From an uncultured Opitutia bacterium (GTDB taxonomy: Bacteria > Verrucomicrobiota > Verrucomicrobiia > Opitutales > Opitutaceae), in the NCBI GenBank assembly GCA_903872505.1, contig CAIQKV010000042.1, positions 1,139 through 65,138 on the forward strand: a DNA stretch of 64,000 bases, in the 5' to 3' direction. The position numbers were made by a program, and so were the translations under genes. A model generated the notes under the pieces. It worked only from the letters and a program-made list of their open reading frames with translations, did not search any database and was not told where the DNA came from. Below, piece by piece: positions 1 to 64,000 of the stretch; position 1 is the stretch's first letter; the number at the start of each line of letters is the position of its first letter.

Positions 1-296
1 TCGTCGTTCGGGTAGAGCGCGCGAAAGTGCCGCGCCGTGTCGATGGAGTAGCTCACGCCGCCCCGGCGCAGCTCCACGTCGGAGATCTCGAACCGCTTGT
101 CCCACTCGACCGCGGCCCGCAGCATGGCCAGCCGGTCCTCGACGGTGGACTGCATGTCGTTGGGCTTGAGCGGCGCCTGCGCCGCGGGCACGAGGATGAG
201 CCGGTCGAGCTTGCATTGCTCGTACGCATCCTGGGCGGCCAGCAGGTGGCCGAAGTGCACCGGGTCGAAGCTCCCGCCGAGAAATCCGATTTTCAC
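1..296 (-). CDS. nadD: nicotinate-nucleotide adenylyltransferase, N-terminal part (3' end runs off the window)
   Basis: Own reverse translation from GTG at 296-294: VKIGFLGGSFDPVHFGHLLAAQDAYEQCKLDRLILVPAAQAPLKPN...VSYSIDTARHF. Carries the GxFDPxHxGH nucleotidyltransferase motif. Absent from the ORF track because there is no stop inside the window. Confidence 0.8.
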   Translation of the reverse strand, partial: MKIGFLGGSFDPVHFGHLLAAQDAYEQCKLDRLILVPAAQAPLKPNDMQSTVEDRLAMLRAAVEWDKRFEISDVELRRGGVSYSIDTARHFRALYPND

Positions 297-404
297 AGGG
301 TCGCAACGTGGTTGCGGGAGGCCCCCCGGGCAAGGCCCATTTCCCGCGCGCCAAGGGGGTTGACGCTCACCGCCCGCGCCTTGACAGTCACCGCCGAAAC
401 CCGC

Positions 405-487
405 GCCCGGGTGGCGGAATGGTAGACGCAAGGGACTTAAAATCCCTTGGCTGCAAAGCCGTGCTGGTTCGAGTCCGGCCCCGGGCA
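405..487 (+). tRNA. tRNA-Leu (anticodon UAA), class II with long variable arm
   Basis: Cloverleaf read by hand. Acceptor GCCCGGG/CCCGGGC, anticodon stem AGGGA/TCCCT with loop CTTAAAA. Variable arm GGC-TGCAAA-GCC, T arm GCTGG-TTCGAGT-CCGGC, discriminator A. CCA is not encoded. Confidence 0.95.
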
Positions 488-668
488 CTTATGGCGGCCG
501 CGACCGCGCCCCAGCGCGGTGCGCAGATCTTGTGGCGCATGGATTGTTTTGCGCCGCGACCGCGCGTTCTAGGGTTGAAATTGTCCCCACTGCCATTGCG
601 CTCGGGCCTTCCACGGGCACCGGCCATCCGGCCCGGCGCCCACTCCGAAAAACTCCTCCCCTCGTCCC

Positions 669-1898
669 ATGACCGCCGACCCCGCCACCCCGCTTCCCTC
701 CCATCGCCAGCAGCCCGACGCCAAGGGCTTCTTTGGCCCGTTCGGGGGCGCGATGATCCCGCCCCAGCTCCAGCAGCAGATGGATGAGATCACCCACGCG
801 TACCACCGGATCTGTCGCAGCCACGATTTTATCCGTGAGCTTCGCTCGATCCGGGAGCACTTCCAAGGCCGGCCGACCCCCGTGTACTACTGCAAGAACC
901 TGAGCCAGGAGATCGACGGGGCGCGCTTGTACCTCAAGCGGGAGGACCTGAACCACACCGGCGCCCACAAGCTGAACCACTGCATGGGCGAGGCCCTGCT
1001 CGCGAAGTTCCTCGGCAAGAAAAAGCTGATCGCCGAGACCGGCGCCGGGCAGCACGGCGTGGCCCTCGCCACGGCCGGGGCCTACTTCGGCCTGCCGGTC
1101 GAAATCCACATGGGCGCCGTGGACATCGCCAAGCAGCACCCCAATGTCCTCCGGATGAAGATCCTTGGCGCCAAGGTGGTGCCGGTGACCTTCGGCGCGC
1201 AGACGCTCAAGGAGGCCGTGGACTCCGCCTTCCAGGCGTACCTCGTCGACCCGGTCTCCAGCATCTACTGCATTGGCTCGGTGGTGGGGCCGCACCCGTT
1301 CCCGCTCATGGTGCGCGAATTCCAGCGGGTCGTCGGCATCGAGGCCCGCGCCCAGTTCCAGGCCATGACCGGGGAATTGCCGGACAACGTGGTCGCCTGT
1401 GTCGGCGGCGGCTCCAACGCCATGGGCATCTTCACGGCTTTTCTCGACGATCCGGTGCGCCTCCACGGGGTCGAGCCCCTCGGCCGCGGGCCAACCCTCG
1501 GGGACCACGCCGCCACGCTGACCTACGGCACGGAGGGCGTCATGCATGGGTTCAATTCCATCATGCTGAAGGATGCGAAAGGTGAGCCCGCCCCGGTCCA
1601 TTCGGTGGCGAGCGGCCTCGACTATCCTTCCGTCGGGCCGGAGCACGCCTACCTCTCCCGGAGTGGACGGACCATCACGGGGACCGCGACCGACGAGGAG
1701 ACCGTCAAGGCGTTCTTCCGGCTCTCGCGCTCGGAAGGCATCATCCCCGCCCTGGAGAGCGCCCACGCCGTCGCGTATGCGCTCAAGCTCGCCAAGGAGC
1801 GGCCCGACGAGTCGATCCTTGTCAACCTGAGCGGCCGCGGCGACAAGGACATCGACTACGTGATGGAAAATTACGCCGCCCTCGCGGACGAGACCTGA
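669..1898 (+). CDS. trpB: tryptophan synthase beta chain (PLP-dependent)
   Basis: 409 aa with motifs [17 protein letters not shown] (PLP lysine), ETGAGQHG and GGGSNAMG. No trpA is adjacent. Confidence 0.9.
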
Positions 1899-2063
1899 GG
1901 CGCACCCGACGGCGATGCCATGGTGTGGGCCCGGGCGAGCTCCCTCGCCCACCCCGGCCGGGTGGCCGGCGACGGAATCGAGACACAAGACGCCCGCCCC
2001 ACCCACGCACCCTTGCGCCCTCAGGGGTGCGCCTGCCACGCTCGGGAAAATTTTCCTCCCCTT

Positions 2064-4289
2064 GTGAAACCCCTGGCCCATCCCGTCTCCGCGCAGGTCG
2101 AGGTGCGTGGCGGCCGCCCCACGCTCCTCCTGAACGGCGTCCCCGCGGCGCCCCTGCTCTACACCCTCTCCGACTGCCCCGGGGCGCGCTGGACCTGGGA
2201 AGAGGTACCGGCCCGCAACATCCGGCTCTTCGCCGCCCAGGGCGTGCAGCTTTTCTCCTGCTGCCTGTACCTGGAGCAGCTCCTCGACGCGGCAGGCCGG
2301 CTCAACCTCGATCTCGCCCGCCGCCAGATCGCCGGGATCCTGGCGCAGTGCCCGGGAGCGGGCGTCATGGTGCGGCTCGCCCTCACGGCGCCGGTCAGCT
2401 GGTGCGAGCGCCACCCGGAGGAGTGCGTCGGCTACGCCGACACGACCCCGGAGGAGCCGGCCCACTGGGGCCAGGAACGCCTGATTTCGAACGACGGGGA
2501 GCGGCCGGTGCGCGCCAGTCTGGCCTCGCTGGTCTGGCGCGACTGGGCCGCGGCGCACCTGCGCGATTTCTGCACGGAACTGGCCGCGACCCCCGAGGGC
2601 GGCGCCCTCTTTGCCCTCCATCTCTCAAACGGCCTGTACGGCGAGTGGCATCAATACGGTTTCCTCCACCACGACCCGGACACGGGAAGTGCCGCCACGC
2701 GCTCCTTCCGCGCCTGGCTCGCCGCGCGCTACGGCGACGACGCGGGGCTCGCCCGCGCCTGGCACCGCCCCGGCGCCTGGCTCGCCGCGGCCGTCGCACC
2801 GGATTCGGCCGCGCGTGAGAGCGCCGACTGCGGCCCCCTGCGCGACCCGCGCCGCCACCAGGACGTGATCGACTACTTCACCTGGCTCCACACGACCACG
2901 GCCGACTCGCTCCTGCATCTGGCCGCCGTCGTAAAACGCACCTGGCCCCGGCCGATCATGACCGCCTCCTTCCAGGGGTACTTCTACGGGCAGTTTGGTC
3001 GCAACGCCGCCGGGAGCCATCTCGCCCTCGACCGCGTTCTCGGCTCGCCCCACCTCGACTGCCTCTGCTCGCCCCAGTCCTACGGCGAGAACGTGCGGGC
3101 CCTCGGCGGCTCCGGCCACGCCCGCGGGATTATCGGGAGTGTCCGCCGCGCCGGGAAACTCTGGCTCGACGAGAACGACCACGGCACGAGCCTGGTCGGC
3201 TGCCCCTGGGACCGGCAGTTCAAGTCCACGCTGCCCGACGACGTCGCCTGTCTCCGCCGGAACGTCCTGCAGCCGGTCCTGCGCGGCGGCGGCCAGTGGT
3301 GGTTCGACTTTGGGATGGTCGCCGGGACCCCCGCCTTCGCGGTCCGCGGCAACATCGGCTGGTGGGACCACCCGCTGCTGGCGGGGGAGATCGCCGCCCT
3401 CCACCGGCTGGCCGCGAGCCGCGCGGGGCGACCGTTTTCCCGGCCCGCCGACACGCTCGTCGTGCACGACCCGTGGTCCTACGCCCACACCGTGGCGCGG
3501 CGCTGGTCGCGCGACGGCTTCCAGTTTGGGGACCAGCCCCCGGTGGGCCCCGATCCCTTCTCCGGGCGCGCCACCGACGGGCTCCTCGAGGGGCTGTTTC
3601 ATTCGGGCCTCATGTTCGACGACGCCTTGGTCGGCGAACTGGCGACCCTGGACCTCGCTCCCTATCGGTTGATCATCTTCGGGGCGGCCACGGCGCTCAC
3701 CGCCGCCACGCGCCAGGTGATCGCCGCGCGGGTGGCCCAGGACGGCCGCCACGTTGTCCTGACCGGCTACGCCGGCTGGGGCGACACGGAGCGGATCGGC
3801 GGCGACCTGGCCGCGGCGCTGAGCGGCATCCCGACCGCCAGCCGGCAATCGTCCGCCCCGACCTCGCGGCTCCTCTTGGACGGGGCGAGCGAGGAGCAGA
3901 CTCTGGAGCCGCCCACAGAGGTGCCCACCTACGAGGCCCCCGCCGCGCACTGCATCGGCCACTGGGCCGACGGCGCGGTCAGCGCCGCGTGGCGCGAGGA
4001 CGTCCGCGCCACGTGGTGGTCCTTCGCCGTCTCACCGACCAAGCCGGCACTCCTTCGCGCCCTCGGCCGGCGGGCCGGCTGCCATGTCCTGAACGCCCAC
4101 GACGACGTCACCACCCTCGGGGACGGACTGTTGATGATCCATTCGCTCACCGGGGGCCCGCGCGAGGTGCACCTGCCCGGCGGCCGCGCGCTCAAGCTCG
4201 TGCTCCCGCCACGGAGCACCACCGTCCTGGACGCAACGGACGGGCGCGTCCTCCTCGGCCCGGACTCCCCGGCGGCCCCGCCGGCCTGA
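2064..4289 (+). CDS. glycoside-hydrolase-like TIM-barrel protein (GH42/DUF4832-like), function unknown
   Basis: Long ORF with strong GC3. Motifs GLYGEWHQYGF and FRAWLAARYGDDAGLARAWH are typical of GH42-like beta-galactosidase relatives. Start is uncertain: the track starts at 1920, but I prefer the GTG at 2064, just after an AT-rich stretch. Confidence 0.6.
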   Translation: MKPLAHPVSAQVEVRGGRPTLLLNGVPAAPLLYTLSDCPGARWTWEEVPARNIRLFAAQGVQLFSCCLYLEQLLDAAGRLNLDLARRQIAGILAQCPGAGVMVRLALTAPVSWCERHPEECVGYADTTPEEPAHWGQERLISNDGERPVRASLASLVWRDWAAAHLRDFCTELAATPEGGALFALHLSNGLYGEWHQYGFLHHDPDTGSAATRSFRAWLAARYGDDAGLARAWHRPGAWLAAAVAPDSAARESADCGPLRDPRRHQDVIDYFTWLHTTTADSLLHLAAVVKRTWPRPIMTASFQGYFYGQFGRNAAGSHLALDRVLGSPHLDCLCSPQSYGENVRALGGSGHARGIIGSVRRAGKLWLDENDHGTSLVGCPWDRQFKSTLPDDVACLRRNVLQPVLRGGGQWWFDFGMVAGTPAFAVRGNIGWWDHPLLAGEIAALHRLAASRAGRPFSRPADTLVVHDPWSYAHTVARRWSRDGFQFGDQPPVGPDPFSGRATDGLLEGLFHSGLMFDDALVGELATLDLAPYRLIIFGAATALTAATRQVIAARVAQDGRHVVLTGYAGWGDTERIGGDLAAALSGIPTASRQSSAPTSRLLLDGASEEQTLEPPTEVPTYEAPAAHCIGHWADGAVSAAWREDVRATWWSFAVSPTKPALLRALGRRAGCHVLNAHDDVTTLGDGLLMIHSLTGGPREVHLPGGRALKLVLPPRSTTVLDATDGRVLLGPDSPAAPPA

Positions 4290-4338
4290 AGTCATCCGCC
4301 CGAGACCCGGCTTGGGTCGGGGCGTGCCGCGGCGCGCC

Positions 4339-6348
4339 TCAGTACGCCAGCTCCACCATCTGGTGGCTCGAGAACTCCGGCACCGTGAACGCGACCACGC
4401 CGTCCTTCTGGGTGAAAGCCAGCGGGCCGCCGTCCGGCACGAGCCTCGCCGACTTGACCTTTTTCGGCAGGCGCAGCGCCACGCGCGTGTCGCGCAGCGG
4501 GATGACGTCCTCGATCAGCTCGATCGGCATCTCGCGCAGCTTGCCGCGCACGCTCGTCGGCGAATACAGCAGGTGGGCCACGTAGCGCCGCTCGCGCGGT
4601 TGGTGCATCACGCCGATGCGGCCGGTCGTCGGCAGGTTCGTCTCGACCGGCAGCTTGCCGCCGAGCAGGTGGCGCAGCGCGGCCTCGAAGAAATCGCGGT
4701 AGAGCGGCTGCCCGTACGTCCGGTAGCGGGTGAAAAGGTCGTGCGCGAAGTAGGCGATCTGCTTGCTGATGACCGCGGCCGGCGTCGCCGCGCCGGGCTT
4801 GTCCGGCGCGTGCTGGTGCGAGCAGTAGTGCTCCCACGTGCGGTTGAAATAGCCCTCGCGCCGGCCGGCGAGCACCTTGGCCCGGGTCGGCTTGATCTCG
4901 AACGCGCCGCCGGGGATCGCGATGGGGGACTTCACCGGCACGGCCGGGGTGAGCGGCGTGGCCACGAGGTAGTCCATTTCGCCCTTCGAGCGGCCGAGCA
5001 GTTTCGCGCCCGGGTCGACGGCGAACTTGGCGTGCTTTTCGTCGAGCAGCGCCGTGCCTGCGGCGATGATGCGCCCGCCCTTGGCCAGCAGTTTTTTCGC
5101 CTTCGCCACGTTGGCCGGCGTCATCACAAACGTGTCGGGCAGCACCACGAGGTCGAAGTCGCTCCAGTCCGAGAACATGTCGAGCACCACGTAGGGCTGG
5201 TGCAGCTCGAGCAGCATGCGGCCCGCGCCCTCGTCGGCGACGGCCGACGCCGCCTGGCCGCCGCGCCAGCGTTCCTGGTTGATCTCGCAGCTCACGAGGG
5301 CGATGCGCGCCACGGGCTTCACGTGGTCGCACCACGGCTCCATCGCCTCCACCTCGGCGTAGGCCGCGCCGATCAGCCGGTACGTGTCCAGGTTCATCTC
5401 GCCGTTGGGGTGGAGCTGGTCGCCCACGCTGCACTTCGCGCCGTAGGCGAGCATGGCGCCGCACTCGAACTGGAGCGCCGCCGGCCGCTTGAAGCCGCCG
5501 AACTCGCCCCACGTGTTGTGAAACTTGCCGGTCATGCCGAGGAAGTCCCACTTCTGCGTGATGGCATAGCGCGCCGACATCGGGAAATGGTCGTAGCCCC
5601 AGCCGCCGGTCGGCAGCGACTCCAGCTCGAGGTGCGTGTTGTAGCCGAGGGCCTTGCGCGCGCCGATCGAGATGTGGCCGGAGTTGTGGAACACCGGGTT
5701 GTCCTTGCGCACCGACTGCGCCGCCGCCGTCGTGGCCTTGAAATAGCGGTAGAGCACCTGCTCGCCATACTTCGCCGCGTCGCCGTCGTCCTCGGGGTTG
5801 AGGCCGAGTTGCTTCATCTCCTTCAGCGCGTCGTCGCTGTAGTCTCGCTGCGCGCTGATGATGTCGAGGAAGATGCCGTCGTTGTCCGGCCAGCGCGTGA
5901 CGACCTCCTCGATCTGGGCGCACAGGTAGTCGAGGTAGGGCGAGTTGAACCGCAGGATGCGCACGAACCACTCGACCTCGAACGGCTTGTACATGGTGCC
6001 GTCCTTCTTCTTCACGACCCAGGTCGGGTGCTGGAACGCCGCGTACTCGTCCAGTCCGGCACTGAGGTAGATCGGGCAGCGCACGCCGATCTCGCGGCAG
6101 GCGTCGATCTGGCGCGCCAGCAGGTCGAATTTCAGGTGCGGGTGCATCTTGCCGACCTTGGTCGGGTGGTAGCTGTACCCGTGGTGGCACTTGGAGAAGA
6201 TCGTGATCGAGTTCACGTGGCCGACCTTCAGGGCTTCCTGGAACTGGCGCTTGCTGAACTTCGACCCGATGCCGGGGATGAGCCCGCTGGTGTGAAAATC
6301 GAGGTGGATCTGGCGGAAGCGGAGGTGATGCATGGAAGGGGTTGCCAT
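4339..6348 (-). CDS. glycoside-hydrolase-like protein (TIM barrel plus beta-galactosidase-trimerisation/GATase-like C-terminal half)
   Basis: 669 aa. The N-terminus FRQIHLDFHTS...FSKCHHGYSYHPT is characteristic of an uncharacterised GH-like family common in PVC bacteria. Convergent with the previous gene. Confidence 0.7.
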   Translation of the reverse strand: MATPSMHHLRFRQIHLDFHTSGLIPGIGSKFSKRQFQEALKVGHVNSITIFSKCHHGYSYHPTKVGKMHPHLKFDLLARQIDACREIGVRCPIYLSAGLDEYAAFQHPTWVVKKKDGTMYKPFEVEWFVRILRFNSPYLDYLCAQIEEVVTRWPDNDGIFLDIISAQRDYSDDALKEMKQLGLNPEDDGDAAKYGEQVLYRYFKATTAAAQSVRKDNPVFHNSGHISIGARKALGYNTHLELESLPTGGWGYDHFPMSARYAITQKWDFLGMTGKFHNTWGEFGGFKRPAALQFECGAMLAYGAKCSVGDQLHPNGEMNLDTYRLIGAAYAEVEAMEPWCDHVKPVARIALVSCEINQERWRGGQAASAVADEGAGRMLLELHQPYVVLDMFSDWSDFDLVVLPDTFVMTPANVAKAKKLLAKGGRIIAAGTALLDEKHAKFAVDPGAKLLGRSKGEMDYLVATPLTPAVPVKSPIAIPGGAFEIKPTRAKVLAGRREGYFNRTWEHYCSHQHAPDKPGAATPAAVISKQIAYFAHDLFTRYRTYGQPLYRDFFEAALRHLLGGKLPVETNLPTTGRIGVMHQPRERRYVAHLLYSPTSVRGKLREMPIELIEDVIPLRDTRVALRLPKKVKSARLVPDGGPLAFTQKDGVVAFTVPEFSSHQMVELAY

Positions 6349-6479
6349 TAGCGTACATTAGTGCGCCGACCCCACGGATAAGCGGGACTTTTCTGCGGGG
6401 GGCGAGGCAAAATTGGCTCGCGCACGTATGACGCGACCGCCACAAACACACCTTCCTCAACCTTAGCTTCCCAACCATC

Positions 6480-8951
<2,472 letters not shown>

Positions 8952-8975
8952 GCCTTCCGCCAAGCTTCGCTTTCC

Positions 8976-9007
8976 AGAGCGGGCCGACCGGCCCGCTCTT
9001 TTTTTTT
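8976..9007 (+). terminator. rho-independent terminator of hppA
   Basis: Perfect 10-bp stem AGAGCGGGCC/GGCCCGCTCT with loop GACC, followed by a run of 8 T. Confidence 0.8.
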
Positions 9008-9016
9008 GCGCCCGCG

Positions 9017-9931
9017 TCAGGCGCCCGACCCGGGCAGCTTCTCCGCCACCGCCGCCGCCGGCCAGAATTCGGTGATGTAGCGCTGGATCTCGGCCAGCAC
9101 GGCACGGAGCAGCGGCGTGGGCTCGCCCGGCCAGACCGCCGCCAGTTCGACCGGCGCGAAGCCCTCGAGCGGCAGGCACCGCACCCGCGGATGCTTGATC
9201 AAATCGGGCACGGCGATGCTCACGCCGACCCCGTCGCCGTTCGCCACATACCGGGTGATCAGCTCCATCGAGCTCGCCTCGATCGCCACCGGCCACGTCA
9301 CCCCGTGCCGCTTCAGGCCCTGTTGGAACAGCTGGCTGATGCTCTCGGTCGGCGGCAGGCTGATCAGCGGCAGCGCCGGCTTGCCCTGCGCCCAAAGCTG
9401 GGCCGCTGAGGTGACCTTGGCCCTCCGGTTGACCAGCAGCACGAGCGGAAACCGCATCAGGCGGAGCGCGCGGATGCCGGCCGGTGGCCGGCCGCGCAGC
9501 GGGATGAGGGCGAGATCAATTTCGCGCGCCTGCAACCAAGCCTCCAGCTCCGGCTGGAAACCCGAGCGCAGCCCGAGGCGCAGTTCCGGATGCCCGCGCC
9601 GCACCCGCTGGATCACGACCGGCAGGTAGTCGCGCAGGACGGTTTCCGACGCGCCGATGCGCAACTGCGGCGTCAGGCGGGAGCGCAGCCGGACCCCCAT
9701 GGCGTCGAGGTTGTCGAAAAACGGCCGGACGAAGGCCAGCAGCTCCTGGCCCGCCACCGTCAGCTTGAACGGCTGCCGCTCGAACAGCTTCAACCCGAGG
9801 TCTTCCTCGAGCCGCAGGATCTGGCTGCTCAACGCCGGCTGCTGGATGCCATAGGGCATGTGCCGCACGGCGCGGCTGATGCCGCCATGCCGCGCCACGT
9901 AGTAGAACAACTCCAGGTGGTGGATGTTCAT
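9017..9931 (-). CDS. LysR-family transcriptional regulator
   Basis: Starts MNIHHLELFYYVARHGGISRAVRHMPYGIQQPALSSQILRLEEDLGLKLFER (LysR HTH) followed by a substrate-binding domain. I prefer the ATG at 9931 over the track start at 9982. Confidence 0.9.
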   Translation of the reverse strand: MNIHHLELFYYVARHGGISRAVRHMPYGIQQPALSSQILRLEEDLGLKLFERQPFKLTVAGQELLAFVRPFFDNLDAMGVRLRSRLTPQLRIGASETVLRDYLPVVIQRVRRGHPELRLGLRSGFQPELEAWLQAREIDLALIPLRGRPPAGIRALRLMRFPLVLLVNRRAKVTSAAQLWAQGKPALPLISLPPTESISQLFQQGLKRHGVTWPVAIEASSMELITRYVANGDGVGVSIAVPDLIKHPRVRCLPLEGFAPVELAAVWPGEPTPLLRAVLAEIQRYITEFWPAAAVAEKLPGSGA

Positions 9932-10083
9932 CGCCACGCTACAAGCAATTCTGGCAGTGCCCATTAAGGCAACGCTCATCAACCCCGCCCATCACCGCCG
10001 TCAATTGACCTCATCGGATTTATCAATTATCCCACCCCCCTTGCTTTAAGCTATGCTCTTGCGCGTTGGAAATTGAAGACTCC

Positions 10084-10701
10084 ATGAATGCGATCGGACC
10101 CGCCCTCGGATTCGGTCTCCCGCAGCTGCTGGGGGCCTTGGGTGCGTATGCGCTGGGCTGCCTCAACACGGGCTACTACCTCGTCCGGTGGAAGACCGGC
10201 CAGGACCTCCGCACCATCGGGAGCGGCAACGCCGGCTCGAAGAACGTCGGCCGGATCCTCGGCCCCTGGGGCTTCGGCGCGGCCCTGGTGGGCGACATGC
10301 TGAAGGGGGCGCTCCCGGTCGCGGCGGCCCGGTTCGCCGGGTGGAGCCCCGCGTCCTGCCTCGTGCTGATTCTCGCCGTGACCGTCGGCCACAACTGGCC
10401 CGCCCAGCTTGGATTTCGGGGCGGCAAGGGCGTCGCGACCTCCTTCGCCGCCCTGGTGGTGTTCGACCCGATCCTCGCCGGCCTGATGCTGGCGATCTGC
10501 GCCGGGCTCCTGGCCGTGACGCGCCGGTTCTCGCTCAGCGGCGCCGTGGCCTACGCGCTCAGTCCCGTGCTGGCCATGCTCTGCGGCTACCCCGCCCCGG
10601 TGGTCGCCCTTTTCCTGCCCCTCGCCTGCCTGGTGGTGCTGCCGCACCGCCGGAACCTGCAGGAAGAGTTCAACCGCCGTCCCACCCCGCCCCCAACCTG
10701 A
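10084..10701 (+). CDS. plsY: glycerol-3-phosphate acyltransferase PlsY
   Basis: Motifs GSGNAGSKNVGR and GHNWPAQLGFRGGKGVAT in a multi-TM protein. The ATG at 10084 is preferred over the TTG at 10066. Confidence 0.9.
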   Translation: MNAIGPALGFGLPQLLGALGAYALGCLNTGYYLVRWKTGQDLRTIGSGNAGSKNVGRILGPWGFGAALVGDMLKGALPVAAARFAGWSPASCLVLILAVTVGHNWPAQLGFRGGKGVATSFAALVVFDPILAGLMLAICAGLLAVTRRFSLSGAVAYALSPVLAMLCGYPAPVVALFLPLACLVVLPHRRNLQEEFNRRPTPPPT

Positions 10702-10714
10702 CCCCCACCCCACC

Positions 10715-12376
10715 ATGCGCGCTGATCCAAACTTCCGGCTGAAGATGGCAACCGAAGACTGGGAATTCGAGGCCATCCACCGCCTGAACTACCAGACCTT
10801 CGTCGAGGAAATCCCCCAGCACGCCCCCAACCCGGACGGCCGCCTCGTGGACCGGTTTCACGCGGAAAACCACTACGTCATCGCGCTGCAGGGCCGCCAG
10901 CTCGCCGGCATGCTGGCGCTGCGCTGGCACCGGCCGTTTTCCCTCGACGCCAAGGTGCCCGATCTCGACCAGTACCTTCCCGCCGGGCGCCGGCCGGTGG
11001 AGGCGCGGCTGCTTGCGGTGGCGCCGGGCTGCCGGCAGACGATCCTGTTCGCCGCGCTGTTCGAGCACGCCGCGGCATATTGCCGCGAGGCCGGCTATGA
11101 TCTCGCCGTGATCTCCGGCACCACGCGCCAGCTTCGGCTTTACCAGCACCTTGGCTTCATTCCCTTCGGCCCGATCGTCGGCACGGCCGCCGCGCCCTAC
11201 CAGCCGATGTACCTGACGCTGGAAAATTTCGGCCTGGTCCTGCAGAAAAGCCCGGCATTTCTTCGGGTCGGCGCGGCCGACCGGGCCGCCACCGCGACCC
11301 GCGCCTGCAACCTCCTGCCCGGCCCGGTGAACACGGCGCCCGAGGTGGACGCCGCGTTTGCCGCGCCCGCGATCTCCCACCGCAGCCCCGAGTTCCTCGC
11401 CCGGATGAACGACGTGCGCCGCCGGCTCTGCGAACTCACCGGCGCCCGCGAGGTGCAGGTCCTGACCGGCTCCGGCTCGCTGGCCAACACCGTGGTGGCC
11501 GCCCAGCTCTCGCTCCACGACACGACCGGGCTCGTGATCGCCAACGGCGAGTTCGGCGAACGGCTGGCCGACGAGGCGCGCCGGGCGCACCTGCGCTTCG
11601 ACACGCTTCGCGTGCCCTGGGGCACGCCGTTCAACCTCCGGCAGGTCGACGCCCTCGCGGCGCGCCTCCCGCGTGGCGGGTGGCTCTGGTTCGTGCAGCA
11701 CGAGACGTCGACCGGCATGCTCAATCCCCTCGACGAGCTGAAGGCCCTCGCCGCGCACCGCGGCCTCCACCTGTGCGTGGACTGCGTCAGCACCATCGGG
11801 GCGATGCCCGTGGACCTGCGCGGCGTGCACCTGGCGACCGGGACCAGCAGCAAGGGCCTCGGCGCCTACCCGGGATTGTCCCTCGTGTTCCATGACTACG
11901 AGCCGAAGGAGGAACCGGAGCGCCTGCCCGGCTATATCGACCTCGGCCACTGGGCGGTGCACGCGAGCGTGCCGCACACGCATTCCTCCAACCTCGTCGG
12001 CGCCCTCGCCGTCGCGCTGCGCGCCGTCACGCCGGCCCGCATGGAACGCATCCGGGAGAACGCCGTGTGGCTGCGCCGGACGTTGCGCGCGGAAGGCTGC
12101 ACCCTGGTCACCCCGGACGCCGCCGCCTGCCCGGGCATCGTGACCATCGCGCTGGACACGGGCCTGACCGCGGGCGAGGTCGGCGCCGCCCTCGAGCAGC
12201 GCGGCTTCCTCCTCAATTTCCGCAGCCGCCACATGCTCGCGCGCAACTGGATCCAGGTCTCGCTGCTCGGCGACCCCCCGCGCGCCTGGCTGCAAAGCCT
12301 GCTGCCGGTGCTGCGCTCGCTGCGCGTCTGCCGCGCCGCCGCGCCCGCTGCCATGGTTCCGGTGCCGCACCGCTAG
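10715..12376 (+). CDS. fusion protein: N-terminal GNAT/N-acyl-amino-acid-synthase-like acyltransferase plus C-terminal class V (AGT/SPT-like) aminotransferase
   Basis: 553 aa. Residues ~10-175 look like a GNAT fold (…LLAVAPGCRQTILFAALFEHAAAYCREAGYDLAVISGTTRQLRLYQHLGF). Residues ~195-553 have LLPGPV, HRSPEF, FVQHETSTG and TSSKGLGAYPGLS (PLP lysine). Confidence 0.75.
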   Translation: MRADPNFRLKMATEDWEFEAIHRLNYQTFVEEIPQHAPNPDGRLVDRFHAENHYVIALQGRQLAGMLALRWHRPFSLDAKVPDLDQYLPAGRRPVEARLLAVAPGCRQTILFAALFEHAAAYCREAGYDLAVISGTTRQLRLYQHLGFIPFGPIVGTAAAPYQPMYLTLENFGLVLQKSPAFLRVGAADRAATATRACNLLPGPVNTAPEVDAAFAAPAISHRSPEFLARMNDVRRRLCELTGAREVQVLTGSGSLANTVVAAQLSLHDTTGLVIANGEFGERLADEARRAHLRFDTLRVPWGTPFNLRQVDALAARLPRGGWLWFVQHETSTGMLNPLDELKALAAHRGLHLCVDCVSTIGAMPVDLRGVHLATGTSSKGLGAYPGLSLVFHDYEPKEEPERLPGYIDLGHWAVHASVPHTHSSNLVGALAVALRAVTPARMERIRENAVWLRRTLRAEGCTLVTPDAAACPGIVTIALDTGLTAGEVGAALEQRGFLLNFRSRHMLARNWIQVSLLGDPPRAWLQSLLPVLRSLRVCRAAAPAAMVPVPHR

Positions 12377-12653
12377 CCGCGGCGCCGGTGACCGGCGCCC
12401 GCCGGCGCGCGGTGCCGGCAGGTTGGCGCCTGCCCGCAGCGCCGGGGAGTGCAATTTTTGCGCACTGTGGAATCCCAATATATGCGCAATCGATTCGCCG
12501 GCCAACGGGATCGGCCGATCACTGCGATTCTGCCGTTCCCGTGGGGCTTGGTTATCGTTACCATCTAACCTTTAGCTGCTTACAAGTCATATCGTGCGGA
12601 TCGACGTCGTCTTTTGCATGAACATTCTTGGATAATTATTGATTAGATTACCT

Positions 12654-12674
12654 ATTCTTGTGACTGCACAGAAT
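12654..12674. promoter_or_regulatory. imperfect palindrome in the AT-rich leader of the hydrogenase operon (candidate operator)
   Basis: Sequence ATTCTTGTGACTGCACAGAAT. Arms ATTC..GAAT and TGTG..CACA pair with one extra T on the left. It lies about 60 nt upstream of the hydC ATG, in the lowest-GC stretch of the window. Confidence 0.2.
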
Positions 12675-12735
12675 TAACGTTGTTTATGGACTGTTCCGGT
12701 AGGGCGACCCACCTTGCTGGCCGCGAAGGGTGCAT

Positions 12736-13410
12736 ATGAAGACTAATCCGCCATTCCTTGGGACCGAAACTGCCGCCGCCGATCTGAAGCACTTTGATGA
12801 GGCTGCCCTCATCGACGTGCTCGAGAAGGTGGAGCAAAAGCACGGGTTTATCCCCCGCGACATCTCGGACGAGGTGGGGCGGCTGCTGGAGGTCCGGCTC
12901 GAGCGCCTCCGCCGGATCCAGGGCAAGCTCGACTCCACCATCCGGCGCGACGTCCAGCAGCACGTGGCCCACTGGCGCAACGAGGAGGGCAACCTGATCA
13001 TGATCCTCCACGCCATCCAGAACCAGTACGGGTACGTCCCGCGCGAGGTGGCGATGGAGCTCTCGCGCGAACTCGGCGTGAAGCTGGCGCGCATCTACGA
13101 GGTCATCACCTTCTACCACTACTTCAAGCTGCAGCCCCCGGGGGCGCACAACATCACCGTGTGCAATGGCACCGCCTGCTACCTCAAGGGCTCCGGCGAC
13201 CTGATTGGCGAACTCCGCACCCTGCTCGGGATTTCCGAGGGCCAGACCACCCCGGACCGCCAGATCCACTTCGACACGGTCCGTTGCATCGGCTGCTGCG
13301 GCATGGCCCCCGCCATGGTCGTCGACGGCAAGACCTGCGGACACGCCAAAACCTCGGATCTCGCCGGCCGCGTCGCGGCCCTCAAGGCCAAAAAGGAGAA
13401 CGCCGCATGA
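12736..13410 (+). CDS. hydC: [FeFe]-hydrogenase NuoE-like [2Fe-2S] subunit (HydC/HndA type) with N-terminal extension
   Basis: VCNGTACYLKG ... VRCIGCCGMAPAMVVDGK is the thioredoxin-like 2Fe-2S motif. The ATG at 12736 is preceded by GAAGGG. The stop overlaps the hydB start (ATGA). Confidence 0.9.
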   Translation: MKTNPPFLGTETAAADLKHFDEAALIDVLEKVEQKHGFIPRDISDEVGRLLEVRLERLRRIQGKLDSTIRRDVQQHVAHWRNEEGNLIMILHAIQNQYGYVPREVAMELSRELGVKLARIYEVITFYHYFKLQPPGAHNITVCNGTACYLKGSGDLIGELRTLLGISEGQTTPDRQIHFDTVRCIGCCGMAPAMVVDGKTCGHAKTSDLAGRVAALKAKKENAA

Positions 13411-15425
13411 AACCGCTCACCCGCCAGGACCTGGCCGCCCTCACCGCCCAGCCGGCGCCCCTGCCCGCCGAATGGATCCGCGTCCAGCTCGACACCGGGG
13501 GCATTGCCGCCGGCGCCGAGACGGTGCATACCGCGCTCGAACACTGCCGCGTCGAGCAGCACCTGCCTTTCACCCTGCTCCGGACCGGCTCGGTCGGCTA
13601 CTCCTTTGCCGACCCGGTGGTCGAGGTACAGGCCGCCGGGATGCCCCGCGTCCACTACGGCTGCATGACCCCCGAGCTGGCGCCCCAGCTGCTCGCCGAG
13701 CACTTCGGCGCCCACCGGCTGCTCGACGACCATGTGATCGCGACCCGGCGCCGCGGGCTCAAGCTCGACGCCCCCGTCACGCACGTGCTCGTGTGCGACA
13801 CCAGCGCCAGCTCCGGCAACAAGACCGAGTTTTTCCAGTTTTCCCTGCACGAGGAGCTCAAGCGCCGTGGTCTCGGCGACCGGGTCCAGGTGGTGCGGGC
13901 GCTCGACATGGGCATCTATGGCCAGGGGGCGGTCGTCCAGCTGCTCCCCGCCGCCGTCACCTACGCCAACGTCCTGGCGCCTGATGTCGCCCGGATCGTG
14001 GCCGAGTCGATCGAGGCGGGCCGCGTGCTCGACGACCTCCTGTGGAAAACCCCCGACAAGCAGGTGCGCATCGTCCTGCGGCATTGCGGCCAGGTCGACC
14101 CGGACAGCGCCGACGATTACCTGCGCCATGCCGAGGGCTACCAGGCCCTGGCCAAGGCGCTCTTCACCCTCACGCCGGAACAGGTCATTGCCGAGATGAA
14201 GGTCAGCGCCCTGCGCGGCCGCGGCGGCGCCGGTTTCCCCACCTGGCTGAAATGGCAGCTCACGCGCGCCCAGCCCGCCACCCAGCGCTACGTCATCTGC
14301 AACGGCGACGAGGGCGACCCCGGCGCATTCATGGACCGCAGCGTGCTCGAGAGCGACCCGCACACCGTCCTCGAGGGCATGATGATCGCGGCCTACGCCA
14401 TGGGTTCGTCCCAGGGCTACTTCTACATCCGGGCGGAATATCCCAAGGCCGTCGAACGCATCCAGCGCGCCCTGGAGCAGGCCCGCGAGCTGGGCCTGCT
14501 CGGCCGCAACATCCTCGGCAGCAAGTTCTGCTTCGACGCCAAGGTCCGCCTCGGCGCCGGCGCCTTCGTGTGCGGCGAGGAAACCGCCCTCATCGCCTCC
14601 ATCGAGGGCCGGCGTGGCAGCCCGAGCCCGCGGCCGCCCTACCCGTCCGTGCGCGGCCTGTGGGGCATGCCCACCGCCATCAACAACGTCGAGACCCTGG
14701 CCATCGTGCCCGCCATCCTGCTCAAGGGCGGCGCCTGGTTCGCCAGCCACGGCACCGACACCTCGAAGGGGACCAAGGTCTTCGCGGTCACCGGCAAGGT
14801 GCGCAACGCCCAGCTGGTCGAGGTGCCCATGGGCACGACCCTCCGCGAGATCGTCTGCGAGGTCTGCGGCGGCGTGCTCGACGGCAAGGAGATCAAGGCC
14901 GTCCAGACCGGCGGCCCCTCGGGCGGCGTGATCCCCGCCTCCCTCCTCGACACCCCGGTCAGCTACGAGACGCTCCAGCAGCTCGGCTCGATCATGGGCT
15001 CCGGCGGCATGCTCGTCATGGACAAGAGCGATTCCATGGTCGACGTCGCCAAGTTCTACCTCCGCTTCTGCGTGGACGAGTCCTGTGGCAAGTGCGCGCC
15101 CTGCCGCATCGGCGGCTACCAGCTCCTCCAGGTGCTGGATCGCATCTCCCGCGGCCGCGGCAACGCCGGCGACCTCGCACTCATCCACCGGGTCTGCCAT
15201 GCCATGCAGAAGGCCTCGCTCTGCGGCCTCGGCCAGACCGCCCCCAATCCCGTCCTGTCCACCTTGCGCTACTTTGGCGAGGAGTACCAGGCCTTCATCG
15301 AGGGCGGCCCGAGCTACGCCCGGAAAATGGGCAAGCCCACCCCGGCCGGGACGGCGGCCAAGCCGCCGCCCGCCGCCGGAGCCGCCCCCGCCACCGCCAC
15401 GCAGACGCAGGAGGTTTCGCCATGA
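13407..15425 (+). CDS. hydB: [FeFe]-hydrogenase NuoF-like flavoprotein subunit (NAD(P)H/FMN binding)
   Basis: Motifs GRGGAGFPTWLKW, ICNGDEGDPGAF and ESCGKCAPCRIGG...SLCGLGQTAPNPV. The true start is the ATG at 13407 (MKPLTRQDL), overlapping the hydC stop. The track ORF from 13161 is an artefactual extension. Confidence 0.9.
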   Translation: MKPLTRQDLAALTAQPAPLPAEWIRVQLDTGGIAAGAETVHTALEHCRVEQHLPFTLLRTGSVGYSFADPVVEVQAAGMPRVHYGCMTPELAPQLLAEHFGAHRLLDDHVIATRRRGLKLDAPVTHVLVCDTSASSGNKTEFFQFSLHEELKRRGLGDRVQVVRALDMGIYGQGAVVQLLPAAVTYANVLAPDVARIVAESIEAGRVLDDLLWKTPDKQVRIVLRHCGQVDPDSADDYLRHAEGYQALAKALFTLTPEQVIAEMKVSALRGRGGAGFPTWLKWQLTRAQPATQRYVICNGDEGDPGAFMDRSVLESDPHTVLEGMMIAAYAMGSSQGYFYIRAEYPKAVERIQRALEQARELGLLGRNILGSKFCFDAKVRLGAGAFVCGEETALIASIEGRRGSPSPRPPYPSVRGLWGMPTAINNVETLAIVPAILLKGGAWFASHGTDTSKGTKVFAVTGKVRNAQLVEVPMGTTLREIVCEVCGGVLDGKEIKAVQTGGPSGGVIPASLLDTPVSYETLQQLGSIMGSGGMLVMDKSDSMVDVAKFYLRFCVDESCGKCAPCRIGGYQLLQVLDRISRGRGNAGDLALIHRVCHAMQKASLCGLGQTAPNPVLSTLRYFGEEYQAFIEGGPSYARKMGKPTPAGTAAKPPPAAGAAPATATQTQEVSP

Positions 15426-17167
15426 TCACCGCACGCATCAACCAAATCGAAGTCCAGGTTCCGGAGGGAACGAGCATTCTCGACGCCGCCCGCCGGGTGC
15501 AGGTGAAGATCCCGACGCTCTGCAAGCACAAGGACCTCCTCGCCACCGCCGCGTGCGGCATCTGCATCGTCCGCAACAAGGGCGGCAACAAGATGATCCG
15601 CGCCTGCTGCACGCCCCTCGAGGAGGGCATGGAAATCACCACCCACGACCGCGAGATCGTCGACGTGCGCCGCTCCACCCTCGAGCTCATCCTCTCCAAC
15701 CACCCGCAGGCCTGCCTGACCTGCGGCCGCAACGGCGAGTGCGAGCTCCAGGCCCTCGCCGCCGACTTCAACATCCCGATGGAGTCGATCAAGCGGTACG
15801 TGAAGGACGTCCCGCCCGACACCTCCACCGGTTCCATCATCATCGACTTCACCAAGTGCATCAAATGCGGCCGCTGCGTCCAGGTCTGCCAGGATGTCCA
15901 GAACGTCTGGGCCCTCTCCTTCCTCGACCGCGGCATCAACACCCGCATGGCCCCCGCCGGCGACATCACCCTCGCCGAGTCCCCCTGCGTGAAATGCGGC
16001 CAGTGCTCCGCCCACTGCCCCACCGGCGCCATCGTCGAGAACGACGAAACGCCCGCCGTCTGGGAAGCCCTGCATGACAGCGGCAAGGTCTGCGTCGTGC
16101 AGATCGCGCCGTCCGTGCGCGTCACCGTCGGCGAGGCCTTCGGCCTGCCGCCCGGCACCAACCTCACCAAGAAGCTCTACGCCGCCCTGCGCCGCCTCGG
16201 CTTCCACGCCGTGTTCGACACCAACTTCTCGGCCGACGTCACCATCGTCGAGGAGGCCAGCGAGTTCCTCGAGCGCTTCGTCCACAAGCGCGGGCCGCTC
16301 CCGCTCATCACGTCCTGCTGCCCGTCGTGGACCGACTTCATGGAGAAGCGCCACTACGACTTCATCGACAACTTCTCCACCGCCAAGTCCCCGCAGCAGA
16401 TGCTCGGCGTCCTCGCCAAGACCTACTACGCCGAGCGGCTCAAGCTCGACCCGGCCAAGATCTACATGGTCTCGATCATGCCCTGCACGGCCAAGAAGTA
16501 TGAGCTCTCCCGCACCGAGGAGATGTTCGCCTCCGGCTTCAAGGACGTGGACGTCGCCCTCACCACCCGCGAGCTCGCCCGCATGCTCAAGCAGTCCGGC
16601 ATCGACTTCCTCAACCTCGCCGACGGCGAGCCCGACTCCATCCTCGGCGACTACTCCGGCGCCGGCACCATCTTCGGCGCCACCGGCGGCGTCATGGAGG
16701 CCGCCCTCCGCACCGCCTACTTCTACGCCACCGGCAAGAAGCTCGACAAAATCGAGGTCGAGTCCGTCCGCGGCCTCGCCGGCGTCAAGGAAGGCAAGCT
16801 CAACGTCGGCGGCGCCGAGATCCGCGTCGCCGTCGCCCACGGCCTCGCCAACGTCGAGACCGTCCTCGACCGCGTCCGCGAGGCCCGCAAGCAGGGCAAG
16901 GAAACGCCCTACCACTTCATCGAGGTGATGGCGTGCCCCGGCGGCTGCATCGGCGGCGGCGGCCAGCCCTACGGCGTGGACAACGAGCGCCGCAAGCTGC
17001 GCACCGCCGGCATGTACCAGGACGACCGCGACCACAAGATCCGCCACTCCCACGAGAACCCCGAGGTCATCCGGCTCTACGCGGACTTCCTCGGCAAGCC
17101 GCTCGGCAAGCGCGCGCACGAGCTGCTCCATACTCGCTACACGGCCCGGCCGCTCTATAAGCGGTGA
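15422..17167 (+). CDS. hydA: [FeFe]-hydrogenase catalytic subunit (M3-type, H-cluster)
   Basis: H-cluster motifs TSCCPSW, MPCTAKKYE and EVMACPGGCIGGGGQP. N-terminal 2Fe-2S, a His-ligated cluster and two CxxCxxCxxxCP motifs are present. The ATG at 15422 overlaps the hydB stop. Confidence 0.95.
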   Translation: MITARINQIEVQVPEGTSILDAARRVQVKIPTLCKHKDLLATAACGICIVRNKGGNKMIRACCTPLEEGMEITTHDREIVDVRRSTLELILSNHPQACLTCGRNGECELQALAADFNIPMESIKRYVKDVPPDTSTGSIIIDFTKCIKCGRCVQVCQDVQNVWALSFLDRGINTRMAPAGDITLAESPCVKCGQCSAHCPTGAIVENDETPAVWEALHDSGKVCVVQIAPSVRVTVGEAFGLPPGTNLTKKLYAALRRLGFHAVFDTNFSADVTIVEEASEFLERFVHKRGPLPLITSCCPSWTDFMEKRHYDFIDNFSTAKSPQQMLGVLAKTYYAERLKLDPAKIYMVSIMPCTAKKYELSRTEEMFASGFKDVDVALTTRELARMLKQSGIDFLNLADGEPDSILGDYSGAGTIFGATGGVMEAALRTAYFYATGKKLDKIEVESVRGLAGVKEGKLNVGGAEIRVAVAHGLANVETVLDRVREARKQGKETPYHFIEVMACPGGCIGGGGQPYGVDNERRKLRTAGMYQDDRDHKIRHSHENPEVIRLYADFLGKPLGKRAHELLHTRYTARPLYKR

Positions 17168-17182
17168 ATTGAATCACCGCTC

Positions 17183-19288
17183 ATGAGCCGATGCTCCCCA
17201 CCCTCACATCCGGGCGGGCTGCCAATCCGTGGCGGCTGGCGCTGGCTGCCACTGCTCGGGCTCACGCTCCTCCCCGGCTTTGGCGCCGAGCCGCCGGCCG
17301 GGACTGAGGCGCCCTACGTCCTGCCGCCGTGGATCATCGCGGAGCCGTCCGACCATTCGCGCCCGCCGGCGCGCGGGGATTATTTTGCCTCCACCCTCGG
17401 GCCTTCATCCGTCGTCACCGCCGCCGACTGGTCCGGCCGGGGCGTCACCACCCTGGCCGAGGCGCTGCGGGGCACGCCGGGCGTGATGCTGCAGGAAAGC
17501 TTCGGCGGCTTCGAGCCGCCGCGGCTCGCCATCCGCGGCTCCGGCCTCAACAGCGCGCCCACCAGCCGCGGCGTCGCCCTGCTGGTCGACGGCCTCCCGC
17601 TCGCGCGGGCCGACGGCGCCTTTAACAGCAGCCTGTTCGATCCCGGGCTGTTTCCGCGGATCGAGATCTACCGCGGCACGCTCCACATGGCCCTCACCCC
17701 CGCCGTGCTGGGCGGCGTCCTCAACGCCGACGCGCTCGCCCCCGACGGCGCGCCCGCCGTGCTCCTGCGCGCCGAGGGCGGCGACCACGGGTTGTTCCAC
17801 GCCCAGGTGACGGCCACGGGGCCGGCCCAGGCGGCGGCCTCGTTCCAAGCTTCGGACGGCTGGCGCGGCCACAGCGGCCAGGAGCGGTCCGCCCTCTCGC
17901 TCGCCACCCGTCGCACCCTCAGCCCGGCCGCGCTGCTCGAGGTCTCCGCCTACGCCGCCAAGGCGGACTATGATGTGCCCGGGCCGTTGACCCTCGCCGC
18001 CGCCACCGCCTCTCCCGACTCCGTCTCCGCGGCCGTGCTGCGCGACCAGCCGCGGCGTTCCTCCTCGGTCGTGCGCGCCGCCGCCCAGCTGAAAACCACC
18101 GCCGCCAGCGGCAATTTCGCCGCCGGCCTGGCGGGCCAGCAGTTTCGCGACGACTTCTATCAGCTCCAGCCCAACGGCGAGACCGACCTCGACGCCGGCG
18201 TGCTCACCGGCCACGCCACGTTCAGCCGGCGGCTGACCCTCGCCGACACCGAGCACCAACTCCTCGCCCGCGCCACGTTCACCACCGGCACCGATCAAAT
18301 CGACCGGTACCTCAACGTCCTCAGCCAGCGCGGCGCAGCCTTCGCCGCCTACGACACGCGCGCCAACACCGTCGCCCTCAGCGTCGAGGATGTCGCCTGG
18401 TTGCGCCCGACTTTGGCGCTCGGGGCCGGCTTCACGGCGCTGCACGGCCGCCGCGACCTCACCGGCCGCACGCCCAGCCCCGGCCTGCGCTCGTCGCTCG
18501 CCTTCGATGACCTCTCGCCCCGCGCCGCCCTGCTTTGGTCGCCGGATACCCGCCTGTCGGTGCATGCCGGCGTCTCGCGCAGCATCGAGCCCCCGACCTT
18601 CGACGATGTGGTCGCCGTATCGGGCACCTATCCCAATCTCACCGCGGCCGTCCATCCGCTCACGCCCCAGTCGGCCGTAACCTACGAGATCGGCGCCGGC
18701 GGCTCGGCCGGCCCCTTCGGCTGGAACCTCACCGCCTACCGGGCCGCGTGGCGCGGCGAGATCCTCCTGCTGGCCGACGCCGCCGGGCTGCCCCGCGGCG
18801 CGATCAACGCCGGCCGCACGCGACACGAGGGCCTCGAGTCCTCACTCAGCTGGCGCCTGCTGGAGGGGCCGCACCAGCTGACCCTCACGGCCACCTCGAC
18901 CATCGGGCACTACACGTTTGACGATGACGCCGTGTACGGGAACAACCGGATCGCCGGCGCCCCGCCGCACACCGGCAGCGCCGAGCTGCGGTACGAACAC
19001 CCGGCCGGCCTGTTGCTGGCGGTCGAATCCACCTGGGTGGGCGGGCCCATCCCCGTCGACAACGCGAACCGCCTGACCTACGGCGGCAACGTCCTCTGGC
19101 AGGTCCGCGGCGGCTGGCGGCCCGTGCCGCGGCTGCTGGTGTTTGCCACCGTGCGCAACGTCTTCGACCGCCCGCACATCGCCAGCACCGCCGGCGTGCT
19201 TGACGTTGCACGCAATCCGGCGGCCACCAGCATCTTTTTGCCCGGCTCCGGCCGGAACTTCATCCTCGGATTCGAATGGAAGCTCTGA
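17183..19288 (+). CDS. TonB-dependent outer-membrane receptor
   Basis: 701 aa with a signal peptide, a plug-type N-terminus (…LAEALRGTPGVMLQESFGGFEPPRLAIRGSG…), beta-barrel-type alternating sequence and a C-terminal aromatic-rich strand (ILGFEWKL). Confidence 0.85.
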   Translation: MSRCSPPSHPGGLPIRGGWRWLPLLGLTLLPGFGAEPPAGTEAPYVLPPWIIAEPSDHSRPPARGDYFASTLGPSSVVTAADWSGRGVTTLAEALRGTPGVMLQESFGGFEPPRLAIRGSGLNSAPTSRGVALLVDGLPLARADGAFNSSLFDPGLFPRIEIYRGTLHMALTPAVLGGVLNADALAPDGAPAVLLRAEGGDHGLFHAQVTATGPAQAAASFQASDGWRGHSGQERSALSLATRRTLSPAALLEVSAYAAKADYDVPGPLTLAAATASPDSVSAAVLRDQPRRSSSVVRAAAQLKTTAASGNFAAGLAGQQFRDDFYQLQPNGETDLDAGVLTGHATFSRRLTLADTEHQLLARATFTTGTDQIDRYLNVLSQRGAAFAAYDTRANTVALSVEDVAWLRPTLALGAGFTALHGRRDLTGRTPSPGLRSSLAFDDLSPRAALLWSPDTRLSVHAGVSRSIEPPTFDDVVAVSGTYPNLTAAVHPLTPQSAVTYEIGAGGSAGPFGWNLTAYRAAWRGEILLLADAAGLPRGAINAGRTRHEGLESSLSWRLLEGPHQLTLTATSTIGHYTFDDDAVYGNNRIAGAPPHTGSAELRYEHPAGLLLAVESTWVGGPIPVDNANRLTYGGNVLWQVRGGWRPVPRLLVFATVRNVFDRPHIASTAGVLDVARNPAATSIFLPGSGRNFILGFEWKL

Positions 19289-19298
19289 ACCCCCGCCC

Positions 19299-20177
19299 AT
19301 GATCGGCGCCCTTGGCACCCTGCTCTGCTTCGCCGTCACCCCGGTCTTCGCCCGGCGCGCCGCGCTGCTGCTCGGCAGCCTGCGGGCCAACTTCTGGCGG
19401 CTGGTCGCCGCGACGCTGCTTCTGGGCCTCTGGGCCCACCTGGCGGGACGCGGCACCGGCGGCGCCGCGTTCGGCTGGTTTTTCCTGGGAGGGGTCGTGG
19501 GCTTCGGCGTGGGCGGCGTGGCGATGTTCCAGTCGCTCCCGCGGCTCGGTTCCAACCTTTCCACGCTCATCGTGCAGTGCGGCTCCGCCATCGTCGCCGC
19601 CGCGGTCGAATGGCGCTGGCTCGGCACGCTGCTCACACCCGCCCAGCTTGCCTGCGCCGCCCTCACGCTCGCCGGCATTTTCATCGGCCTCCTCCCGCGC
19701 AGCCTGCCGCGGGTGGCGCCCGCGCAATGGACCGCCGGCGTGGCCTGGGCCGTCCTCTCCGCGCTCGGCCAGGGCATCGGCGCGGTCATCAGCCGCAAGG
19801 CCTTCGCCACCGCCGCCGCCTGGCACCAGGCGATGGATCCCGGCACCGCCGCGTACCAGCGCGCCTTGGGCGGACTGCTGGTGGCCGCCCTCGTCGTGCT
19901 CGCCGTCCGCCCGCGCCGGCCGGATCCCCTCCCGCCGGGCCGCGCCTGGCCGTGGGTCCTGGGCAACGCCCTCACCGGCCCCGTCCTCGGCGTGACCTGT
20001 TTCCAATGGGCCCTGCGCACCACCCCCGCGGGCATCGTGCAGCCGATCGTCGCCGCGGCCCCCCTTCTCACCATCCCGTTCGCCGCCCGGCTCGAGGGTT
20101 CGCGGCCGCGCGCCTCCTATTACGTCGGCGCCGCCCTCGCGGTCGCGGGGGTCGCCGGCCTGCTCGTCTGGCACTGA
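19299..20177 (+). CDS. DMT (EamA-like) family transporter
   Basis: About 10 TM segments. Clear paralog of the gene at 30070-30981. The ATG at 19299 (MIGALGTLLCF) is preferred; the track ORF from 19143 overlaps the receptor gene. Confidence 0.8.
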   Translation: MIGALGTLLCFAVTPVFARRAALLLGSLRANFWRLVAATLLLGLWAHLAGRGTGGAAFGWFFLGGVVGFGVGGVAMFQSLPRLGSNLSTLIVQCGSAIVAAAVEWRWLGTLLTPAQLACAALTLAGIFIGLLPRSLPRVAPAQWTAGVAWAVLSALGQGIGAVISRKAFATAAAWHQAMDPGTAAYQRALGGLLVAALVVLAVRPRRPDPLPPGRAWPWVLGNALTGPVLGVTCFQWALRTTPAGIVQPIVAAAPLLTIPFAARLEGSRPRASYYVGAALAVAGVAGLLVWH

Positions 20178-20230
20178 GCCACTCTGGGCTCGCGATTGCC
20201 CGCCCAACCCCTTCAGAAAAGACCCAGCCT

Positions 20231-21220
20231 ATGAAATACCGTCCCTTCGGAAAACACGGATTTGACTGCTCGGAAATCGGCTTCGGCGCCTGGGCCATCG
20301 GCGGCGGCTGGGGCGCGCAGGCCGACACCGACTCGCTCGCCGCGCTGAACCGCGCGCTCGACCTCGGGTGCAACTTCATCGACACCGCCGCCGGCTACGG
20401 CAACGGCCGCAGCGAGAAGCTCGTCGCCCGCGTGCTCCGCGAGCGCGCCGCCGCGGGAAAAAAGGACAAGGTCTTCGTCGCGACCAAGACCCCGCCCGGC
20501 CCCGGGCTCTGGCCGCCGTCCCCCTATTGCCAGGCCGACGAGCGCTACTCCGAGGCCTACGTGCGCGCGAATGTCGCCGAGCGCTGCGCCTACCTTGGCA
20601 CCGACCGGCTCGACCTGCTCCAGCTCCACACCTGGACCCGCGCGTGGAACCGCAATCCCACCCCGTTCAAGCTGCTCCGCGAGCTGCAGCGCGAGGGCAA
20701 GATCGGCCTCATCGGCGTCTCCACCCCCGAGCACGACCAGAACAGCGTCATCGACCTGATGCGCGGCGGCTGGGTCGACGCCGTGCAGGTGATCTACAAC
20801 CTGTTTGAGCAGGAACCCGCCGCCGAGCTGCTCGATGTCGCCAAGGAATGCGGCGTCGGCATCATCGTGCGCGTCGTCTTCGACGAGGGCGTGCTCACCG
20901 GCAAGTTCAAGGCGGACACCCGCTTCCCGTCCGGCGATTTCCGCAGCGTCTATTTCGCCGGCGACCGCCTCGGCCGCGCCGTCCAGCGCTCCGAGGCCAT
21001 CCGGCTGGACCTCGCCAGCACCGGCCTGACGATGGCCCAGGGGGCGCTCAAGTTCGTCCTCGCCCACCCCGCCGTCTCGACGGTGATCCCCGGCATCCGC
21101 AATGTCGCCCAGGCCGAGGCCAACTGCGGCGCGTGCGACCTGCCCGACCTGACGCCCGCGGTCCTGCTCCGGCTCCGCCGCCACAACTGGCGCCGCGCGT
21201 TCTGGTATGCCGGCAAGTGA
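20231..21220 (+). CDS. aldo/keto reductase
   Basis: Starts MKYRPFGKHGFDCSEIGFGAWAIGG, then IDTAAGYGNGRSE and LDLLQLHTW. 329 aa. Confidence 0.9.
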   Translation: MKYRPFGKHGFDCSEIGFGAWAIGGGWGAQADTDSLAALNRALDLGCNFIDTAAGYGNGRSEKLVARVLRERAAAGKKDKVFVATKTPPGPGLWPPSPYCQADERYSEAYVRANVAERCAYLGTDRLDLLQLHTWTRAWNRNPTPFKLLRELQREGKIGLIGVSTPEHDQNSVIDLMRGGWVDAVQVIYNLFEQEPAAELLDVAKECGVGIIVRVVFDEGVLTGKFKADTRFPSGDFRSVYFAGDRLGRAVQRSEAIRLDLASTGLTMAQGALKFVLAHPAVSTVIPGIRNVAQAEANCGACDLPDLTPAVLLRLRRHNWRRAFWYAGK

Positions 21221-21232
21221 CCGGCCGCCGCC

Positions 21233-21601
21233 GTGACCACGCTGATCCTGCTGGCCCCGCTCTTCCTCGCCTTCGAGGTCTGGCAGCTCGTCATCAGCGA
21301 ACGCTACCTCGGCATCAAGCAGATCGCCCGCAACGGCGACCCGCGCGCACTCGGGCTGGGCGAGTTCACCGCGTTCCTCTGGAGCGCCGCCCTGTTCGCC
21401 TACTGGCTGTGGATGCTCGGGCTCGTGCTGGCGCCGTTCAGCCGCGTGCACGGGCTCTGCCTGCTCGCCGTCTCCGCCGTGGGCTTCTCGCTGCGGCGCA
21501 ACAGCGGGCTCAAGTGGGTGCTCGTCATCCTCACGTTCGAGGGCGCGGTCCGGGTCGGGCTGCTCGTCTCGCTCTTCGGGATGGCGTGGCGCCGGCTGTG
21601 A
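21233..21601 (+). CDS. small integral membrane protein, unknown function
   Basis: 122 aa with a GTG start, 3-4 hydrophobic helices and good GC3. Tightly spaced between the flanking genes. Confidence 0.55.
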   Translation: MTTLILLAPLFLAFEVWQLVISERYLGIKQIARNGDPRALGLGEFTAFLWSAALFAYWLWMLGLVLAPFSRVHGLCLLAVSAVGFSLRRNSGLKWVLVILTFEGAVRVGLLVSLFGMAWRRL

Positions 21602-21603
21602 GC

Positions 21604-22080
21604 ATGCCCTTCCCCGAGTTCACCCGCCCGTCGCCCAACTGCGACGCCACCGTGCCGCATGAGCAGCTCGGCGTGGTCTTCCACCACACCGTCATCTCGT
21701 TCGACGAGACCATCGCGCTCATGACCGACCCGGCGCGCCAGGTCAGCTACCACTGCGTCATCGCCCCCGACGGCACCCGCTGCACCCTCGTGCCCGACGC
21801 GCATGTCGCCTGGCACGCCGGCGTGTCGTCGTTCCGGGGCCGGGCCGGCTGCAACGCCTTCCTCCTCGGCCTGTCCTTCGCCGGCGACACCTATGCCGCG
21901 CCCCTCACCGCGGCGCAGCTCGCCTCCGCCCTGGAATGGCTCGCCCCGCGCTGGTTCCGTCACGGCTGGACAATCGACGGGATGACCGACCACCGCCAGG
22001 TCGCCCCCGGCCGCAAGGACGACCTCAACCCGGTCGAGTGGGACCGCCTGCGCGCCGCGCTCGTCGCCCGGTTCGGCTAG
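21604..22080 (+). CDS. N-acetylmuramoyl-L-alanine amidase, AmpD-like (Amidase_2)
   Basis: Motifs VVFHHTV, HVAWHAGVSSFRG, NAFLLGLSFAG and HRQVAPGRKDDLNP. Confidence 0.85.
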   Translation: MPFPEFTRPSPNCDATVPHEQLGVVFHHTVISFDETIALMTDPARQVSYHCVIAPDGTRCTLVPDAHVAWHAGVSSFRGRAGCNAFLLGLSFAGDTYAAPLTAAQLASALEWLAPRWFRHGWTIDGMTDHRQVAPGRKDDLNPVEWDRLRAALVARFG

Positions 22081-22087
22081 CCCGCCG

Positions 22088-22471
22088 CTACGCCCGGAAC
22101 CGCCGCGTCTCCGCCTTCGGCGCCGGCTCCGCGAAGGACCGCGCGAAAAATTCCTGCGCCGCGTCCATCAGCTTCGCGTACTGGTGGTAGTCCCCCGCGA
22201 ACGAATTCGGCACGCAGATGCGCCGGATCCGGCCCCGGCCGATCTGGTCGGGCGCCGCGCGGTCGGGCGTGATCTCCAGCGAACAGCGCGGCGCCGCCGC
22301 ATGCACCACGAAATGCCGCGCCCCGTCGCGCCCGTCGCATTCCACCCGCCAAAAGTCCGCCAAGCTCACCGGCATGGCCCAGCCATGGCACGGATCCGCC
22401 CGGATGGGAAACCCAAAGGCGCGCCCGGCCGCGCAATCCGTGGTTGAAAATTCCCCGCCTGCATCGCACAT
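22088..22471 (-). CDS. hypothetical protein
   Basis: Strong GC3 in the 3' two-thirds (…FWRVECDGRDGARHFVVHAAAPRCSLEITPD…GDYHQYAKLMDAAQEFFARSF). No family recognised. Start is uncertain: ATG at 22471, or MPVSL at 22375. Confidence 0.45.
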   Translation of the reverse strand: MCDAGGEFSTTDCAAGRAFGFPIRADPCHGWAMPVSLADFWRVECDGRDGARHFVVHAAAPRCSLEITPDRAAPDQIGRGRIRRICVPNSFAGDYHQYAKLMDAAQEFFARSFAEPAPKAETRRFRA

Positions 22472-22496
22472 CTTTGCCGCGGTCGCGACGCTCCCC

Positions 22497-23822
22497 ATGA
22501 CGCATTCCCCACCGAACCCCCCGCTGCCCAAGTGGATTTTCTTCCTGACCGACGCCGTCCTGCTGGGCGCGGCCTGGTACATTGCCAGCCGGAGCCCCGG
22601 GCCCCTGTCGGCCACTTCCGTCTTCGCGATCACGGCCTGCGTCATCGCCGGCGCCATCATCGGCACGATCCCACTCGTCATCCACTACGAGCGGGAAAAG
22701 AACGAGACCCTCGACGACCGCCAGCGCGCGCTGGAGGCGCTCGCCCGCACCGTCGCCACGTCCGCCGAGCAGATCAGCATCGCCGCGTCGGGCCTGCATG
22801 AAATCGCCGAGCTCGCGCAGCGGAATCTCCGGAAGGCCGAGCAGCTCCCCGCCACGCTCGAGACGAAGATCGGCGAGTTCCAGTCCCTGCTCGCCAACGC
22901 CCAGGCGGACGAGCGCGAGGAATTGAAGAAGGAGCTCGCCCAGGTCCGCGCCTCCGAAAGCGACCGGCTCGAGGCCATCGCCGACAAGGTCGACCACGCC
23001 GCCGCCGAGCTCACCAAGCTCGAGGCCGCCGCGTCGAAGCACCTCGCCGCCGCCCAGGCCGCCATCGCCCGCGCGCCGGAGGCGCTGGCCGCCGCCACCA
23101 CCGCGGCGCTGGCCGAGATCGACTCCAAGCTCGCCGCCCGCGCCGCCGCGCCCCCTCCGCCGCCGCCGGCTCCGCCCGCCGAGGAGGTCCCGGAGGAGGA
23201 AGCCGCGAATGCCAAAAAAATCGAGCCGGTCGTGCCCAGCAGCACCTCGCCCTTCAACGGGAGCATTGTCGCCACCGAGGCCCCGCCCGCGGCCGAGTCC
23301 CCCGCGCCGGCCGCGCCCGAGTCTCCCGCGCCCGTTGCCACGGAATCACCCGCCCCCGCCGCGCCGCCCGCCGGGGAGCCCAAGCCCGTCCGGAAGCGCG
23401 CGCCGAGAAAACCCAAGCCGGTCGAACCCGCCGCACCCGCCCTCAGCCTCGGCATCGAGGAGCCCGCCGCGCCTGCGGCGCCGGCCGACGAGTTCAGCCA
23501 GAGCGCACCCGAGGAGCCGGCCGGCACCATCGCCGAGGTGATCGAGAAGGTCATCTCCTCCGACGGGGCCACCCGCCTGCTCGTCACCGCCTACATCGGC
23601 ATCGGCAACCGCCTCTTCATCCGCGGCGACGGCCCCGGCCTGAGCTGGGACAAGGGCGTGCCGCTCCAGTTTGTCTCCATCGGCAAGTGGCGCTGGGAAA
23701 CCGCCGACGCGACCGCGCCGGTGAAGTTCAAGCTTTTCAAGAACGACGAGTCCGAGTGCACCGCCCTCGGCGCCCAGAGCCTCGAGCCCGGCCACCAGCA
23801 GGAAATCACGGCGACGTTCTGA
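22497..23822 (+). CDS. membrane-anchored coiled-coil protein with Pro/Ala-rich repeat linker and C-terminal beta-rich domain
   Basis: 441 aa from the ATG at 22497 (MTHSPPNPP). Two N-terminal TM helices, a ~200-aa heptad-like Ala/Glu/Leu region, a PPPPPPAPP/ESPAPAAP linker, and a C-terminal ~100 aa reading …RLFIRGDGPGLSWDKGVPLQFVSIGKWRWE…VKFKLFKND. Confidence 0.75.
   Translation: MTHSPPNPPLPKWIFFLTDAVLLGAAWYIASRSPGPLSATSVFAITACVIAGAIIGTIPLVIHYEREKNETLDDRQRALEALARTVATSAEQISIAASGLHEIAELAQRNLRKAEQLPATLETKIGEFQSLLANAQADEREELKKELAQVRASESDRLEAIADKVDHAAAELTKLEAAASKHLAAAQAAIARAPEALAAATTAALAEIDSKLAARAAAPPPPPPAPPAEEVPEEEAANAKKIEPVVPSSTSPFNGSIVATEAPPAAESPAPAAPESPAPVATESPAPAAPPAGEPKPVRKRAPRKPKPVEPAAPALSLGIEEPAAPAAPADEFSQSAPEEPAGTIAEVIEKVISSDGATRLLVTAYIGIGNRLFIRGDGPGLSWDKGVPLQFVSIGKWRWETADATAPVKFKLFKNDESECTALGAQSLEPGHQQEITATF
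23295..23366 (+). repeat. in-frame 3 x 24-nt tandem repeat (ESPAPAAP / ESPAPVAT / ESPAPAAP)
   Basis: GAGTCCCCCGCGCCGGCCGCGCCC / GAGTCTCCCGCGCCCGTTGCCACG / GAATCACCCGCCCCCGCCGCGCCG, inside the CDS at 22497-23822. Confidence 0.9.
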
Positions 23823-23848
23823 TCTGTCCGCGCATTCCGAGACCGACG

Positions 23849-24166
23849 ATGAGCATCCATCCCCATGCGGCTGAGTATTGGATGAAGATGCCGACGGAGA
23901 AGCTGCAGGAGGCGCTGTCCAACGAGGCGGAGGACGGCGGCAACTCCAAGGTCATCCGGGCCATCCTCGACACCCGGAATTCCAGCCAGATCGCCAAGGC
24001 CATGATGGCCGTCACCGAGTCCAACCGGGCGCTGGTCGAGGAGATCAAGCAGATCGCCATCCGCAACCAGTCCACCTCGGTGCGCCTCGGGCGCATCACG
24101 ATCTGGTTGTCGATCCTGGCCACGGTCACCGGCCTCGGCGCGTGGGTCGCCATCCTGCTGAAGTGA
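23849..24166 (+). CDS. small C-terminally membrane-anchored protein, unknown function
   Basis: 105 aa from the ATG at 23849 (MSIHPHAAEYWMKMPTEKL…), with a single C-terminal TM (ITIWLSILATVTGLGAWVAILL). The stop overlaps the GTG of the next gene (GTGA). Confidence 0.5.
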   Translation: MSIHPHAAEYWMKMPTEKLQEALSNEAEDGGNSKVIRAILDTRNSSQIAKAMMAVTESNRALVEEIKQIAIRNQSTSVRLGRITIWLSILATVTGLGAWVAILLK

Positions 24167-25779
24167 CCCGCCGGCCGGCGGCGCCGGTCATCCGGTTCGC
24201 GCCGCCCCCCGAGCCAGTGTCCCTCACCGATTACCCCATCCCGGGCGACACCCGCAGCCGGTCGTTCCGCGTCAGTGCGGACCATCAGGCCGTGACCGTG
24301 GTGGAAACCCCGCCCATGGACGCCGCCGAGCGGCAGCGCCTATCCGACGCGTACCGCCGCCTGCCCGACTACTGCCACATCTCCGACCCGGCGTGCATGC
24401 ACCTGCACTACGCGCACTTTGCCGCCGCCGGCGAGGTGGTGATCCGCATTGAAGCCGCGGAGGAGATCCGCGCCTTTCGCATCCATCCGCTCCGGCGCGG
24501 GATCGTGGGCCGGGCCGACGGCCGCGTCCTGACCTTTGCCACCGGCAACCGGGAACCGCGCTATTTCATTGTCCGCATCAACGCCCTCCCACCCCTGATG
24601 CTCGTGATCGAGTCGCCGGAATCCTCCCTTCCCGTCCCCGGCGATGCCGGCGTGATCGACGCCGGGGCATTCCTCACCGACCGCACCGGCGCCACCGATC
24701 AGACGGAGAATTTTCACCGGGCCCTCGCCGCCGCCAACGGGTCCGGGCAAACGCTCCTCGTGCCTCCCGGCATCTACGCGGTGACCCAGCTGCACGTGCG
24801 GGACGGGCGCAATTTCCGCCTGCATCTCTCCGCCGGCTGCCTGCTGCGAATCAGCCCCAGCGCCCACGGTGAAAACGAACACCGCCACGGATTATGGCTG
24901 GAGAACTGCGAGGACGTCGCGGTGCTGGGACGCGGCTGCATCGACCACCAAGCCTACGAGCACTACGTCCGCGGCGGGAACAATTACCAGCATGGCATGG
25001 TGGATTACTACACCGCCAACGACCTGTGCCCCTGGATCACCCAGTCGCCCCTCTTCATCACCGGCTCGCGCCGGATCCGGGTGGACGGCCTCACGATCCG
25101 CAACGGCCGGAACTTCAATCTCAACTGCCGCAACTGCGACGACCTCACGCTGCGCCGCATCAAGATCCTCACGCCACCCGCGTGCACGCCCGAGTATGCG
25201 GACGGCATCAACACCGGCAGCTGCCGCCAGGTCCTGATCGAGGACTGCCTCGTGGCCTGCAACGACGACTGCTTCGCCTCCGGGCACTACTTCGCCACCT
25301 GCGACACCCGCTCGTCCCAACACCACGTCGTCCGGCGCATGCTCGGGTGGAACATGCGCGCCAGCGCCGTGCGCCTGGGCTTCTTCGCCGCCCATGACCA
25401 GGGCGACTTCACCTTTGAGGACTGTGACTTTGTCGCCCTCGCCCACACTTCCCTGCTGATCCACGCCCTCCAGCCCGGCCCGGACGGCGCGGCCGCCAGG
25501 TATGGCGTCATCCGGGCCGTGGACTGCGCGTTTGACGATGCCTCCGGGTTAAAGGCGTTGCTGGAAGTGCAGAAGGCCGCGATCCGGCGTTTGGAACTCG
25601 TCAATGTGTCCTACCACGGGGAGCCACGGCCGGACGCGCTGTTGCTGGTCGAGGGCGACCCCGGCGCACCTCTCGAGCGGCTGCTGCTGGAAAACCTCAC
25701 CCTCGACGGCCGCCCGGCCAGCCGACTCGACCAGATCCCCGCCCGGATCAGTGGCGTGAAACAGGTCGTGGTCAGATAG
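24163..25779 (+). CDS. right-handed beta-helix protein, GH28 (polygalacturonase)-like glycoside hydrolase
   Basis: Sequence …TDQTENFHRALAAANGSGQTLLVPPGIYAV… (pectate-lyase-fold N-cap), NGRNFNLNCRNCDDLTL, YADGINTGSC and ACNDDCFASG (GH28-like D-D/DD pattern). Start is uncertain: I prefer the GTG at 24163, while the track gives 23878. Confidence 0.7.
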   Translation: MTRRPAAPVIRFAPPPEPVSLTDYPIPGDTRSRSFRVSADHQAVTVVETPPMDAAERQRLSDAYRRLPDYCHISDPACMHLHYAHFAAAGEVVIRIEAAEEIRAFRIHPLRRGIVGRADGRVLTFATGNREPRYFIVRINALPPLMLVIESPESSLPVPGDAGVIDAGAFLTDRTGATDQTENFHRALAAANGSGQTLLVPPGIYAVTQLHVRDGRNFRLHLSAGCLLRISPSAHGENEHRHGLWLENCEDVAVLGRGCIDHQAYEHYVRGGNNYQHGMVDYYTANDLCPWITQSPLFITGSRRIRVDGLTIRNGRNFNLNCRNCDDLTLRRIKILTPPACTPEYADGINTGSCRQVLIEDCLVACNDDCFASGHYFATCDTRSSQHHVVRRMLGWNMRASAVRLGFFAAHDQGDFTFEDCDFVALAHTSLLIHALQPGPDGAAARYGVIRAVDCAFDDASGLKALLEVQKAAIRRLELVNVSYHGEPRPDALLLVEGDPGAPLERLLLENLTLDGRPASRLDQIPARISGVKQVVVR

Positions 25780-25793
25780 CCCCGGCCCGCGGT

Positions 25794-25997
25794 TCAGTAA
25801 TGCGGCGGGCGGTCGTCGGCCGGGTCCTCGCCCGCGGCCCCGCCGGCGGCGCCGGTTTGCCGCTCGCGCAGCGTCTGCAGTTCCAAGCGCAGCCGGGCGA
25901 GCGTCTCCGCCAGCTCGAGCATCACCTTGTCCTGCTCCGTCACATGGCGCTCGAGATAGGCGACCTTCTCCTCCAGCCGCTGGACCCGGTCGTTCAT
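25794..25997 (-). CDS. slyX: SlyX-family protein
   Basis: 67 aa: MNDRVQRLEEKVAYLERHVTEQDKVMLELAETLARLRLELQTL…DDRPPHY. A coiled coil with the characteristic PPHY C-terminus. The start overlaps the upstream stop (ATGA). Confidence 0.85.
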   Translation of the reverse strand: MNDRVQRLEEKVAYLERHVTEQDKVMLELAETLARLRLELQTLRERQTGAAGGAAGEDPADDRPPHY

Positions 25998-26569
25998 TTC
26001 GACGGTTGCTTCAGTTTCTCCAGCTCGGGAATCACCACGCGCTGGTAGCAGTCCGGGCAGATGGAGTGGCTGAATTCGGTGCCGGTGTGCTGGTTGATGT
26101 AACCCTCGATCTGCTGCCAGTAATTTTTGTCGTCGCGGATTTTTTTGCAGTAGGAGCAGATCGGGAGCATCTCCTCGAGCTGGCGGACCTGGGTGGCGTA
26201 CCGGAGGATGCGCTCGGCCACGCGCAGCCGGTTCCACAATTCCTCGAAGTTGAGCGGCTTCGTGAGAAAATCGTCCACGCCCGCATCCGCCGCCGCCTGC
26301 TGGTTCTCGCCGGTCGCATCGCGGGCCGTCAGCAGAATGAAATAAGTGTAGTCCGCCTCCGCCGCCTTGCGGATCTTCCGGCAGAGTTCGAGCCCGTCCA
26401 TCACCGGCATGGCCCAGTCGGCCACCACGACCCGCATCGGCTGCCTGGCCAGCAACTGCCAGGCTTCCGCGCCGTCGGCCGCCTCGACGACCTCGTGCCC
26501 GAGCTTGCGCAGCGCCTGGCGCAGGACCGCTCGGGACACCGCATCGTCTTCCACGGCCAGGATTTTCAC
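25994..26569 (-). CDS. response regulator (REC domain) with C-terminal four-Cys module
   Basis: REC domain: MKILAVEDDAVSR…VVADWAMPVMDGLELCRKIR…LTKPL. C-terminus: LPICSYCKKIRDDKNYWQQIEGYINQHTGTEFSHSICPDCY. Confidence 0.9.
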   Translation of the reverse strand: MKILAVEDDAVSRAVLRQALRKLGHEVVEAADGAEAWQLLARQPMRVVVADWAMPVMDGLELCRKIRKAAEADYTYFILLTARDATGENQQAAADAGVDDFLTKPLNFEELWNRLRVAERILRYATQVRQLEEMLPICSYCKKIRDDKNYWQQIEGYINQHTGTEFSHSICPDCYQRVVIPELEKLKQPSK

Positions 26570-26621
26570 GCCTGCCAGCGTGAGCCGCCACCCGCCCGCG
26601 GCGCAACGTGGAAAAGCGGTC

Positions 26622-28772
<2,151 letters not shown>

Positions 28773-28838
28773 CGGGCAGCACGCTCACCCAAAGCCGCCC
28801 AGATGCAAAGATTTTGGGCGAAAAGTTGCCAGGTTCCC

Positions 28839-28894
28839 GTAGCTACGAGCGTGAGCGAGTGGCCTTTCCTCCACTCGCTCACGCTCGTGGCTAC
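28839..28894. repeat. REP-like palindromic element, family 1, copy 1
   Basis: Arms GTAGCTACGAGCGTGAGCGAGTGG / CCACTCGCTCACGCTCGTGGCTAC form a 24-bp stem with one G-T pair. Loop is the 8-nt CCTTTCCT. A near-identical copy lies at 51632-51687. Confidence 0.9.
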
Positions 28895-28933
28895 ATTTCG
28901 GGCGCTTGGCGCTTAGCGCTTAAAGCTTACCAC

Positions 28934-29980
28934 TCACTGCCCCAGCACCCACGCAAAGATCAGCGGCGCCACGATCGTCGCGTCGCTCTCGATGATGAAC
29001 GCCGGGGTCTTCGCCCCGAGCTTGCCCCAGGTGATCTTCTCGTTCGGCACCGCGCCGGAATAGCTGCCGTAGCTCGTGGTCGAGTCGCTGATCTGCGCAA
29101 AGTAGCCCCAGAGCGGCACGCCCGTGCGCTGCAGGTCCTGGTGCAGCATGGGCACGACGCAGATCGGGAAATCCCCCGCGATGCCGCCGCCGATCTGGAA
29201 GAACCCGATCGAGCCCTCGCCGGTGCGCAGCTTCTTCGCCGTCTTCGTGTACCACGCCGCCAGCGTCGTCATGTACTCGATGCCGGTGCGGACGGTGTGG
29301 ACGTTCTTCACGTCGCCGCTGATGACGTGGCCCGCGTACATGTTGCCCAGCGTCGCGTCCTCCCAGCCGGGCACGATCATCGGCAGGTTTTTTTCGCACG
29401 CGGCCAGCATCCACGAGTTCTTCGGGTCGATTTGGTAGCTCTTCCGCAGTTTTCCCCCGCGGAGGATCTTGTACATGAACTCGTGCGGGAAATACCGCTC
29501 GCCGGCCCGGTCGGCCTTCACCCACTCCTCGAGCACGACCGATTCGATGCGGCGCATCGCCTCCATCTCCGGGATGCAGGTGTCCGTCACGCGGTTCATA
29601 TGCCGCTTCAGCAGCGCCTGCTCGTCCTTCACCGTGAGGTGCCGGTAGTGCGGCACGCGTTCGTAGTAGTCGTGCGCGACGAGGTTGAAAATATCCTCCT
29701 CCAGGTTCGCCCCCGTGCAGACGATCGCGTGGACCTTGTCCTGGCGGATCATCTCGGCGAGCGAGATGCCCAGCTCGGCCGTGGACATCGCGCCGGCGAG
29801 GGTCACCAGCATCTTGCCGCCCGCGGCGAGGTGGGTGTCGTAGCCCTTCGCGGCGTCGAGCAGCGCTGCGGCGTTGAAGTGGCGGTAGTTCCGGGCGAGA
29901 AACTTGGAAACCGGGCCTTTTTTGGCTGCCAGCGCGGCATTCACCGCCTCCGGCATCACTTGGGCTTTCTGGGCTTTCAT
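28934..29980 (-). CDS. deoxyhypusine synthase family protein (bacterial DHS/homospermidine-synthase-like)
   Basis: 348 aa with …FLARNYRHFNAAALLDAAKGY…VTLAGAMSTAELG…HAIVCTGANLEEDIF…. Confidence 0.9.
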   Translation of the reverse strand: MKAQKAQVMPEAVNAALAAKKGPVSKFLARNYRHFNAAALLDAAKGYDTHLAAGGKMLVTLAGAMSTAELGISLAEMIRQDKVHAIVCTGANLEEDIFNLVAHDYYERVPHYRHLTVKDEQALLKRHMNRVTDTCIPEMEAMRRIESVVLEEWVKADRAGERYFPHEFMYKILRGGKLRKSYQIDPKNSWMLAACEKNLPMIVPGWEDATLGNMYAGHVISGDVKNVHTVRTGIEYMTTLAAWYTKTAKKLRTGEGSIGFFQIGGGIAGDFPICVVPMLHQDLQRTGVPLWGYFAQISDSTTSYGSYSGAVPNEKITWGKLGAKTPAFIIESDATIVAPLIFAWVLGQ

Positions 29981-30069
29981 AAGCTGGCAAGGTAGCTGGC
30001 GGCCCCTTATCTGGACATAAAAAACCGTCGCATTGGGGGTCTCCGTACGCTCTTGTCGTTGGCCATCCG

Positions 30070-30981
30070 ATGGTTGCCTCGTTTCTAGCCGCCTTTTTCT
30101 TCGCCCTCAACGCCACCTGTGCCAGCCACAGCGTGCGCGCCATCGGCACCCTCCGGGCCAACCTCGGCCGGCTCATCGTCGCGGCCGTCGTCCTCGCGCT
30201 GTTCGCGCACACCGTCGGTCACGGCTTTGCGAGCGCAAGCCTCGGCTGGTTCCTGCTGAGCGGCGTCATCGGCATGGGCCTCGGCGACCTCGGCGTTTAC
30301 GGCGCCCTGCCGTTTCTCGGCTCGCGGCTGACCGTGCTAATGACGCAATGCCTCGCCGCCCCCATCGCCGCGCTCGGCGAGTGGCTCTGGCTCGGCACGC
30401 GGCTCACCGGTCTGCAGATTTTCTGGGGCGGGGTGATTCTCGCCGGCGTGGCCGTGGCCATCATGCCCAGCCGGTCCAACCCGCCGCACGTGCGGGTGCG
30501 TCCGGTCGGGTTTCTGCTCGGGTTCCTCGCCGCCGCCGGCCAGGGCTTCGGCGCGCTCGTCAGCCGCAAGGGTGTGACCGTCGCCGCCGCCGCGGGCGAG
30601 CACGTGGCCAACGTCACCTTCGGCCTCAACGCCGCCTACCACCGGATCATCGCCGGGCTCGCCTTCACCGCGCTCTGGTTCCTGGTGCTGCGCTGGTTCC
30701 GGCGCACGCCCGCCGTCCCCGCCGCCAGCCCCGCGGAGCGCCGCACCGGCCGGCTCTGGCTGCTCGCCAACGGCCTCGCCGGCCCGGTCGCCGCCGTCGG
30801 CTGCTACCAGTGGGCGCTCGCCACCACGCCGGGTGGACTCGTCCTGCCCATCGCCGCGACCGCGCCGCTGCTGTCCATCCCCATCGCGTACTGGCTGGAA
30901 GGCGACCGCCCGAAGCGCCGCGCGATCGTCGGCGCGTTCATCGCCGTCGCCGGCTGCATCGCGCTGACGCTGAATCGGTGA
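30070..30981 (+). CDS. DMT (EamA-like) family transporter, paralog of 19299-20177
   Basis: 303 aa with ~10 TM segments. Aligns by eye with the other DMT gene (LRAN…RL.VAA..L.L.AH, GWF.L.GV.G.G.G, LP.LGS.L…QC…A…EW.WLGT.LT). Confidence 0.8.
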   Translation: MVASFLAAFFFALNATCASHSVRAIGTLRANLGRLIVAAVVLALFAHTVGHGFASASLGWFLLSGVIGMGLGDLGVYGALPFLGSRLTVLMTQCLAAPIAALGEWLWLGTRLTGLQIFWGGVILAGVAVAIMPSRSNPPHVRVRPVGFLLGFLAAAGQGFGALVSRKGVTVAAAAGEHVANVTFGLNAAYHRIIAGLAFTALWFLVLRWFRRTPAVPAASPAERRTGRLWLLANGLAGPVAAVGCYQWALATTPGGLVLPIAATAPLLSIPIAYWLEGDRPKRRAIVGAFIAVAGCIALTLNR

Positions 30982-31035
30982 GGCCCGCGAAATCGGTTGG
31001 ACCGGCGCGGCGATTTGGACACAACCCGATCTGAC

Positions 31036-31551
31036 ATGAAACGTTCCCTGCTGCCAGTCTTGGGTGTGATGACCGCGCTGCTCACGAGTAGTTGCACGAC
31101 CGTGATCAACCCGAAAACGGAAACGGACGGCGAAGGCTTGACCGGTGCGTGGAAGGGAAAGGTTCAGTTCAAGACCGGGGCCTTTGCCACGGTCAAGGAC
31201 CTCGATTTCCTGTACGTCTTCAATGCCGGCGGGACCATGATGGAGTCCTCGAACTACGATGCTATGCCACCGGTGACACCCGCGTATGGCGCGTGGAAAA
31301 AGACCGGCCCGCGGCAGTATGAAGCGAAGTATGTCTACTACTGGACCAAGCCCCCGGCAGCCCTGGACGAAATCACCAAGGGCGGCGGCTGGTCACCGGG
31401 CGGCGACGGCGTCCTCACCCAGCAGATCACCCTGTCCGAGGACGGAAGCTCCTTCGACTCGACGATTAGGTACGAGGCCTTCGACCCGGCCGGCAAGCCC
31501 ACCGACCCGGCCAGCGAGGCTAGCGCAAAGGGAACTCGGATAGCACTTTGA
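31036..31551 (+). CDS. lipoprotein, unknown function
   Basis: Starts MKRSLLPVLGVMTALLTSSC (signal peptide plus lipobox Cys), followed by a beta-rich mature part. The ATG at 31036 is preferred. Confidence 0.7.
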   Translation: MKRSLLPVLGVMTALLTSSCTTVINPKTETDGEGLTGAWKGKVQFKTGAFATVKDLDFLYVFNAGGTMMESSNYDAMPPVTPAYGAWKKTGPRQYEAKYVYYWTKPPAALDEITKGGGWSPGGDGVLTQQITLSEDGSSFDSTIRYEAFDPAGKPTDPASEASAKGTRIAL

Positions 31552-31644
31552 AGCGCCTGACTGGCTGCGGCCGGCAGGGTCTTGCACAAATACCAAGCTG
31601 CGCATTGACGCCGGGGTCCGCGTAGGGTGTGGTGGACGGTTTCC

Positions 31645-33542
<1,898 letters not shown>

Positions 33543-33546
<4 letters not shown>

Positions 33547-33603
33547 GGCGGGTCTCTGACCCGCCATCCTCATCGCCATGGGCGGGTCAAAGACTCGCCC
33601 TAC
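33543..33603. repeat. palindromic element, family 2, copy 1, between convergent genes (likely bidirectional terminator)
   Basis: Arms GTAGGGCGGGTCTCTGACCCGCC … GGGCGGGTCAAAGACTCGCCCTAC, each itself a GGGCGGG/CCCGCC hairpin. The TAG stops of both flanking genes lie inside the arms. Confidence 0.8.
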
Positions 33604-34916
33604 CCGATGATCTCGCCGATCAGCCGGGGAGCCACGCCGGGGACGTCGCCGACGGTGATCGCCTTGGCCAGCAGCACCGCGGCCTCCGCCAGCGCCTGCT
33701 CATCATTCGCATGGATCACGCACAGCGGCGCGCCGGTGGCGATGCGCTCGCCGATCTTCACCAGCCCATTCACGCCCACCGCCGGGTCAATCCGGTCCTC
33801 GGCCTTGGCGCGGCCGGCGCCGAGCCGCAGCGCAGCCAGCGCCACGCCCAGGGCATCGACGTCCTCGACAAATCCCGCGCGCGGCGCCGCCAACGGCACC
33901 TGCATCTTTGCCTGCGGCAGCCGGCCCGGTTCGTCCACCACGCGCGCATCGCCGCCCTGCGCCGCGACCATCTCCCGGAATTTCCTCAGCGCGCCGCCGT
34001 CCGCGATCACCGCTTCCAGCTGGGCCCGCGCCTCCGCCGCGGTCTGCGCGACCTTGGCCAGCAGCAGCATCTGTTCGCCGAGCGCGAACGTCACCGCCAT
34101 CGTGTCGGCCGGCCCCTCGCCGCGCAGGCAGGCAATGGATTCGGCCACTTCCAGCGCGTTGCCGACCGCGCGGCCCAGCGGCTCCTCCATCGCCGTCAGC
34201 ACGGCGCGCATCGGCGTCCCCATCGCGGCCGCCACCGCCACCAGCGCCGACGCCAGCTCGCGGGCCTTCGCCTGGTCCTTCATGAACGCGCCGCGGCCAT
34301 ACTTCACGTCGCCCACCAGCACGTCCGTGCCCTCGGCGAGTTTCTTGGACAGAATGCTGCCGCAGATCAGCGGGATGCACTCGACCGTGCCGGTCACGTC
34401 GCGCAGCGCGTAGAGCTTCTTGTCCGCCGGCGCCAGTTCGGCCGTCTGGCCGATGAGGCAGAGGCCGATCCGCTCCAGCTGTGCCTGGTAACCGGCCAGC
34501 GGGAGGTTGACGCTGAACCCGGGGATCGACTCCAGCTTGTCGAGCGTCCCGCCGGTGTGGCCGAGGCCCCGGCCCGAGATCATCGGCACGGCCACCCCGC
34601 ACGCCGCGACCATGGGCGCGAGGTGCAGGGAAATGTTGTCGCCGACACCACCCGTCGAGTGCTTGTCCGCCTTCGGCCGCTTCACGCCGCTGAGATCGGC
34701 CACCCGGCCCGAGTGCATCATGGCACGGGTGTAGTCCACCGTCTCCGCGGCGGTCAGCCCGCGCAGGAAGATCGCCATCAGCATCGCGCTGAGCTGGTAG
34801 TCCGCCCACGAGCCGTCGGTCGCGCCGCGCACGAAGGATTCAATCTCCTCGCGGGTGAGCGCGCCGCCATCGCGTTTTTTGGCGATGACGTGCTGCGGGA
34901 AAAGTGCCGGGCTCAT
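33600..34916 (-). CDS. deoA: thymidine (pyrimidine-nucleoside) phosphorylase
   Basis: 438 aa with IAKKRDGGALTREEI, KHSTGGVGD and GRGLGHTGGTLDKLESIPG. Confidence 0.95.
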   Translation of the reverse strand: MSPALFPQHVIAKKRDGGALTREEIESFVRGATDGSWADYQLSAMLMAIFLRGLTAAETVDYTRAMMHSGRVADLSGVKRPKADKHSTGGVGDNISLHLAPMVAACGVAVPMISGRGLGHTGGTLDKLESIPGFSVNLPLAGYQAQLERIGLCLIGQTAELAPADKKLYALRDVTGTVECIPLICGSILSKKLAEGTDVLVGDVKYGRGAFMKDQAKARELASALVAVAAAMGTPMRAVLTAMEEPLGRAVGNALEVAESIACLRGEGPADTMAVTFALGEQMLLLAKVAQTAAEARAQLEAVIADGGALRKFREMVAAQGGDARVVDEPGRLPQAKMQVPLAAPRAGFVEDVDALGVALAALRLGAGRAKAEDRIDPAVGVNGLVKIGERIATGAPLCVIHANDEQALAEAAVLLAKAITVGDVPGVAPRLIGEIIG

Positions 34917-34920
34917 GAGT

Positions 34921-35256
34921 TCAGGATTTGCCGTAGGCGCGCTCGACCCGGGCGATGCGCACCGTGTAGTCAGCGTACCAGGTGTCCCGGCCGGCCCGCT
35001 GGGCCTCCCGGTGCTCGGCGTCGCGTTTCCAGGCGCGGATCGAGTCCTCGTCGCGCCAGTAGCTCACCGTGATCCCCCGCCCGTCGGCGCCGCGCACGCT
35101 CTCGATGCCCAGAAAGCCTTCGTGGCCGGAGCCCAGCTCGACCATGCGGCCGGCCATCGCGTCGTAGCCTTGGTCGCCCGCCGTGCGCCGCGAGGTGAAA
35201 ATCACCGCGTAGTACGGGGGCTCGGGCGTGCGGACGAGGCCGGGGAAAGTGCTCAT
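34921..35256 (-). CDS. antibiotic-biosynthesis-monooxygenase (ABM) domain protein
   Basis: 111 aa: …YYAVIFTSRRTAGDQGYDAMAGRMVELGSGHEGFLGIESVRG…ITVSYWRDEDSIRAWK…. Confidence 0.8.
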   Translation of the reverse strand: MSTFPGLVRTPEPPYYAVIFTSRRTAGDQGYDAMAGRMVELGSGHEGFLGIESVRGADGRGITVSYWRDEDSIRAWKRDAEHREAQRAGRDTWYADYTVRIARVERAYGKS

Positions 35257-35343
35257 GGCGACGCCCTCTTCAATAGCAGGGCCGCGCCGGTGCCGATGAA
35301 AAAACTCGCGCCGGGGGCCGGCCGTCTCAGGCCCGGGGCGACG

Positions 35344-35940
35344 TCACTTGGCCTCGACCGGCTTGCTGGTGCTGAAGACCGACTTCGCGAGGGCAAAGGG
35401 CGTGTGCGTGAGCCGGGACAGCGCCGACGGCTGGCGCACGGGCTCAGCCGCCTGGGCGGCCAGGGCGGCGGCGAGGATCTCCTCGCGCTGGGCCAGGCTG
35501 GCCTCGCGGGCCATGAGCGCCGATTCGTGGCGCTTGAGCATGGCTTCGGTGTCCCTGAGATGCAGGCGGTCGTCGCGCACGTGCGCCTGCTCGGCCTCGA
35601 GCAGCTCGCGGGCGCGGTGCAGTTTCTCCCAGGCCATCTGCAGCGCGGCGTCCGCCTCGACGGGTGAGCCGCTGAACGTCCGGCCGAGGGTGGAAGCGGA
35701 ATTGTAGGTCGGCTCCGCCGGCGCGGCGACGCTGCTGTCGATCTGCTCCTGCCACGCGCGCAGGCGGGCCTCGTAGTCCCGGAGATTCGTCTCGCGATCC
35801 CGCAGCGCCTCAATCTCCCGGTTGAGGCTGACGCGCTCCACCACCTCGCTCGCGGCCGAGGGATCGGCGCGGTAGGCGGGGCTGGGCGCGAGCTTGAGCT
35901 CGGGCTTGGCGGCAGGAAATGCGATCACAGGATTGGGCAT
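35344..35940 (-). CDS. coiled-coil protein, unknown function
   Basis: 198 aa from the ATG at 35940 (MPNPVIAFPAAKPELK). Arg/Glu/Leu-rich heptad-like segments. No family recognised. Confidence 0.6.
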   Translation of the reverse strand: MPNPVIAFPAAKPELKLAPSPAYRADPSAASEVVERVSLNREIEALRDRETNLRDYEARLRAWQEQIDSSVAAPAEPTYNSASTLGRTFSGSPVEADAALQMAWEKLHRARELLEAEQAHVRDDRLHLRDTEAMLKRHESALMAREASLAQREEILAAALAAQAAEPVRQPSALSRLTHTPFALAKSVFSTSKPVEAK

Positions 35941-36105
35941 GGCAAAACGGTCATGGGTTCGGGACGCGCGCATGCATAAGGGTGGTGCCGGCGAATAGCC
36001 AGAGGGCCGGCCGGCTTTTACCCGTTGTTTACCCCGCAAGGCGGGATTTCGGAGAAAATTTACCCCCGGACGCCCCGCGGCCGGAAAAAAACCGCGCCCG
36101 CGGCG

Positions 36106-37344
36106 TCAGGTGCGGAAGATCACGTCCTCGCGGTTGAACATCCGCACCGCCAGCGCGAGGGCGAGGCCGGCATACACGCAGGACGAGCCGAAGATGAGCG
36201 CGATGTACTCCCAGTGCCACACGCCGGAGAGCATCTCCTTGCAGACGAGCGAGAGATTCAGGATCGGCACGAGCGCCAGCCGGAAGTTGAGGTCGATGCC
36301 GGGCAGCATGCCGAGCACCGCCGGCATGATGATGACGAGCACCAGCGGCCCCACGTAGCTCTGCGCCTCCTTGTAGCTCTTGGCGAAAAGCGCCACGGTG
36401 AAGATCACCGCGGAAAACAGCACCGCGACGGGCAGCACCATGGCGAGCACGCCGAGGAGCCCGAGCGGATCGATCATCGGGATCACCGACGCCGAGTCCT
36501 TCGCGGCCGCTGCCGCCGCGAGCGGCGCGGCCTTGCCCCCGCCGGCCCACATCGACCCGGCGATGAACGCCGTCGCCCCCATCGAGACCAGCATGAAGAC
36601 CATGGCCGAGAGCGAGCCGGTCAGCACCATGAGGAACTTGCCCAGCACCAGGTCGACGCGCGCCACCGGGCTGCAGAGCAGCGTCTCCATCGTGCCGCGC
36701 TCCTTCTCGCCGGCGGTCAGGTCCATTGCGGGATACATCGCGCCGGTGAAGCAGAGGATGATGATGAGGTACGGCACGAAGCCGCCGATCAGGTTGCCGC
36801 CGACCTTCTCGGGCGGGGCCACGTTTTCGCGGGAGAACTCGAACGGCCGGACCAGCGAGGGCGGCAGCGCGCGCTCGGCCAGGCGGGCGGTCACGGTCTG
36901 GTCGCGCAGGTCGCGGAAGAATTTCTCCAGCTCGCCGACGCCGAGCATCGACTTCAGCTCGCCCTCGTAATGGTAGATCACCACCGGCGCCGCCGCCCCG
37001 GCGCGCAGCCCCGCCTCGAATTTTTCCGGGATCCGCACCGCGGCGCGGATCTGCTTGTCGCCGATCCGCTGCTTCCAGTCGGCCGTGCTGGCGACAACCC
37101 GGAATTTCTTGGACGCCTTCAGCTGCGCGACGACCCCGGGCGAATCCTCGCCGCCGAGGATCACGATCGAGGGGGTCTCGCCGCGCGCCCGGTTGATGAC
37201 GACCGAGGCGACCTTGCCGACGCCGAACGTGAGCAGCGGCATCACGAGCGTCGGGATGATGATGGTGGAAAGCAGCGTGCGCCGGTCGCGGAGCGAGTCC
37301 TTCAGCTCCTTGAGGTAGACGGTGACGATGTTGTGCCAGTTCAT
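36106..37344 (-). CDS. natB: ABC-2 type transporter permease (NatB-like)
   Basis: 412 aa from the ATG at 37344 ([24 protein letters not shown]). One N-terminal TM, a large loop, then 5 C-terminal TMs. The start overlaps the natA stop (ATGA). Confidence 0.8.
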   Translation of the reverse strand: MNWHNIVTVYLKELKDSLRDRRTLLSTIIIPTLVMPLLTFGVGKVASVVINRARGETPSIVILGGEDSPGVVAQLKASKKFRVVASTADWKQRIGDKQIRAAVRIPEKFEAGLRAGAAAPVVIYHYEGELKSMLGVGELEKFFRDLRDQTVTARLAERALPPSLVRPFEFSRENVAPPEKVGGNLIGGFVPYLIIILCFTGAMYPAMDLTAGEKERGTMETLLCSPVARVDLVLGKFLMVLTGSLSAMVFMLVSMGATAFIAGSMWAGGGKAAPLAAAAAAKDSASVIPMIDPLGLLGVLAMVLPVAVLFSAVIFTVALFAKSYKEAQSYVGPLVLVIIMPAVLGMLPGIDLNFRLALVPILNLSLVCKEMLSGVWHWEYIALIFGSSCVYAGLALALAVRMFNREDVIFRT

Positions 37345-38084
37345 GGCTTCGCCTCCCCACCGGCAACCTTCACGAAGATCTCCTCCATGTCCTGCTCCCC
37401 GTATTGGGTGCGCAGCCCGGCGAGCGTGCCCTCGGCCAGCAGGCGGCCGTCGTGGATGATCCCGATGGTGTCGCAGAGCTTCTCCACCTCGCTCATCACG
37501 TGCGTCGAGTAGATGACGGTTTTGCCGCGGTCGCGGCACTCGCGCACGAAGCGGACGATGGCGCGGGCGGTCATGACATCGAGGCCGAGCGTGGGCTCAT
37601 CGAAGACCATCACCGCCGGGTCGTGGATGAGCGTGCGGGCGATCGAGGTCTTCTGCTTCATGCCGGTGGAGAACTTGTCGCAGCGGCGGTCGAGGAACTC
37701 TTCCATGTCGAGTTGGACGGCGAGCCGCGCAAGGCGCGCCTTGATCTCCGGGTCGGCCAGGCCGTGGAGCCGGCCGAAATAGGTGATCATCTCGCGGGCG
37801 GTCAGGCGGCCGTAGAGGGCGGTGCTGGCGGCGAGGAAGCCCACGTTGGCGCGGACCTTCTCCGGCTCGCGCACCACGTCGAAGCCCGCGACGGTGGCGC
37901 TCCCGCTGGTGGGCTTGAGCAGCGTGGCGAGCAGGCGGAGCGTGGTGGTCTTGCCCGCGCCGTTGGCGCCGAGCAGGCCGTAGATGCGGCCCGGCTCCGC
38001 CCGGAAGGAGACGGCGTCCACCGCATGGATTTCGCCGCGCTTCTTGTCGCGGAAGGTCTTGGTCAGGAGGCGGGCTTCGATCAC
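37341..38084 (-). CDS. natA: ABC transporter ATP-binding protein (NatA-like)
   Basis: Walker [10 protein letters not shown], signature FSTGMKQK and Walker [13 protein letters not shown]. Confidence 0.9.
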
Positions 38085-38316
38085 GGGAAAAGGAGAATGG
38101 GCCAGACGCCGGTGTGGCCAGCGTTAATCACCCCGCGGACGCTCCAGCATGACCACCGTGATGCCCCCGCCGATGGCGAAGCTGACAGCGGGGCCGAGGG
38201 ACTTGCTCATGGCCCAGCCAATGCCGAGACCGATCACCACAGCGAGGAAGAATCGTGCCCGGCAGAGGTAACCGAGCCATTTGGAGGAGGAAGTCTTCAT
38301 GGGAAAAAGGTGGGGT

Positions 38317-39039
38317 TCACAGGCTCATTTTCTCGCGGAACTCCTGCGCCTGGCGGCGGCTGAGCTCGACCTTGGCGCCGCCCTTGAGGTGGACGAGCAG
38401 GCCGCCGCTGAACCAGGGCTCGATCTTGTCGATCCATGCCAGGTTGATGATCTGGCGGCGGTTCGCCCGGAAGAAATACTTCGGGTCGAGCCGCTCCTCC
38501 ATCGCGTTGAGCGAGCGGAACAGCTGCGGCTGGGCGGCATCGAAATGGACGCGCGTGTAGTTGCCCTCGCTCTCGAGCAGGCGGATCGACTTCACCTCGA
38601 CGAACCAGCAGCGGTCGCCCTCGCGCACGAAGACCTTGTCCTCGGCCGCCAGCCGGGCGGGCCGGTTGGCCGGGGCGGCGGGCGCGCCGACCTTGGCGCG
38701 GAGCTTCTCCAGCGCCGCGGCCAGCCGGGCCGGGTCGACCGGCTTGAGCAGGTAGTCGAGCGCGTTGAGCTCGAAGGCCTTGACCGCAAACTCGTCGTAC
38801 GCGGTGGTGAAGATGACGTGCGGCACCGGCGGCTCGAGCGCCGCGAGGAATTCCATGCCCGTCTCGCCCGGCATCTGCACGTCGAGAAAGATCAGGTCGG
38901 GCTTGAGCGCCGCGAGCTGCTCGCGCGCCAGCTTCGCGTTGGCCGCCTCGCCCGCGATCACCACTTGGGGAAAGGCGGCCAGGAGCCGGCGGAGCTCGTT
39001 GCGGGCGAGCCGTTCGTCGTCGATCAGCAGTGCCTTCAT
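38317..39039 (-). CDS. LytTR-family response regulator
   Basis: REC domain (MKALLIDDERLARNEL…IFLDVQMPGETGMEFL) plus a LytTR DNA-binding domain (…VKSIRLLESEGNYTRVHF…). Confidence 0.9.
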   Translation of the reverse strand: MKALLIDDERLARNELRRLLAAFPQVVIAGEAANAKLAREQLAALKPDLIFLDVQMPGETGMEFLAALEPPVPHVIFTTAYDEFAVKAFELNALDYLLKPVDPARLAAALEKLRAKVGAPAAPANRPARLAAEDKVFVREGDRCWFVEVKSIRLLESEGNYTRVHFDAAQPQLFRSLNAMEERLDPKYFFRANRRQIINLAWIDKIEPWFSGGLLVHLKGGAKVELSRRQAQEFREKMSL

Positions 39040-40178
39040 GCGTGGGAGACCGGCAGGGGGATGATCGCCTCGGCCACGACGCTGCCCGGCTCGCCGGCGC
39101 GGAGCTGGAGCGTGGCGCGCTCGCCAAAGAGCAGCCGCAGGCGGTTGGCGGCGTTGGCCAGGCCCATCCCGGTCGAGCCGTTGGTGGGGGCGCGCTTGAC
39201 CGCGCCGGCCTCAAACACACCCGGATTGGTGACCTGCAACCGGAGCGAATCGTTCTCGCGGCGCGCGATGATCGCGATCTCACCGCCCTCCGGTCGCGTG
39301 GAGATGCCGTACTTGACGGCGTTTTCCACCAGCGTCTGCAGCAGCAGCGGGGGGATCGGCAGCTGGAGCGTGTCCGGCGCCACGTCGAGCCGCAGGCGGA
39401 GCCGCTCCTCGTGCCGCACCTGCTCGAGCGCGAGGTAGTCGTTGACGACGCTGAGCTCGTCCTCGAACGGCACGGTCTCCAGCTGTCCGCTCTGGAGGGA
39501 ATAGCGCAGGAGGTTGGCCAGCTGGGTGACGGCCTGCCGGGCCCGCAGCGGATCCTCGTCGATCAGGGCCCGGAGCGAGTTGAGGGAGTTGAAGATGAAG
39601 TGCGGGTTGACCTGCGACTTGAGGGCGCGCAGCTCGGCCTCCTTCACGTGCGTCGCGAGGCTCAGCTGCTCGATCTGCAGGCGGTTGAAGCGGTCGAAGA
39701 GATGGTAGAAGAAATAAATGCACCACCAGCCGCCGAGCATGATCACGCCGTTGAGCAGGCTGAACAAGAAGGCCAGCCACGGCGACACCTTCTCGGTCCA
39801 GGGGCACTGCAGCACGACATAGGGATACCCGTACCCGATCACGCACCACAGCAGGGACTGGACGAAGCTGACCCCCAGGATGCGCGGCACGAGGGCGCGC
39901 CAGCCGAGGGTTTTCCAGCCCCAGCGGGTCACCAGCGGACGCGTGAAGTGCGTGATCAGCCAGCCGGTCAGCACCATCTCGGTGACCATGGCAAAGTGGC
40001 GCAGCGTTTCGCTGGGTGCCGGATTCTCCTTGCTGGGAAAAGCCACCATCAGGAAAAACTGCAGGCCGAGGAAAAACAGCCACCCGGCCGACTGGCAGAT
40101 GACGTAGAGCCGGTCCTTCGCCCGCACGCGGCGCGGCTCGTCGTCGATCAGCACATTGGTCAGGGCACCGGTTTCCAT
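39036..40178 (-). CDS. sensor histidine kinase, LytS/YehU (His_kinase PF06580-like) type
   Basis: Multi-TM N-terminus, then LRALKSQVNPHFIFNSLNSLRALI and an ATPase domain (…NAVKYG…G.GMGL…). The stop overlaps the regulator start (ATGA). Confidence 0.9.
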   Translation of the reverse strand: METGALTNVLIDDEPRRVRAKDRLYVICQSAGWLFFLGLQFFLMVAFPSKENPAPSETLRHFAMVTEMVLTGWLITHFTRPLVTRWGWKTLGWRALVPRILGVSFVQSLLWCVIGYGYPYVVLQCPWTEKVSPWLAFLFSLLNGVIMLGGWWCIYFFYHLFDRFNRLQIEQLSLATHVKEAELRALKSQVNPHFIFNSLNSLRALIDEDPLRARQAVTQLANLLRYSLQSGQLETVPFEDELSVVNDYLALEQVRHEERLRLRLDVAPDTLQLPIPPLLLQTLVENAVKYGISTRPEGGEIAIIARRENDSLRLQVTNPGVFEAGAVKRAPTNGSTGMGLANAANRLRLLFGERATLQLRAGEPGSVVAEAIIPLPVSHA

Positions 40179-40328
40179 GCGACGACATTACAACGTCCCG
40201 CCCCGGGGAGGGCAAACTTTGGACGAACGGTCAGCGCAGCCGGTTGAAAGGCGCCCCGCCCGGCCGGCCTGCGGCCCGGCGGCGCGCCGGATTGTTGACT
40301 CCCCCGGTTGCTCGGCCAAAAAGCGCCC

Positions 40329-43004
40329 ATGTCATTCCGCGCCCTCGCCCGCCTTGCCCCATGCCTGGGCGCGCTCTGGCTGGGCGCCCTCCCCGCGCTC
40401 CGGGCGGAACCGCCGTTCGCCTTCGCCCGCACGCCGGGCCAGCTGCCCAAGACGGCCATCCCACGCCATTACACGCTGCACATCCAGCCGGACCTGACGG
40501 CCCGCACCACGACGGGCACGGCCCGCATCGAACTCGACGTGCTCTCGGCCACCCCGGAGCTCGTGCTCAACGCCCTCGAACTCGAGATCACCGCCGCGAC
40601 CCTCGTCGACGACCCCGCCACGCCGCAGCCGCTCACCGCGCGCCTGGATCCCGCCCGGCAGACGCTCGTGCTCGCGCGGCCCGGCGGCTGGCCGGCCGGC
40701 CAGCATACCATCACGATCAGCTACCGCGGAAAAATCGGCACGCAGGCGGAGGGGTTCTTTGTCGACAAGTACCCCACCCCCACCGGCGACAAGCTCCTCC
40801 TCGGCACCCAGTTCGAGCCCACCGACGCGCGGCGCGTGTTCCCCTGCTGGGACGAACCGGTCTACCGCGCCACCTACGACCTCACGCTGGTCGTCCCGGC
40901 CAAGCTCATGGCGGTGTCGAACATGCCGGTCACGCGCGAGACGCCGCTGGCCGGCGGCCTCAAGGAGGTCGTCTTCGGGCGCACCCCCAGCATGGCGAGC
41001 TACCTCGTCGCGATCTACGCAGCCGAGTTCGAGGTGGTCGCGGGCGAACAGGACGGCGTCCAGCTCCGCGTGCTGACGACCGAGGGCAAACGCGCCTCCG
41101 CGGTCTATGCGCTCGAGGCGACGAAGCGTATCCTGTCCTACTACAACGAGTACTTCGGCGTGCGCTACCCCCTGCCGAAGCTCGACCAGATCGCCGTGCC
41201 CAACGCCTTCGCCTCCTTTGGCGCGATGGAGAACTGGGGCTGCATCACCTACATCGACACCGCCATCCTGTTCGACCCCGCCGGCAGCTCGCAGGCCCGG
41301 CGCGAGGCGGTGTTCGGCACCATCGCGCACGAGATGGCGCACCAGTGGTTCGGCAACCTCGTCACCATGGCGTGGTGGGACAACCTCTGGCTCAACGAGG
41401 GGTTCGCCTCCTGGATGGGCACCAAGTCCACCAACGCCCTCAACCCCGGCTGGCTGATCTGGCTCCGCGCCAACCGGGAGAAAAACGCCGCGATGGCCCT
41501 CGATGCGCGCCGCACCACGCATCCGATCCTGCAGCCCGTGGTCAACGAGAGCCAGGCCTCCGATGCGTTCGACACGATTTCCTACCAGAAGGGCCAGTCC
41601 TTCCTCCGCATGCTCGAGGCCTATCTCGGCGAGGACACGTTCCGCGCCGGCATCCGGCGCTACATCGGGGAGAACAAGCTCTCCAACACCACCACGGCCA
41701 ATCTTTGGGCCGCGCTCGCCGAGGCCTCGGGCAAACCGGTGCCCGCCATCGCCGCCGACTGGGTCGAGCGGCCCGGCTTTCCCGTCGTGACGCTCACGAC
41801 CACGGGGACCAGGGCCGACCGCCGCCTGCTCCTGGGCCAGACCCGTTTCACTTACGATCATCTGCCGGCCGAGCCGCTGTTGTGGAAAATTCCGCTCTCC
41901 CTGGCCAACACCGCTGCGCTGGACGCGCCGACGGTCCTGCTGCTCGACGGCGCCTCCGCCACCGCGCCGGTGCCCGCCGGCCCCGGCACCGTGAAGGCCA
42001 ACGTGGGCGACTCCGGTTACTACCGCGTGCTCTACGACGACCCGCTGGCCGACAACCTCCGCCGGGCGCTGCCCACGCTGCCGGTCGCCGACCAGCTGAA
42101 TCTCCTGGCCGACACCGACGCGCTGGTGGAGGCCGGACGGCTCTCCGAGCCCGCCTACCTCGAGCTCGTCGAGCAACTGCACGCCAGTCGCAGCCCGCCG
42201 GTGTGGAACCAGATCATCGGCAGCCTCGGCGGCATTGATCTGCTGCAGCGCGGCCAGCCTGGCCGCCGCGCGTTCCAGGCGTGGGCCGTCAGCCAGCTCG
42301 CGCCGCAACTTCAGCGGCTCGGCTGGGAGCCGGTGCCGGGGGAGTCACCGCTCGACGCCACCCTGCGCGGCCAGCTCGTCGGCGCCCTCGGGTTCTTCGG
42401 CGACCATGCGACCATTGCGGAGTGTTATCGCCGCTTCGACCTCTACCGGAAGCTGCCCGCCAGCCTGTCCGGCGACCTGCGGGGACCCGTGCTCGCCGTG
42501 GTGGGCCGCTATGCCCCGCGCCCCATTTACGACCAGCTTCACGCCCTGGCCCGGGCCGCCCTCAACACCGAGGACAAGCGCCGCGCCTACGCCGCGATGC
42601 AGTCCGCGCTCGATCCCAAGCTCGCGGCCGAGACGCTTCAGCTCAGCCTGGGGGACGAGATGCCCGCCTCCGAGTCCGGGCATAATGTGGCGCGGGTCGC
42701 CTTCAGCAGCGAGCAGACCGCGCTCGCCTGGGAGTTCGCCGGCGCGCACCTGCCCGAGCTCTTCGCCCGGTACCCGTTCTTCGGGCGCAACCAGTACCTC
42801 CCCGGGATCGCCAACGCCTTCACCGACGCCGCCCGGGCCGACGAGCTCCTCGCGGTGGTCCGGTCCCGCCTGCCCGCCGACGCCCTCACCGAAGCCGAGC
42901 GGAGCGCCGACCTCATCCGGCACAACGCCGCCGTCAAACAGCGCGAATTGCCGAAGATCGACGCGTGGGTGAAGACGCGCCTGCAGCCGGTGCCGGAGTC
43001 CTGA
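40329..43004 (+). CDS. pepN: aminopeptidase N (M1 family), secreted
   Basis: FGAMENWGCITY and HEMAHQWFGNLVTMAWWDNLWLNEGFASW (HExxH-x18-E). Signal peptide runs from the ATG at 40329 (MSFRALARLAPCLGALWLGALPALRA). Confidence 0.95.
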   Translation: MSFRALARLAPCLGALWLGALPALRAEPPFAFARTPGQLPKTAIPRHYTLHIQPDLTARTTTGTARIELDVLSATPELVLNALELEITAATLVDDPATPQPLTARLDPARQTLVLARPGGWPAGQHTITISYRGKIGTQAEGFFVDKYPTPTGDKLLLGTQFEPTDARRVFPCWDEPVYRATYDLTLVVPAKLMAVSNMPVTRETPLAGGLKEVVFGRTPSMASYLVAIYAAEFEVVAGEQDGVQLRVLTTEGKRASAVYALEATKRILSYYNEYFGVRYPLPKLDQIAVPNAFASFGAMENWGCITYIDTAILFDPAGSSQARREAVFGTIAHEMAHQWFGNLVTMAWWDNLWLNEGFASWMGTKSTNALNPGWLIWLRANREKNAAMALDARRTTHPILQPVVNESQASDAFDTISYQKGQSFLRMLEAYLGEDTFRAGIRRYIGENKLSNTTTANLWAALAEASGKPVPAIAADWVERPGFPVVTLTTTGTRADRRLLLGQTRFTYDHLPAEPLLWKIPLSLANTAALDAPTVLLLDGASATAPVPAGPGTVKANVGDSGYYRVLYDDPLADNLRRALPTLPVADQLNLLADTDALVEAGRLSEPAYLELVEQLHASRSPPVWNQIIGSLGGIDLLQRGQPGRRAFQAWAVSQLAPQLQRLGWEPVPGESPLDATLRGQLVGALGFFGDHATIAECYRRFDLYRKLPASLSGDLRGPVLAVVGRYAPRPIYDQLHALARAALNTEDKRRAYAAMQSALDPKLAAETLQLSLGDEMPASESGHNVARVAFSSEQTALAWEFAGAHLPELFARYPFFGRNQYLPGIANAFTDAARADELLAVVRSRLPADALTEAERSADLIRHNAAVKQRELPKIDAWVKTRLQPVPES

Positions 43005-43026
43005 GCGAGGCCTCCGGTGCCTCAAG

Positions 43027-43109
43027 GTAGGGCGGGGTCTCCGACCCGCCCTCATGTAACTCTGATCCGCCTTCTTGTCCCACAGGGCGGGTCAAAGACC
43101 CCGCCCTAC
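43027..43109. repeat. palindromic element, family 2, copy 2, between convergent genes
   Basis: Arms GTAGGGCGGGGTCTCCGACCCGCCC … 33-nt spacer … GGGCGGGTCAAAGACCCCGCCCTAC. The arms are complementary except for CC versus TT. Confidence 0.8.
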
Positions 43110-43116
43110 TCCGCCA

Positions 43117-43983
43117 TCACGCCCCGATCGGGTGCCAGACGGTCTTGAACTCGACGAAATCGCGGATCGCGTGGACGCCCTGCGCCGTGTCGGCGAACCA
43201 GTCGATGGGCGCCTCGCCCTTGAACAGCCGCGCACGCTTCACGCTGTCGGCGGCGCCGAGGGCGAGCGTCTTGCGCTCCGCGGCGTTCGCGACCGCGGCG
43301 AGGGCGCGCAGGTGGGCGTGTGTCGCAAAGGTCGGCACCAGCTCCTTGCGGAAGCCCGTGAGCAGGTTGACCACGCCGCCCGGCAGGTCGCTCGTCGCGA
43401 GCATCTCGCCGAGCACGATCGCCGGATAGGGCTGCGCGCTGGAGGCGAGCGCCACGACCGTGTTGCCGCTGGTGATGGCCGGCGCGACGAGCGAGAGGAG
43501 CGCCAGCAGCGGCGCCTCGTCGGGGGCGATGATGCCCACGATCCCCATCGGCTCGGTGACGGTGAAGTTGAAGTACGGCGCGGCGACGGGGTTCACGTTG
43601 CCCAGCACCTGCTCGTATTTGTCGGCCCAGCCCGCGTAGTAGATCAGCCGGTCGACCGCGGCGGTGACCTCGCGGGCCGCGGCTCCCTTCGATGCGCCGC
43701 CGAGCCGGATGGCGTCGGCCAGCTCGCCGGCGCGCGCCTCGAGCATCTCGCCGAGCCGGTACAGGATCTGGCCGCGGTTGTAGGCGGTGCGCTTCGCCCA
43801 GCCCGGGCCGGCCTTGGCGGCGGCCTCGACGGCGTTGCGCAGGTCCTTGCGCGTGCACTGCGGGATGTTGGCGAAGAAGTTCCCCGCGGCGTCCCGCAGC
43901 GGGAACACGCGCGCGCTCTCGGACCGGATGAACGCGCCGCCGACGTAAACCTTGGGCGTCTTGGTGATGGGAAGTCTGCTCAT
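43117..43983 (-). CDS. aldehyde-dehydrogenase-like protein lacking the catalytic subdomain (probably non-catalytic)
   Basis: 288 aa from the ATG at 43983 (MSRLPITKTPKVYVGG). Aligns with the N-terminal/cofactor half of the ALDH at 45386-46894 (YYAGWADKYE, PMGIVGIIAP…, LPGGVVNLLTG). PWNFP reads PDEAP, ELGGK reads ALGAAD, and no Cys loop is present. Confidence 0.75.
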   Translation of the reverse strand: MSRLPITKTPKVYVGGAFIRSESARVFPLRDAAGNFFANIPQCTRKDLRNAVEAAAKAGPGWAKRTAYNRGQILYRLGEMLEARAGELADAIRLGGASKGAAAREVTAAVDRLIYYAGWADKYEQVLGNVNPVAAPYFNFTVTEPMGIVGIIAPDEAPLLALLSLVAPAITSGNTVVALASSAQPYPAIVLGEMLATSDLPGGVVNLLTGFRKELVPTFATHAHLRALAAVANAAERKTLALGAADSVKRARLFKGEAPIDWFADTAQGVHAIRDFVEFKTVWHPIGA

Positions 43984-43997
43984 GGAAAGATGCGGGC

Positions 43998-45371
43998 TCA
44001 GGTTTCCGCCGCGGCCTCGGCCAGCGGCACCGGCTGGTCGCCCTGCAGGTAGGCCTTCTCGCGGTACGCCTTGGCCACGAAGATGAACACGGCGACGCAC
44101 CCGATCGAGAGCGCGGCGAAGAAGTTATAGTACGCGGCGCCCTGCAGCTTCACCGTGCCGTCGGGATTCGCGATGAAGAAGTGGACCAGCGCGGTGAACG
44201 CGTTGCCCGCGGACACCGACAGCAGGTAGAGCGACATGATGATCGCCTTCATGTGCTTCGGCGCCTGGGTGTAGGCAAACTCGAGCGCGGTGATCGACAC
44301 CATCACCTCGCCACCCGAGAGCAGCGCGTAGGCGGGCATCTGCCAGCCGATGTTCGGCTGCAGGCCGGCGGCGATCTGCGTCTCGATCCAGGCGCTCACC
44401 ATGAAGGAGACGCCGGTGACCACGAGCCCGAGCCCGATCTTGCGCAGCGGCGTGAGCGGGAACACCCGGTTGATCGCCGGGTAGATCACGTACTGGAACA
44501 GCGGGATGAACGCCAGGATCATGATCGCGTTCACCGCCTGGATCTGGGACGCGAGCCAGGTGATGCCGAGGAAATGCAGGTCCATCTTCTGGGCCTGCAG
44601 CACCCACTCGCCGCCGCTCTGGTCCCACAGCGACCAGAAGACCGCGACGAACGCGAAGAGGATGCCCAGCCGGCCGATCGCCGCGAAACCCTCGCGGTTG
44701 AATGTGTCGCGAAGGAAGGTCTTCCCGCCGGGCGGGATGTGCGCGAACTTGTACCGGCCCGACCAGAAGACATAGGCGGCGAGCAGCATCAGCGCCGCCG
44801 GCACGCCGAACGCCGCGCGGGAGCCGTAGTGCTGGAGCAGCCAGGGAATGAGCAGGATCGAGAAGAACGAGCCGAAGTTGACCGAGAAGTAGAACCAGCC
44901 GAAGGCGCGCGACAGCAGCGGCTGGTTGGCCGGGCCGAATTGGTCGCCGACGTGGGACGAGACGCAGGGCTTGATGCCGCCGGCGCCGAGCGCGATGAGC
45001 CCGAGGCCCATTCCCAGCCCGAGCCGCGTGTCGTCGCACGCGAGCACCACGCTGCCGAGGCAGTAGACCAGCGAGAGCCAGAAGATCGTGCGGTACTTGC
45101 CCCAGAACGCGTCGGAGATGATCGCCCCGAACGCCGGGAAGAAGTAGTTCGAGGCCACGAACCAGTGGTACCACTGGTTGGCCTCGTTCGCGCCCATGGG
45201 CGCGAAGGCACCGGAACGGTTGCGCAGGTACTGCGTCATGAACACGACGAGGACGGCGCGCATCCCGTAGAAGTTGAACCGCTCGGCCGCCTCGTTGCCG
45301 ATGATGTAGGGGATGCCCGGCGGCATCCGGTCGGTCGGGACCGGGGCGGTGAAGTATTTCGGTTCGGCCAT
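43998..45371 (-). CDS. POT/PTR2-family proton-dependent oligopeptide transporter
   Basis: 457 aa from the ATG at 45371 (MAEPKYF), with NEAAERFNFYGMRAVLVVFM and GAGGIKPCVSSHVGDQF. Confidence 0.85.
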   Translation of the reverse strand: MAEPKYFTAPVPTDRMPPGIPYIIGNEAAERFNFYGMRAVLVVFMTQYLRNRSGAFAPMGANEANQWYHWFVASNYFFPAFGAIISDAFWGKYRTIFWLSLVYCLGSVVLACDDTRLGLGMGLGLIALGAGGIKPCVSSHVGDQFGPANQPLLSRAFGWFYFSVNFGSFFSILLIPWLLQHYGSRAAFGVPAALMLLAAYVFWSGRYKFAHIPPGGKTFLRDTFNREGFAAIGRLGILFAFVAVFWSLWDQSGGEWVLQAQKMDLHFLGITWLASQIQAVNAIMILAFIPLFQYVIYPAINRVFPLTPLRKIGLGLVVTGVSFMVSAWIETQIAAGLQPNIGWQMPAYALLSGGEVMVSITALEFAYTQAPKHMKAIIMSLYLLSVSAGNAFTALVHFFIANPDGTVKLQGAAYYNFFAALSIGCVAVFIFVAKAYREKAYLQGDQPVPLAEAAAET

Positions 45372-45385
45372 GGGATTCGGTGCGG

Positions 45386-46894
45386 TCAGACCAGCTGGCA
45401 GTAGTCGAGCAGGCCCTGCCGGCCGCCCTCGCGGCCGAAGCCGCTCTCCTTGTAGCCGCCGAACGGCGACGCGGGGTCGAATTTGTTGAAGGTGTTGGCC
45501 CAAACCACGCCGGCCTTGAGCTCCGCCGCCATCTTCAGGATGCGCGAGCCCTTGTCGGTCCACACGCCGGCGCTCAGGCCGTAGGGGGTGTTGTTGGCCT
45601 TCTCGATGGCCTCGTCCACCGTGCGGAAGGTGATGATCGCCAGCACGGGCCCGAAAATCTCCTCGCGCGCGATCCGGTGACTCTGGGTCACACCGGTGAA
45701 GAGGGTCGGCGGCATGAAAAAACCCTTCGCCGGCAAGCGGCACGGCGGCTGCCACAATTCGGCGCCCTCCTTTACGCCGATCGCCAGGTAATGCTGGATG
45801 CTGGCGAGTTGGTCGCGGGACACGATCGCGCCGACGTCGGTGTTCTTGTCGAGCGGATTGCCGACGCGCAGGGTGCGCAGCCGGGTCTTGAGCTTGGCCA
45901 CGAAGCGCGCGGCCACCGGCTCGTGCACGAGGAGGCGGGACCCCGCGCAGCACACCTGGCCCTGGTTGAAGAAGATGCCGTTGACGATGCCCTCGACGGC
46001 CTGGTCGAGCGGGGCGTCGTCGAACACGATGTTGGCCGCCTTGCCGCCGAGTTCCATGGTCATCTTCTTGTCGGTGCCGGCCACCGAGCGCATGATGATC
46101 TTGCCCACGTCGGTCGAGCCGGTGAAGGCGATCTTGGCCGCGGTCGGATGCGCCATGATCAAGCCGCCGGTCGAGCCGGGACCAGTGATGATGTTGACCA
46201 CGCCGGGCGGCAGGCCGGCATCCTCGAAGATTTCCGCCAGCTTGACCGCGGTCAGGGGCGTGTTCGTCGCGGGCTTGATGACCACGCAGTTGCCCATGGC
46301 GATCGCCGGCGCGATTTTCCACGCCAGCATGAGCAGGGGAAAATTCCATGGGATGACCTGACCGACGACGCCCAGCGGCGCGACTTTCCGGCCGGGGGCG
46401 ACGTACTCAAGCTTGTCCGCCCAGCCGGCGTGATAGAAGAAATGCGCCGCCGCCATCGGCACGTCGAAGTCGCGCGTTTCCTTGATCGGCTTGCCGTTGT
46501 CCATCGTCTCGGCGACGGCGAATTCCCGCGCCCGGTCCTGCAGCAGGCGCGCGATGCGGAAGAGATACTTGCCCCGCTCGCGGCCCGACAGCTTGCCCCA
46601 GACGTTGCGCTGGGCGCGCCGGGCGGCCCGGTAGGCGGCGTCCACGTCCGCCGCGCCGGCGAGCGCGAACTCGGCGAGCTTCTGCTCGGTGGCGGGGTTG
46701 ATCGAATCGAAATACTTGCCCGATTTCGGGGTGACGAACCGGCCGTTGATGAACAGGTCGTAGCGCGGCTTGAGCTTCGGGTCGGCTGTCTCGGGTGCCG
46801 GGTCGTATTCCCAGAGATCGCCGAAAATGAGCTGGGGCGCGGGCCGGCCGTGGCGGCGGGTGGTTTTCTTCCGTTTAGAAACGAGGGTGGCCAT
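45386..46894 (-). CDS. NAD(P)+-dependent aldehyde dehydrogenase
   Basis: 502 aa from the ATG at 46894, with VIPWNFPLLM, FTGSTDVGK, MELGGKAANIVF, QGQVCCAGSRL and EEIFGPV. Confidence 0.95.
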   Translation of the reverse strand: MATLVSKRKKTTRRHGRPAPQLIFGDLWEYDPAPETADPKLKPRYDLFINGRFVTPKSGKYFDSINPATEQKLAEFALAGAADVDAAYRAARRAQRNVWGKLSGRERGKYLFRIARLLQDRAREFAVAETMDNGKPIKETRDFDVPMAAAHFFYHAGWADKLEYVAPGRKVAPLGVVGQVIPWNFPLLMLAWKIAPAIAMGNCVVIKPATNTPLTAVKLAEIFEDAGLPPGVVNIITGPGSTGGLIMAHPTAAKIAFTGSTDVGKIIMRSVAGTDKKMTMELGGKAANIVFDDAPLDQAVEGIVNGIFFNQGQVCCAGSRLLVHEPVAARFVAKLKTRLRTLRVGNPLDKNTDVGAIVSRDQLASIQHYLAIGVKEGAELWQPPCRLPAKGFFMPPTLFTGVTQSHRIAREEIFGPVLAIITFRTVDEAIEKANNTPYGLSAGVWTDKGSRILKMAAELKAGVVWANTFNKFDPASPFGGYKESGFGREGGRQGLLDYCQLV

Positions 46895-46902
46895 GGGGAA
46901 AA

Positions 46903-47841
46903 TCAGTAGGATTCGGCGGCTTCGCTGAAATAGTACGGCGCCTGGTAGGCCCCGGTCCGCTCCTTCTCGATCTGCCGGAGCAGGTCGTTGAGCAGCGAGC
47001 TCGCGCCGAACCGGTAGCGCGCGTTGGTGAGCCAGGCGTCGCCGAGCGTCTCTTTCACGGCGACGAGGAACTGCAGCGCCTGCTTCGCGGTGCGGATGCC
47101 GCCGGCCGGCTTCATGCCGATCGCCGTGCCCGTCTCGAGGTAGAAGTCGCGGATGGCCTCGAGCATCACCTGGTTGTTGCCCAGCGTGGCATTGAGCGAG
47201 GTCTTGCCGGTGCTGGTCTTGATGAAGTCGCCCCCGCGGATGGTGCGCATCGCGATGAACGAGGCCGCGCGGATGTTGTCGAAGGTCTCGAGTTCGCTGA
47301 CCTCGAGGATGACCTTCAGCGTGGCGTCGCCGCACGCCGCGACGACCGCGGCGATCTCGTCCGCCACCTCGGCAAATTCGCCCGCGAGGAACGCCCCGCG
47401 GTTGATCACCATGTCAATCTCGTCCGCCCCGTCGGCCACGGCCGCGCGGACCTCGCCGAGCCGCGTCCGCAGCGGCGCCTGGCCGGACGGAAAGGCGGTC
47501 GCGACCGACGCGATCCGCACCGCGGCGCCCGGCCCGAGCGCGCGGCGCGCGGCGCGCACCATCGCCGGGTAGACGCACACCGCCGCGACCGGCGGCACGG
47601 TGGGGTCGTCCGACGGGTGCCGCGCCTTCGCGCAGAGCGAGGCGACCTTGCCGGGCGTGTCCTTGCCCTCGAGGGTCGTAAGGTCGACCATCGTGACCGC
47701 CGTGCGCAGCCCCCAGAGCTTCGCGGCCTTCTTGAGGCTGCGCGTGGTGTATTTGGCGACACGCTCCTCGACGCCGACGCAGTCGACCGGGCCGACTTCA
47801 TCGAACAGCCGTCGAAACGACGCTGACTGGCCTGCGTTCAT
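46903..47841 (-). CDS. deoC: deoxyribose-phosphate aldolase (long form)
   Basis: Sequence …TAVTMVDLTTLEG…VAAVCVYP…GADEIDMVINRG…DFIKTSTGK (Schiff-base Lys). The ATG at 47841 is preferred over the TTG at 47880. Confidence 0.9.
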   Translation of the reverse strand: MNAGQSASFRRLFDEVGPVDCVGVEERVAKYTTRSLKKAAKLWGLRTAVTMVDLTTLEGKDTPGKVASLCAKARHPSDDPTVPPVAAVCVYPAMVRAARRALGPGAAVRIASVATAFPSGQAPLRTRLGEVRAAVADGADEIDMVINRGAFLAGEFAEVADEIAAVVAACGDATLKVILEVSELETFDNIRAASFIAMRTIRGGDFIKTSTGKTSLNATLGNNQVMLEAIRDFYLETGTAIGMKPAGGIRTAKQALQFLVAVKETLGDAWLTNARYRFGASSLLNDLLRQIEKERTGAYQAPYYFSEAAESY

Positions 47842-47967
47842 GAGGTTGCGAACGATGCCCGCGCCCTCCCCTGAAAACAATGGAAAACTCGCCTGCCAGC
47901 CACGCGGTACTGTCCTAATTTGAAAAGCAGACGCAAAATTACACTCTCGGCTTGTTGGCCCCTTTTT

Positions 47968-48351
47968 CTAGCCCTTTGGCTTTTCTGGACCGCCTTCGCT
48001 CTGTTGATTCGCCGATTTACCTTTTAGCGGGCACACCACCTTTACCAAAAAAATCCCGTAAACGACAACCCCAGCGCTCCAATAAATCACCCGCTCCATA
48101 ACCGCTCCAATCGCCTCATCTTGTGCGAGCGTTGCTTTCTCCAATGCCACGCTGGACGGATCCATTTTGCGCGCTTGCGAGAGTCCGATTTGATAGCCGC
48201 CGATAGAGAGGACAAGAGCGAACATGATGCCTGCGAGAACGCCGCAAGATTTACGGGCCAGTTTTGGAAATTCTATCGGGTGGTTATAGGCTAAGAATGC
48301 GGCGCCAGATATGGCGGCCAGAACCACGCCAGAAACAATTACTTCAATCAT
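47968..48351 (-). CDS. orphan small membrane protein in a low-GC islet
   Basis: 127 aa with 3-4 hydrophobic helices and a Lys/Gly/Pro-rich C-terminal tail. Codon usage and GC (~45-55% in hand-counted lines) are atypical for the window. Confidence 0.55.
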   Translation of the reverse strand: MIEVIVSGVVLAAISGAAFLAYNHPIEFPKLARKSCGVLAGIMFALVLSIGGYQIGLSQARKMDPSSVALEKATLAQDEAIGAVMERVIYWSAGVVVYGIFLVKVVCPLKGKSANQQSEGGPEKPKG

Positions 48352-48519
48352 GACAGATTCGTGAGATTGGGCCGCTGCCGGACGCTACGCAAGCAAGCGA
48401 ATAAACGACGCCGAAAAGTGGGCGTTTATTCCCAAAAAGGCATTTCCGAGTATTTCTGTCTGGGCGGGCCGCGCAACCGGCTTGCGCCCGCGGGTCCGAC
48501 ATTGTTGCCTAGCTCCGCC

Positions 48520-48918
48520 ATGCCCGCGCCCGCCTCCCCGCTTCCCGCCGCGCCCACCGGCGAAGTCGTCATCCGCACCCTCGCGATGCCCGCCGTCGCC
48601 AACGCCAACGGCGACATCTTCGGCGGCTGGCTCCTCTCGCAAATGGACCTCGGCGGCGCCATCCTCGCGCGCAACACCGCGCTCAGCCGCGTGACCACGG
48701 TGGCGATCGACGGCATGTCCTTCCTCAATCCCGTCAATGTCGGCGACACGGTCAGCTGCTACGCGTCGCTCATCAGCATCGGCCGCACTTCGATGAAGAT
48801 CTCGGTCGAGGCCTGGGTGCACCACTACGCCAACAAGGTCGAGCAGCGCGTAACCGCGGGCCTGTTCACCTACGTGGCGATCGACGACTCGGGCCGCCCC
48901 CACCCCGTCAAGCGCTGA
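48520..48918 (+). CDS. acyl-CoA thioesterase, hotdog fold (YciA-like)
   Basis: 132 aa from the ATG at 48520, with …NANGDIFGGWLLSQMDLGGAILA…VAIDGMSFLNPVNVGD…. Confidence 0.8.
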   Translation: MPAPASPLPAAPTGEVVIRTLAMPAVANANGDIFGGWLLSQMDLGGAILARNTALSRVTTVAIDGMSFLNPVNVGDTVSCYASLISIGRTSMKISVEAWVHHYANKVEQRVTAGLFTYVAIDDSGRPHPVKR

Positions 48919-48924
48919 GCCGCC

Positions 48925-49380
48925 ATGCGCCGCCTCGGTTTTCTTCCCGCCCTGCTGGTCCTCCTCGCGCTGCCGCTGCGCGCCGGGACCGTGGAGGAGG
49001 AGGTGCGGGCCGCGGACGCCGCCCGGGTGCTCGCCACGCTGCGCGGCGACGCCGACCGGCTCACGCGGCTGCTCTCGGAGCGCCTCGCCTACGGCCACCT
49101 CGACGGCCGGGTGCAGACCAAGGCGGCCTTCCTCGCCGCCGTGCGCAGCAAGGAACTCACCTACGAGACCTACGACTACCAGGAGACCAAGATCACCCCG
49201 GTGGCCGAGGATGTCGCGATCATGACCGGCCGGACGCACCTCAAGGCGAGTGCCGGCAAGCAGCACGTCGAGTTTGCCATCCGTTTCCTGGCCGTGTGGC
49301 GGCGCGAGGACGGCGTGTGGCATCTCTTCGCCTATCAGTCGACCAAGCTGCCCGGGCCGGTGGCCGTCTCGGCCAAGTAG
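48925..49380 (+). CDS. secreted SnoaL-like/DUF4440 (NTF2-fold) protein
   Basis: Signal peptide MRRLGFLPALLVLLALPLRAG, with …FLAVWRREDGVWHLFAYQSTKL at the C-terminus. Confidence 0.7.
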   Translation: MRRLGFLPALLVLLALPLRAGTVEEEVRAADAARVLATLRGDADRLTRLLSERLAYGHLDGRVQTKAAFLAAVRSKELTYETYDYQETKITPVAEDVAIMTGRTHLKASAGKQHVEFAIRFLAVWRREDGVWHLFAYQSTKLPGPVAVSAK

Positions 49381-49392
49381 CCCCGGCGCCCC

Positions 49393-50715
49393 TCAGCGCG
49401 GCGGCAGCACGTCGGCAAAGAGCGCCGGATTGCCCAGCACCGCGCGCACCAGGATCGAGGGATATTCGCAGTAGCCGCGCGGCCCGGTCAGGTCGACGCG
49501 CGGCACCTGCAGCGGATGGTAGCGCTCGTGCCAGAAACCGTCGCACTTGAGGCCCATCTGGCAGACCTTGAGCACCGACTCGCGCACGCGCTTCGTCTCG
49601 CCGCGTTTCACGCAGGCCTGCCATTCGAGGAACCACACCCGGCCCATCGCGGCCACATCGTACAGCGGGCCGTTGGGCACCTCGAACCCGACATCCTCAT
49701 GCGCGGAGACAAACTCCCACTCCTGGTACGTGAACGGCTTCGATACCGTCTGCGTCGGCATGTCGCCGTGCCAGAACGAGCGCTCGGCCATCATGCGCGG
49801 CCAGAGCGCGTCGGCCTGCGCGGGCGTCGCGACGTCGTGGGCCACCGCCGCCCAGTTCACGTCCGACAGGCCGTGCAGGTCGACCACGCCGCGCTCGGGA
49901 TGCACGTACTCCGCAAAATGGTCGCCGCGCCAGAACACCTCGCGGAACCGCGCCGCCAGCGTCTCCGCTTCCGCGGTCCAGCGGGCCGCGGCGGCCGCGT
50001 CGCCCCGGGCGGCGCACAGCGCCGCCATGCGCCGGAAGATGTGCACCGTGTAGCATTGGCCGACCCCGTCCCACTGGTGGCGCGGCGGCAGCTCGGTGTA
50101 GAAACCCGCGCCGGCGATCAGGCCGTTGGCACTCTTGCGCGAAAGCACGTGGCGCGCCGCCAGCTCAAGCGAGGGCAGCTTCGCCGCCAGCCACGCGCGG
50201 TCCTGCGTCGCCCCGAACAGCTCGTCGCCGAGCAGCACGTAGCTGACGGGGGCGAGGATGCTCAGCGGGTTGATGCCGGCGATCCAGTGGCTGTAGAGCC
50301 CGGCCCACTGGCGGGCCGGGTAGCCTTGGCGTTGCGGGTCGTACGGGAAAACATCCCGCGGCAGGCTCAGGCCCTTCAGGTAGGTGGTCAGGTTGTCGGG
50401 CGGCGGCTCGGCCGGAAACACCGCGAAGGGAATGTTGCCGTCGGCGCGCTGGCTCGCCTGCACAAAGTCGAAATAACCCCGCACGAGTTCCGCGCGGCCG
50501 AGCAGCAGGTAGGCGCCGGCCATCTGCCACGAGTCGAGCCCGGGCCACGTGTTCTCCGCGCCAAACCAATGGCCGTCGGCCACGATCATGAAGTGCCCCG
50601 GGTAGGCGCGCTCGGTCGCAGCCGGCTCCAGCGACTGCTTGATCGCGGCCGCCAAGCCCTGGCGGATGACCGCGGTTTCGTCGGCCGGTGCCAGCGGGGG
50701 AGTCGGGTCGGGCAT
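49393..50715 (-). CDS. six-hairpin (alpha/alpha)6-barrel glycosidase-like protein
   Basis: 440 aa. The repetitive helical pattern with conserved W/D/G (…GLDSWQMAGAYLLLGR…DGNIPFAVFP…) resembles GH63/GH15-like folds. The family assignment is tentative. Confidence 0.6.
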   Translation of the reverse strand: MPDPTPPLAPADETAVIRQGLAAAIKQSLEPAATERAYPGHFMIVADGHWFGAENTWPGLDSWQMAGAYLLLGRAELVRGYFDFVQASQRADGNIPFAVFPAEPPPDNLTTYLKGLSLPRDVFPYDPQRQGYPARQWAGLYSHWIAGINPLSILAPVSYVLLGDELFGATQDRAWLAAKLPSLELAARHVLSRKSANGLIAGAGFYTELPPRHQWDGVGQCYTVHIFRRMAALCAARGDAAAAARWTAEAETLAARFREVFWRGDHFAEYVHPERGVVDLHGLSDVNWAAVAHDVATPAQADALWPRMMAERSFWHGDMPTQTVSKPFTYQEWEFVSAHEDVGFEVPNGPLYDVAAMGRVWFLEWQACVKRGETKRVRESVLKVCQMGLKCDGFWHERYHPLQVPRVDLTGPRGYCEYPSILVRAVLGNPALFADVLPPR

Positions 50716-50718
50716 AAA

Positions 50719-51480
50719 TCAGGCCACGCTGCCCGTCGCGAAGCTCAGGATCGCGTCGTCGGGCGAGGTCGTGATCGGCACGGGCTTCCCGTGGCCCTTG
50801 CCGCCGTACGGGACGTTCGACAGCGCGTTGTAGCAGCAGATGTAGGCGCGGCGGTGTTTGTCCGAGAGGTTCGCCTCCGACGCGTGGAAGGTGTTGCCGT
50901 GGAAAAAAAGCGCACTGCCCGCCGGCGCCTCGCAATACTTCACGCCGAGCCGCTCGATCGCGGCGGCGACGCGCGCCTGGTCGGCGCCGGACTGTTGGCC
51001 CACCTGCCCGTGGTCGAAACGCCCGAGCAGGTGCGAGCCGGGGATCACCTTCAGGCAGCCGTTCTCCCTCGTCGCCGGGTCCAGCGCGACCATGCAGGAG
51101 ATCAGCCGCGGGTAGAGGCAGCCGTCGCCGTACCAGTAGCCGTAATCCTGGTGCCACTCCCACGCGCCGCCAACGCGCGCCTCCTTCAGCATCACCTTGC
51201 TATGCCAGTGGTACATATCCTCGCGCAGCAGCATCCGCGCGTTGTTCACGATCCGCGGGCTGGTGCTCACGGCGCCGAACACGTCGTTGCCCGCATCCAT
51301 CCACAGCGCCAGCTTGCTCGAGCGGCCGGTCGCGTCGGGCATGTCGCCGGTATGCTGCTTCACCTTGCCGTCCGTCGTGACATGGGCGAGCAGGATCTCG
51401 ATCTCCCGTGGCGTGAACACCTCGGGCACGAGCACATAACCGTCGCGATCGTAGGCCTGGACTTGATCAAGGGAGAGCAT
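50719..51480 (-). CDS. Fe(II)/2-oxoglutarate dioxygenase, PhyH/ectoine-hydroxylase-like
   Basis: 253 aa from the ATG at 51480 (MLSLDQVQAYDRDGYVLVPEVF). WEWHQDYGYW (HxD) and GNTFHASEAN (distal His) are present. Confidence 0.85.
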   Translation of the reverse strand: MLSLDQVQAYDRDGYVLVPEVFTPREIEILLAHVTTDGKVKQHTGDMPDATGRSSKLALWMDAGNDVFGAVSTSPRIVNNARMLLREDMYHWHSKVMLKEARVGGAWEWHQDYGYWYGDGCLYPRLISCMVALDPATRENGCLKVIPGSHLLGRFDHGQVGQQSGADQARVAAAIERLGVKYCEAPAGSALFFHGNTFHASEANLSDKHRRAYICCYNALSNVPYGGKGHGKPVPITTSPDDAILSFATGSVA

Positions 51481-51631
51481 GGCAATTCTCGGGTGGCAGC
51501 GGGGAAAATCCGATCGGGGTGACGGAAGCGCCGGCATCTTGCCGGGCCGCGCTTCCGCTGCAAGGCGCTTTCGCCCGGGGTGGTGATTCAGTTCGGATTT
51601 CGTAGGCCGCGAGCTTGCCCGCGCGCTCAAT

Positions 51632-51687
51632 GTAGCCACGAGCGTGAGCGAGTGGCCGAACCTCCACTCGCTCACGCTCGTGGCTAC
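51632..51687. repeat. REP-like palindromic element, family 1, copy 2
   Basis: Arms GTAGCCACGAGCGTGAGCGAGTGG / CCACTCGCTCACGCTCGTGGCTAC form a perfect 24-bp stem. Loop is CCGAACCT. It lies 74 nt downstream of the stop of the gene at 51761-52801. Confidence 0.9.
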
Positions 51688-51760
51688 CGGAACATGACCG
51701 GCAAAGCGCCTGCGAGCAGGCGGCCTACCCGCCAAACTGACACCATCAATTTGCCCGGTC

Positions 51761-52801
51761 CTACTCCCGCGCCCCGCGCGCCGCGCCGATCAGCGCGTCG
51801 ACATTGGCAAACGGCGTCTCCACCGCGAGCGTGCACCCCGAGCTGAGCACAAAGCGCCGGTGGCCGGCCGCGGCCACGGCGGCCAGCGCCGCCCGCGCCG
51901 CCTGCCGCACCCGGGCCGGGTCGCCCCGCGCGAGCACCCCGACCGGGTCGAGGTTGCCCCACAGCGCCATGCCCGGGCCCACGGCGCGGCACGCCTGTCC
52001 CAAGTCCGTGCGGTGGTCGATCTCGAGCCCGTCGGCACCGCTGCGCGCCATGTCGGCGAGGATCGGCCCGGCGTCGCCGCAGATGTGCAGCGAGACGGGC
52101 TTGTTCGTCGCGGCCTGCAGCCCGGCGATCAGCCGCTGCTCGAACGGCAGGGCGACTTCGCGGTAGCGCCGCGGCCCGATCAGCCCGGCCGGCGAGTCGC
52201 CGCCGGTCAGCACGTCGGCGCCGGCCGCCGCCAGCGCGCGGCCGTAGGCGAGCCCGTATTCGGCGCAGCGCTCCATCAGCGCCCGCACGAACGCCGGGTC
52301 GTCGTTGAGCGCCAGCATGATCTGGTTGATGCCCATGAGCGCGGCCGCGAGGGAGAACGGGTACTGGTCAAAGCAGGCCACGACCGCGACGTCGCGGCCG
52401 AGCGCCGCCACCACGCGCTGCAGCGCCTCCAGCATCAGCGGATACCGGCCCTGTTTTTCCGGATCGGGCGGCGGGATGCGCCGGAGATCCGCCGCGGTCT
52501 GCACGAACGGCTCCCCCAGCCCGCCCCACGGCTGGTCCTCGGTCAACGGCCCCACCCGCGCGCCCATCGCCTGCGCGCTCACCCAGGTGTCCGCCGAAAC
52601 GCAGACCGCGTCCGGCCGGAACCGCTCATAGGTCCGGATCACGCAGTCGGCCAGCGTCCGGGCGTCGCCCGTGAAGCGATGCAATGAAACACCCCCCACC
52701 CGCGCGCAAAAATGCACCGTGAGCGGCGCAACCGGCACACGCGGGACCGGCTCGCCCCTCAGGGCCGCCAGAAGAAGTTGCTTGGAGGTCAGGTCCGGCA
52801 T
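51761..52801 (-). CDS. URO-D family protein (MtaA/uroporphyrinogen-decarboxylase-like), paralog 1
   Basis: 346 aa from the ATG at 52801 (MPDLTSKQLLLAALRGEPVPRVPVAP), with …LALNDDPAFVRAL…, SLHICGDAG and …LSSGCTLAVETP. Confidence 0.8.
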   Translation of the reverse strand: MPDLTSKQLLLAALRGEPVPRVPVAPLTVHFCARVGGVSLHRFTGDARTLADCVIRTYERFRPDAVCVSADTWVSAQAMGARVGPLTEDQPWGGLGEPFVQTAADLRRIPPPDPEKQGRYPLMLEALQRVVAALGRDVAVVACFDQYPFSLAAALMGINQIMLALNDDPAFVRALMERCAEYGLAYGRALAAAGADVLTGGDSPAGLIGPRRYREVALPFEQRLIAGLQAATNKPVSLHICGDAGPILADMARSGADGLEIDHRTDLGQACRAVGPGMALWGNLDPVGVLARGDPARVRQAARAALAAVAAAGHRRFVLSSGCTLAVETPFANVDALIGAARGARE

Positions 52802-52961
52802 GGAGCGTGAAGCCAAAGACGACCGCAGCTTGCTTCCGTGGATTTGGACCGCAAGGCGCATCCGGCCGGGGATGGACCGAAATTGCCCGCCCCCACCACC
52901 GTCGCCAGTCGCGAAAATCGGCCCGGAGGCAGGACGCCGTGGCCGCCCGGTCCGGGCTTCC

Positions 52962-54533
52962 TCAGGCGTTCATGTCCGCCCAGCGCCGCGCCATGCGGCC
53001 GAAGATCCACAGGCCCACCGACGCCACGACGCCGATGCACGCGAAGGGCAGCCAGACGTAATGCGGGTGATAGGTGTTCCACAGCAACTGTGTGGCCCCG
53101 ACCGGGTCCAAGCCCGTCAGCTCCTGCAGCTTCACCATCGCGCCGGTGCGCTTCAGCCCCAGCGTGGCCTCGAGCGTCGCCATGTCGCCGTTCCAGCCCC
53201 GTCCCTGGCCGAACGGCGTGTGCTCGGCGATGTAGCGCAGCGCCAGCACCGCCTTCTCGCCGAAGCGCCCATACACGTAGCCGGCGATCGTCGAGCCGAG
53301 GTAAACGCCGACGCCGACCGGGATGTTCACGTAGCCGAGATAGAGGCCCTTCTTCCCCGGCGGCGCGATCAGCGCGAGGTATTCGCTCTTCTTCGGTCCG
53401 GTCGCCATCTCCCCCAGCGAGAAGAACACGATGCCCAGCACCAGCAGCCAGCCGCTCTGCGTCCAGCCCGCCACCAGCACGCCCACGACCGCCAGGATCA
53501 TGCCGATCAGCATCGACTCCAGCGTGCGCATTTTCCGCGTCAGCCAGGCCACGCCCACGACGCCGAGGATGATGAAGAACGAATTGGCGCTCAGCAGGAC
53601 CTGCTGCGGGATCATCGGCCCGCGCGCGGTCTGCTCGATCAGCGCCCGCTGCAGGAGGTCCGGCGCCCAGTGGAGCATCGCCGCCATCGGCCGGCTGTCC
53701 ACCCAGTCGGCGATGAAGTTCGGCTGCAGGTCCCAGAGCTGGTACATCATCAGCCAGAAACAGGACATGATCGCCATCCACGCGAGCAGCCGCCGCTCGA
53801 GGATGTTCGTCACCGTGCGCCACAGGACCTGGCCGATGGACTCGGTCTTGGACGCCCCCGAGGGTACGTCCCGAAACGTCAGCAGCAGCACGAGGTTGAA
53901 CGACGTGAAGAAAGCCGACGCGAGGAACAGGTTGCGCCACGCCTCGCGGGAATTGGCCACGGCGTGCAACGGCCCGGGCAGGACCGCGCTCAACGTCAGC
54001 AGGATCGAGGGCAGGTAATGGCCGATGAACGCGCCGACGTTGACGACCCAGTAAAACACGCCCCAGCCGACCGAGGTCCGCCCCGCCGGCATGCTGTGCG
54101 CCAGCGAACCCTGGATGCACGGCTTGAAGAACGCCGTGCCGGTCGCGAGCGTCATGATGCCGAGGAAGAGCGCCCAGAAATTGCTCAGGAACGCCACGTC
54201 GCGCAGCCCCGCGATCATCAGGTAGCCGGCCATCATCAGCACGATGGAGAACCCGAGCACGCGCTTGTAGCCGTAGCGGTCCGCGAAACCGCCCGTCACG
54301 ATCGGCAGCAGCGACTGGAACGCCGCCCACCACGCGTAGATCACCCCCTTGTCCATCGCCGTGAGGTGGAGCCCGCCGGGGTTGTCCGCCTGCATGATGT
54401 AGATCGGCGCCATCACCCGCAGGTTGTAGAAGGCGAGCCGCTCCCACATCTCGATCGAGTTCAGGATCCAGAAGGTGCGGCCGAATTTCGGCGCGGGGTG
54501 CGGGACGGCGGGGGTGGCCGGAGGGTTTCCCAT
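52962..54533 (-). CDS. MFS transporter, divergent POT/PTR2-like
   Basis: 523 aa from the ATG at 54533 (MGNPPATPAV), with IEMWERLAFYNLRVMAPIYI, GGFADRYGYKR, FFKPCIQGS and ~12-14 TM segments. Confidence 0.75.
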   Translation of the reverse strand: MGNPPATPAVPHPAPKFGRTFWILNSIEMWERLAFYNLRVMAPIYIMQADNPGGLHLTAMDKGVIYAWWAAFQSLLPIVTGGFADRYGYKRVLGFSIVLMMAGYLMIAGLRDVAFLSNFWALFLGIMTLATGTAFFKPCIQGSLAHSMPAGRTSVGWGVFYWVVNVGAFIGHYLPSILLTLSAVLPGPLHAVANSREAWRNLFLASAFFTSFNLVLLLTFRDVPSGASKTESIGQVLWRTVTNILERRLLAWMAIMSCFWLMMYQLWDLQPNFIADWVDSRPMAAMLHWAPDLLQRALIEQTARGPMIPQQVLLSANSFFIILGVVGVAWLTRKMRTLESMLIGMILAVVGVLVAGWTQSGWLLVLGIVFFSLGEMATGPKKSEYLALIAPPGKKGLYLGYVNIPVGVGVYLGSTIAGYVYGRFGEKAVLALRYIAEHTPFGQGRGWNGDMATLEATLGLKRTGAMVKLQELTGLDPVGATQLLWNTYHPHYVWLPFACIGVVASVGLWIFGRMARRWADMNA

Positions 54534-54607
54534 GACGGGTGAACGTGGCGCGGGCGCGGCCCCGAGCGCAAGACCGTTGTCGCCGGCGCACCGCCGGCCC
54601 GGACCCG

Positions 54608-55270
54608 CTATTTCCCGCCGGCCGCCCGGAGCAGCGCGGCGATCTCCCGGTTGCCGGCCTGCTCGGCGTGCGCCAGCGGGGTCACGCCTTGGTGATCGGG
54701 CAGGTTGGGATCGGCCCCGGCGGCCAGCAGCCGGCGCGCGATCTCGGTGTGGACCGGCCCGCGGCCCTGCTTCATCGCCGTCTCCATCAGCGCCGTCCAG
54801 CCGAGGCGGTTGACGTGGTTCACGTCGATTTTCGTCTGCAGCAGGACCTTCACATTCTCGAGGTGGCCCTTCTCGCAGGCCGGGATCAGCGCCGTCCCGC
54901 CGAACCGGTTCGTGCTCTGCAGGTCGGCGCCGGCCGCGAGCGTGAGCTTCAGGATTTCCAGCCGGCCCTCGGCCCCGGCGTAGAGGTACGGGCTGTCCTG
55001 GAGGTTGTCCTTCGCGTTGACGTCCGAACCCGCGGCCACGAGCAGCGCCGCCGCCCCGACCCGGTTGGCATGCGTCGCCGCCATCAGCGCCGTCCAGCCA
55101 TGCTCGTCCCGCGCGCCCACGCTGGCCCCGTGCGCCAGCCATGTCTGCACCAGCGCCACGTCGCCGCCCGCCGCCGCGGCGATCAGCTGCTGGTCGGCCG
55201 TGGGCGGGATGGCCGCGCCGGCCGCCATCACCGGCAGACAGACCAGCGCAAGAGTGAGGAATTTTCTCAT
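54608..55270 (-). CDS. secreted ankyrin-repeat protein
   Basis: 220 aa from the ATG at 55270, with signal peptide MRKFLTLALVCLPVMAAGAA. About 5 ANK repeats (GWTALMAATHANRVGAAALLVAAGSDVN, GGTALIPACEKGHLENVKVLL, GWTALMETA…, GVTPLAHAEQAGNREIAALL). Confidence 0.85.
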   Translation of the reverse strand: MRKFLTLALVCLPVMAAGAAIPPTADQQLIAAAAGGDVALVQTWLAHGASVGARDEHGWTALMAATHANRVGAAALLVAAGSDVNAKDNLQDSPYLYAGAEGRLEILKLTLAAGADLQSTNRFGGTALIPACEKGHLENVKVLLQTKIDVNHVNRLGWTALMETAMKQGRGPVHTEIARRLLAAGADPNLPDHQGVTPLAHAEQAGNREIAALLRAAGGK

Positions 55271-55368
55271 GGGGCGGATCGGTGGGCGCCCAGCATTGGG
55301 AAAAACCGCCCGCTGGCACTGCATAAATTCACCCGCCACCGCGGTGGGATGGAGTCGCTGACCCGGCC

Positions 55369-56346
55369 TCAGACGCTCCGTGCGTCCACCGGCGCGTCCT
55401 GATACCAGTAGGTGACGATACCAAAGCGCACCTGCCCGTTGCCCTCGGCCCGGGCGCGGAGCAGTTGCTCATTATGAATCTCGTCCCGGTAGTTGATCCG
55501 GGCCACCAGGGAGGAGGAGAATCGCACCGGGTCGTTGAGCAGGAACCGGTAGCAGGCCAGCCGGGTCTCGCCGTCCTGATCCCGCAGGAAGGTGGTCCCG
55601 GAATAGTCGTCCGCCCAGAGCTGGTTCCAGCTCCAGCTGAAGCCGAAGAAATCCTCCGTGCCGAGGTAGATGCAGGTCGGATCGGTGGCGCCGTCGACCC
55701 GGAATTCGTCGTTGCCTTCGCAGATGCCCTGGCACCCCGCGAACTGCGGGCAACGGGTCACTGCGGTCAGGTGGCAGCCGAGGAAGTGCCCGCGGCCCCG
55801 GGTATTCAGCAACGGCACTTCGTCGTCCGGCAGGGACACGGTGCGGTCGAGCCACCGCGCATGAAAATACCCGGTGTCCGCTTCCCAGGTGGGCAGCGCC
55901 TCGGCCGTCACATAGCCGTAGCCGGTCACGGTCTGAACCGTGGTGTTCACCAGCGAGAGTTCCACGCCGCGCTGGAATGGCATGGGCAGGTAGCAGAACA
56001 GCGAGTTCGTCGGCCGCTTGGCCATCGCGAGGCTGCTGTACGCCATGGACTCGCCGCCGAACGAGTCGCCGAAGAAATCACCCACCGGCGCATGCACCGA
56101 CGCAAAGGGCTGGCCATCGTAGCGGACCTCGAGAAAGACCCCGCGCTGCAGTTCCGCGCGGTTGCCGCCGGTGATGTTGAGGGTGAGGTGAATCGTGCGC
56201 ACGACTCCCGGCCCGGCAAACCGCCCCAGCTCGATCCGGCCATGCGGCGCCAAGTCCGGCAACTCCGGATACGCGTCCCAGTGCCACAGGCTGTTTTGCA
56301 TCAGCGATCGATAGGGCCGGAGTTTGCAGATTTCCGCGGGATTCAT
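55369..56346 (-). CDS. DUF2961 / GH172-family protein
   Basis: 325 aa from the ATG at 56346, with …FLEVRYDGQ…APVGDFFG…LPMPF…GRGHFLGCHL…CEGNDEFRVDG…GTEDFFGFSW…. Confidence 0.75.
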   Translation of the reverse strand: MNPAEICKLRPYRSLMQNSLWHWDAYPELPDLAPHGRIELGRFAGPGVVRTIHLTLNITGGNRAELQRGVFLEVRYDGQPFASVHAPVGDFFGDSFGGESMAYSSLAMAKRPTNSLFCYLPMPFQRGVELSLVNTTVQTVTGYGYVTAEALPTWEADTGYFHARWLDRTVSLPDDEVPLLNTRGRGHFLGCHLTAVTRCPQFAGCQGICEGNDEFRVDGATDPTCIYLGTEDFFGFSWSWNQLWADDYSGTTFLRDQDGETRLACYRFLLNDPVRFSSSLVARINYRDEIHNEQLLRARAEGNGQVRFGIVTYWYQDAPVDARSV

Positions 56347-56470
56347 CGTGATATTTGCCACCGCGTTGCCGGCAGGATGCGCACCGGCCGCGATGGTGCG
56401 AACCAGGCTAGGCCGCCGTCGTCCGCGGTCGAGATTTTGCTGCAACCGCAGATCGGGTGCCCGGCTCCGC

Positions 56471-57589
56471 TCACTCCGGCCGGCCGCCGTAGTGCCGGCA
56501 CAACTCGGCGACCTGCACGATCCGCTCCCACGGCGTCGTGATCGCGGTCTGGCAGGCGGCCGCAAACACGAAGCTGTCCAGTCCGCGGAGACGCGGGAAA
56601 AAATCCGCGTAAAACCGCCGCACCTCGTCGTCGGTCATGAGCACCTGCTCCCGGGCGGAAAAGCCGCCGTCGTAGATGAATCCCTTGGGCATCGCGAATG
56701 CATCCTCCACGGTCCAGTCGCCGAAGGGCGGGTGCGCCATGCCGTCGAGCCCGTCCAGGCCCGCGGCGACAAACGCGGGCATCAGCCGGTGCAGCTTGCC
56801 GCAGGCATGGACCAGCACGCGTTTGCCGTGGGCGTGAAACAGGTCGGCGGCCTCGCGGATGTACCGCACCCAGTAGCGCTCGATGATTCCACCCGGGGGA
56901 TAAAACGGCGCATCGACGTTGTCCGCCCCGAAGCAGATCACCTCCACGCTGGGATCCGGGGCCATCTCGACCAGCACCGGCCACAGCCGGCTCCAGTACA
57001 GGTCGCAGACCTCCTGCGCCGCCGCGGGATGGTCCATGATGAACAGGCAGGCGCCATCCAGCCCGAAGTCGATGTGCAGGCGCTTCAGCGGCGTATGGGG
57101 CACCGACGCCATCACGACGCCGTCGTCCCCGATCGTCCGGCAGGTCTGGGCGTAGATTTCCCGGTCCCAGCTGAAGGTCAGGCGCTCCAGCATCCAGAGA
57201 TACGCCCGGCGGTCCTGCGGCCAGTCCTTGATGAGATCCTCCACGGCGTAGCTCGCCGTATACTGCGTCTGTTCCTCCCGGAGCCGGCTGAGGACGCCAT
57301 GCGGGGTGCGCAGCGTGTCCGTGGTGCGCGGTCCGAGCGCACCCGTGTCCGTCGTCGTCTGCCACGCCGCTCCCTCCAGGCGGTCCACCACGCCCGACGG
57401 ATTGCGGATGAACAGGTCGCAGCCCAGCCGCCGCATGACGTCGATGCTGTCGCGGGCCTCCGCCACCACCGCGGGCAGGGTGCCAAAATTCCGGTGGTGC
57501 AGGAACCACTGCCCGACGTTGAGGGAGCACGGAATCCACGCCGGCCGCTCGCCGCGCAGCACGCGCTGGAGATTTTCACGTTTCGTCAT
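56471..57589 (-). CDS. URO-D-like family protein, paralog 2 (divergent)
   Basis: 372 aa: MTKRENLQRVLRGERPAWIP…, …VLVHACGKLHRLMPAFVAAGLDGLDG…, …FAAACQTAITTP. Overall layout matches the URO-D-like TIM barrel. Confidence 0.7.
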   Translation of the reverse strand: MTKRENLQRVLRGERPAWIPCSLNVGQWFLHHRNFGTLPAVVAEARDSIDVMRRLGCDLFIRNPSGVVDRLEGAAWQTTTDTGALGPRTTDTLRTPHGVLSRLREEQTQYTASYAVEDLIKDWPQDRRAYLWMLERLTFSWDREIYAQTCRTIGDDGVVMASVPHTPLKRLHIDFGLDGACLFIMDHPAAAQEVCDLYWSRLWPVLVEMAPDPSVEVICFGADNVDAPFYPPGGIIERYWVRYIREAADLFHAHGKRVLVHACGKLHRLMPAFVAAGLDGLDGMAHPPFGDWTVEDAFAMPKGFIYDGGFSAREQVLMTDDEVRRFYADFFPRLRGLDSFVFAAACQTAITTPWERIVQVAELCRHYGGRPE

Positions 57590-60371
57590 GGTGGGAGAAA
57601 GCCCGACGGGCGACCAGCTGCACGCGGCAGCCGAGCCGCGAGGGATCCACGCGACCGGTGAGCGTGACCGGCGATCCGCGCCAGTCGATCTCGAGGAGAT
57701 TCGCGCCGCGCCGGACCGCCGCGGTCACATCCACCTCGTCCGGCGCCCAACGCACGGAGCCGCAAGGCACGCCGTTCACGCGCACCGCCGCGCCGTTGCC
57801 GGAAATCCCCGGGCAGCGCAGCCGGACCCTGCCACCCGGCTTGGCCTTGAGGTTGAATCGCTGCCAGTAGCGCACCGGACCGCAGTAAAACGGCAGTCCC
57901 AGCGCCGTCCGCGTCGTGGCCGCAGTCGCCGTGGCCCGGCGGGCGGGAGTCGTCTCGAGCGCCCCACCCGGCCGCACGATGACATTCCCCTCCAGGCGGC
58001 AGGCGCCGATCATCCCGTCGGTCGCGCGCCGGAGGGTGAACCGGAATTCCAGGCGGTTGATGCCCGGACGGGCGCAGCCCGCCAGCGAATGGCACCGGAC
58101 GAAATCCCCGGCCTGGCGCCACTTGGCCAGCGGCCGGCCGTTGAGCCGCGCCGTCCAGTCGCCGCGCATGTTCCCCTCCTCGCAGACCAGGTTCAGCACC
58201 GGCCTGCCCCGCAGGGCGAAACTCGTGCGGTAAGTCCAGGTGTGCGCGGCGCCCAGTTCGGCCTGCAACGGCACCGGCCCGAAGAGCGTCTGCCCCGTCG
58301 TGGGCGCCAATCCGGGCCGCAGGTCAAACGCCGGGGACAGCTCCACCTTCCGGCCGTTCAGCGTCCACTCGTTGAGAAAGACCGGGTTCGAATTCGGCCG
58401 GACCACGTTCCAGCGGTCGGGCAGCGCGAGCAGAGTCCGGTCCGGTTTGGCCACAACCGCCGCCACGCGCCCGTCCACGATCCGGCTCTCGCCGCCTTGC
58501 AGCCGTCCGCGCGTCTCGCCGAGCGAGAAGCCCGCCGGCTTTTTTCCGATGTTCGCCACCAACCACCGCCCGTCGCTCCGGCGCGCCGCGTGGATGTCCC
58601 CGTTGCTTTGGAGCGGACCGCGCAACGACTGACGGGCCGTCCGCTCGTCCAGCACCGGGCCTTTCCGGCCAAGCGCCGTCAGTCGCGTGCGGGTCTTTCG
58701 GTCGGTGAAGTCAGAGAAAAACACCAGGTGCCGGTAACGGCAGGCCCCAAACGCGAATCGCCCGCCGGCCGCCGTCACGCCGGGCAGTTCGTCGTCGTCG
58801 ATCCAGTGCAGGCGCAATCCGCGCCGGGCCATCTCCGTGGCAAAATTCGCGGCGCGTGTGAGCAGCCGGTCCGCCTTGGGCTTGGCGGCGTTGGGGAGCC
58901 CGCGCAGGAAATCGATCGGGCGGATGGCGAGGACATCCGGTTCCACCCCCGGGCCGAGCCACTCCGCCGCGCGGCGGAATTCATCCGCCAGCGCGGCGAG
59001 GTCCTCCCCCGCGAACGCCGGCGGCGCAAAGCTCGGCGGCGCGTCCAGCTTCCGGTAGCCATCGAGCGAGTAGAGGAAGCCATGCGGCACCAGCACGTTG
59101 ACGCCCGCAACGGCGAGCCAGTCGGCCATGCGCTTCATCGTGCGCAAATCCAGGGTGAAGTCGCAGGCGCCAAACGCCTCGCACAGGACCTGCGGCCGGC
59201 CGGCCTGCGCCGCCGCCGAGACCGCGAGGCCCGCGGTCAGGTTCAGGATCGCGTTCTTCCGGTCACCCGCGGCCGGGATAATCACGTCGCAGCCCGGCAC
59301 CTGGAACTGGCGCAGGTTCGCCAGCACGCTGCCGACGTGGCGGGATTCGTACCACCATTCCTCCTCCGGGCTGATGTGACCCGTGAGCGCGATCCCGTTC
59401 CGGCCGCACCACCGGCTGATCGGCATGGTCCAGTGTTCCAGGAACGCCCGCGCCGTCACCCGCCGGTAGCGGCGCCGCTCCGCGTCCGCGGCCGCGCCTG
59501 TCTCCCCGGCGAGGGCGAATGCCAGCGCCGGCGTGATCTTCCCGATCTTTTCGGCGACGCCCCACCCCCACGGCAGCGGGTTCCGAAACTTCGGTTCGTC
59601 GCAAAATATTCCGGGCACGGTCCGCCCAAAGTGCTTCCCAAACCGGTTCCGGTACGCCTCGTGGGTCAGCTCCAGAAAAAGCCGGGTGGCCGCCGGGTTC
59701 GAGACATCGACGTAATTGCCGAACGGCTCCAGCAAGTCCCCGCCGGTCTGGCGGGCGATCGCCACCAGTTCCCAGCTGCCCCGGGGCAGCACCGTGGCCA
59801 CGACATTCTCCGGCAGGACGCAGATGGCACGCGGACAGTCAAAAACCTCCGCCGGCCCTGAGGGATAATACAGCCGGCTGTCCACCAATTCGGTCTTCCG
59901 CCAGGTGTCCGCGACGGGGCCCACGCAGTCCCGCAGATCGATGGTCTCGCGCCGCCCGGTCCGCCGGCGGGCGTAGCAGGCCAGGACCTCGCCGCCGCCG
60001 AGTTTCCACTCGATCCGCCGGCCACCCGGAAAAACCCCGCGTTCCACCCGCAGCGACTGCTCGACGAACTCGGGCCGGCGCCGCACCACCTCGCCCCCCG
60101 CCGCCCCGCTCGGATAGGGCATTTCGTCGTAGAGCCACGCGCGCAGCCCGAGTTGCCGCGCCTCCGCGATGCAGCACGCCACCGCCGCGAACCACTCCTC
60201 CGAGAGATACGGCGTCGCCAGCCCCTCCCGCGCGTGGATGAAAAACCCGTCGCCGCCCGCCGCCCGGATTTCCCGGATCCGCGCCTGCAGCCGCGCCGGC
60301 TCCAGCCGGTGGTTCAGAAAAAAGAACGGCAGCACCGCGGCGGACGGGGGCTTGTGTCCGGTCCGGCGCAT
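57576..60371 (-). CDS. large glycoside-hydrolase-like protein with two C-terminal galactose-binding-like (GH2-N type) beta-sandwich modules
   Basis: 931 aa. N-terminal barrel-like region (…FFFLNHRLEP…GGDGFFIHAREGLATPYLSEEWF…WLYDEMPYPSG). C-terminal …ARLNGRPLAKW…GINRLEFRF… and …VRVNGVPCGSVRWAPDEVDVTAAVRRGANLLEIDW. The 3' end overlaps the next gene by 14 nt. Confidence 0.7.
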   Translation of the reverse strand: MRRTGHKPPSAAVLPFFFLNHRLEPARLQARIREIRAAGGDGFFIHAREGLATPYLSEEWFAAVACCIAEARQLGLRAWLYDEMPYPSGAAGGEVVRRRPEFVEQSLRVERGVFPGGRRIEWKLGGGEVLACYARRRTGRRETIDLRDCVGPVADTWRKTELVDSRLYYPSGPAEVFDCPRAICVLPENVVATVLPRGSWELVAIARQTGGDLLEPFGNYVDVSNPAATRLFLELTHEAYRNRFGKHFGRTVPGIFCDEPKFRNPLPWGWGVAEKIGKITPALAFALAGETGAAADAERRRYRRVTARAFLEHWTMPISRWCGRNGIALTGHISPEEEWWYESRHVGSVLANLRQFQVPGCDVIIPAAGDRKNAILNLTAGLAVSAAAQAGRPQVLCEAFGACDFTLDLRTMKRMADWLAVAGVNVLVPHGFLYSLDGYRKLDAPPSFAPPAFAGEDLAALADEFRRAAEWLGPGVEPDVLAIRPIDFLRGLPNAAKPKADRLLTRAANFATEMARRGLRLHWIDDDELPGVTAAGGRFAFGACRYRHLVFFSDFTDRKTRTRLTALGRKGPVLDERTARQSLRGPLQSNGDIHAARRSDGRWLVANIGKKPAGFSLGETRGRLQGGESRIVDGRVAAVVAKPDRTLLALPDRWNVVRPNSNPVFLNEWTLNGRKVELSPAFDLRPGLAPTTGQTLFGPVPLQAELGAAHTWTYRTSFALRGRPVLNLVCEEGNMRGDWTARLNGRPLAKWRQAGDFVRCHSLAGCARPGINRLEFRFTLRRATDGMIGACRLEGNVIVRPGGALETTPARRATATAATTRTALGLPFYCGPVRYWQRFNLKAKPGGRVRLRCPGISGNGAAVRVNGVPCGSVRWAPDEVDVTAAVRRGANLLEIDWRGSPVTLTGRVDPSRLGCRVQLVARRAFSHHDET

Positions 60372-60372
60372 G

Positions 60373-60942
60373 TCAGGTCACCAGGTCCTCCGGGGAAACT
60401 GCCGCCCGGCCCGCCGCGGGCGCCACCGGCCGCAACCGCGCCGCCAGGGCCTGCTGCACCACCGCGGTGCGCCGCCGGTAATAAACCGCCATCCCGCCCT
60501 GGTAAATCAACGTGACCACGGCCAGCGAGCCATAGAGGGCGTAAAACATCAGCCGCACCATCGGCAGGATCGCCGCCAGGTCGACGCCGGCCTGCGCCAG
60601 GTCATTGCGCATGTCCGGCGTCAGGTTGCCCATGACGCTTTCGGCGTCGAAGCTCGCAAACCGGCTGGCCGCGTAGACCACGATCACGCCGAGCACCAGC
60701 AGCTGGCTGCGCACGAGGCGGCGCATGCCGTCCGCGTCACCGCGCAGGATCTGCTTGCGGCCGGACAATTCCATCCCGCCGCCCACCGCCACCAGGGCCC
60801 CGACCGCCGCCCCGATGAGATCGCCGAAGGCCAGCGAGACGAGCGCGCCCAGGCCCGCGACAATCGCGACGCCGAGGCCATTCAGCTTGGCCGTGCGCAG
60901 GACGCGCCGCAGCTGTTCCTCGGGGGTGCGCGGTGGTTTCAT
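60373..60942 (-). CDS. membrane protein, unknown function
   Basis: 189 aa from the ATG at 60942 (MKPPRTPEEQL), with 4 predicted TM helices. The stop lies 1 nt before the start of the 931-aa gene. Confidence 0.55.
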   Translation of the reverse strand: MKPPRTPEEQLRRVLRTAKLNGLGVAIVAGLGALVSLAFGDLIGAAVGALVAVGGGMELSGRKQILRGDADGMRRLVRSQLLVLGVIVVYAASRFASFDAESVMGNLTPDMRNDLAQAGVDLAAILPMVRLMFYALYGSLAVVTLIYQGGMAVYYRRRTAVVQQALAARLRPVAPAAGRAAVSPEDLVT

Positions 60943-61004
60943 GGGACGGCGCAGCCTGTGCCAGCCGCTTTCCCCCCGCGAGCCCATTCAGTCGGCCGGC
61001 CCGG

Positions 61005-62075
61005 TCACGGGGCGTAGCGCGCCGGGTGCTCGCGTGCGTGGCGGTCGAGGCCATCCATGATCGCGAGGCAACTGTGCGGCCAGCGCTCGGGCGGCATGTC
61101 CTCGGTGATGCCGACGAGCAAGCCGTCCACCGGGCCGGCCTGTTCCAGCAGGTCGAACGCGACCTGTTCGACGGCGGCGTCCGGCTGGAGGTGCACCGAG
61201 GAGGGAAAGTTGATCCACAGGACCTTGCCGGGCCAGGCGGCGCGCGCCTCCGCCAGGGTCTGGTCGGTGTCGGGCGCGGGCGTGAAGGCCTCGATATAGT
61301 CCAGCGCCGTGCCGGCGATCGCCGGCGCGAGGATCCGCGTGTTGGCGTCGAAGTGGCAGCCGATCAGCTTGCCGTGGCGGTGCATGACCTCGGCCGCCTC
61401 GTTGTAGTGCGGCACGAAATATTTCTCGAAGTTCTCCTTCCCAATTATCTCGGGGGTCACGTTGCCGCCGTAGTTGGCGTGCGAGGCCGGCGACTGCGCC
61501 ACGAGCGGGTAGATCTTGCGGCGGTTCGCCACGAGGATCTCGTACAGCCGCAGCACCTCGTCGCGCCGTTCCATCCACTCCTCGCAGTACGTCTGCATGC
61601 CCATCACGCCGCCGGAAATGAGCTCCTGCATCGGCTCGAGCCCGAAGTTCGCGCGGCAGATCGCGTCCCCGCCAAACGCCGCCTCGGCGCGGGCATACGC
61701 GGCGTAGGCCGGCGCGTAGACCTCGTCGCGCAGCAGGAAGCGGATCGCGGCGTAGTCCTCCGGCCGCTTGAGCAGGAGCTCGTGCCGCCAGGACGTGAAG
61801 CCGCCGTCCTCCGAGAGGGTCGACAACGCGCCGTGCGGGGTCTCGTAGCGGGTGCGGGTGAACTTGCGCTCCCCTTCCCAGTAGACCTCCTGCACCGTCT
61901 TCACGTTGGGCCGGTGGGTCGTGAAGACCGGGAGGCGGTGCACGATGCAGCAGCCGCGGTTGCGCAGCTGGCGCTCCCCCGCGCACTGGGGGATCATGCA
62001 CTCGTAGATGGTGAACGGCACGCGGTCGGTGTGTCCGCCGCGCAGCGCCTGCTCGACTCTCTCCCGTGGGGTCAT
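61005..62075 (-). CDS. URO-D-like family protein, paralog 3 (divergent)
   Basis: 356 aa: MTPRERVEQALRGGHTDRVPFT…, …GKLIGCHFDANTRILAPAIAGTALDYIEAF…, …LLVGITEDMPPE. Confidence 0.65.
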   Translation of the reverse strand: MTPRERVEQALRGGHTDRVPFTIYECMIPQCAGERQLRNRGCCIVHRLPVFTTHRPNVKTVQEVYWEGERKFTRTRYETPHGALSTLSEDGGFTSWRHELLLKRPEDYAAIRFLLRDEVYAPAYAAYARAEAAFGGDAICRANFGLEPMQELISGGVMGMQTYCEEWMERRDEVLRLYEILVANRRKIYPLVAQSPASHANYGGNVTPEIIGKENFEKYFVPHYNEAAEVMHRHGKLIGCHFDANTRILAPAIAGTALDYIEAFTPAPDTDQTLAEARAAWPGKVLWINFPSSVHLQPDAAVEQVAFDLLEQAGPVDGLLVGITEDMPPERWPHSCLAIMDGLDRHAREHPARYAP

Positions 62076-62093
62076 GGCTGGGTTTTCTGGGGT

Positions 62094-63107
62094 TCAGGGT
62101 TGATGCGTCCGCGCGTAATCGCACAGGGCGCGCAGATTGGCCTCGGGCGTGTCCGGCGGGACCTCGCAGCCTGCGCCGACGACGAAGCGGGGGCCGGCCT
62201 CGCGGTGGCAGGCCGCCACCGCGGCGGTCACCGCGGCCGGGGTGCCGTTGCGCAGCACGGCCACGGGATTGAGGTTGCCCAGCAGGACCTGGTCCGGGCC
62301 CATCCGGGCGCGGGCCTCGGCGAGGGGCACCATGGAATCGAGGTCCACGATGGCGCAGCCCAGGCGGCCCAGGCCGGCGAGATGGGCCCGCGTGTTGCCG
62401 CAGATGTGCAGGCGGACCGGCACGCCGAGGGCCCGGATCCCCGCCACGAGGCGCTGTTCGTAGGGCCAGACGAACTCGCGGTAGATCTCCGGCCCGAGGA
62501 GCGAGGCCGCCGCGTCGCCCATGCCGATCAGGTCCGCGCCCGCCGCCACCTGCTCGCGGGCAAAGCGCAGTTCCATCTCCACCACAAAGGCGAAGAGGTC
62601 GTGCACGAAGGCCGGGTCGTCGGAGAAATCCAGCATCACCGTGTTGATGCCGCGCAGGTCCGCCGCCTCGGCGACCGGCCCCTCGATCCAGCCCTCGACG
62701 AGCCGGGCCGGGCCCACCCGCTCCCGCAGGAGCGCCACGGCCCGGATGCGGTTGGTCATGCGGCCGCCCCCCAGCGGGTCGGGCGGCCGCAGGCCGGCGA
62801 GCTGGATTTTGTCGGCCAGCCGCGCCTCCTCCTCGATGATCGCCACCGGTTGCTCGTCGAAATACCGGACGCGCGCGCCGCAGTCCGCCGCCTCGACCGC
62901 GGGATCGGAGATGACGCTGACGTGGTCGAAGCCGAACTCTTCCGCGGTCCGCAGCTGCGCGGCGGCCAGCACGCGGTGGTCCGTGCAATAGTCGAGGTAG
63001 CGCACCCCCGCCCGCCGGGCGGCGAACATCATGGTGATGGGCATGAGCGGCAGCCGGTCCACGGGCCGGCCCGCGAGATGGGCGAGGATGCGTTCACGGC
63101 CGTTCAT
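62094..63107 (-). CDS. URO-D family protein (MtaA-like), paralog 4
   Basis: 337 aa: MNGRERILAHLAGRPVDRLPLMP…, DFSDDPAFVHDL, RLHICGNTR and VVGAGCEVPPDTP. Confidence 0.8.
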   Translation of the reverse strand: MNGRERILAHLAGRPVDRLPLMPITMMFAARRAGVRYLDYCTDHRVLAAAQLRTAEEFGFDHVSVISDPAVEAADCGARVRYFDEQPVAIIEEEARLADKIQLAGLRPPDPLGGGRMTNRIRAVALLRERVGPARLVEGWIEGPVAEAADLRGINTVMLDFSDDPAFVHDLFAFVVEMELRFAREQVAAGADLIGMGDAAASLLGPEIYREFVWPYEQRLVAGIRALGVPVRLHICGNTRAHLAGLGRLGCAIVDLDSMVPLAEARARMGPDQVLLGNLNPVAVLRNGTPAAVTAAVAACHREAGPRFVVGAGCEVPPDTPEANLRALCDYARTHQP

Positions 63108-63123
63108 GGTGCGCCGGGTCCGG

Positions 63124-64000
63124 TCAGTAGTTTCCCTCGCGCCGCCAGACGTCGAGCATGACCTCGTAGCTGGCCAGCGGCATGCCGGTGTAGATGCAAT
63201 TGCTCGTGGAGAAGATGTAGCCGCCGCCCGGCATGCCGGCCTGCAGCGCGTGGCGCGCGGCCGCCGCGACCTGCGCCGGCGTGCCCGTGTCCATCATGCC
63301 GCAGTGCACGTTGCCGATCAGGCAGACCTCGCGGCCGTGGCGCCGCTTGACCTCCGCCAGGTCCACCCCGCCCTGCGGATCGAGCGAGTGCAGGGCATGC
63401 GGCCCGGTCTGCACCAGCTGGTCGAGGATCGGCATGATGTTCCCGTCGGTGTGCTTGATCACGTAGTAGCCGAGGTCGCGGTAGCCGCGGGTAAGCTCGG
63501 CGAGGTAGGGCGTGACGAACTCGCCGAATTTCGCCGGGCTCAGGAATGGCCCGGTGTTGAAGCAGTAGTCCGCGCACAGCGCATAGCCGTCGAGCCCGCC
63601 CGGCCGGCGCCAGCGCGCCGCGCGCGCCAGCGACTCCCGCACCCAGCCGGCGGTCTGCGCCTTGAGCTTGTCCGGCTCCTCCACCATCGCGCAGGAGAAG
63701 GCCTCCATCTCGGTCCCGCTCGGGATCGCAAAGGTCGCGTCGCCGTGCGCCATGAGGAAATACCGGTCGCCCGTGCGCTCGCGGATCAGGTCCACCATCC
63801 GCTGCAGCTCCTCGTCGGTGGCCGGGTTCGCGTGGACGAAGATGGCGCTGTGCTCGAAGCGTTCGGCGGTGGCGATATAGAGGTCGGCCATGTCGCGCCG
63901 ATGCAGGTCCCGCTCCTTCTCCTCCATCTGCAGCCACTGGTCGTAGTTGCGGTGCGTGGGGTGCACGCGCCCGAAGGCCTCCATCGTGAGATAGAACACC
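63124..64000 (-). CDS. URO-D-like family protein, paralog 5 (5' end beyond the window)
   Basis: More than 291 aa, with …FLSPAKFGEFVTPYL…YYVIKHTDGNIMPILDQLVQTGPHALHSLDP…GGGYIFSTSNCIYTGMP…. The ORF is open at the window edge. Confidence 0.65.
   Translation of the reverse strand, partial: VFYLTMEAFGRVHPTHRNYDQWLQMEEKERDLHRRDMADLYIATAERFEHSAIFVHANPATDEELQRMVDLIRERTGDRYFLMAHGDATFAIPSGTEMEAFSCAMVEEPDKLKAQTAGWVRESLARAARWRRPGGLDGYALCADYCFNTGPFLSPAKFGEFVTPYLAELTRGYRDLGYYVIKHTDGNIMPILDQLVQTGPHALHSLDPQGGVDLAEVKRRHGREVCLIGNVHCGMMDTGTPAQVAAAARHALQAGMPGGGYIFSTSNCIYTGMPLASYEVMLDVWRREGNY

Follow-up and report, generated by a model that had tools for sequence, protein, structure and literature searches.

Five divergent URO-D-superfamily paralogs among glycoside hydrolase-like genes of an uncultured Opitutaceae bacterium and their possible role in methyl transfer

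Gene content of the locus

We analysed a window, i.e., the whole stretch of 64,000 nucleotides from an uncultured Opitutaceae bacterium, one end of which carries a string of ten minus-strand genes (Table 1). All ten are present where an earlier note on this DNA had placed them, and the intergenic gaps that it gave follow from the gene coordinates. Five encode proteins of the URO-D superfamily (U1 to U5), and the interleaved GH172, ankyrin, transporter, membrane protein and glycoside hydrolase (GH)-like genes of the note were all verified by Pfam matches and hydropathy. In the 325-aa protein, matches to GH172_dom and GH172_2nd are concordant with DUF2961; the transporter's PTR2 score (25.6 bits) lies under the gathering score, and the 189-aa membrane protein has no Pfam or NCBIfam match. 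The 931-aa protein is most similar to GH106 rhamnosidases: PF17132 is found on its homologs at 25–35% identity, and its AlphaFold2 model (pLDDT 89) retrieved GH106 structures as the best Foldseek matches (BT_0986, 5mqm, 2.8e-33; 6q2f, 4e-30), with the next family reaching only 1e-11. Its gene and U2 overlap by 14 nt. No signal peptide was found on any URO-D or GH protein of the island.

Table 1 Features of the URO-D paralog string and its flank (window coordinates).
Feature	Position	Strand	Description
(alpha/alpha)6-barrel GH-like protein	49393-50715	-	weak rhamnosidase and MGH1-like similarity; abuts PhyH
PhyH-family Fe(II)/2-oxoglutarate dioxygenase	50719-51480	-	Pfam PhyH 136.6 bits; conserved downstream neighbour
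Inverted repeat	51632-51687	.	perfect 24-nt arms, 8-nt loop
U1	51761-52801	-	MtaA-like URO-D protein, His-x-Cys…Cys motif LHICGD…SSGC
MFS transporter, 523 aa	52962-54533	-	MFS_1 85 bits; weak POT/PTR2 similarity
Ankyrin-repeat protein, 220 aa	54608-55270	-	Ank_2 107.9 bits; N-terminal signal-like hydrophobic segment by hydropathy
GH172 (DUF2961), 325 aa, cytoplasmic	55369-56346	-	Pfam DUF2961 160.8 bits
U2	56471-57589	-	U3 subfamily, but His-x-Cys…Cys (VHACG…AAAC)
GH106-like, 931 aa	57576-60371	-	alpha-L-rhamnosidase-type glycoside hydrolase, no signal peptide
189-aa protein	60373-60942	-	four transmembrane segments by hydropathy; ends 1 nt before GH106-like gene
U3	61005-62075	-	divergent URO-D-superfamily subfamily; beta-meander insert at residues 51-99
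U4	62094-63107	-	MtaA-like URO-D protein, His-x-Cys…Cys zinc motif LHICGN…GAGC
U5	63124 to beyond 64000	-	short URO-D protein, His-x-Asp motif KHTDG

The note had let the string end at a palindrome. The palindrome has the 24-nt arms described, but it is a copy of a repeated REP-like element and not operon-specific: a second copy lies at 28839-28894, one arm occurs between U3 and U1 in another genome (L030), and farther on the conserved neighbourhood goes on with a PhyH gene (start approximate; alternative ATG at 51537) and then an (alpha/alpha)6 GH-like gene. The latter protein scores 24.3 bits with Bac_rhamnosid6H and 20.5 bits with MGH1-like_GH, both at or below the gathering scores. At the other end, the string opens with U5, which the window truncates; contigs 100% identical to the window (L001) place its true start at an ATG at 64074, 74 nt past the window end, which gives a protein of 316 aa. 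Some 250 nt outside the window, and divergent from U5, lies a radical-SAM gene of the HemN family (NF006385, 414 bits vs. a cutoff of 355). The absence of heme genes reported earlier thus holds within the window but not just past its end.

Three groups of paralogs and their putative metal sites

Three of the five paralogs exceed the gathering score of the Pfam URO-D model (PF01208, 23.9), namely U1 (236.9 bits), U4 (221.4 bits) and U5 (73.0 bits). U2 (18.0 bits) and U3 (20.9 bits) fall below it, and their assignment is rescued by profile comparison and, for U3, by a confident AlphaFold2 model. Profiles of the U2 and U3 families can be aligned from end to end by hhalign (probability 100%, E 4e-49), and for the U3 model (pLDDT 93) the top-ranking PDB structures in Foldseek are human UROD (E 1e-10, TM 0.62) and MtaA (4ay7, TM 0.59); no PDB relative of U2 or U3 was detectable from sequence. 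All five are accordingly URO-D proteins, and their mutual divergence and age, likewise proposed before, are borne out. U1 and U4 share 39% identity (E 1e-56), U2 and U3 25% (E 1e-11), and U4 and U5 29% across 178 aa, the remaining pairs showing marginal similarity, while each paralog is ~73–90% identical to its own orthologs in other Opitutaceae loci. Because conserved orthologs exist for each paralog, and conservation of two of them extends far outside the family (50–70% identity for U3 relatives across about nine phyla, at least 70% for U5 relatives), the set must be old. It comprises three old groups: U1 with U4, U5 by itself, and U2 with U3.

U1 and U4 are MtaA-like. Both match the MtaA structure 4ay7 with the zinc ligands of the HxC…C motif in register (U1, 1.3e-28; U4, 5e-23, its closest PDB match), and both score higher with the mtaA_cmuA model than with the hemE model, although the NCBIfam mtaA_cmuA scores of 167 bits for U1 and 159 bits for U4 (TIGR01463) stay under the cutoff of 235. 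Members of the U1 cluster are labeled 'MtaA/CmuA family methyltransferase' in IMG, and a comparison with HemE found neither its N-terminal RQAGR motif nor its catalytic Tyr in U1. U5 belongs to a very large, conserved family in whose alignment H193 and D195 are invariant, and whose members annotation pipelines call 'uroporphyrinogen decarboxylase'.

U2 and U3 share the beta-insert of their subfamily. In U3, His241, Asp243 and Glu325 are invariant in 31 sequences from about nine phyla; they align with the ligand positions of MtaA and lie at the C-terminal ends of barrel strands in the AlphaFold2 model, and U3 thus appears to keep a putative metal-type site with carboxylates. In the U2 family alignment the metal positions alternate between Cys and Asp. 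Within the UroD superfamily, S-methyltransferases carry His-Cys-Cys and O-methyltransferases carry Asp or Glu in place of Cys (PMC10418091). U3 further resembles the MT1 enzyme CdmB, whose insert is located between barrel strands 2 and 3 and whose closest structural homologue is human UroD (PMC13222342): the insert of the U3 model occupies the same location and the nearest structure is the same. Many Trp, Tyr, Asn, Asp, Glu and Arg residues of U3 are also invariant.

Conservation of the module and its neighbours

In 17 of 20 related Opitutaceae loci the genes run U5-(U4)-U3-U1 without interruption, U1 coming directly after U3, and L104 has the whole set of five side by side in the order U5-U4-U3-U1-U2-GH172. 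The interleaving with GH-like genes pointed out earlier is therefore real here but not the conserved state, and the GH genes vary as neighbours instead of being fixed partners. Linkage to carbohydrate genes as such does recur. GH- or PL-like genes occur in 19/20 of the Opitutaceae loci, and GH78 plus GH106, GH42-like, GH20 or GH63-like genes adjoin U3 orthologs in other phyla, as in an Omnitrophota locus (L065) where GH78 and GH106 follow the U3 ortholog. In some genomes U3 is solitary. GH172 lies downstream of U2 in related loci, either directly or within ~2 kb, the ankyrin-repeat protein gene is found again, and the 189-aa membrane protein gene accompanies the GH106-like or the radical-SAM gene. 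PhyH comes after U1 in nine of the 20 related loci and in L099, orthologs of the (alpha/alpha)6 GH-like gene come after PhyH, and a distant locus (L102) holds a PhyH/U2-like pair with a 9-nt gap (45% identity). The commonest neighbours are GFO/IDH/MocA genes (11/20 Opitutaceae loci, 18/62 other U3 loci). Of the 20 Opitutaceae loci retrieved through U3, six have the HemN-family radical-SAM gene, as does L104.

Neither tblastn searches nor a DxHxxG motif scan detected a corrinoid protein, RACo, MttB or a pterin-type methyltransferase, whether within the 64 kb of the window, over the following 10 kb or across the 20 related Opitutaceae loci, which extends the note's failure to see a corrinoid or MT1-type partner past the window end. 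A cobalamin riboswitch was likewise not found in the window or the 10 kb beyond. Outside the Opitutaceae, a Lentisphaerae locus (L051; U3 ortholog 63% identical) encodes a corrinoid protein, RACo, the U3 ortholog and a URO-D protein in an operon with gaps of 31, -4 and 5 nt, and a Clostridia locus (L057; 62%) encodes RACo, the sugar-type solute-binding protein SBP_bac_1, a corrinoid protein, the U3 ortholog and an AraC/PocR regulator, alongside a further pair of URO-D proteins, a CobW-type GTPase and an oxidoreductase of the GFO type. With U3 orthologs in such tight operons, a conventional corrinoid system is possible. A corrinoid protein with RACo occurs in only two of 62 non-Opitutaceae U3 loci; of all 82 U3 loci, 80 have no corrinoid genes. 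MttB-family MT1-type genes adjoin U3 orthologs in 6/62 non-Opitutaceae loci, some of which additionally encode a glycyl-radical enzyme and a sulfatase of the cytoplasmic kind, and a Chthoniobacteraceae contig has a RACo fragment 8 kb from a U5 ortholog.

Possible functions of the paralogs

We tentatively propose, with a confidence that falls somewhat short of even, that U1 to U5 form an ancient conserved module of zinc-type metal-dependent enzymes for corrinoid-linked methyl transfer on glycan-derived substrates. We infer methyl transfer, corrinoid dependence in this organism, and methylated sugars, possibly of rhamnose-containing glycans, as the substrate. The MtaA likeness of U1 and U4, the carboxylate site and MT1-type architecture of U3, the corrinoid operons of its orthologs, the conserved module and the carbohydrate-gene linkage count in favor, as does a precedent for unlinked parts, since in aerobes the genes for MT1 paralogs need not be linked to that of the corrinoid protein they share (PMC12478193). 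Counted against it are the negative corrinoid gene and riboswitch searches, the corrinoid operons in only two loci, the occurrence of solitary U3, the sub-cutoff mtaA_cmuA scores and the lack of sequence-detectable PDB relatives of U2 and U3. UroD-superfamily methyltransferases are also not known to act on sugars, and we found no paper on such an enzyme. Other sugar chemistry would account equally well for the many GFO/IDH/MocA and PhyH neighbours. The stripping of O-methyl groups from sugars that the earlier note proposed is a plausible candidate role, while a decarboxylation role has no specific support.

Under such other sugar chemistry, which we consider rather unlikely, the paralogs (U5 and the U2/U3 subfamily at a minimum) would be corrinoid-free, metal-dependent sugar-modifying enzymes other than methyltransferases, e.g., decarboxylases, isomerases/epimerases or hydrolases/lyases. 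Their substrates would be oxidised or decorated sugars, and the GFO/IDH/MocA oxidoreductases and PhyH dioxygenases encoded nearby would be their partners. This reading accords with the prevalence of GFO/IDH/MocA genes, the repeated PhyH/U2-like pair, the 80 U3 loci devoid of corrinoid genes, and the very strong conservation of a sometimes solitary U3 whose invariant residues are of the kinds often seen in sugar-binding sites. In its favor are also that HemE, the founding member of the superfamily, is a decarboxylase and that the U3 model has weak Foldseek matches to xylose-isomerase-like barrels. HemE-type decarboxylase residues are not evident, however, and these matches (TM 0.3–0.4) lie far below those to UROD and MtaA (TM ~0.6). 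Moreover, the metal-ligand positions are those of MtaA, the clearly MtaA-like U1 and U4 are co-operonic with U3 and U5, and the sole mechanistically specific linkages are to the corrinoid protein with RACo and to MttB-family genes.

It is improbable that the genes form a corrinoid methyltransferase system for small non-sugar compounds (methyl-sulfur or methyl-selenium compounds, quaternary amines, methoxylated aromatics), the carbohydrate genes being typical neighbours in PVC genomes. The His-Cys-Cys sites of U1, U4 and U2 are typical of S- and Se-methyltransferases (PMC10418091), the MttB-family genes abutting U3 orthologs in six loci are of the quaternary-amine type, and the GH neighbours differ from genome to genome. 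However, U2 overlaps the GH106-like gene and is followed by GH172 in several genomes, GH78 and GH106 come after U3 orthologs in another phylum, the Clostridia corrinoid operon holds the sugar-type SBP_bac_1, GFO and AraC genes, and GH/PL-like genes occur in nearly every Opitutaceae locus. A tetrapyrrole pathway (heme, chlorophyll, or corrinoid synthesis or salvage) built on URO-D-type decarboxylases and the HemN-family enzyme is very improbable, as the recurring radical-SAM gene beside U5 and the annotation of U5 relatives are outweighed by HemE equivalog scores of 91, 78 and 22 bits vs. a cutoff of 303, an MtaA zinc motif in place of HemE motifs in U1, the lack of further tetrapyrrole genes nearby and the absence of the radical-SAM gene from 14/20 related loci.

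If methyl transfer on glycan-derived substrates is the function, the paralogs would operate inside a cytoplasmic glycan-processing island. Oligosaccharides or decorated sugars would enter the cell, possibly via the MFS transporter, and be trimmed by the GH106-like, GH172 and related cytoplasmic enzymes, whereupon the paralogs would shuttle methyl groups between the trimmed substrates and a cobalamin carrier. The carboxylate-type U3 (His-Asp-Glu) and U5 (His-x-Asp) may act like MT1 O-demethylases, moving the methyl group of a methyl ether to Co(I), and the His-Cys-Cys proteins U1, U4 and U2 may be MtaA-type enzymes with a thiol acceptor or a sulfur-linked substrate. Genes for the corrinoid protein, its reductive activase and a pterin-type methyltransferase, if there is one, would lie at other sites in the genome, much as the MtgBCD system is split in aerobic marine bacteria. 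If true, the module could provide an oxygen-free route for removing methyl groups from sugars.

Five divergent URO-D paralogs

The minus-strand string that holds the five URO-D/MtaA-type paralogs, here called U1 to U5, was defined by ORF listing, third-position G+C (window G+C ~69%) and public gene calls made on contigs identical to the window, all of which concur (Table). Gaps computed from the coordinates are 16, 18, 62, 1, −14, 124, 98, 74 and 160 nt, read from U5 to U1. Against Pfam URO-D (PF01208), with a gathering score of 23.9 bits, U1, U4 and U5 pass with 236.9, 221.4 and 73.0 bits; the family assignment, made earlier from sequence reading, did not hold in this search for U2 (18.0 bits) and U3 (20.9 bits) but was recovered for both by profile and structure comparison. 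The family profiles of U2 and U3 can be aligned along their entire length (hhalign probability 100%, E 4e-49), and the AlphaFold2 model of U3 (pLDDT 93, pTM 0.88) has UROD or MtaA as all of its best 26 Foldseek matches in the PDB (E 1e-10 to 1e-7, TM ~0.6), with no unrelated family on top. The (beta/alpha)8 barrel of UROD/MtaA type thus extends to U3 through its model and to U2 through the U2–U3 profile alignment.

Coordinates of the paralog string and its flanking genes
Feature	Window position	Strand	Product	Remark
U5	63124 to beyond 64000	minus	316 aa	full length
U4	62094-63107	minus	337 aa	
U3	61005-62075	minus	356 aa	
4-TM membrane protein	60373-60942	minus	189 aa	
GH106-like protein (GH-like)	57576-60371	minus	931 aa	
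U2	56471-57589	minus	372 aa	
GH172	55369-56346	minus	325 aa	
Ankyrin protein	54608-55270	minus	220 aa	
MFS	52962-54533	minus	523 aa	
U1	51761-52801	minus	346 aa	
PhyH dioxygenase	50719 to ~51480			downstream of U1; conserved neighbour in related genomes
(alpha/alpha)6 GH-like gene	49393-50715			downstream of U1; conserved neighbour in related genomes
HemN-family radical-SAM gene	~64253-65572 (window-equivalent); L001 3831-5150	minus on L001		divergent from U5

Pairwise identities bear out the mutual divergence of the paralogs that the earlier note had described: U1 and U4 share 39% (E 1e-56), U2 and U3 25% (E 1e-11), U4 and U5 29% across 178 aa, and the remaining pairs show marginal similarity, resulting in three groups. 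Each of the five has orthologs of ~73–90% identity in other Opitutaceae loci. Relatives of U3 are 50–70% identical in Planctomycetota, Omnitrophota, Kiritimatiellota, Lentisphaerota, Latescibacterota, Armatimonadota, Gemmatimonadota and Clostridia, and those of U5 at least 70% well outside the family Opitutaceae. Conservation of all five together with the wide conservation of U3 and U5 indicates that the set is old, as had been proposed.

The best PDB match of U1 and U4 is MtaA of Methanosarcina mazei (4ay7; 1.3e-28 and 5e-23, respectively), with the zinc-ligand motifs LHICG(N/D) and GC in register. The His-x-Cys…Cys ligand motif reads LHICGD…SSGC in U1, LHICGN…GAGC in U4 and VHACG…AAAC in U2, and is absent from U3 and U5. 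The cutoff of TIGR01463 (mtaA_cmuA; 235.4 bits) was not reached by U1 (167.0), U4 (158.8) or U5 (36.5), and neither was that of the hemE equivalog TIGR01464 (302.95 bits; 90.9, 78.2 and 22.1, respectively, with no score for U2 and U3). The N-terminal RQAGR motif and the catalytic Tyr of HemE are absent from U1 in an alignment with bacterial HemE structures. Equivalog scores and missing motifs rule out U1 and U4 as true HemE; judged by their sequences, they are MtaA-like relatives outside the curated MtaA family by the NCBI criterion.

In U3, His241, Asp243 and Glu325 are invariant among 31 sequences from ~nine phyla, as are many Trp, Tyr, Asn, Asp, Glu and Arg residues. The three align to the His/Cys/Cys ligand positions of MtaA and lie at the C-terminal ends of barrel strands in the AlphaFold2 model, which also displays a beta-meander insert of ~50 residues between barrel strands 2 and 3. 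U2 has the same architecture, including the insert motif TPxGxL, and across its family the two non-His ligand positions switch between Cys and Asp. A metagenome scan with a U2-family alignment returned only eight loci. His193 and Asp195 of U5 (KHTDG) are invariant in its family alignment, and a third ligand is not evident. In the UroD superfamily, S-methyltransferases carry His-Cys-Cys sites, and O-methyltransferases swap one or both Cys for Asp/Glu or non-coordinating residues (PMC10418091). The putative metal sites of U3 (H241/D243/E325) and U5 (H193/D195) have carboxylates in place of Cys and would correspond to this O-methyltransferase pattern. Furthermore, CdmB, an MT1 enzyme (substrate->Co(I) corrinoid methyltransferase), is a barrel with extensions between its first three strands and has human UroD as its closest structural homologue (PMC13222342), the same picture that Foldseek gives for U3. 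The U2/U3 subfamily escapes Pfam and PDB sequence searches, including one with the U3 family profile that found nothing, yet across phyla it shows strong conservation, and in U3 the His-Asp-Glu site is invariant.

A conserved module among carbohydrate genes in Opitutaceae

The nearest relatives of the window are Opitutaceae metagenome-assembled genomes, and 20 loci fetched with U3 were compared. U5-(U4)-U3-U1 forms a contiguous block, with U1 right after U3 in 17 loci and U4 present in 12. The order of the window, in which the membrane protein and the GH106-like gene are inserted after U3, recurs in only two loci (L015, L016). In a further Opitutaceae locus (L104, 4250-12209) a HemN-like gene on the opposite strand is followed by U5-U4-U3-U1-U2-GH172 without interruption, an arrangement that is probably nearer the ancestral state. 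The contiguous blocks and the order in L104 indicate that the five paralogs are one module and that their interleaving in the window is a local rearrangement. Neighbours vary but nearly all are carbohydrate-related, among them a PL22-like propeller (14/20), GFO/IDH/MocA oxidoreductases (11/20), GxGYxYP, GH172, (alpha/alpha)6 GH, GH5 and MFS genes, and at least one GH/PL-like gene occurs in 19 of the 20 loci. The carbohydrate linkage that the earlier note had read from the interleaved genes therefore recurs, whereas the interleaving itself is local and the GH neighbours are variable. What emerges is a URO-D module of five paralogs that is conserved within the glycan islands of PVC bacteria.

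The 931-aa protein itself has no Pfam match, including PF17132 (GH106), but homologs at 25–35% identity bear this domain. Its AlphaFold2 model (pLDDT 89) best matches the GH106 alpha-L-rhamnosidases 5mqm (2.8e-33) and 6q2f (4e-30), the next family being GH42 with an E value of only 1e-11, and we predict a GH106-like, rhamnosidase-type fold. This protein does not accompany the module consistently. A URO-D gene as its own conserved partner was likewise rejected: homologs at 38–47% identity sit with GH38, GH20, GH2, GH123 and GFO genes and no URO-D. Assignment of the GH172 protein (DUF2961, PF11175) is supported by a score of 160.8 bits (gathering score 27), with which precomputed GH172_dom and GH172_2nd annotations concur. 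No signal peptide or transmembrane segment was found in the URO-D paralogs, the GH106-like protein, GH172, GH5 or PhyH, which places their chemistry in the cytoplasm. The ankyrin protein looks secreted, with an N-terminal hydrophobic segment, and belongs to the neighbourhood in L015-L017, L020, L024, L099, L100 and L104; repeats of this kind are uncommon in bacterial catabolic islands. A tRNA gene at 405-487 is the sole Rfam match at gathering threshold within the window.

The region past the window end was read from contigs L001-L004, which match the window at 100% identity across as much as 11.9 kb. They place the true start of U5 at an ATG 74 nt beyond the end. Public gene calls give a product of 301 aa, but family alignment and DNA identify the ATG 15 codons further upstream as the real start, with an N-terminus (MTPRDRCIAALERRPLTGRVP) that fits the MTPR(D/E)R… of the family. 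U5 shares a 178-nt upstream region with the HemN-like gene, which passes NCBIfam NF006385 ('coproporphyrinogen III oxidase family') with 414 bits against a cutoff of 355. The divergent pair recurs in 6 of the 20 Opitutaceae loci and in L104; a class C methyltransferase, a HemW-like chaperone or another role is possible for the gene. Beyond it lie a GH5, a 403-aa membrane protein, a GFO/IDH/MocA-aldo-keto-reductase fusion, SpoU, a second PhyH and DUF885.

At the other end of the string, the palindrome at 51632-51687 (24-nt arms, GTAGCCACGAGCGTGAGCGAGTGG; 8-nt loop) is real, as previously noted, and perfect, but is not specific to this string. A second copy occurs at window 28839-28894, both copies being intergenic between minus-strand genes, and one arm is found in a different Opitutaceae genome, where it lies between U3 and U1 (L030, 11081-11104). 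On the strength of these repeats it looks like a member of a REP-like family of repeated extragenic palindromes, which removes it as an operon-specific terminator.

Corrinoid partners and relatives in other phyla

The window, the 10 kb past its end and the 20 Opitutaceae loci yielded no corrinoid protein (B12-binding PF02310/PF02607). Searches by tblastn with two corrinoid proteins, two corrinoid reductive activases (RACo) and MttB, and by a six-frame scan for DxHxxG…S.L…GG, gave only spurious antisense-ORF matches, in agreement with the earlier reading that the window holds no recognised MT1-type partner or cobalamin-binding domain. The suspicion that such a partner might sit just past the window end was not borne out: the 10-kb extension on identical contigs holds neither an activase nor an MT1-type gene. 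No cobalamin riboswitch was detected in the window, the extension or two related loci, and a permissive scan upstream of U5 was also empty.

The neighbours of U3 orthologs in 62 loci outside Opitutaceae are heterogeneous. GFO/IDH/MocA genes occur in 18 loci, other URO-D paralogs in at least 12, and GH78 with GH106 (L065), GH42-like, GH20 or GH63-like genes in at least nine; MttB-family genes are adjacent in six, often with gaps of 6–17 nt, glucose-6-phosphate dehydrogenase in five and a cytoplasmic sulfatase in four, while some orthologs have nothing related nearby. Counting these loci together with those of Opitutaceae, 80 of 82 lack a corrinoid gene nearby. The two exceptions (2/62), in which a corrinoid protein and an activase lie in an operon around the U3 ortholog, are the two mechanistically specific loci. 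A Lentisphaerae locus (L051) has three AraC genes, a corrinoid protein (7655-8281), RACo (8313-9998), the U3 ortholog (9995-11065) and a further URO-D gene (11071-12153). In a Clostridia MAG (L057, 311-9664), one strand encodes a URO-D protein, a GFO oxidoreductase, a CobW/COG0523-type metallochaperone GTPase and a fusion of URO-D to a thioredoxin-like domain, and the other encodes RACo, a sugar-type solute-binding protein, a corrinoid protein, the U3 ortholog and an AraC/PocR regulator, bringing the URO-D paralogs to three. A pterin-type MT2 (second methyltransferase) was seen neither in these operons nor in the window.

Further contexts concern the other paralogs. A U5 ortholog on a Chthoniobacteraceae contig sits among AraC, GH94, PL22-like and heparinase-like genes, with a RACo fragment 8 kb off at the contig end. 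On a distant metagenome contig (L102, 8396-11131) a PhyH gene precedes a U2-like gene (45% identical to U2) by a 9-nt gap, flanked by AraC, LacI and aldose 1-epimerase, which suggests that these dioxygenases and the U2-type subfamily are functionally tied; PhyH genes flank the module in the genome of the window too. Another multi-paralog cluster outside Opitutaceae, in an unclassified bacterium (L093, 7843-11991), consists of a GHMP-family (sugar-type) kinase, then a weakly URO-D-like gene and a U5 ortholog (73%), with a third URO-D gene in convergent orientation. Separately, Gemmatimonadota and Latescibacterota MAGs (L081, L084, L087) share a cluster of an MttB-family gene, a U3 ortholog, a GFO oxidoreductase and a PFL-like glycyl-radical enzyme, with a cytoplasmic sulfatase in L084 and no corrinoid protein within 10 kb; it may represent a pathway for quaternary amines or sulfated compounds in which the U3 family takes part.

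Candidate function and known systems

We tentatively favour a reading, possible although short of probable, in which the paralogs would perform corrinoid-linked methyl transfer on glycan-derived substrates, with methylated sugars as the obvious candidates. The reading accords with the carbohydrate-linked function that the earlier note had inferred and adds a mechanism: the relay would be a conventional one with its carrier encoded elsewhere in the genome, for which aerobes offer a precedent (PMC12478193). A corrinoid link is suggested by the metal-site classes, the likeness of U1 and U4 to MtaA, the MT1-like architecture of U3, the operons with a corrinoid protein and RACo in which orthologs of 62–63% identity lie, and the MttB-family adjacency. 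Glycan-derived substrates are suggested by the repeated linkage to cytoplasmic GHs, sugar-type regulators and transporters; rhamnosidase-type enzymes stand out among the linked GHs, GH106-like here and GH78 with GH106 in L065. Confidence is held down by the 80 of 82 U3 loci without a corrinoid gene, by a search limited to loci and by the missing riboswitch.

The first-ranked alternative is that the paralogs are metal-dependent sugar-modifying enzymes that transfer no methyl group. The GFO and PhyH neighbours fit such other sugar chemistry, and no sugar-specific UroD-family methyltransferase is described in the literature searched; both points further temper the corrinoid-linked reading. Given the metal sites and the RACo operons, we consider this alternative somewhat unlikely. 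Ranked second is a methyltransferase system for non-sugar small molecules, which sits poorly with the recurrent GH linkage and seems improbable. A tetrapyrrole pathway involving the HemN-like gene ranks third and is very improbable, since U1, U4 and U5 miss the HemE equivalog cutoff and U1 lacks the HemE motifs.

For corrinoid-linked methyl transfer, the closest known counterparts of U1 and U4 are the MT2 enzymes MtaA/MtbA (4ay7), with which they share the URO-D barrel and the in-register His-x-Cys…Cys. However, identity is only ~25–30%, scores stay under the NCBIfam cutoffs, the host is a glycan-degrading bacterium rather than a methanogen, and no corrinoid protein is adjacent. U3 shares its fold, by published descriptions, with the UroD-superfamily MT1s OdmB, VdmB, MtvB, MtoB and CdmB, and its orthologs in L051 and L057 are encoded in operons that include a corrinoid protein and RACo. 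Those enzymes work with a corrinoid protein, an MT2 and an activase on methoxylated aromatics or halomethanes in strict anaerobes, whereas here GHs and transporters surround the genes, the Opitutaceae loci show no linked corrinoid protein, MT2 or activase, and U2/U3 elude the sequence searches. Type 1 mlp clusters (Kountz and Balskus, PMC10418091) resemble the module in having several divergent MtaA-like paralogs with His-Cys-Cys sites and a function inferred from metal site and gene neighbourhood. A corrinoid protein and a Ram/RACE activase are part of every such cluster, and the neighbours are sulfur-metabolism genes; the module, in contrast, lacks these two proteins, lies among carbohydrate genes and also has carboxylate-type paralogs. 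The split MtgBCD/MtgE cobalamin system of aerobic marine bacteria, in which substrate-specific methyltransferase paralogs can be scattered away from one shared corrinoid protein, is a precedent for an unlinked carrier in non-anaerobes (PMC12478193), although its substrate-binding subunits belong to the MttB family (PF06253), not URO-D, and its substrates are N-osmolytes. No URO-D/UroD enzyme or corrinoid system that acts on sugars turned up in the literature searched.

Sugar methyl ethers, such as 2-O-methyl-fucose, 2-O-methyl-xylose, 4-O-methyl-glucuronate, 6-O-methyl-galactose and methyl-rhamnoses, block glycoside hydrolases. The sole described enzymatic route for removing them is the P450 6-O-methyl-galactose demethylase of marine Bacteroidota (PMC6292453), which is likewise encoded beside glycoside hydrolases and acts ahead of glycan catabolism. 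It is oxidative, O2-dependent, releases formaldehyde and belongs to an unrelated family, whereas the route proposed for the module would be non-oxidative methyl transfer. We found no paper on how anaerobic or microaerobic glycan degraders handle these ethers. A more specific proposal, which we regard as unlikely, is that the U2/U3 subfamily and perhaps U5 are widespread O2-independent carbohydrate O-demethylases that would pass methyl groups from methyl ethers (methylated rhamnose, fucose, uronates) to a corrinoid. The subfamily occurs in Verrucomicrobiota, Planctomycetota, Lentisphaerota, Kiritimatiellota, Omnitrophota, Armatimonadota, Latescibacterota and Clostridia, and such a novel demethylase family, if true, would close the gap that the O2-dependent P450 route leaves.

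Both the superfamily of these components and the type of system to which they belong are known, and the module is a well-defined, testable lead rather than a demonstrated new mechanism; new are the five-paralog module itself, the U2/U3 subfamily and a possible connection of B12-dependent methyl transfer with polysaccharide catabolism. Even if its chemistry differs, U3 is worthwhile for its identity across phyla and its invariant His-Asp-Glu, with no characterised relative. If the paralogs are a corrinoid-linked sugar demethylase set, they would add a new substrate class for UroD-superfamily methyltransferases, give a function to thousands of proteins annotated as 'hypothetical' or 'uroporphyrinogen decarboxylase family' and partly missed by Pfam, and connect vitamin B12 with the turnover of polysaccharides by PVC bacteria.
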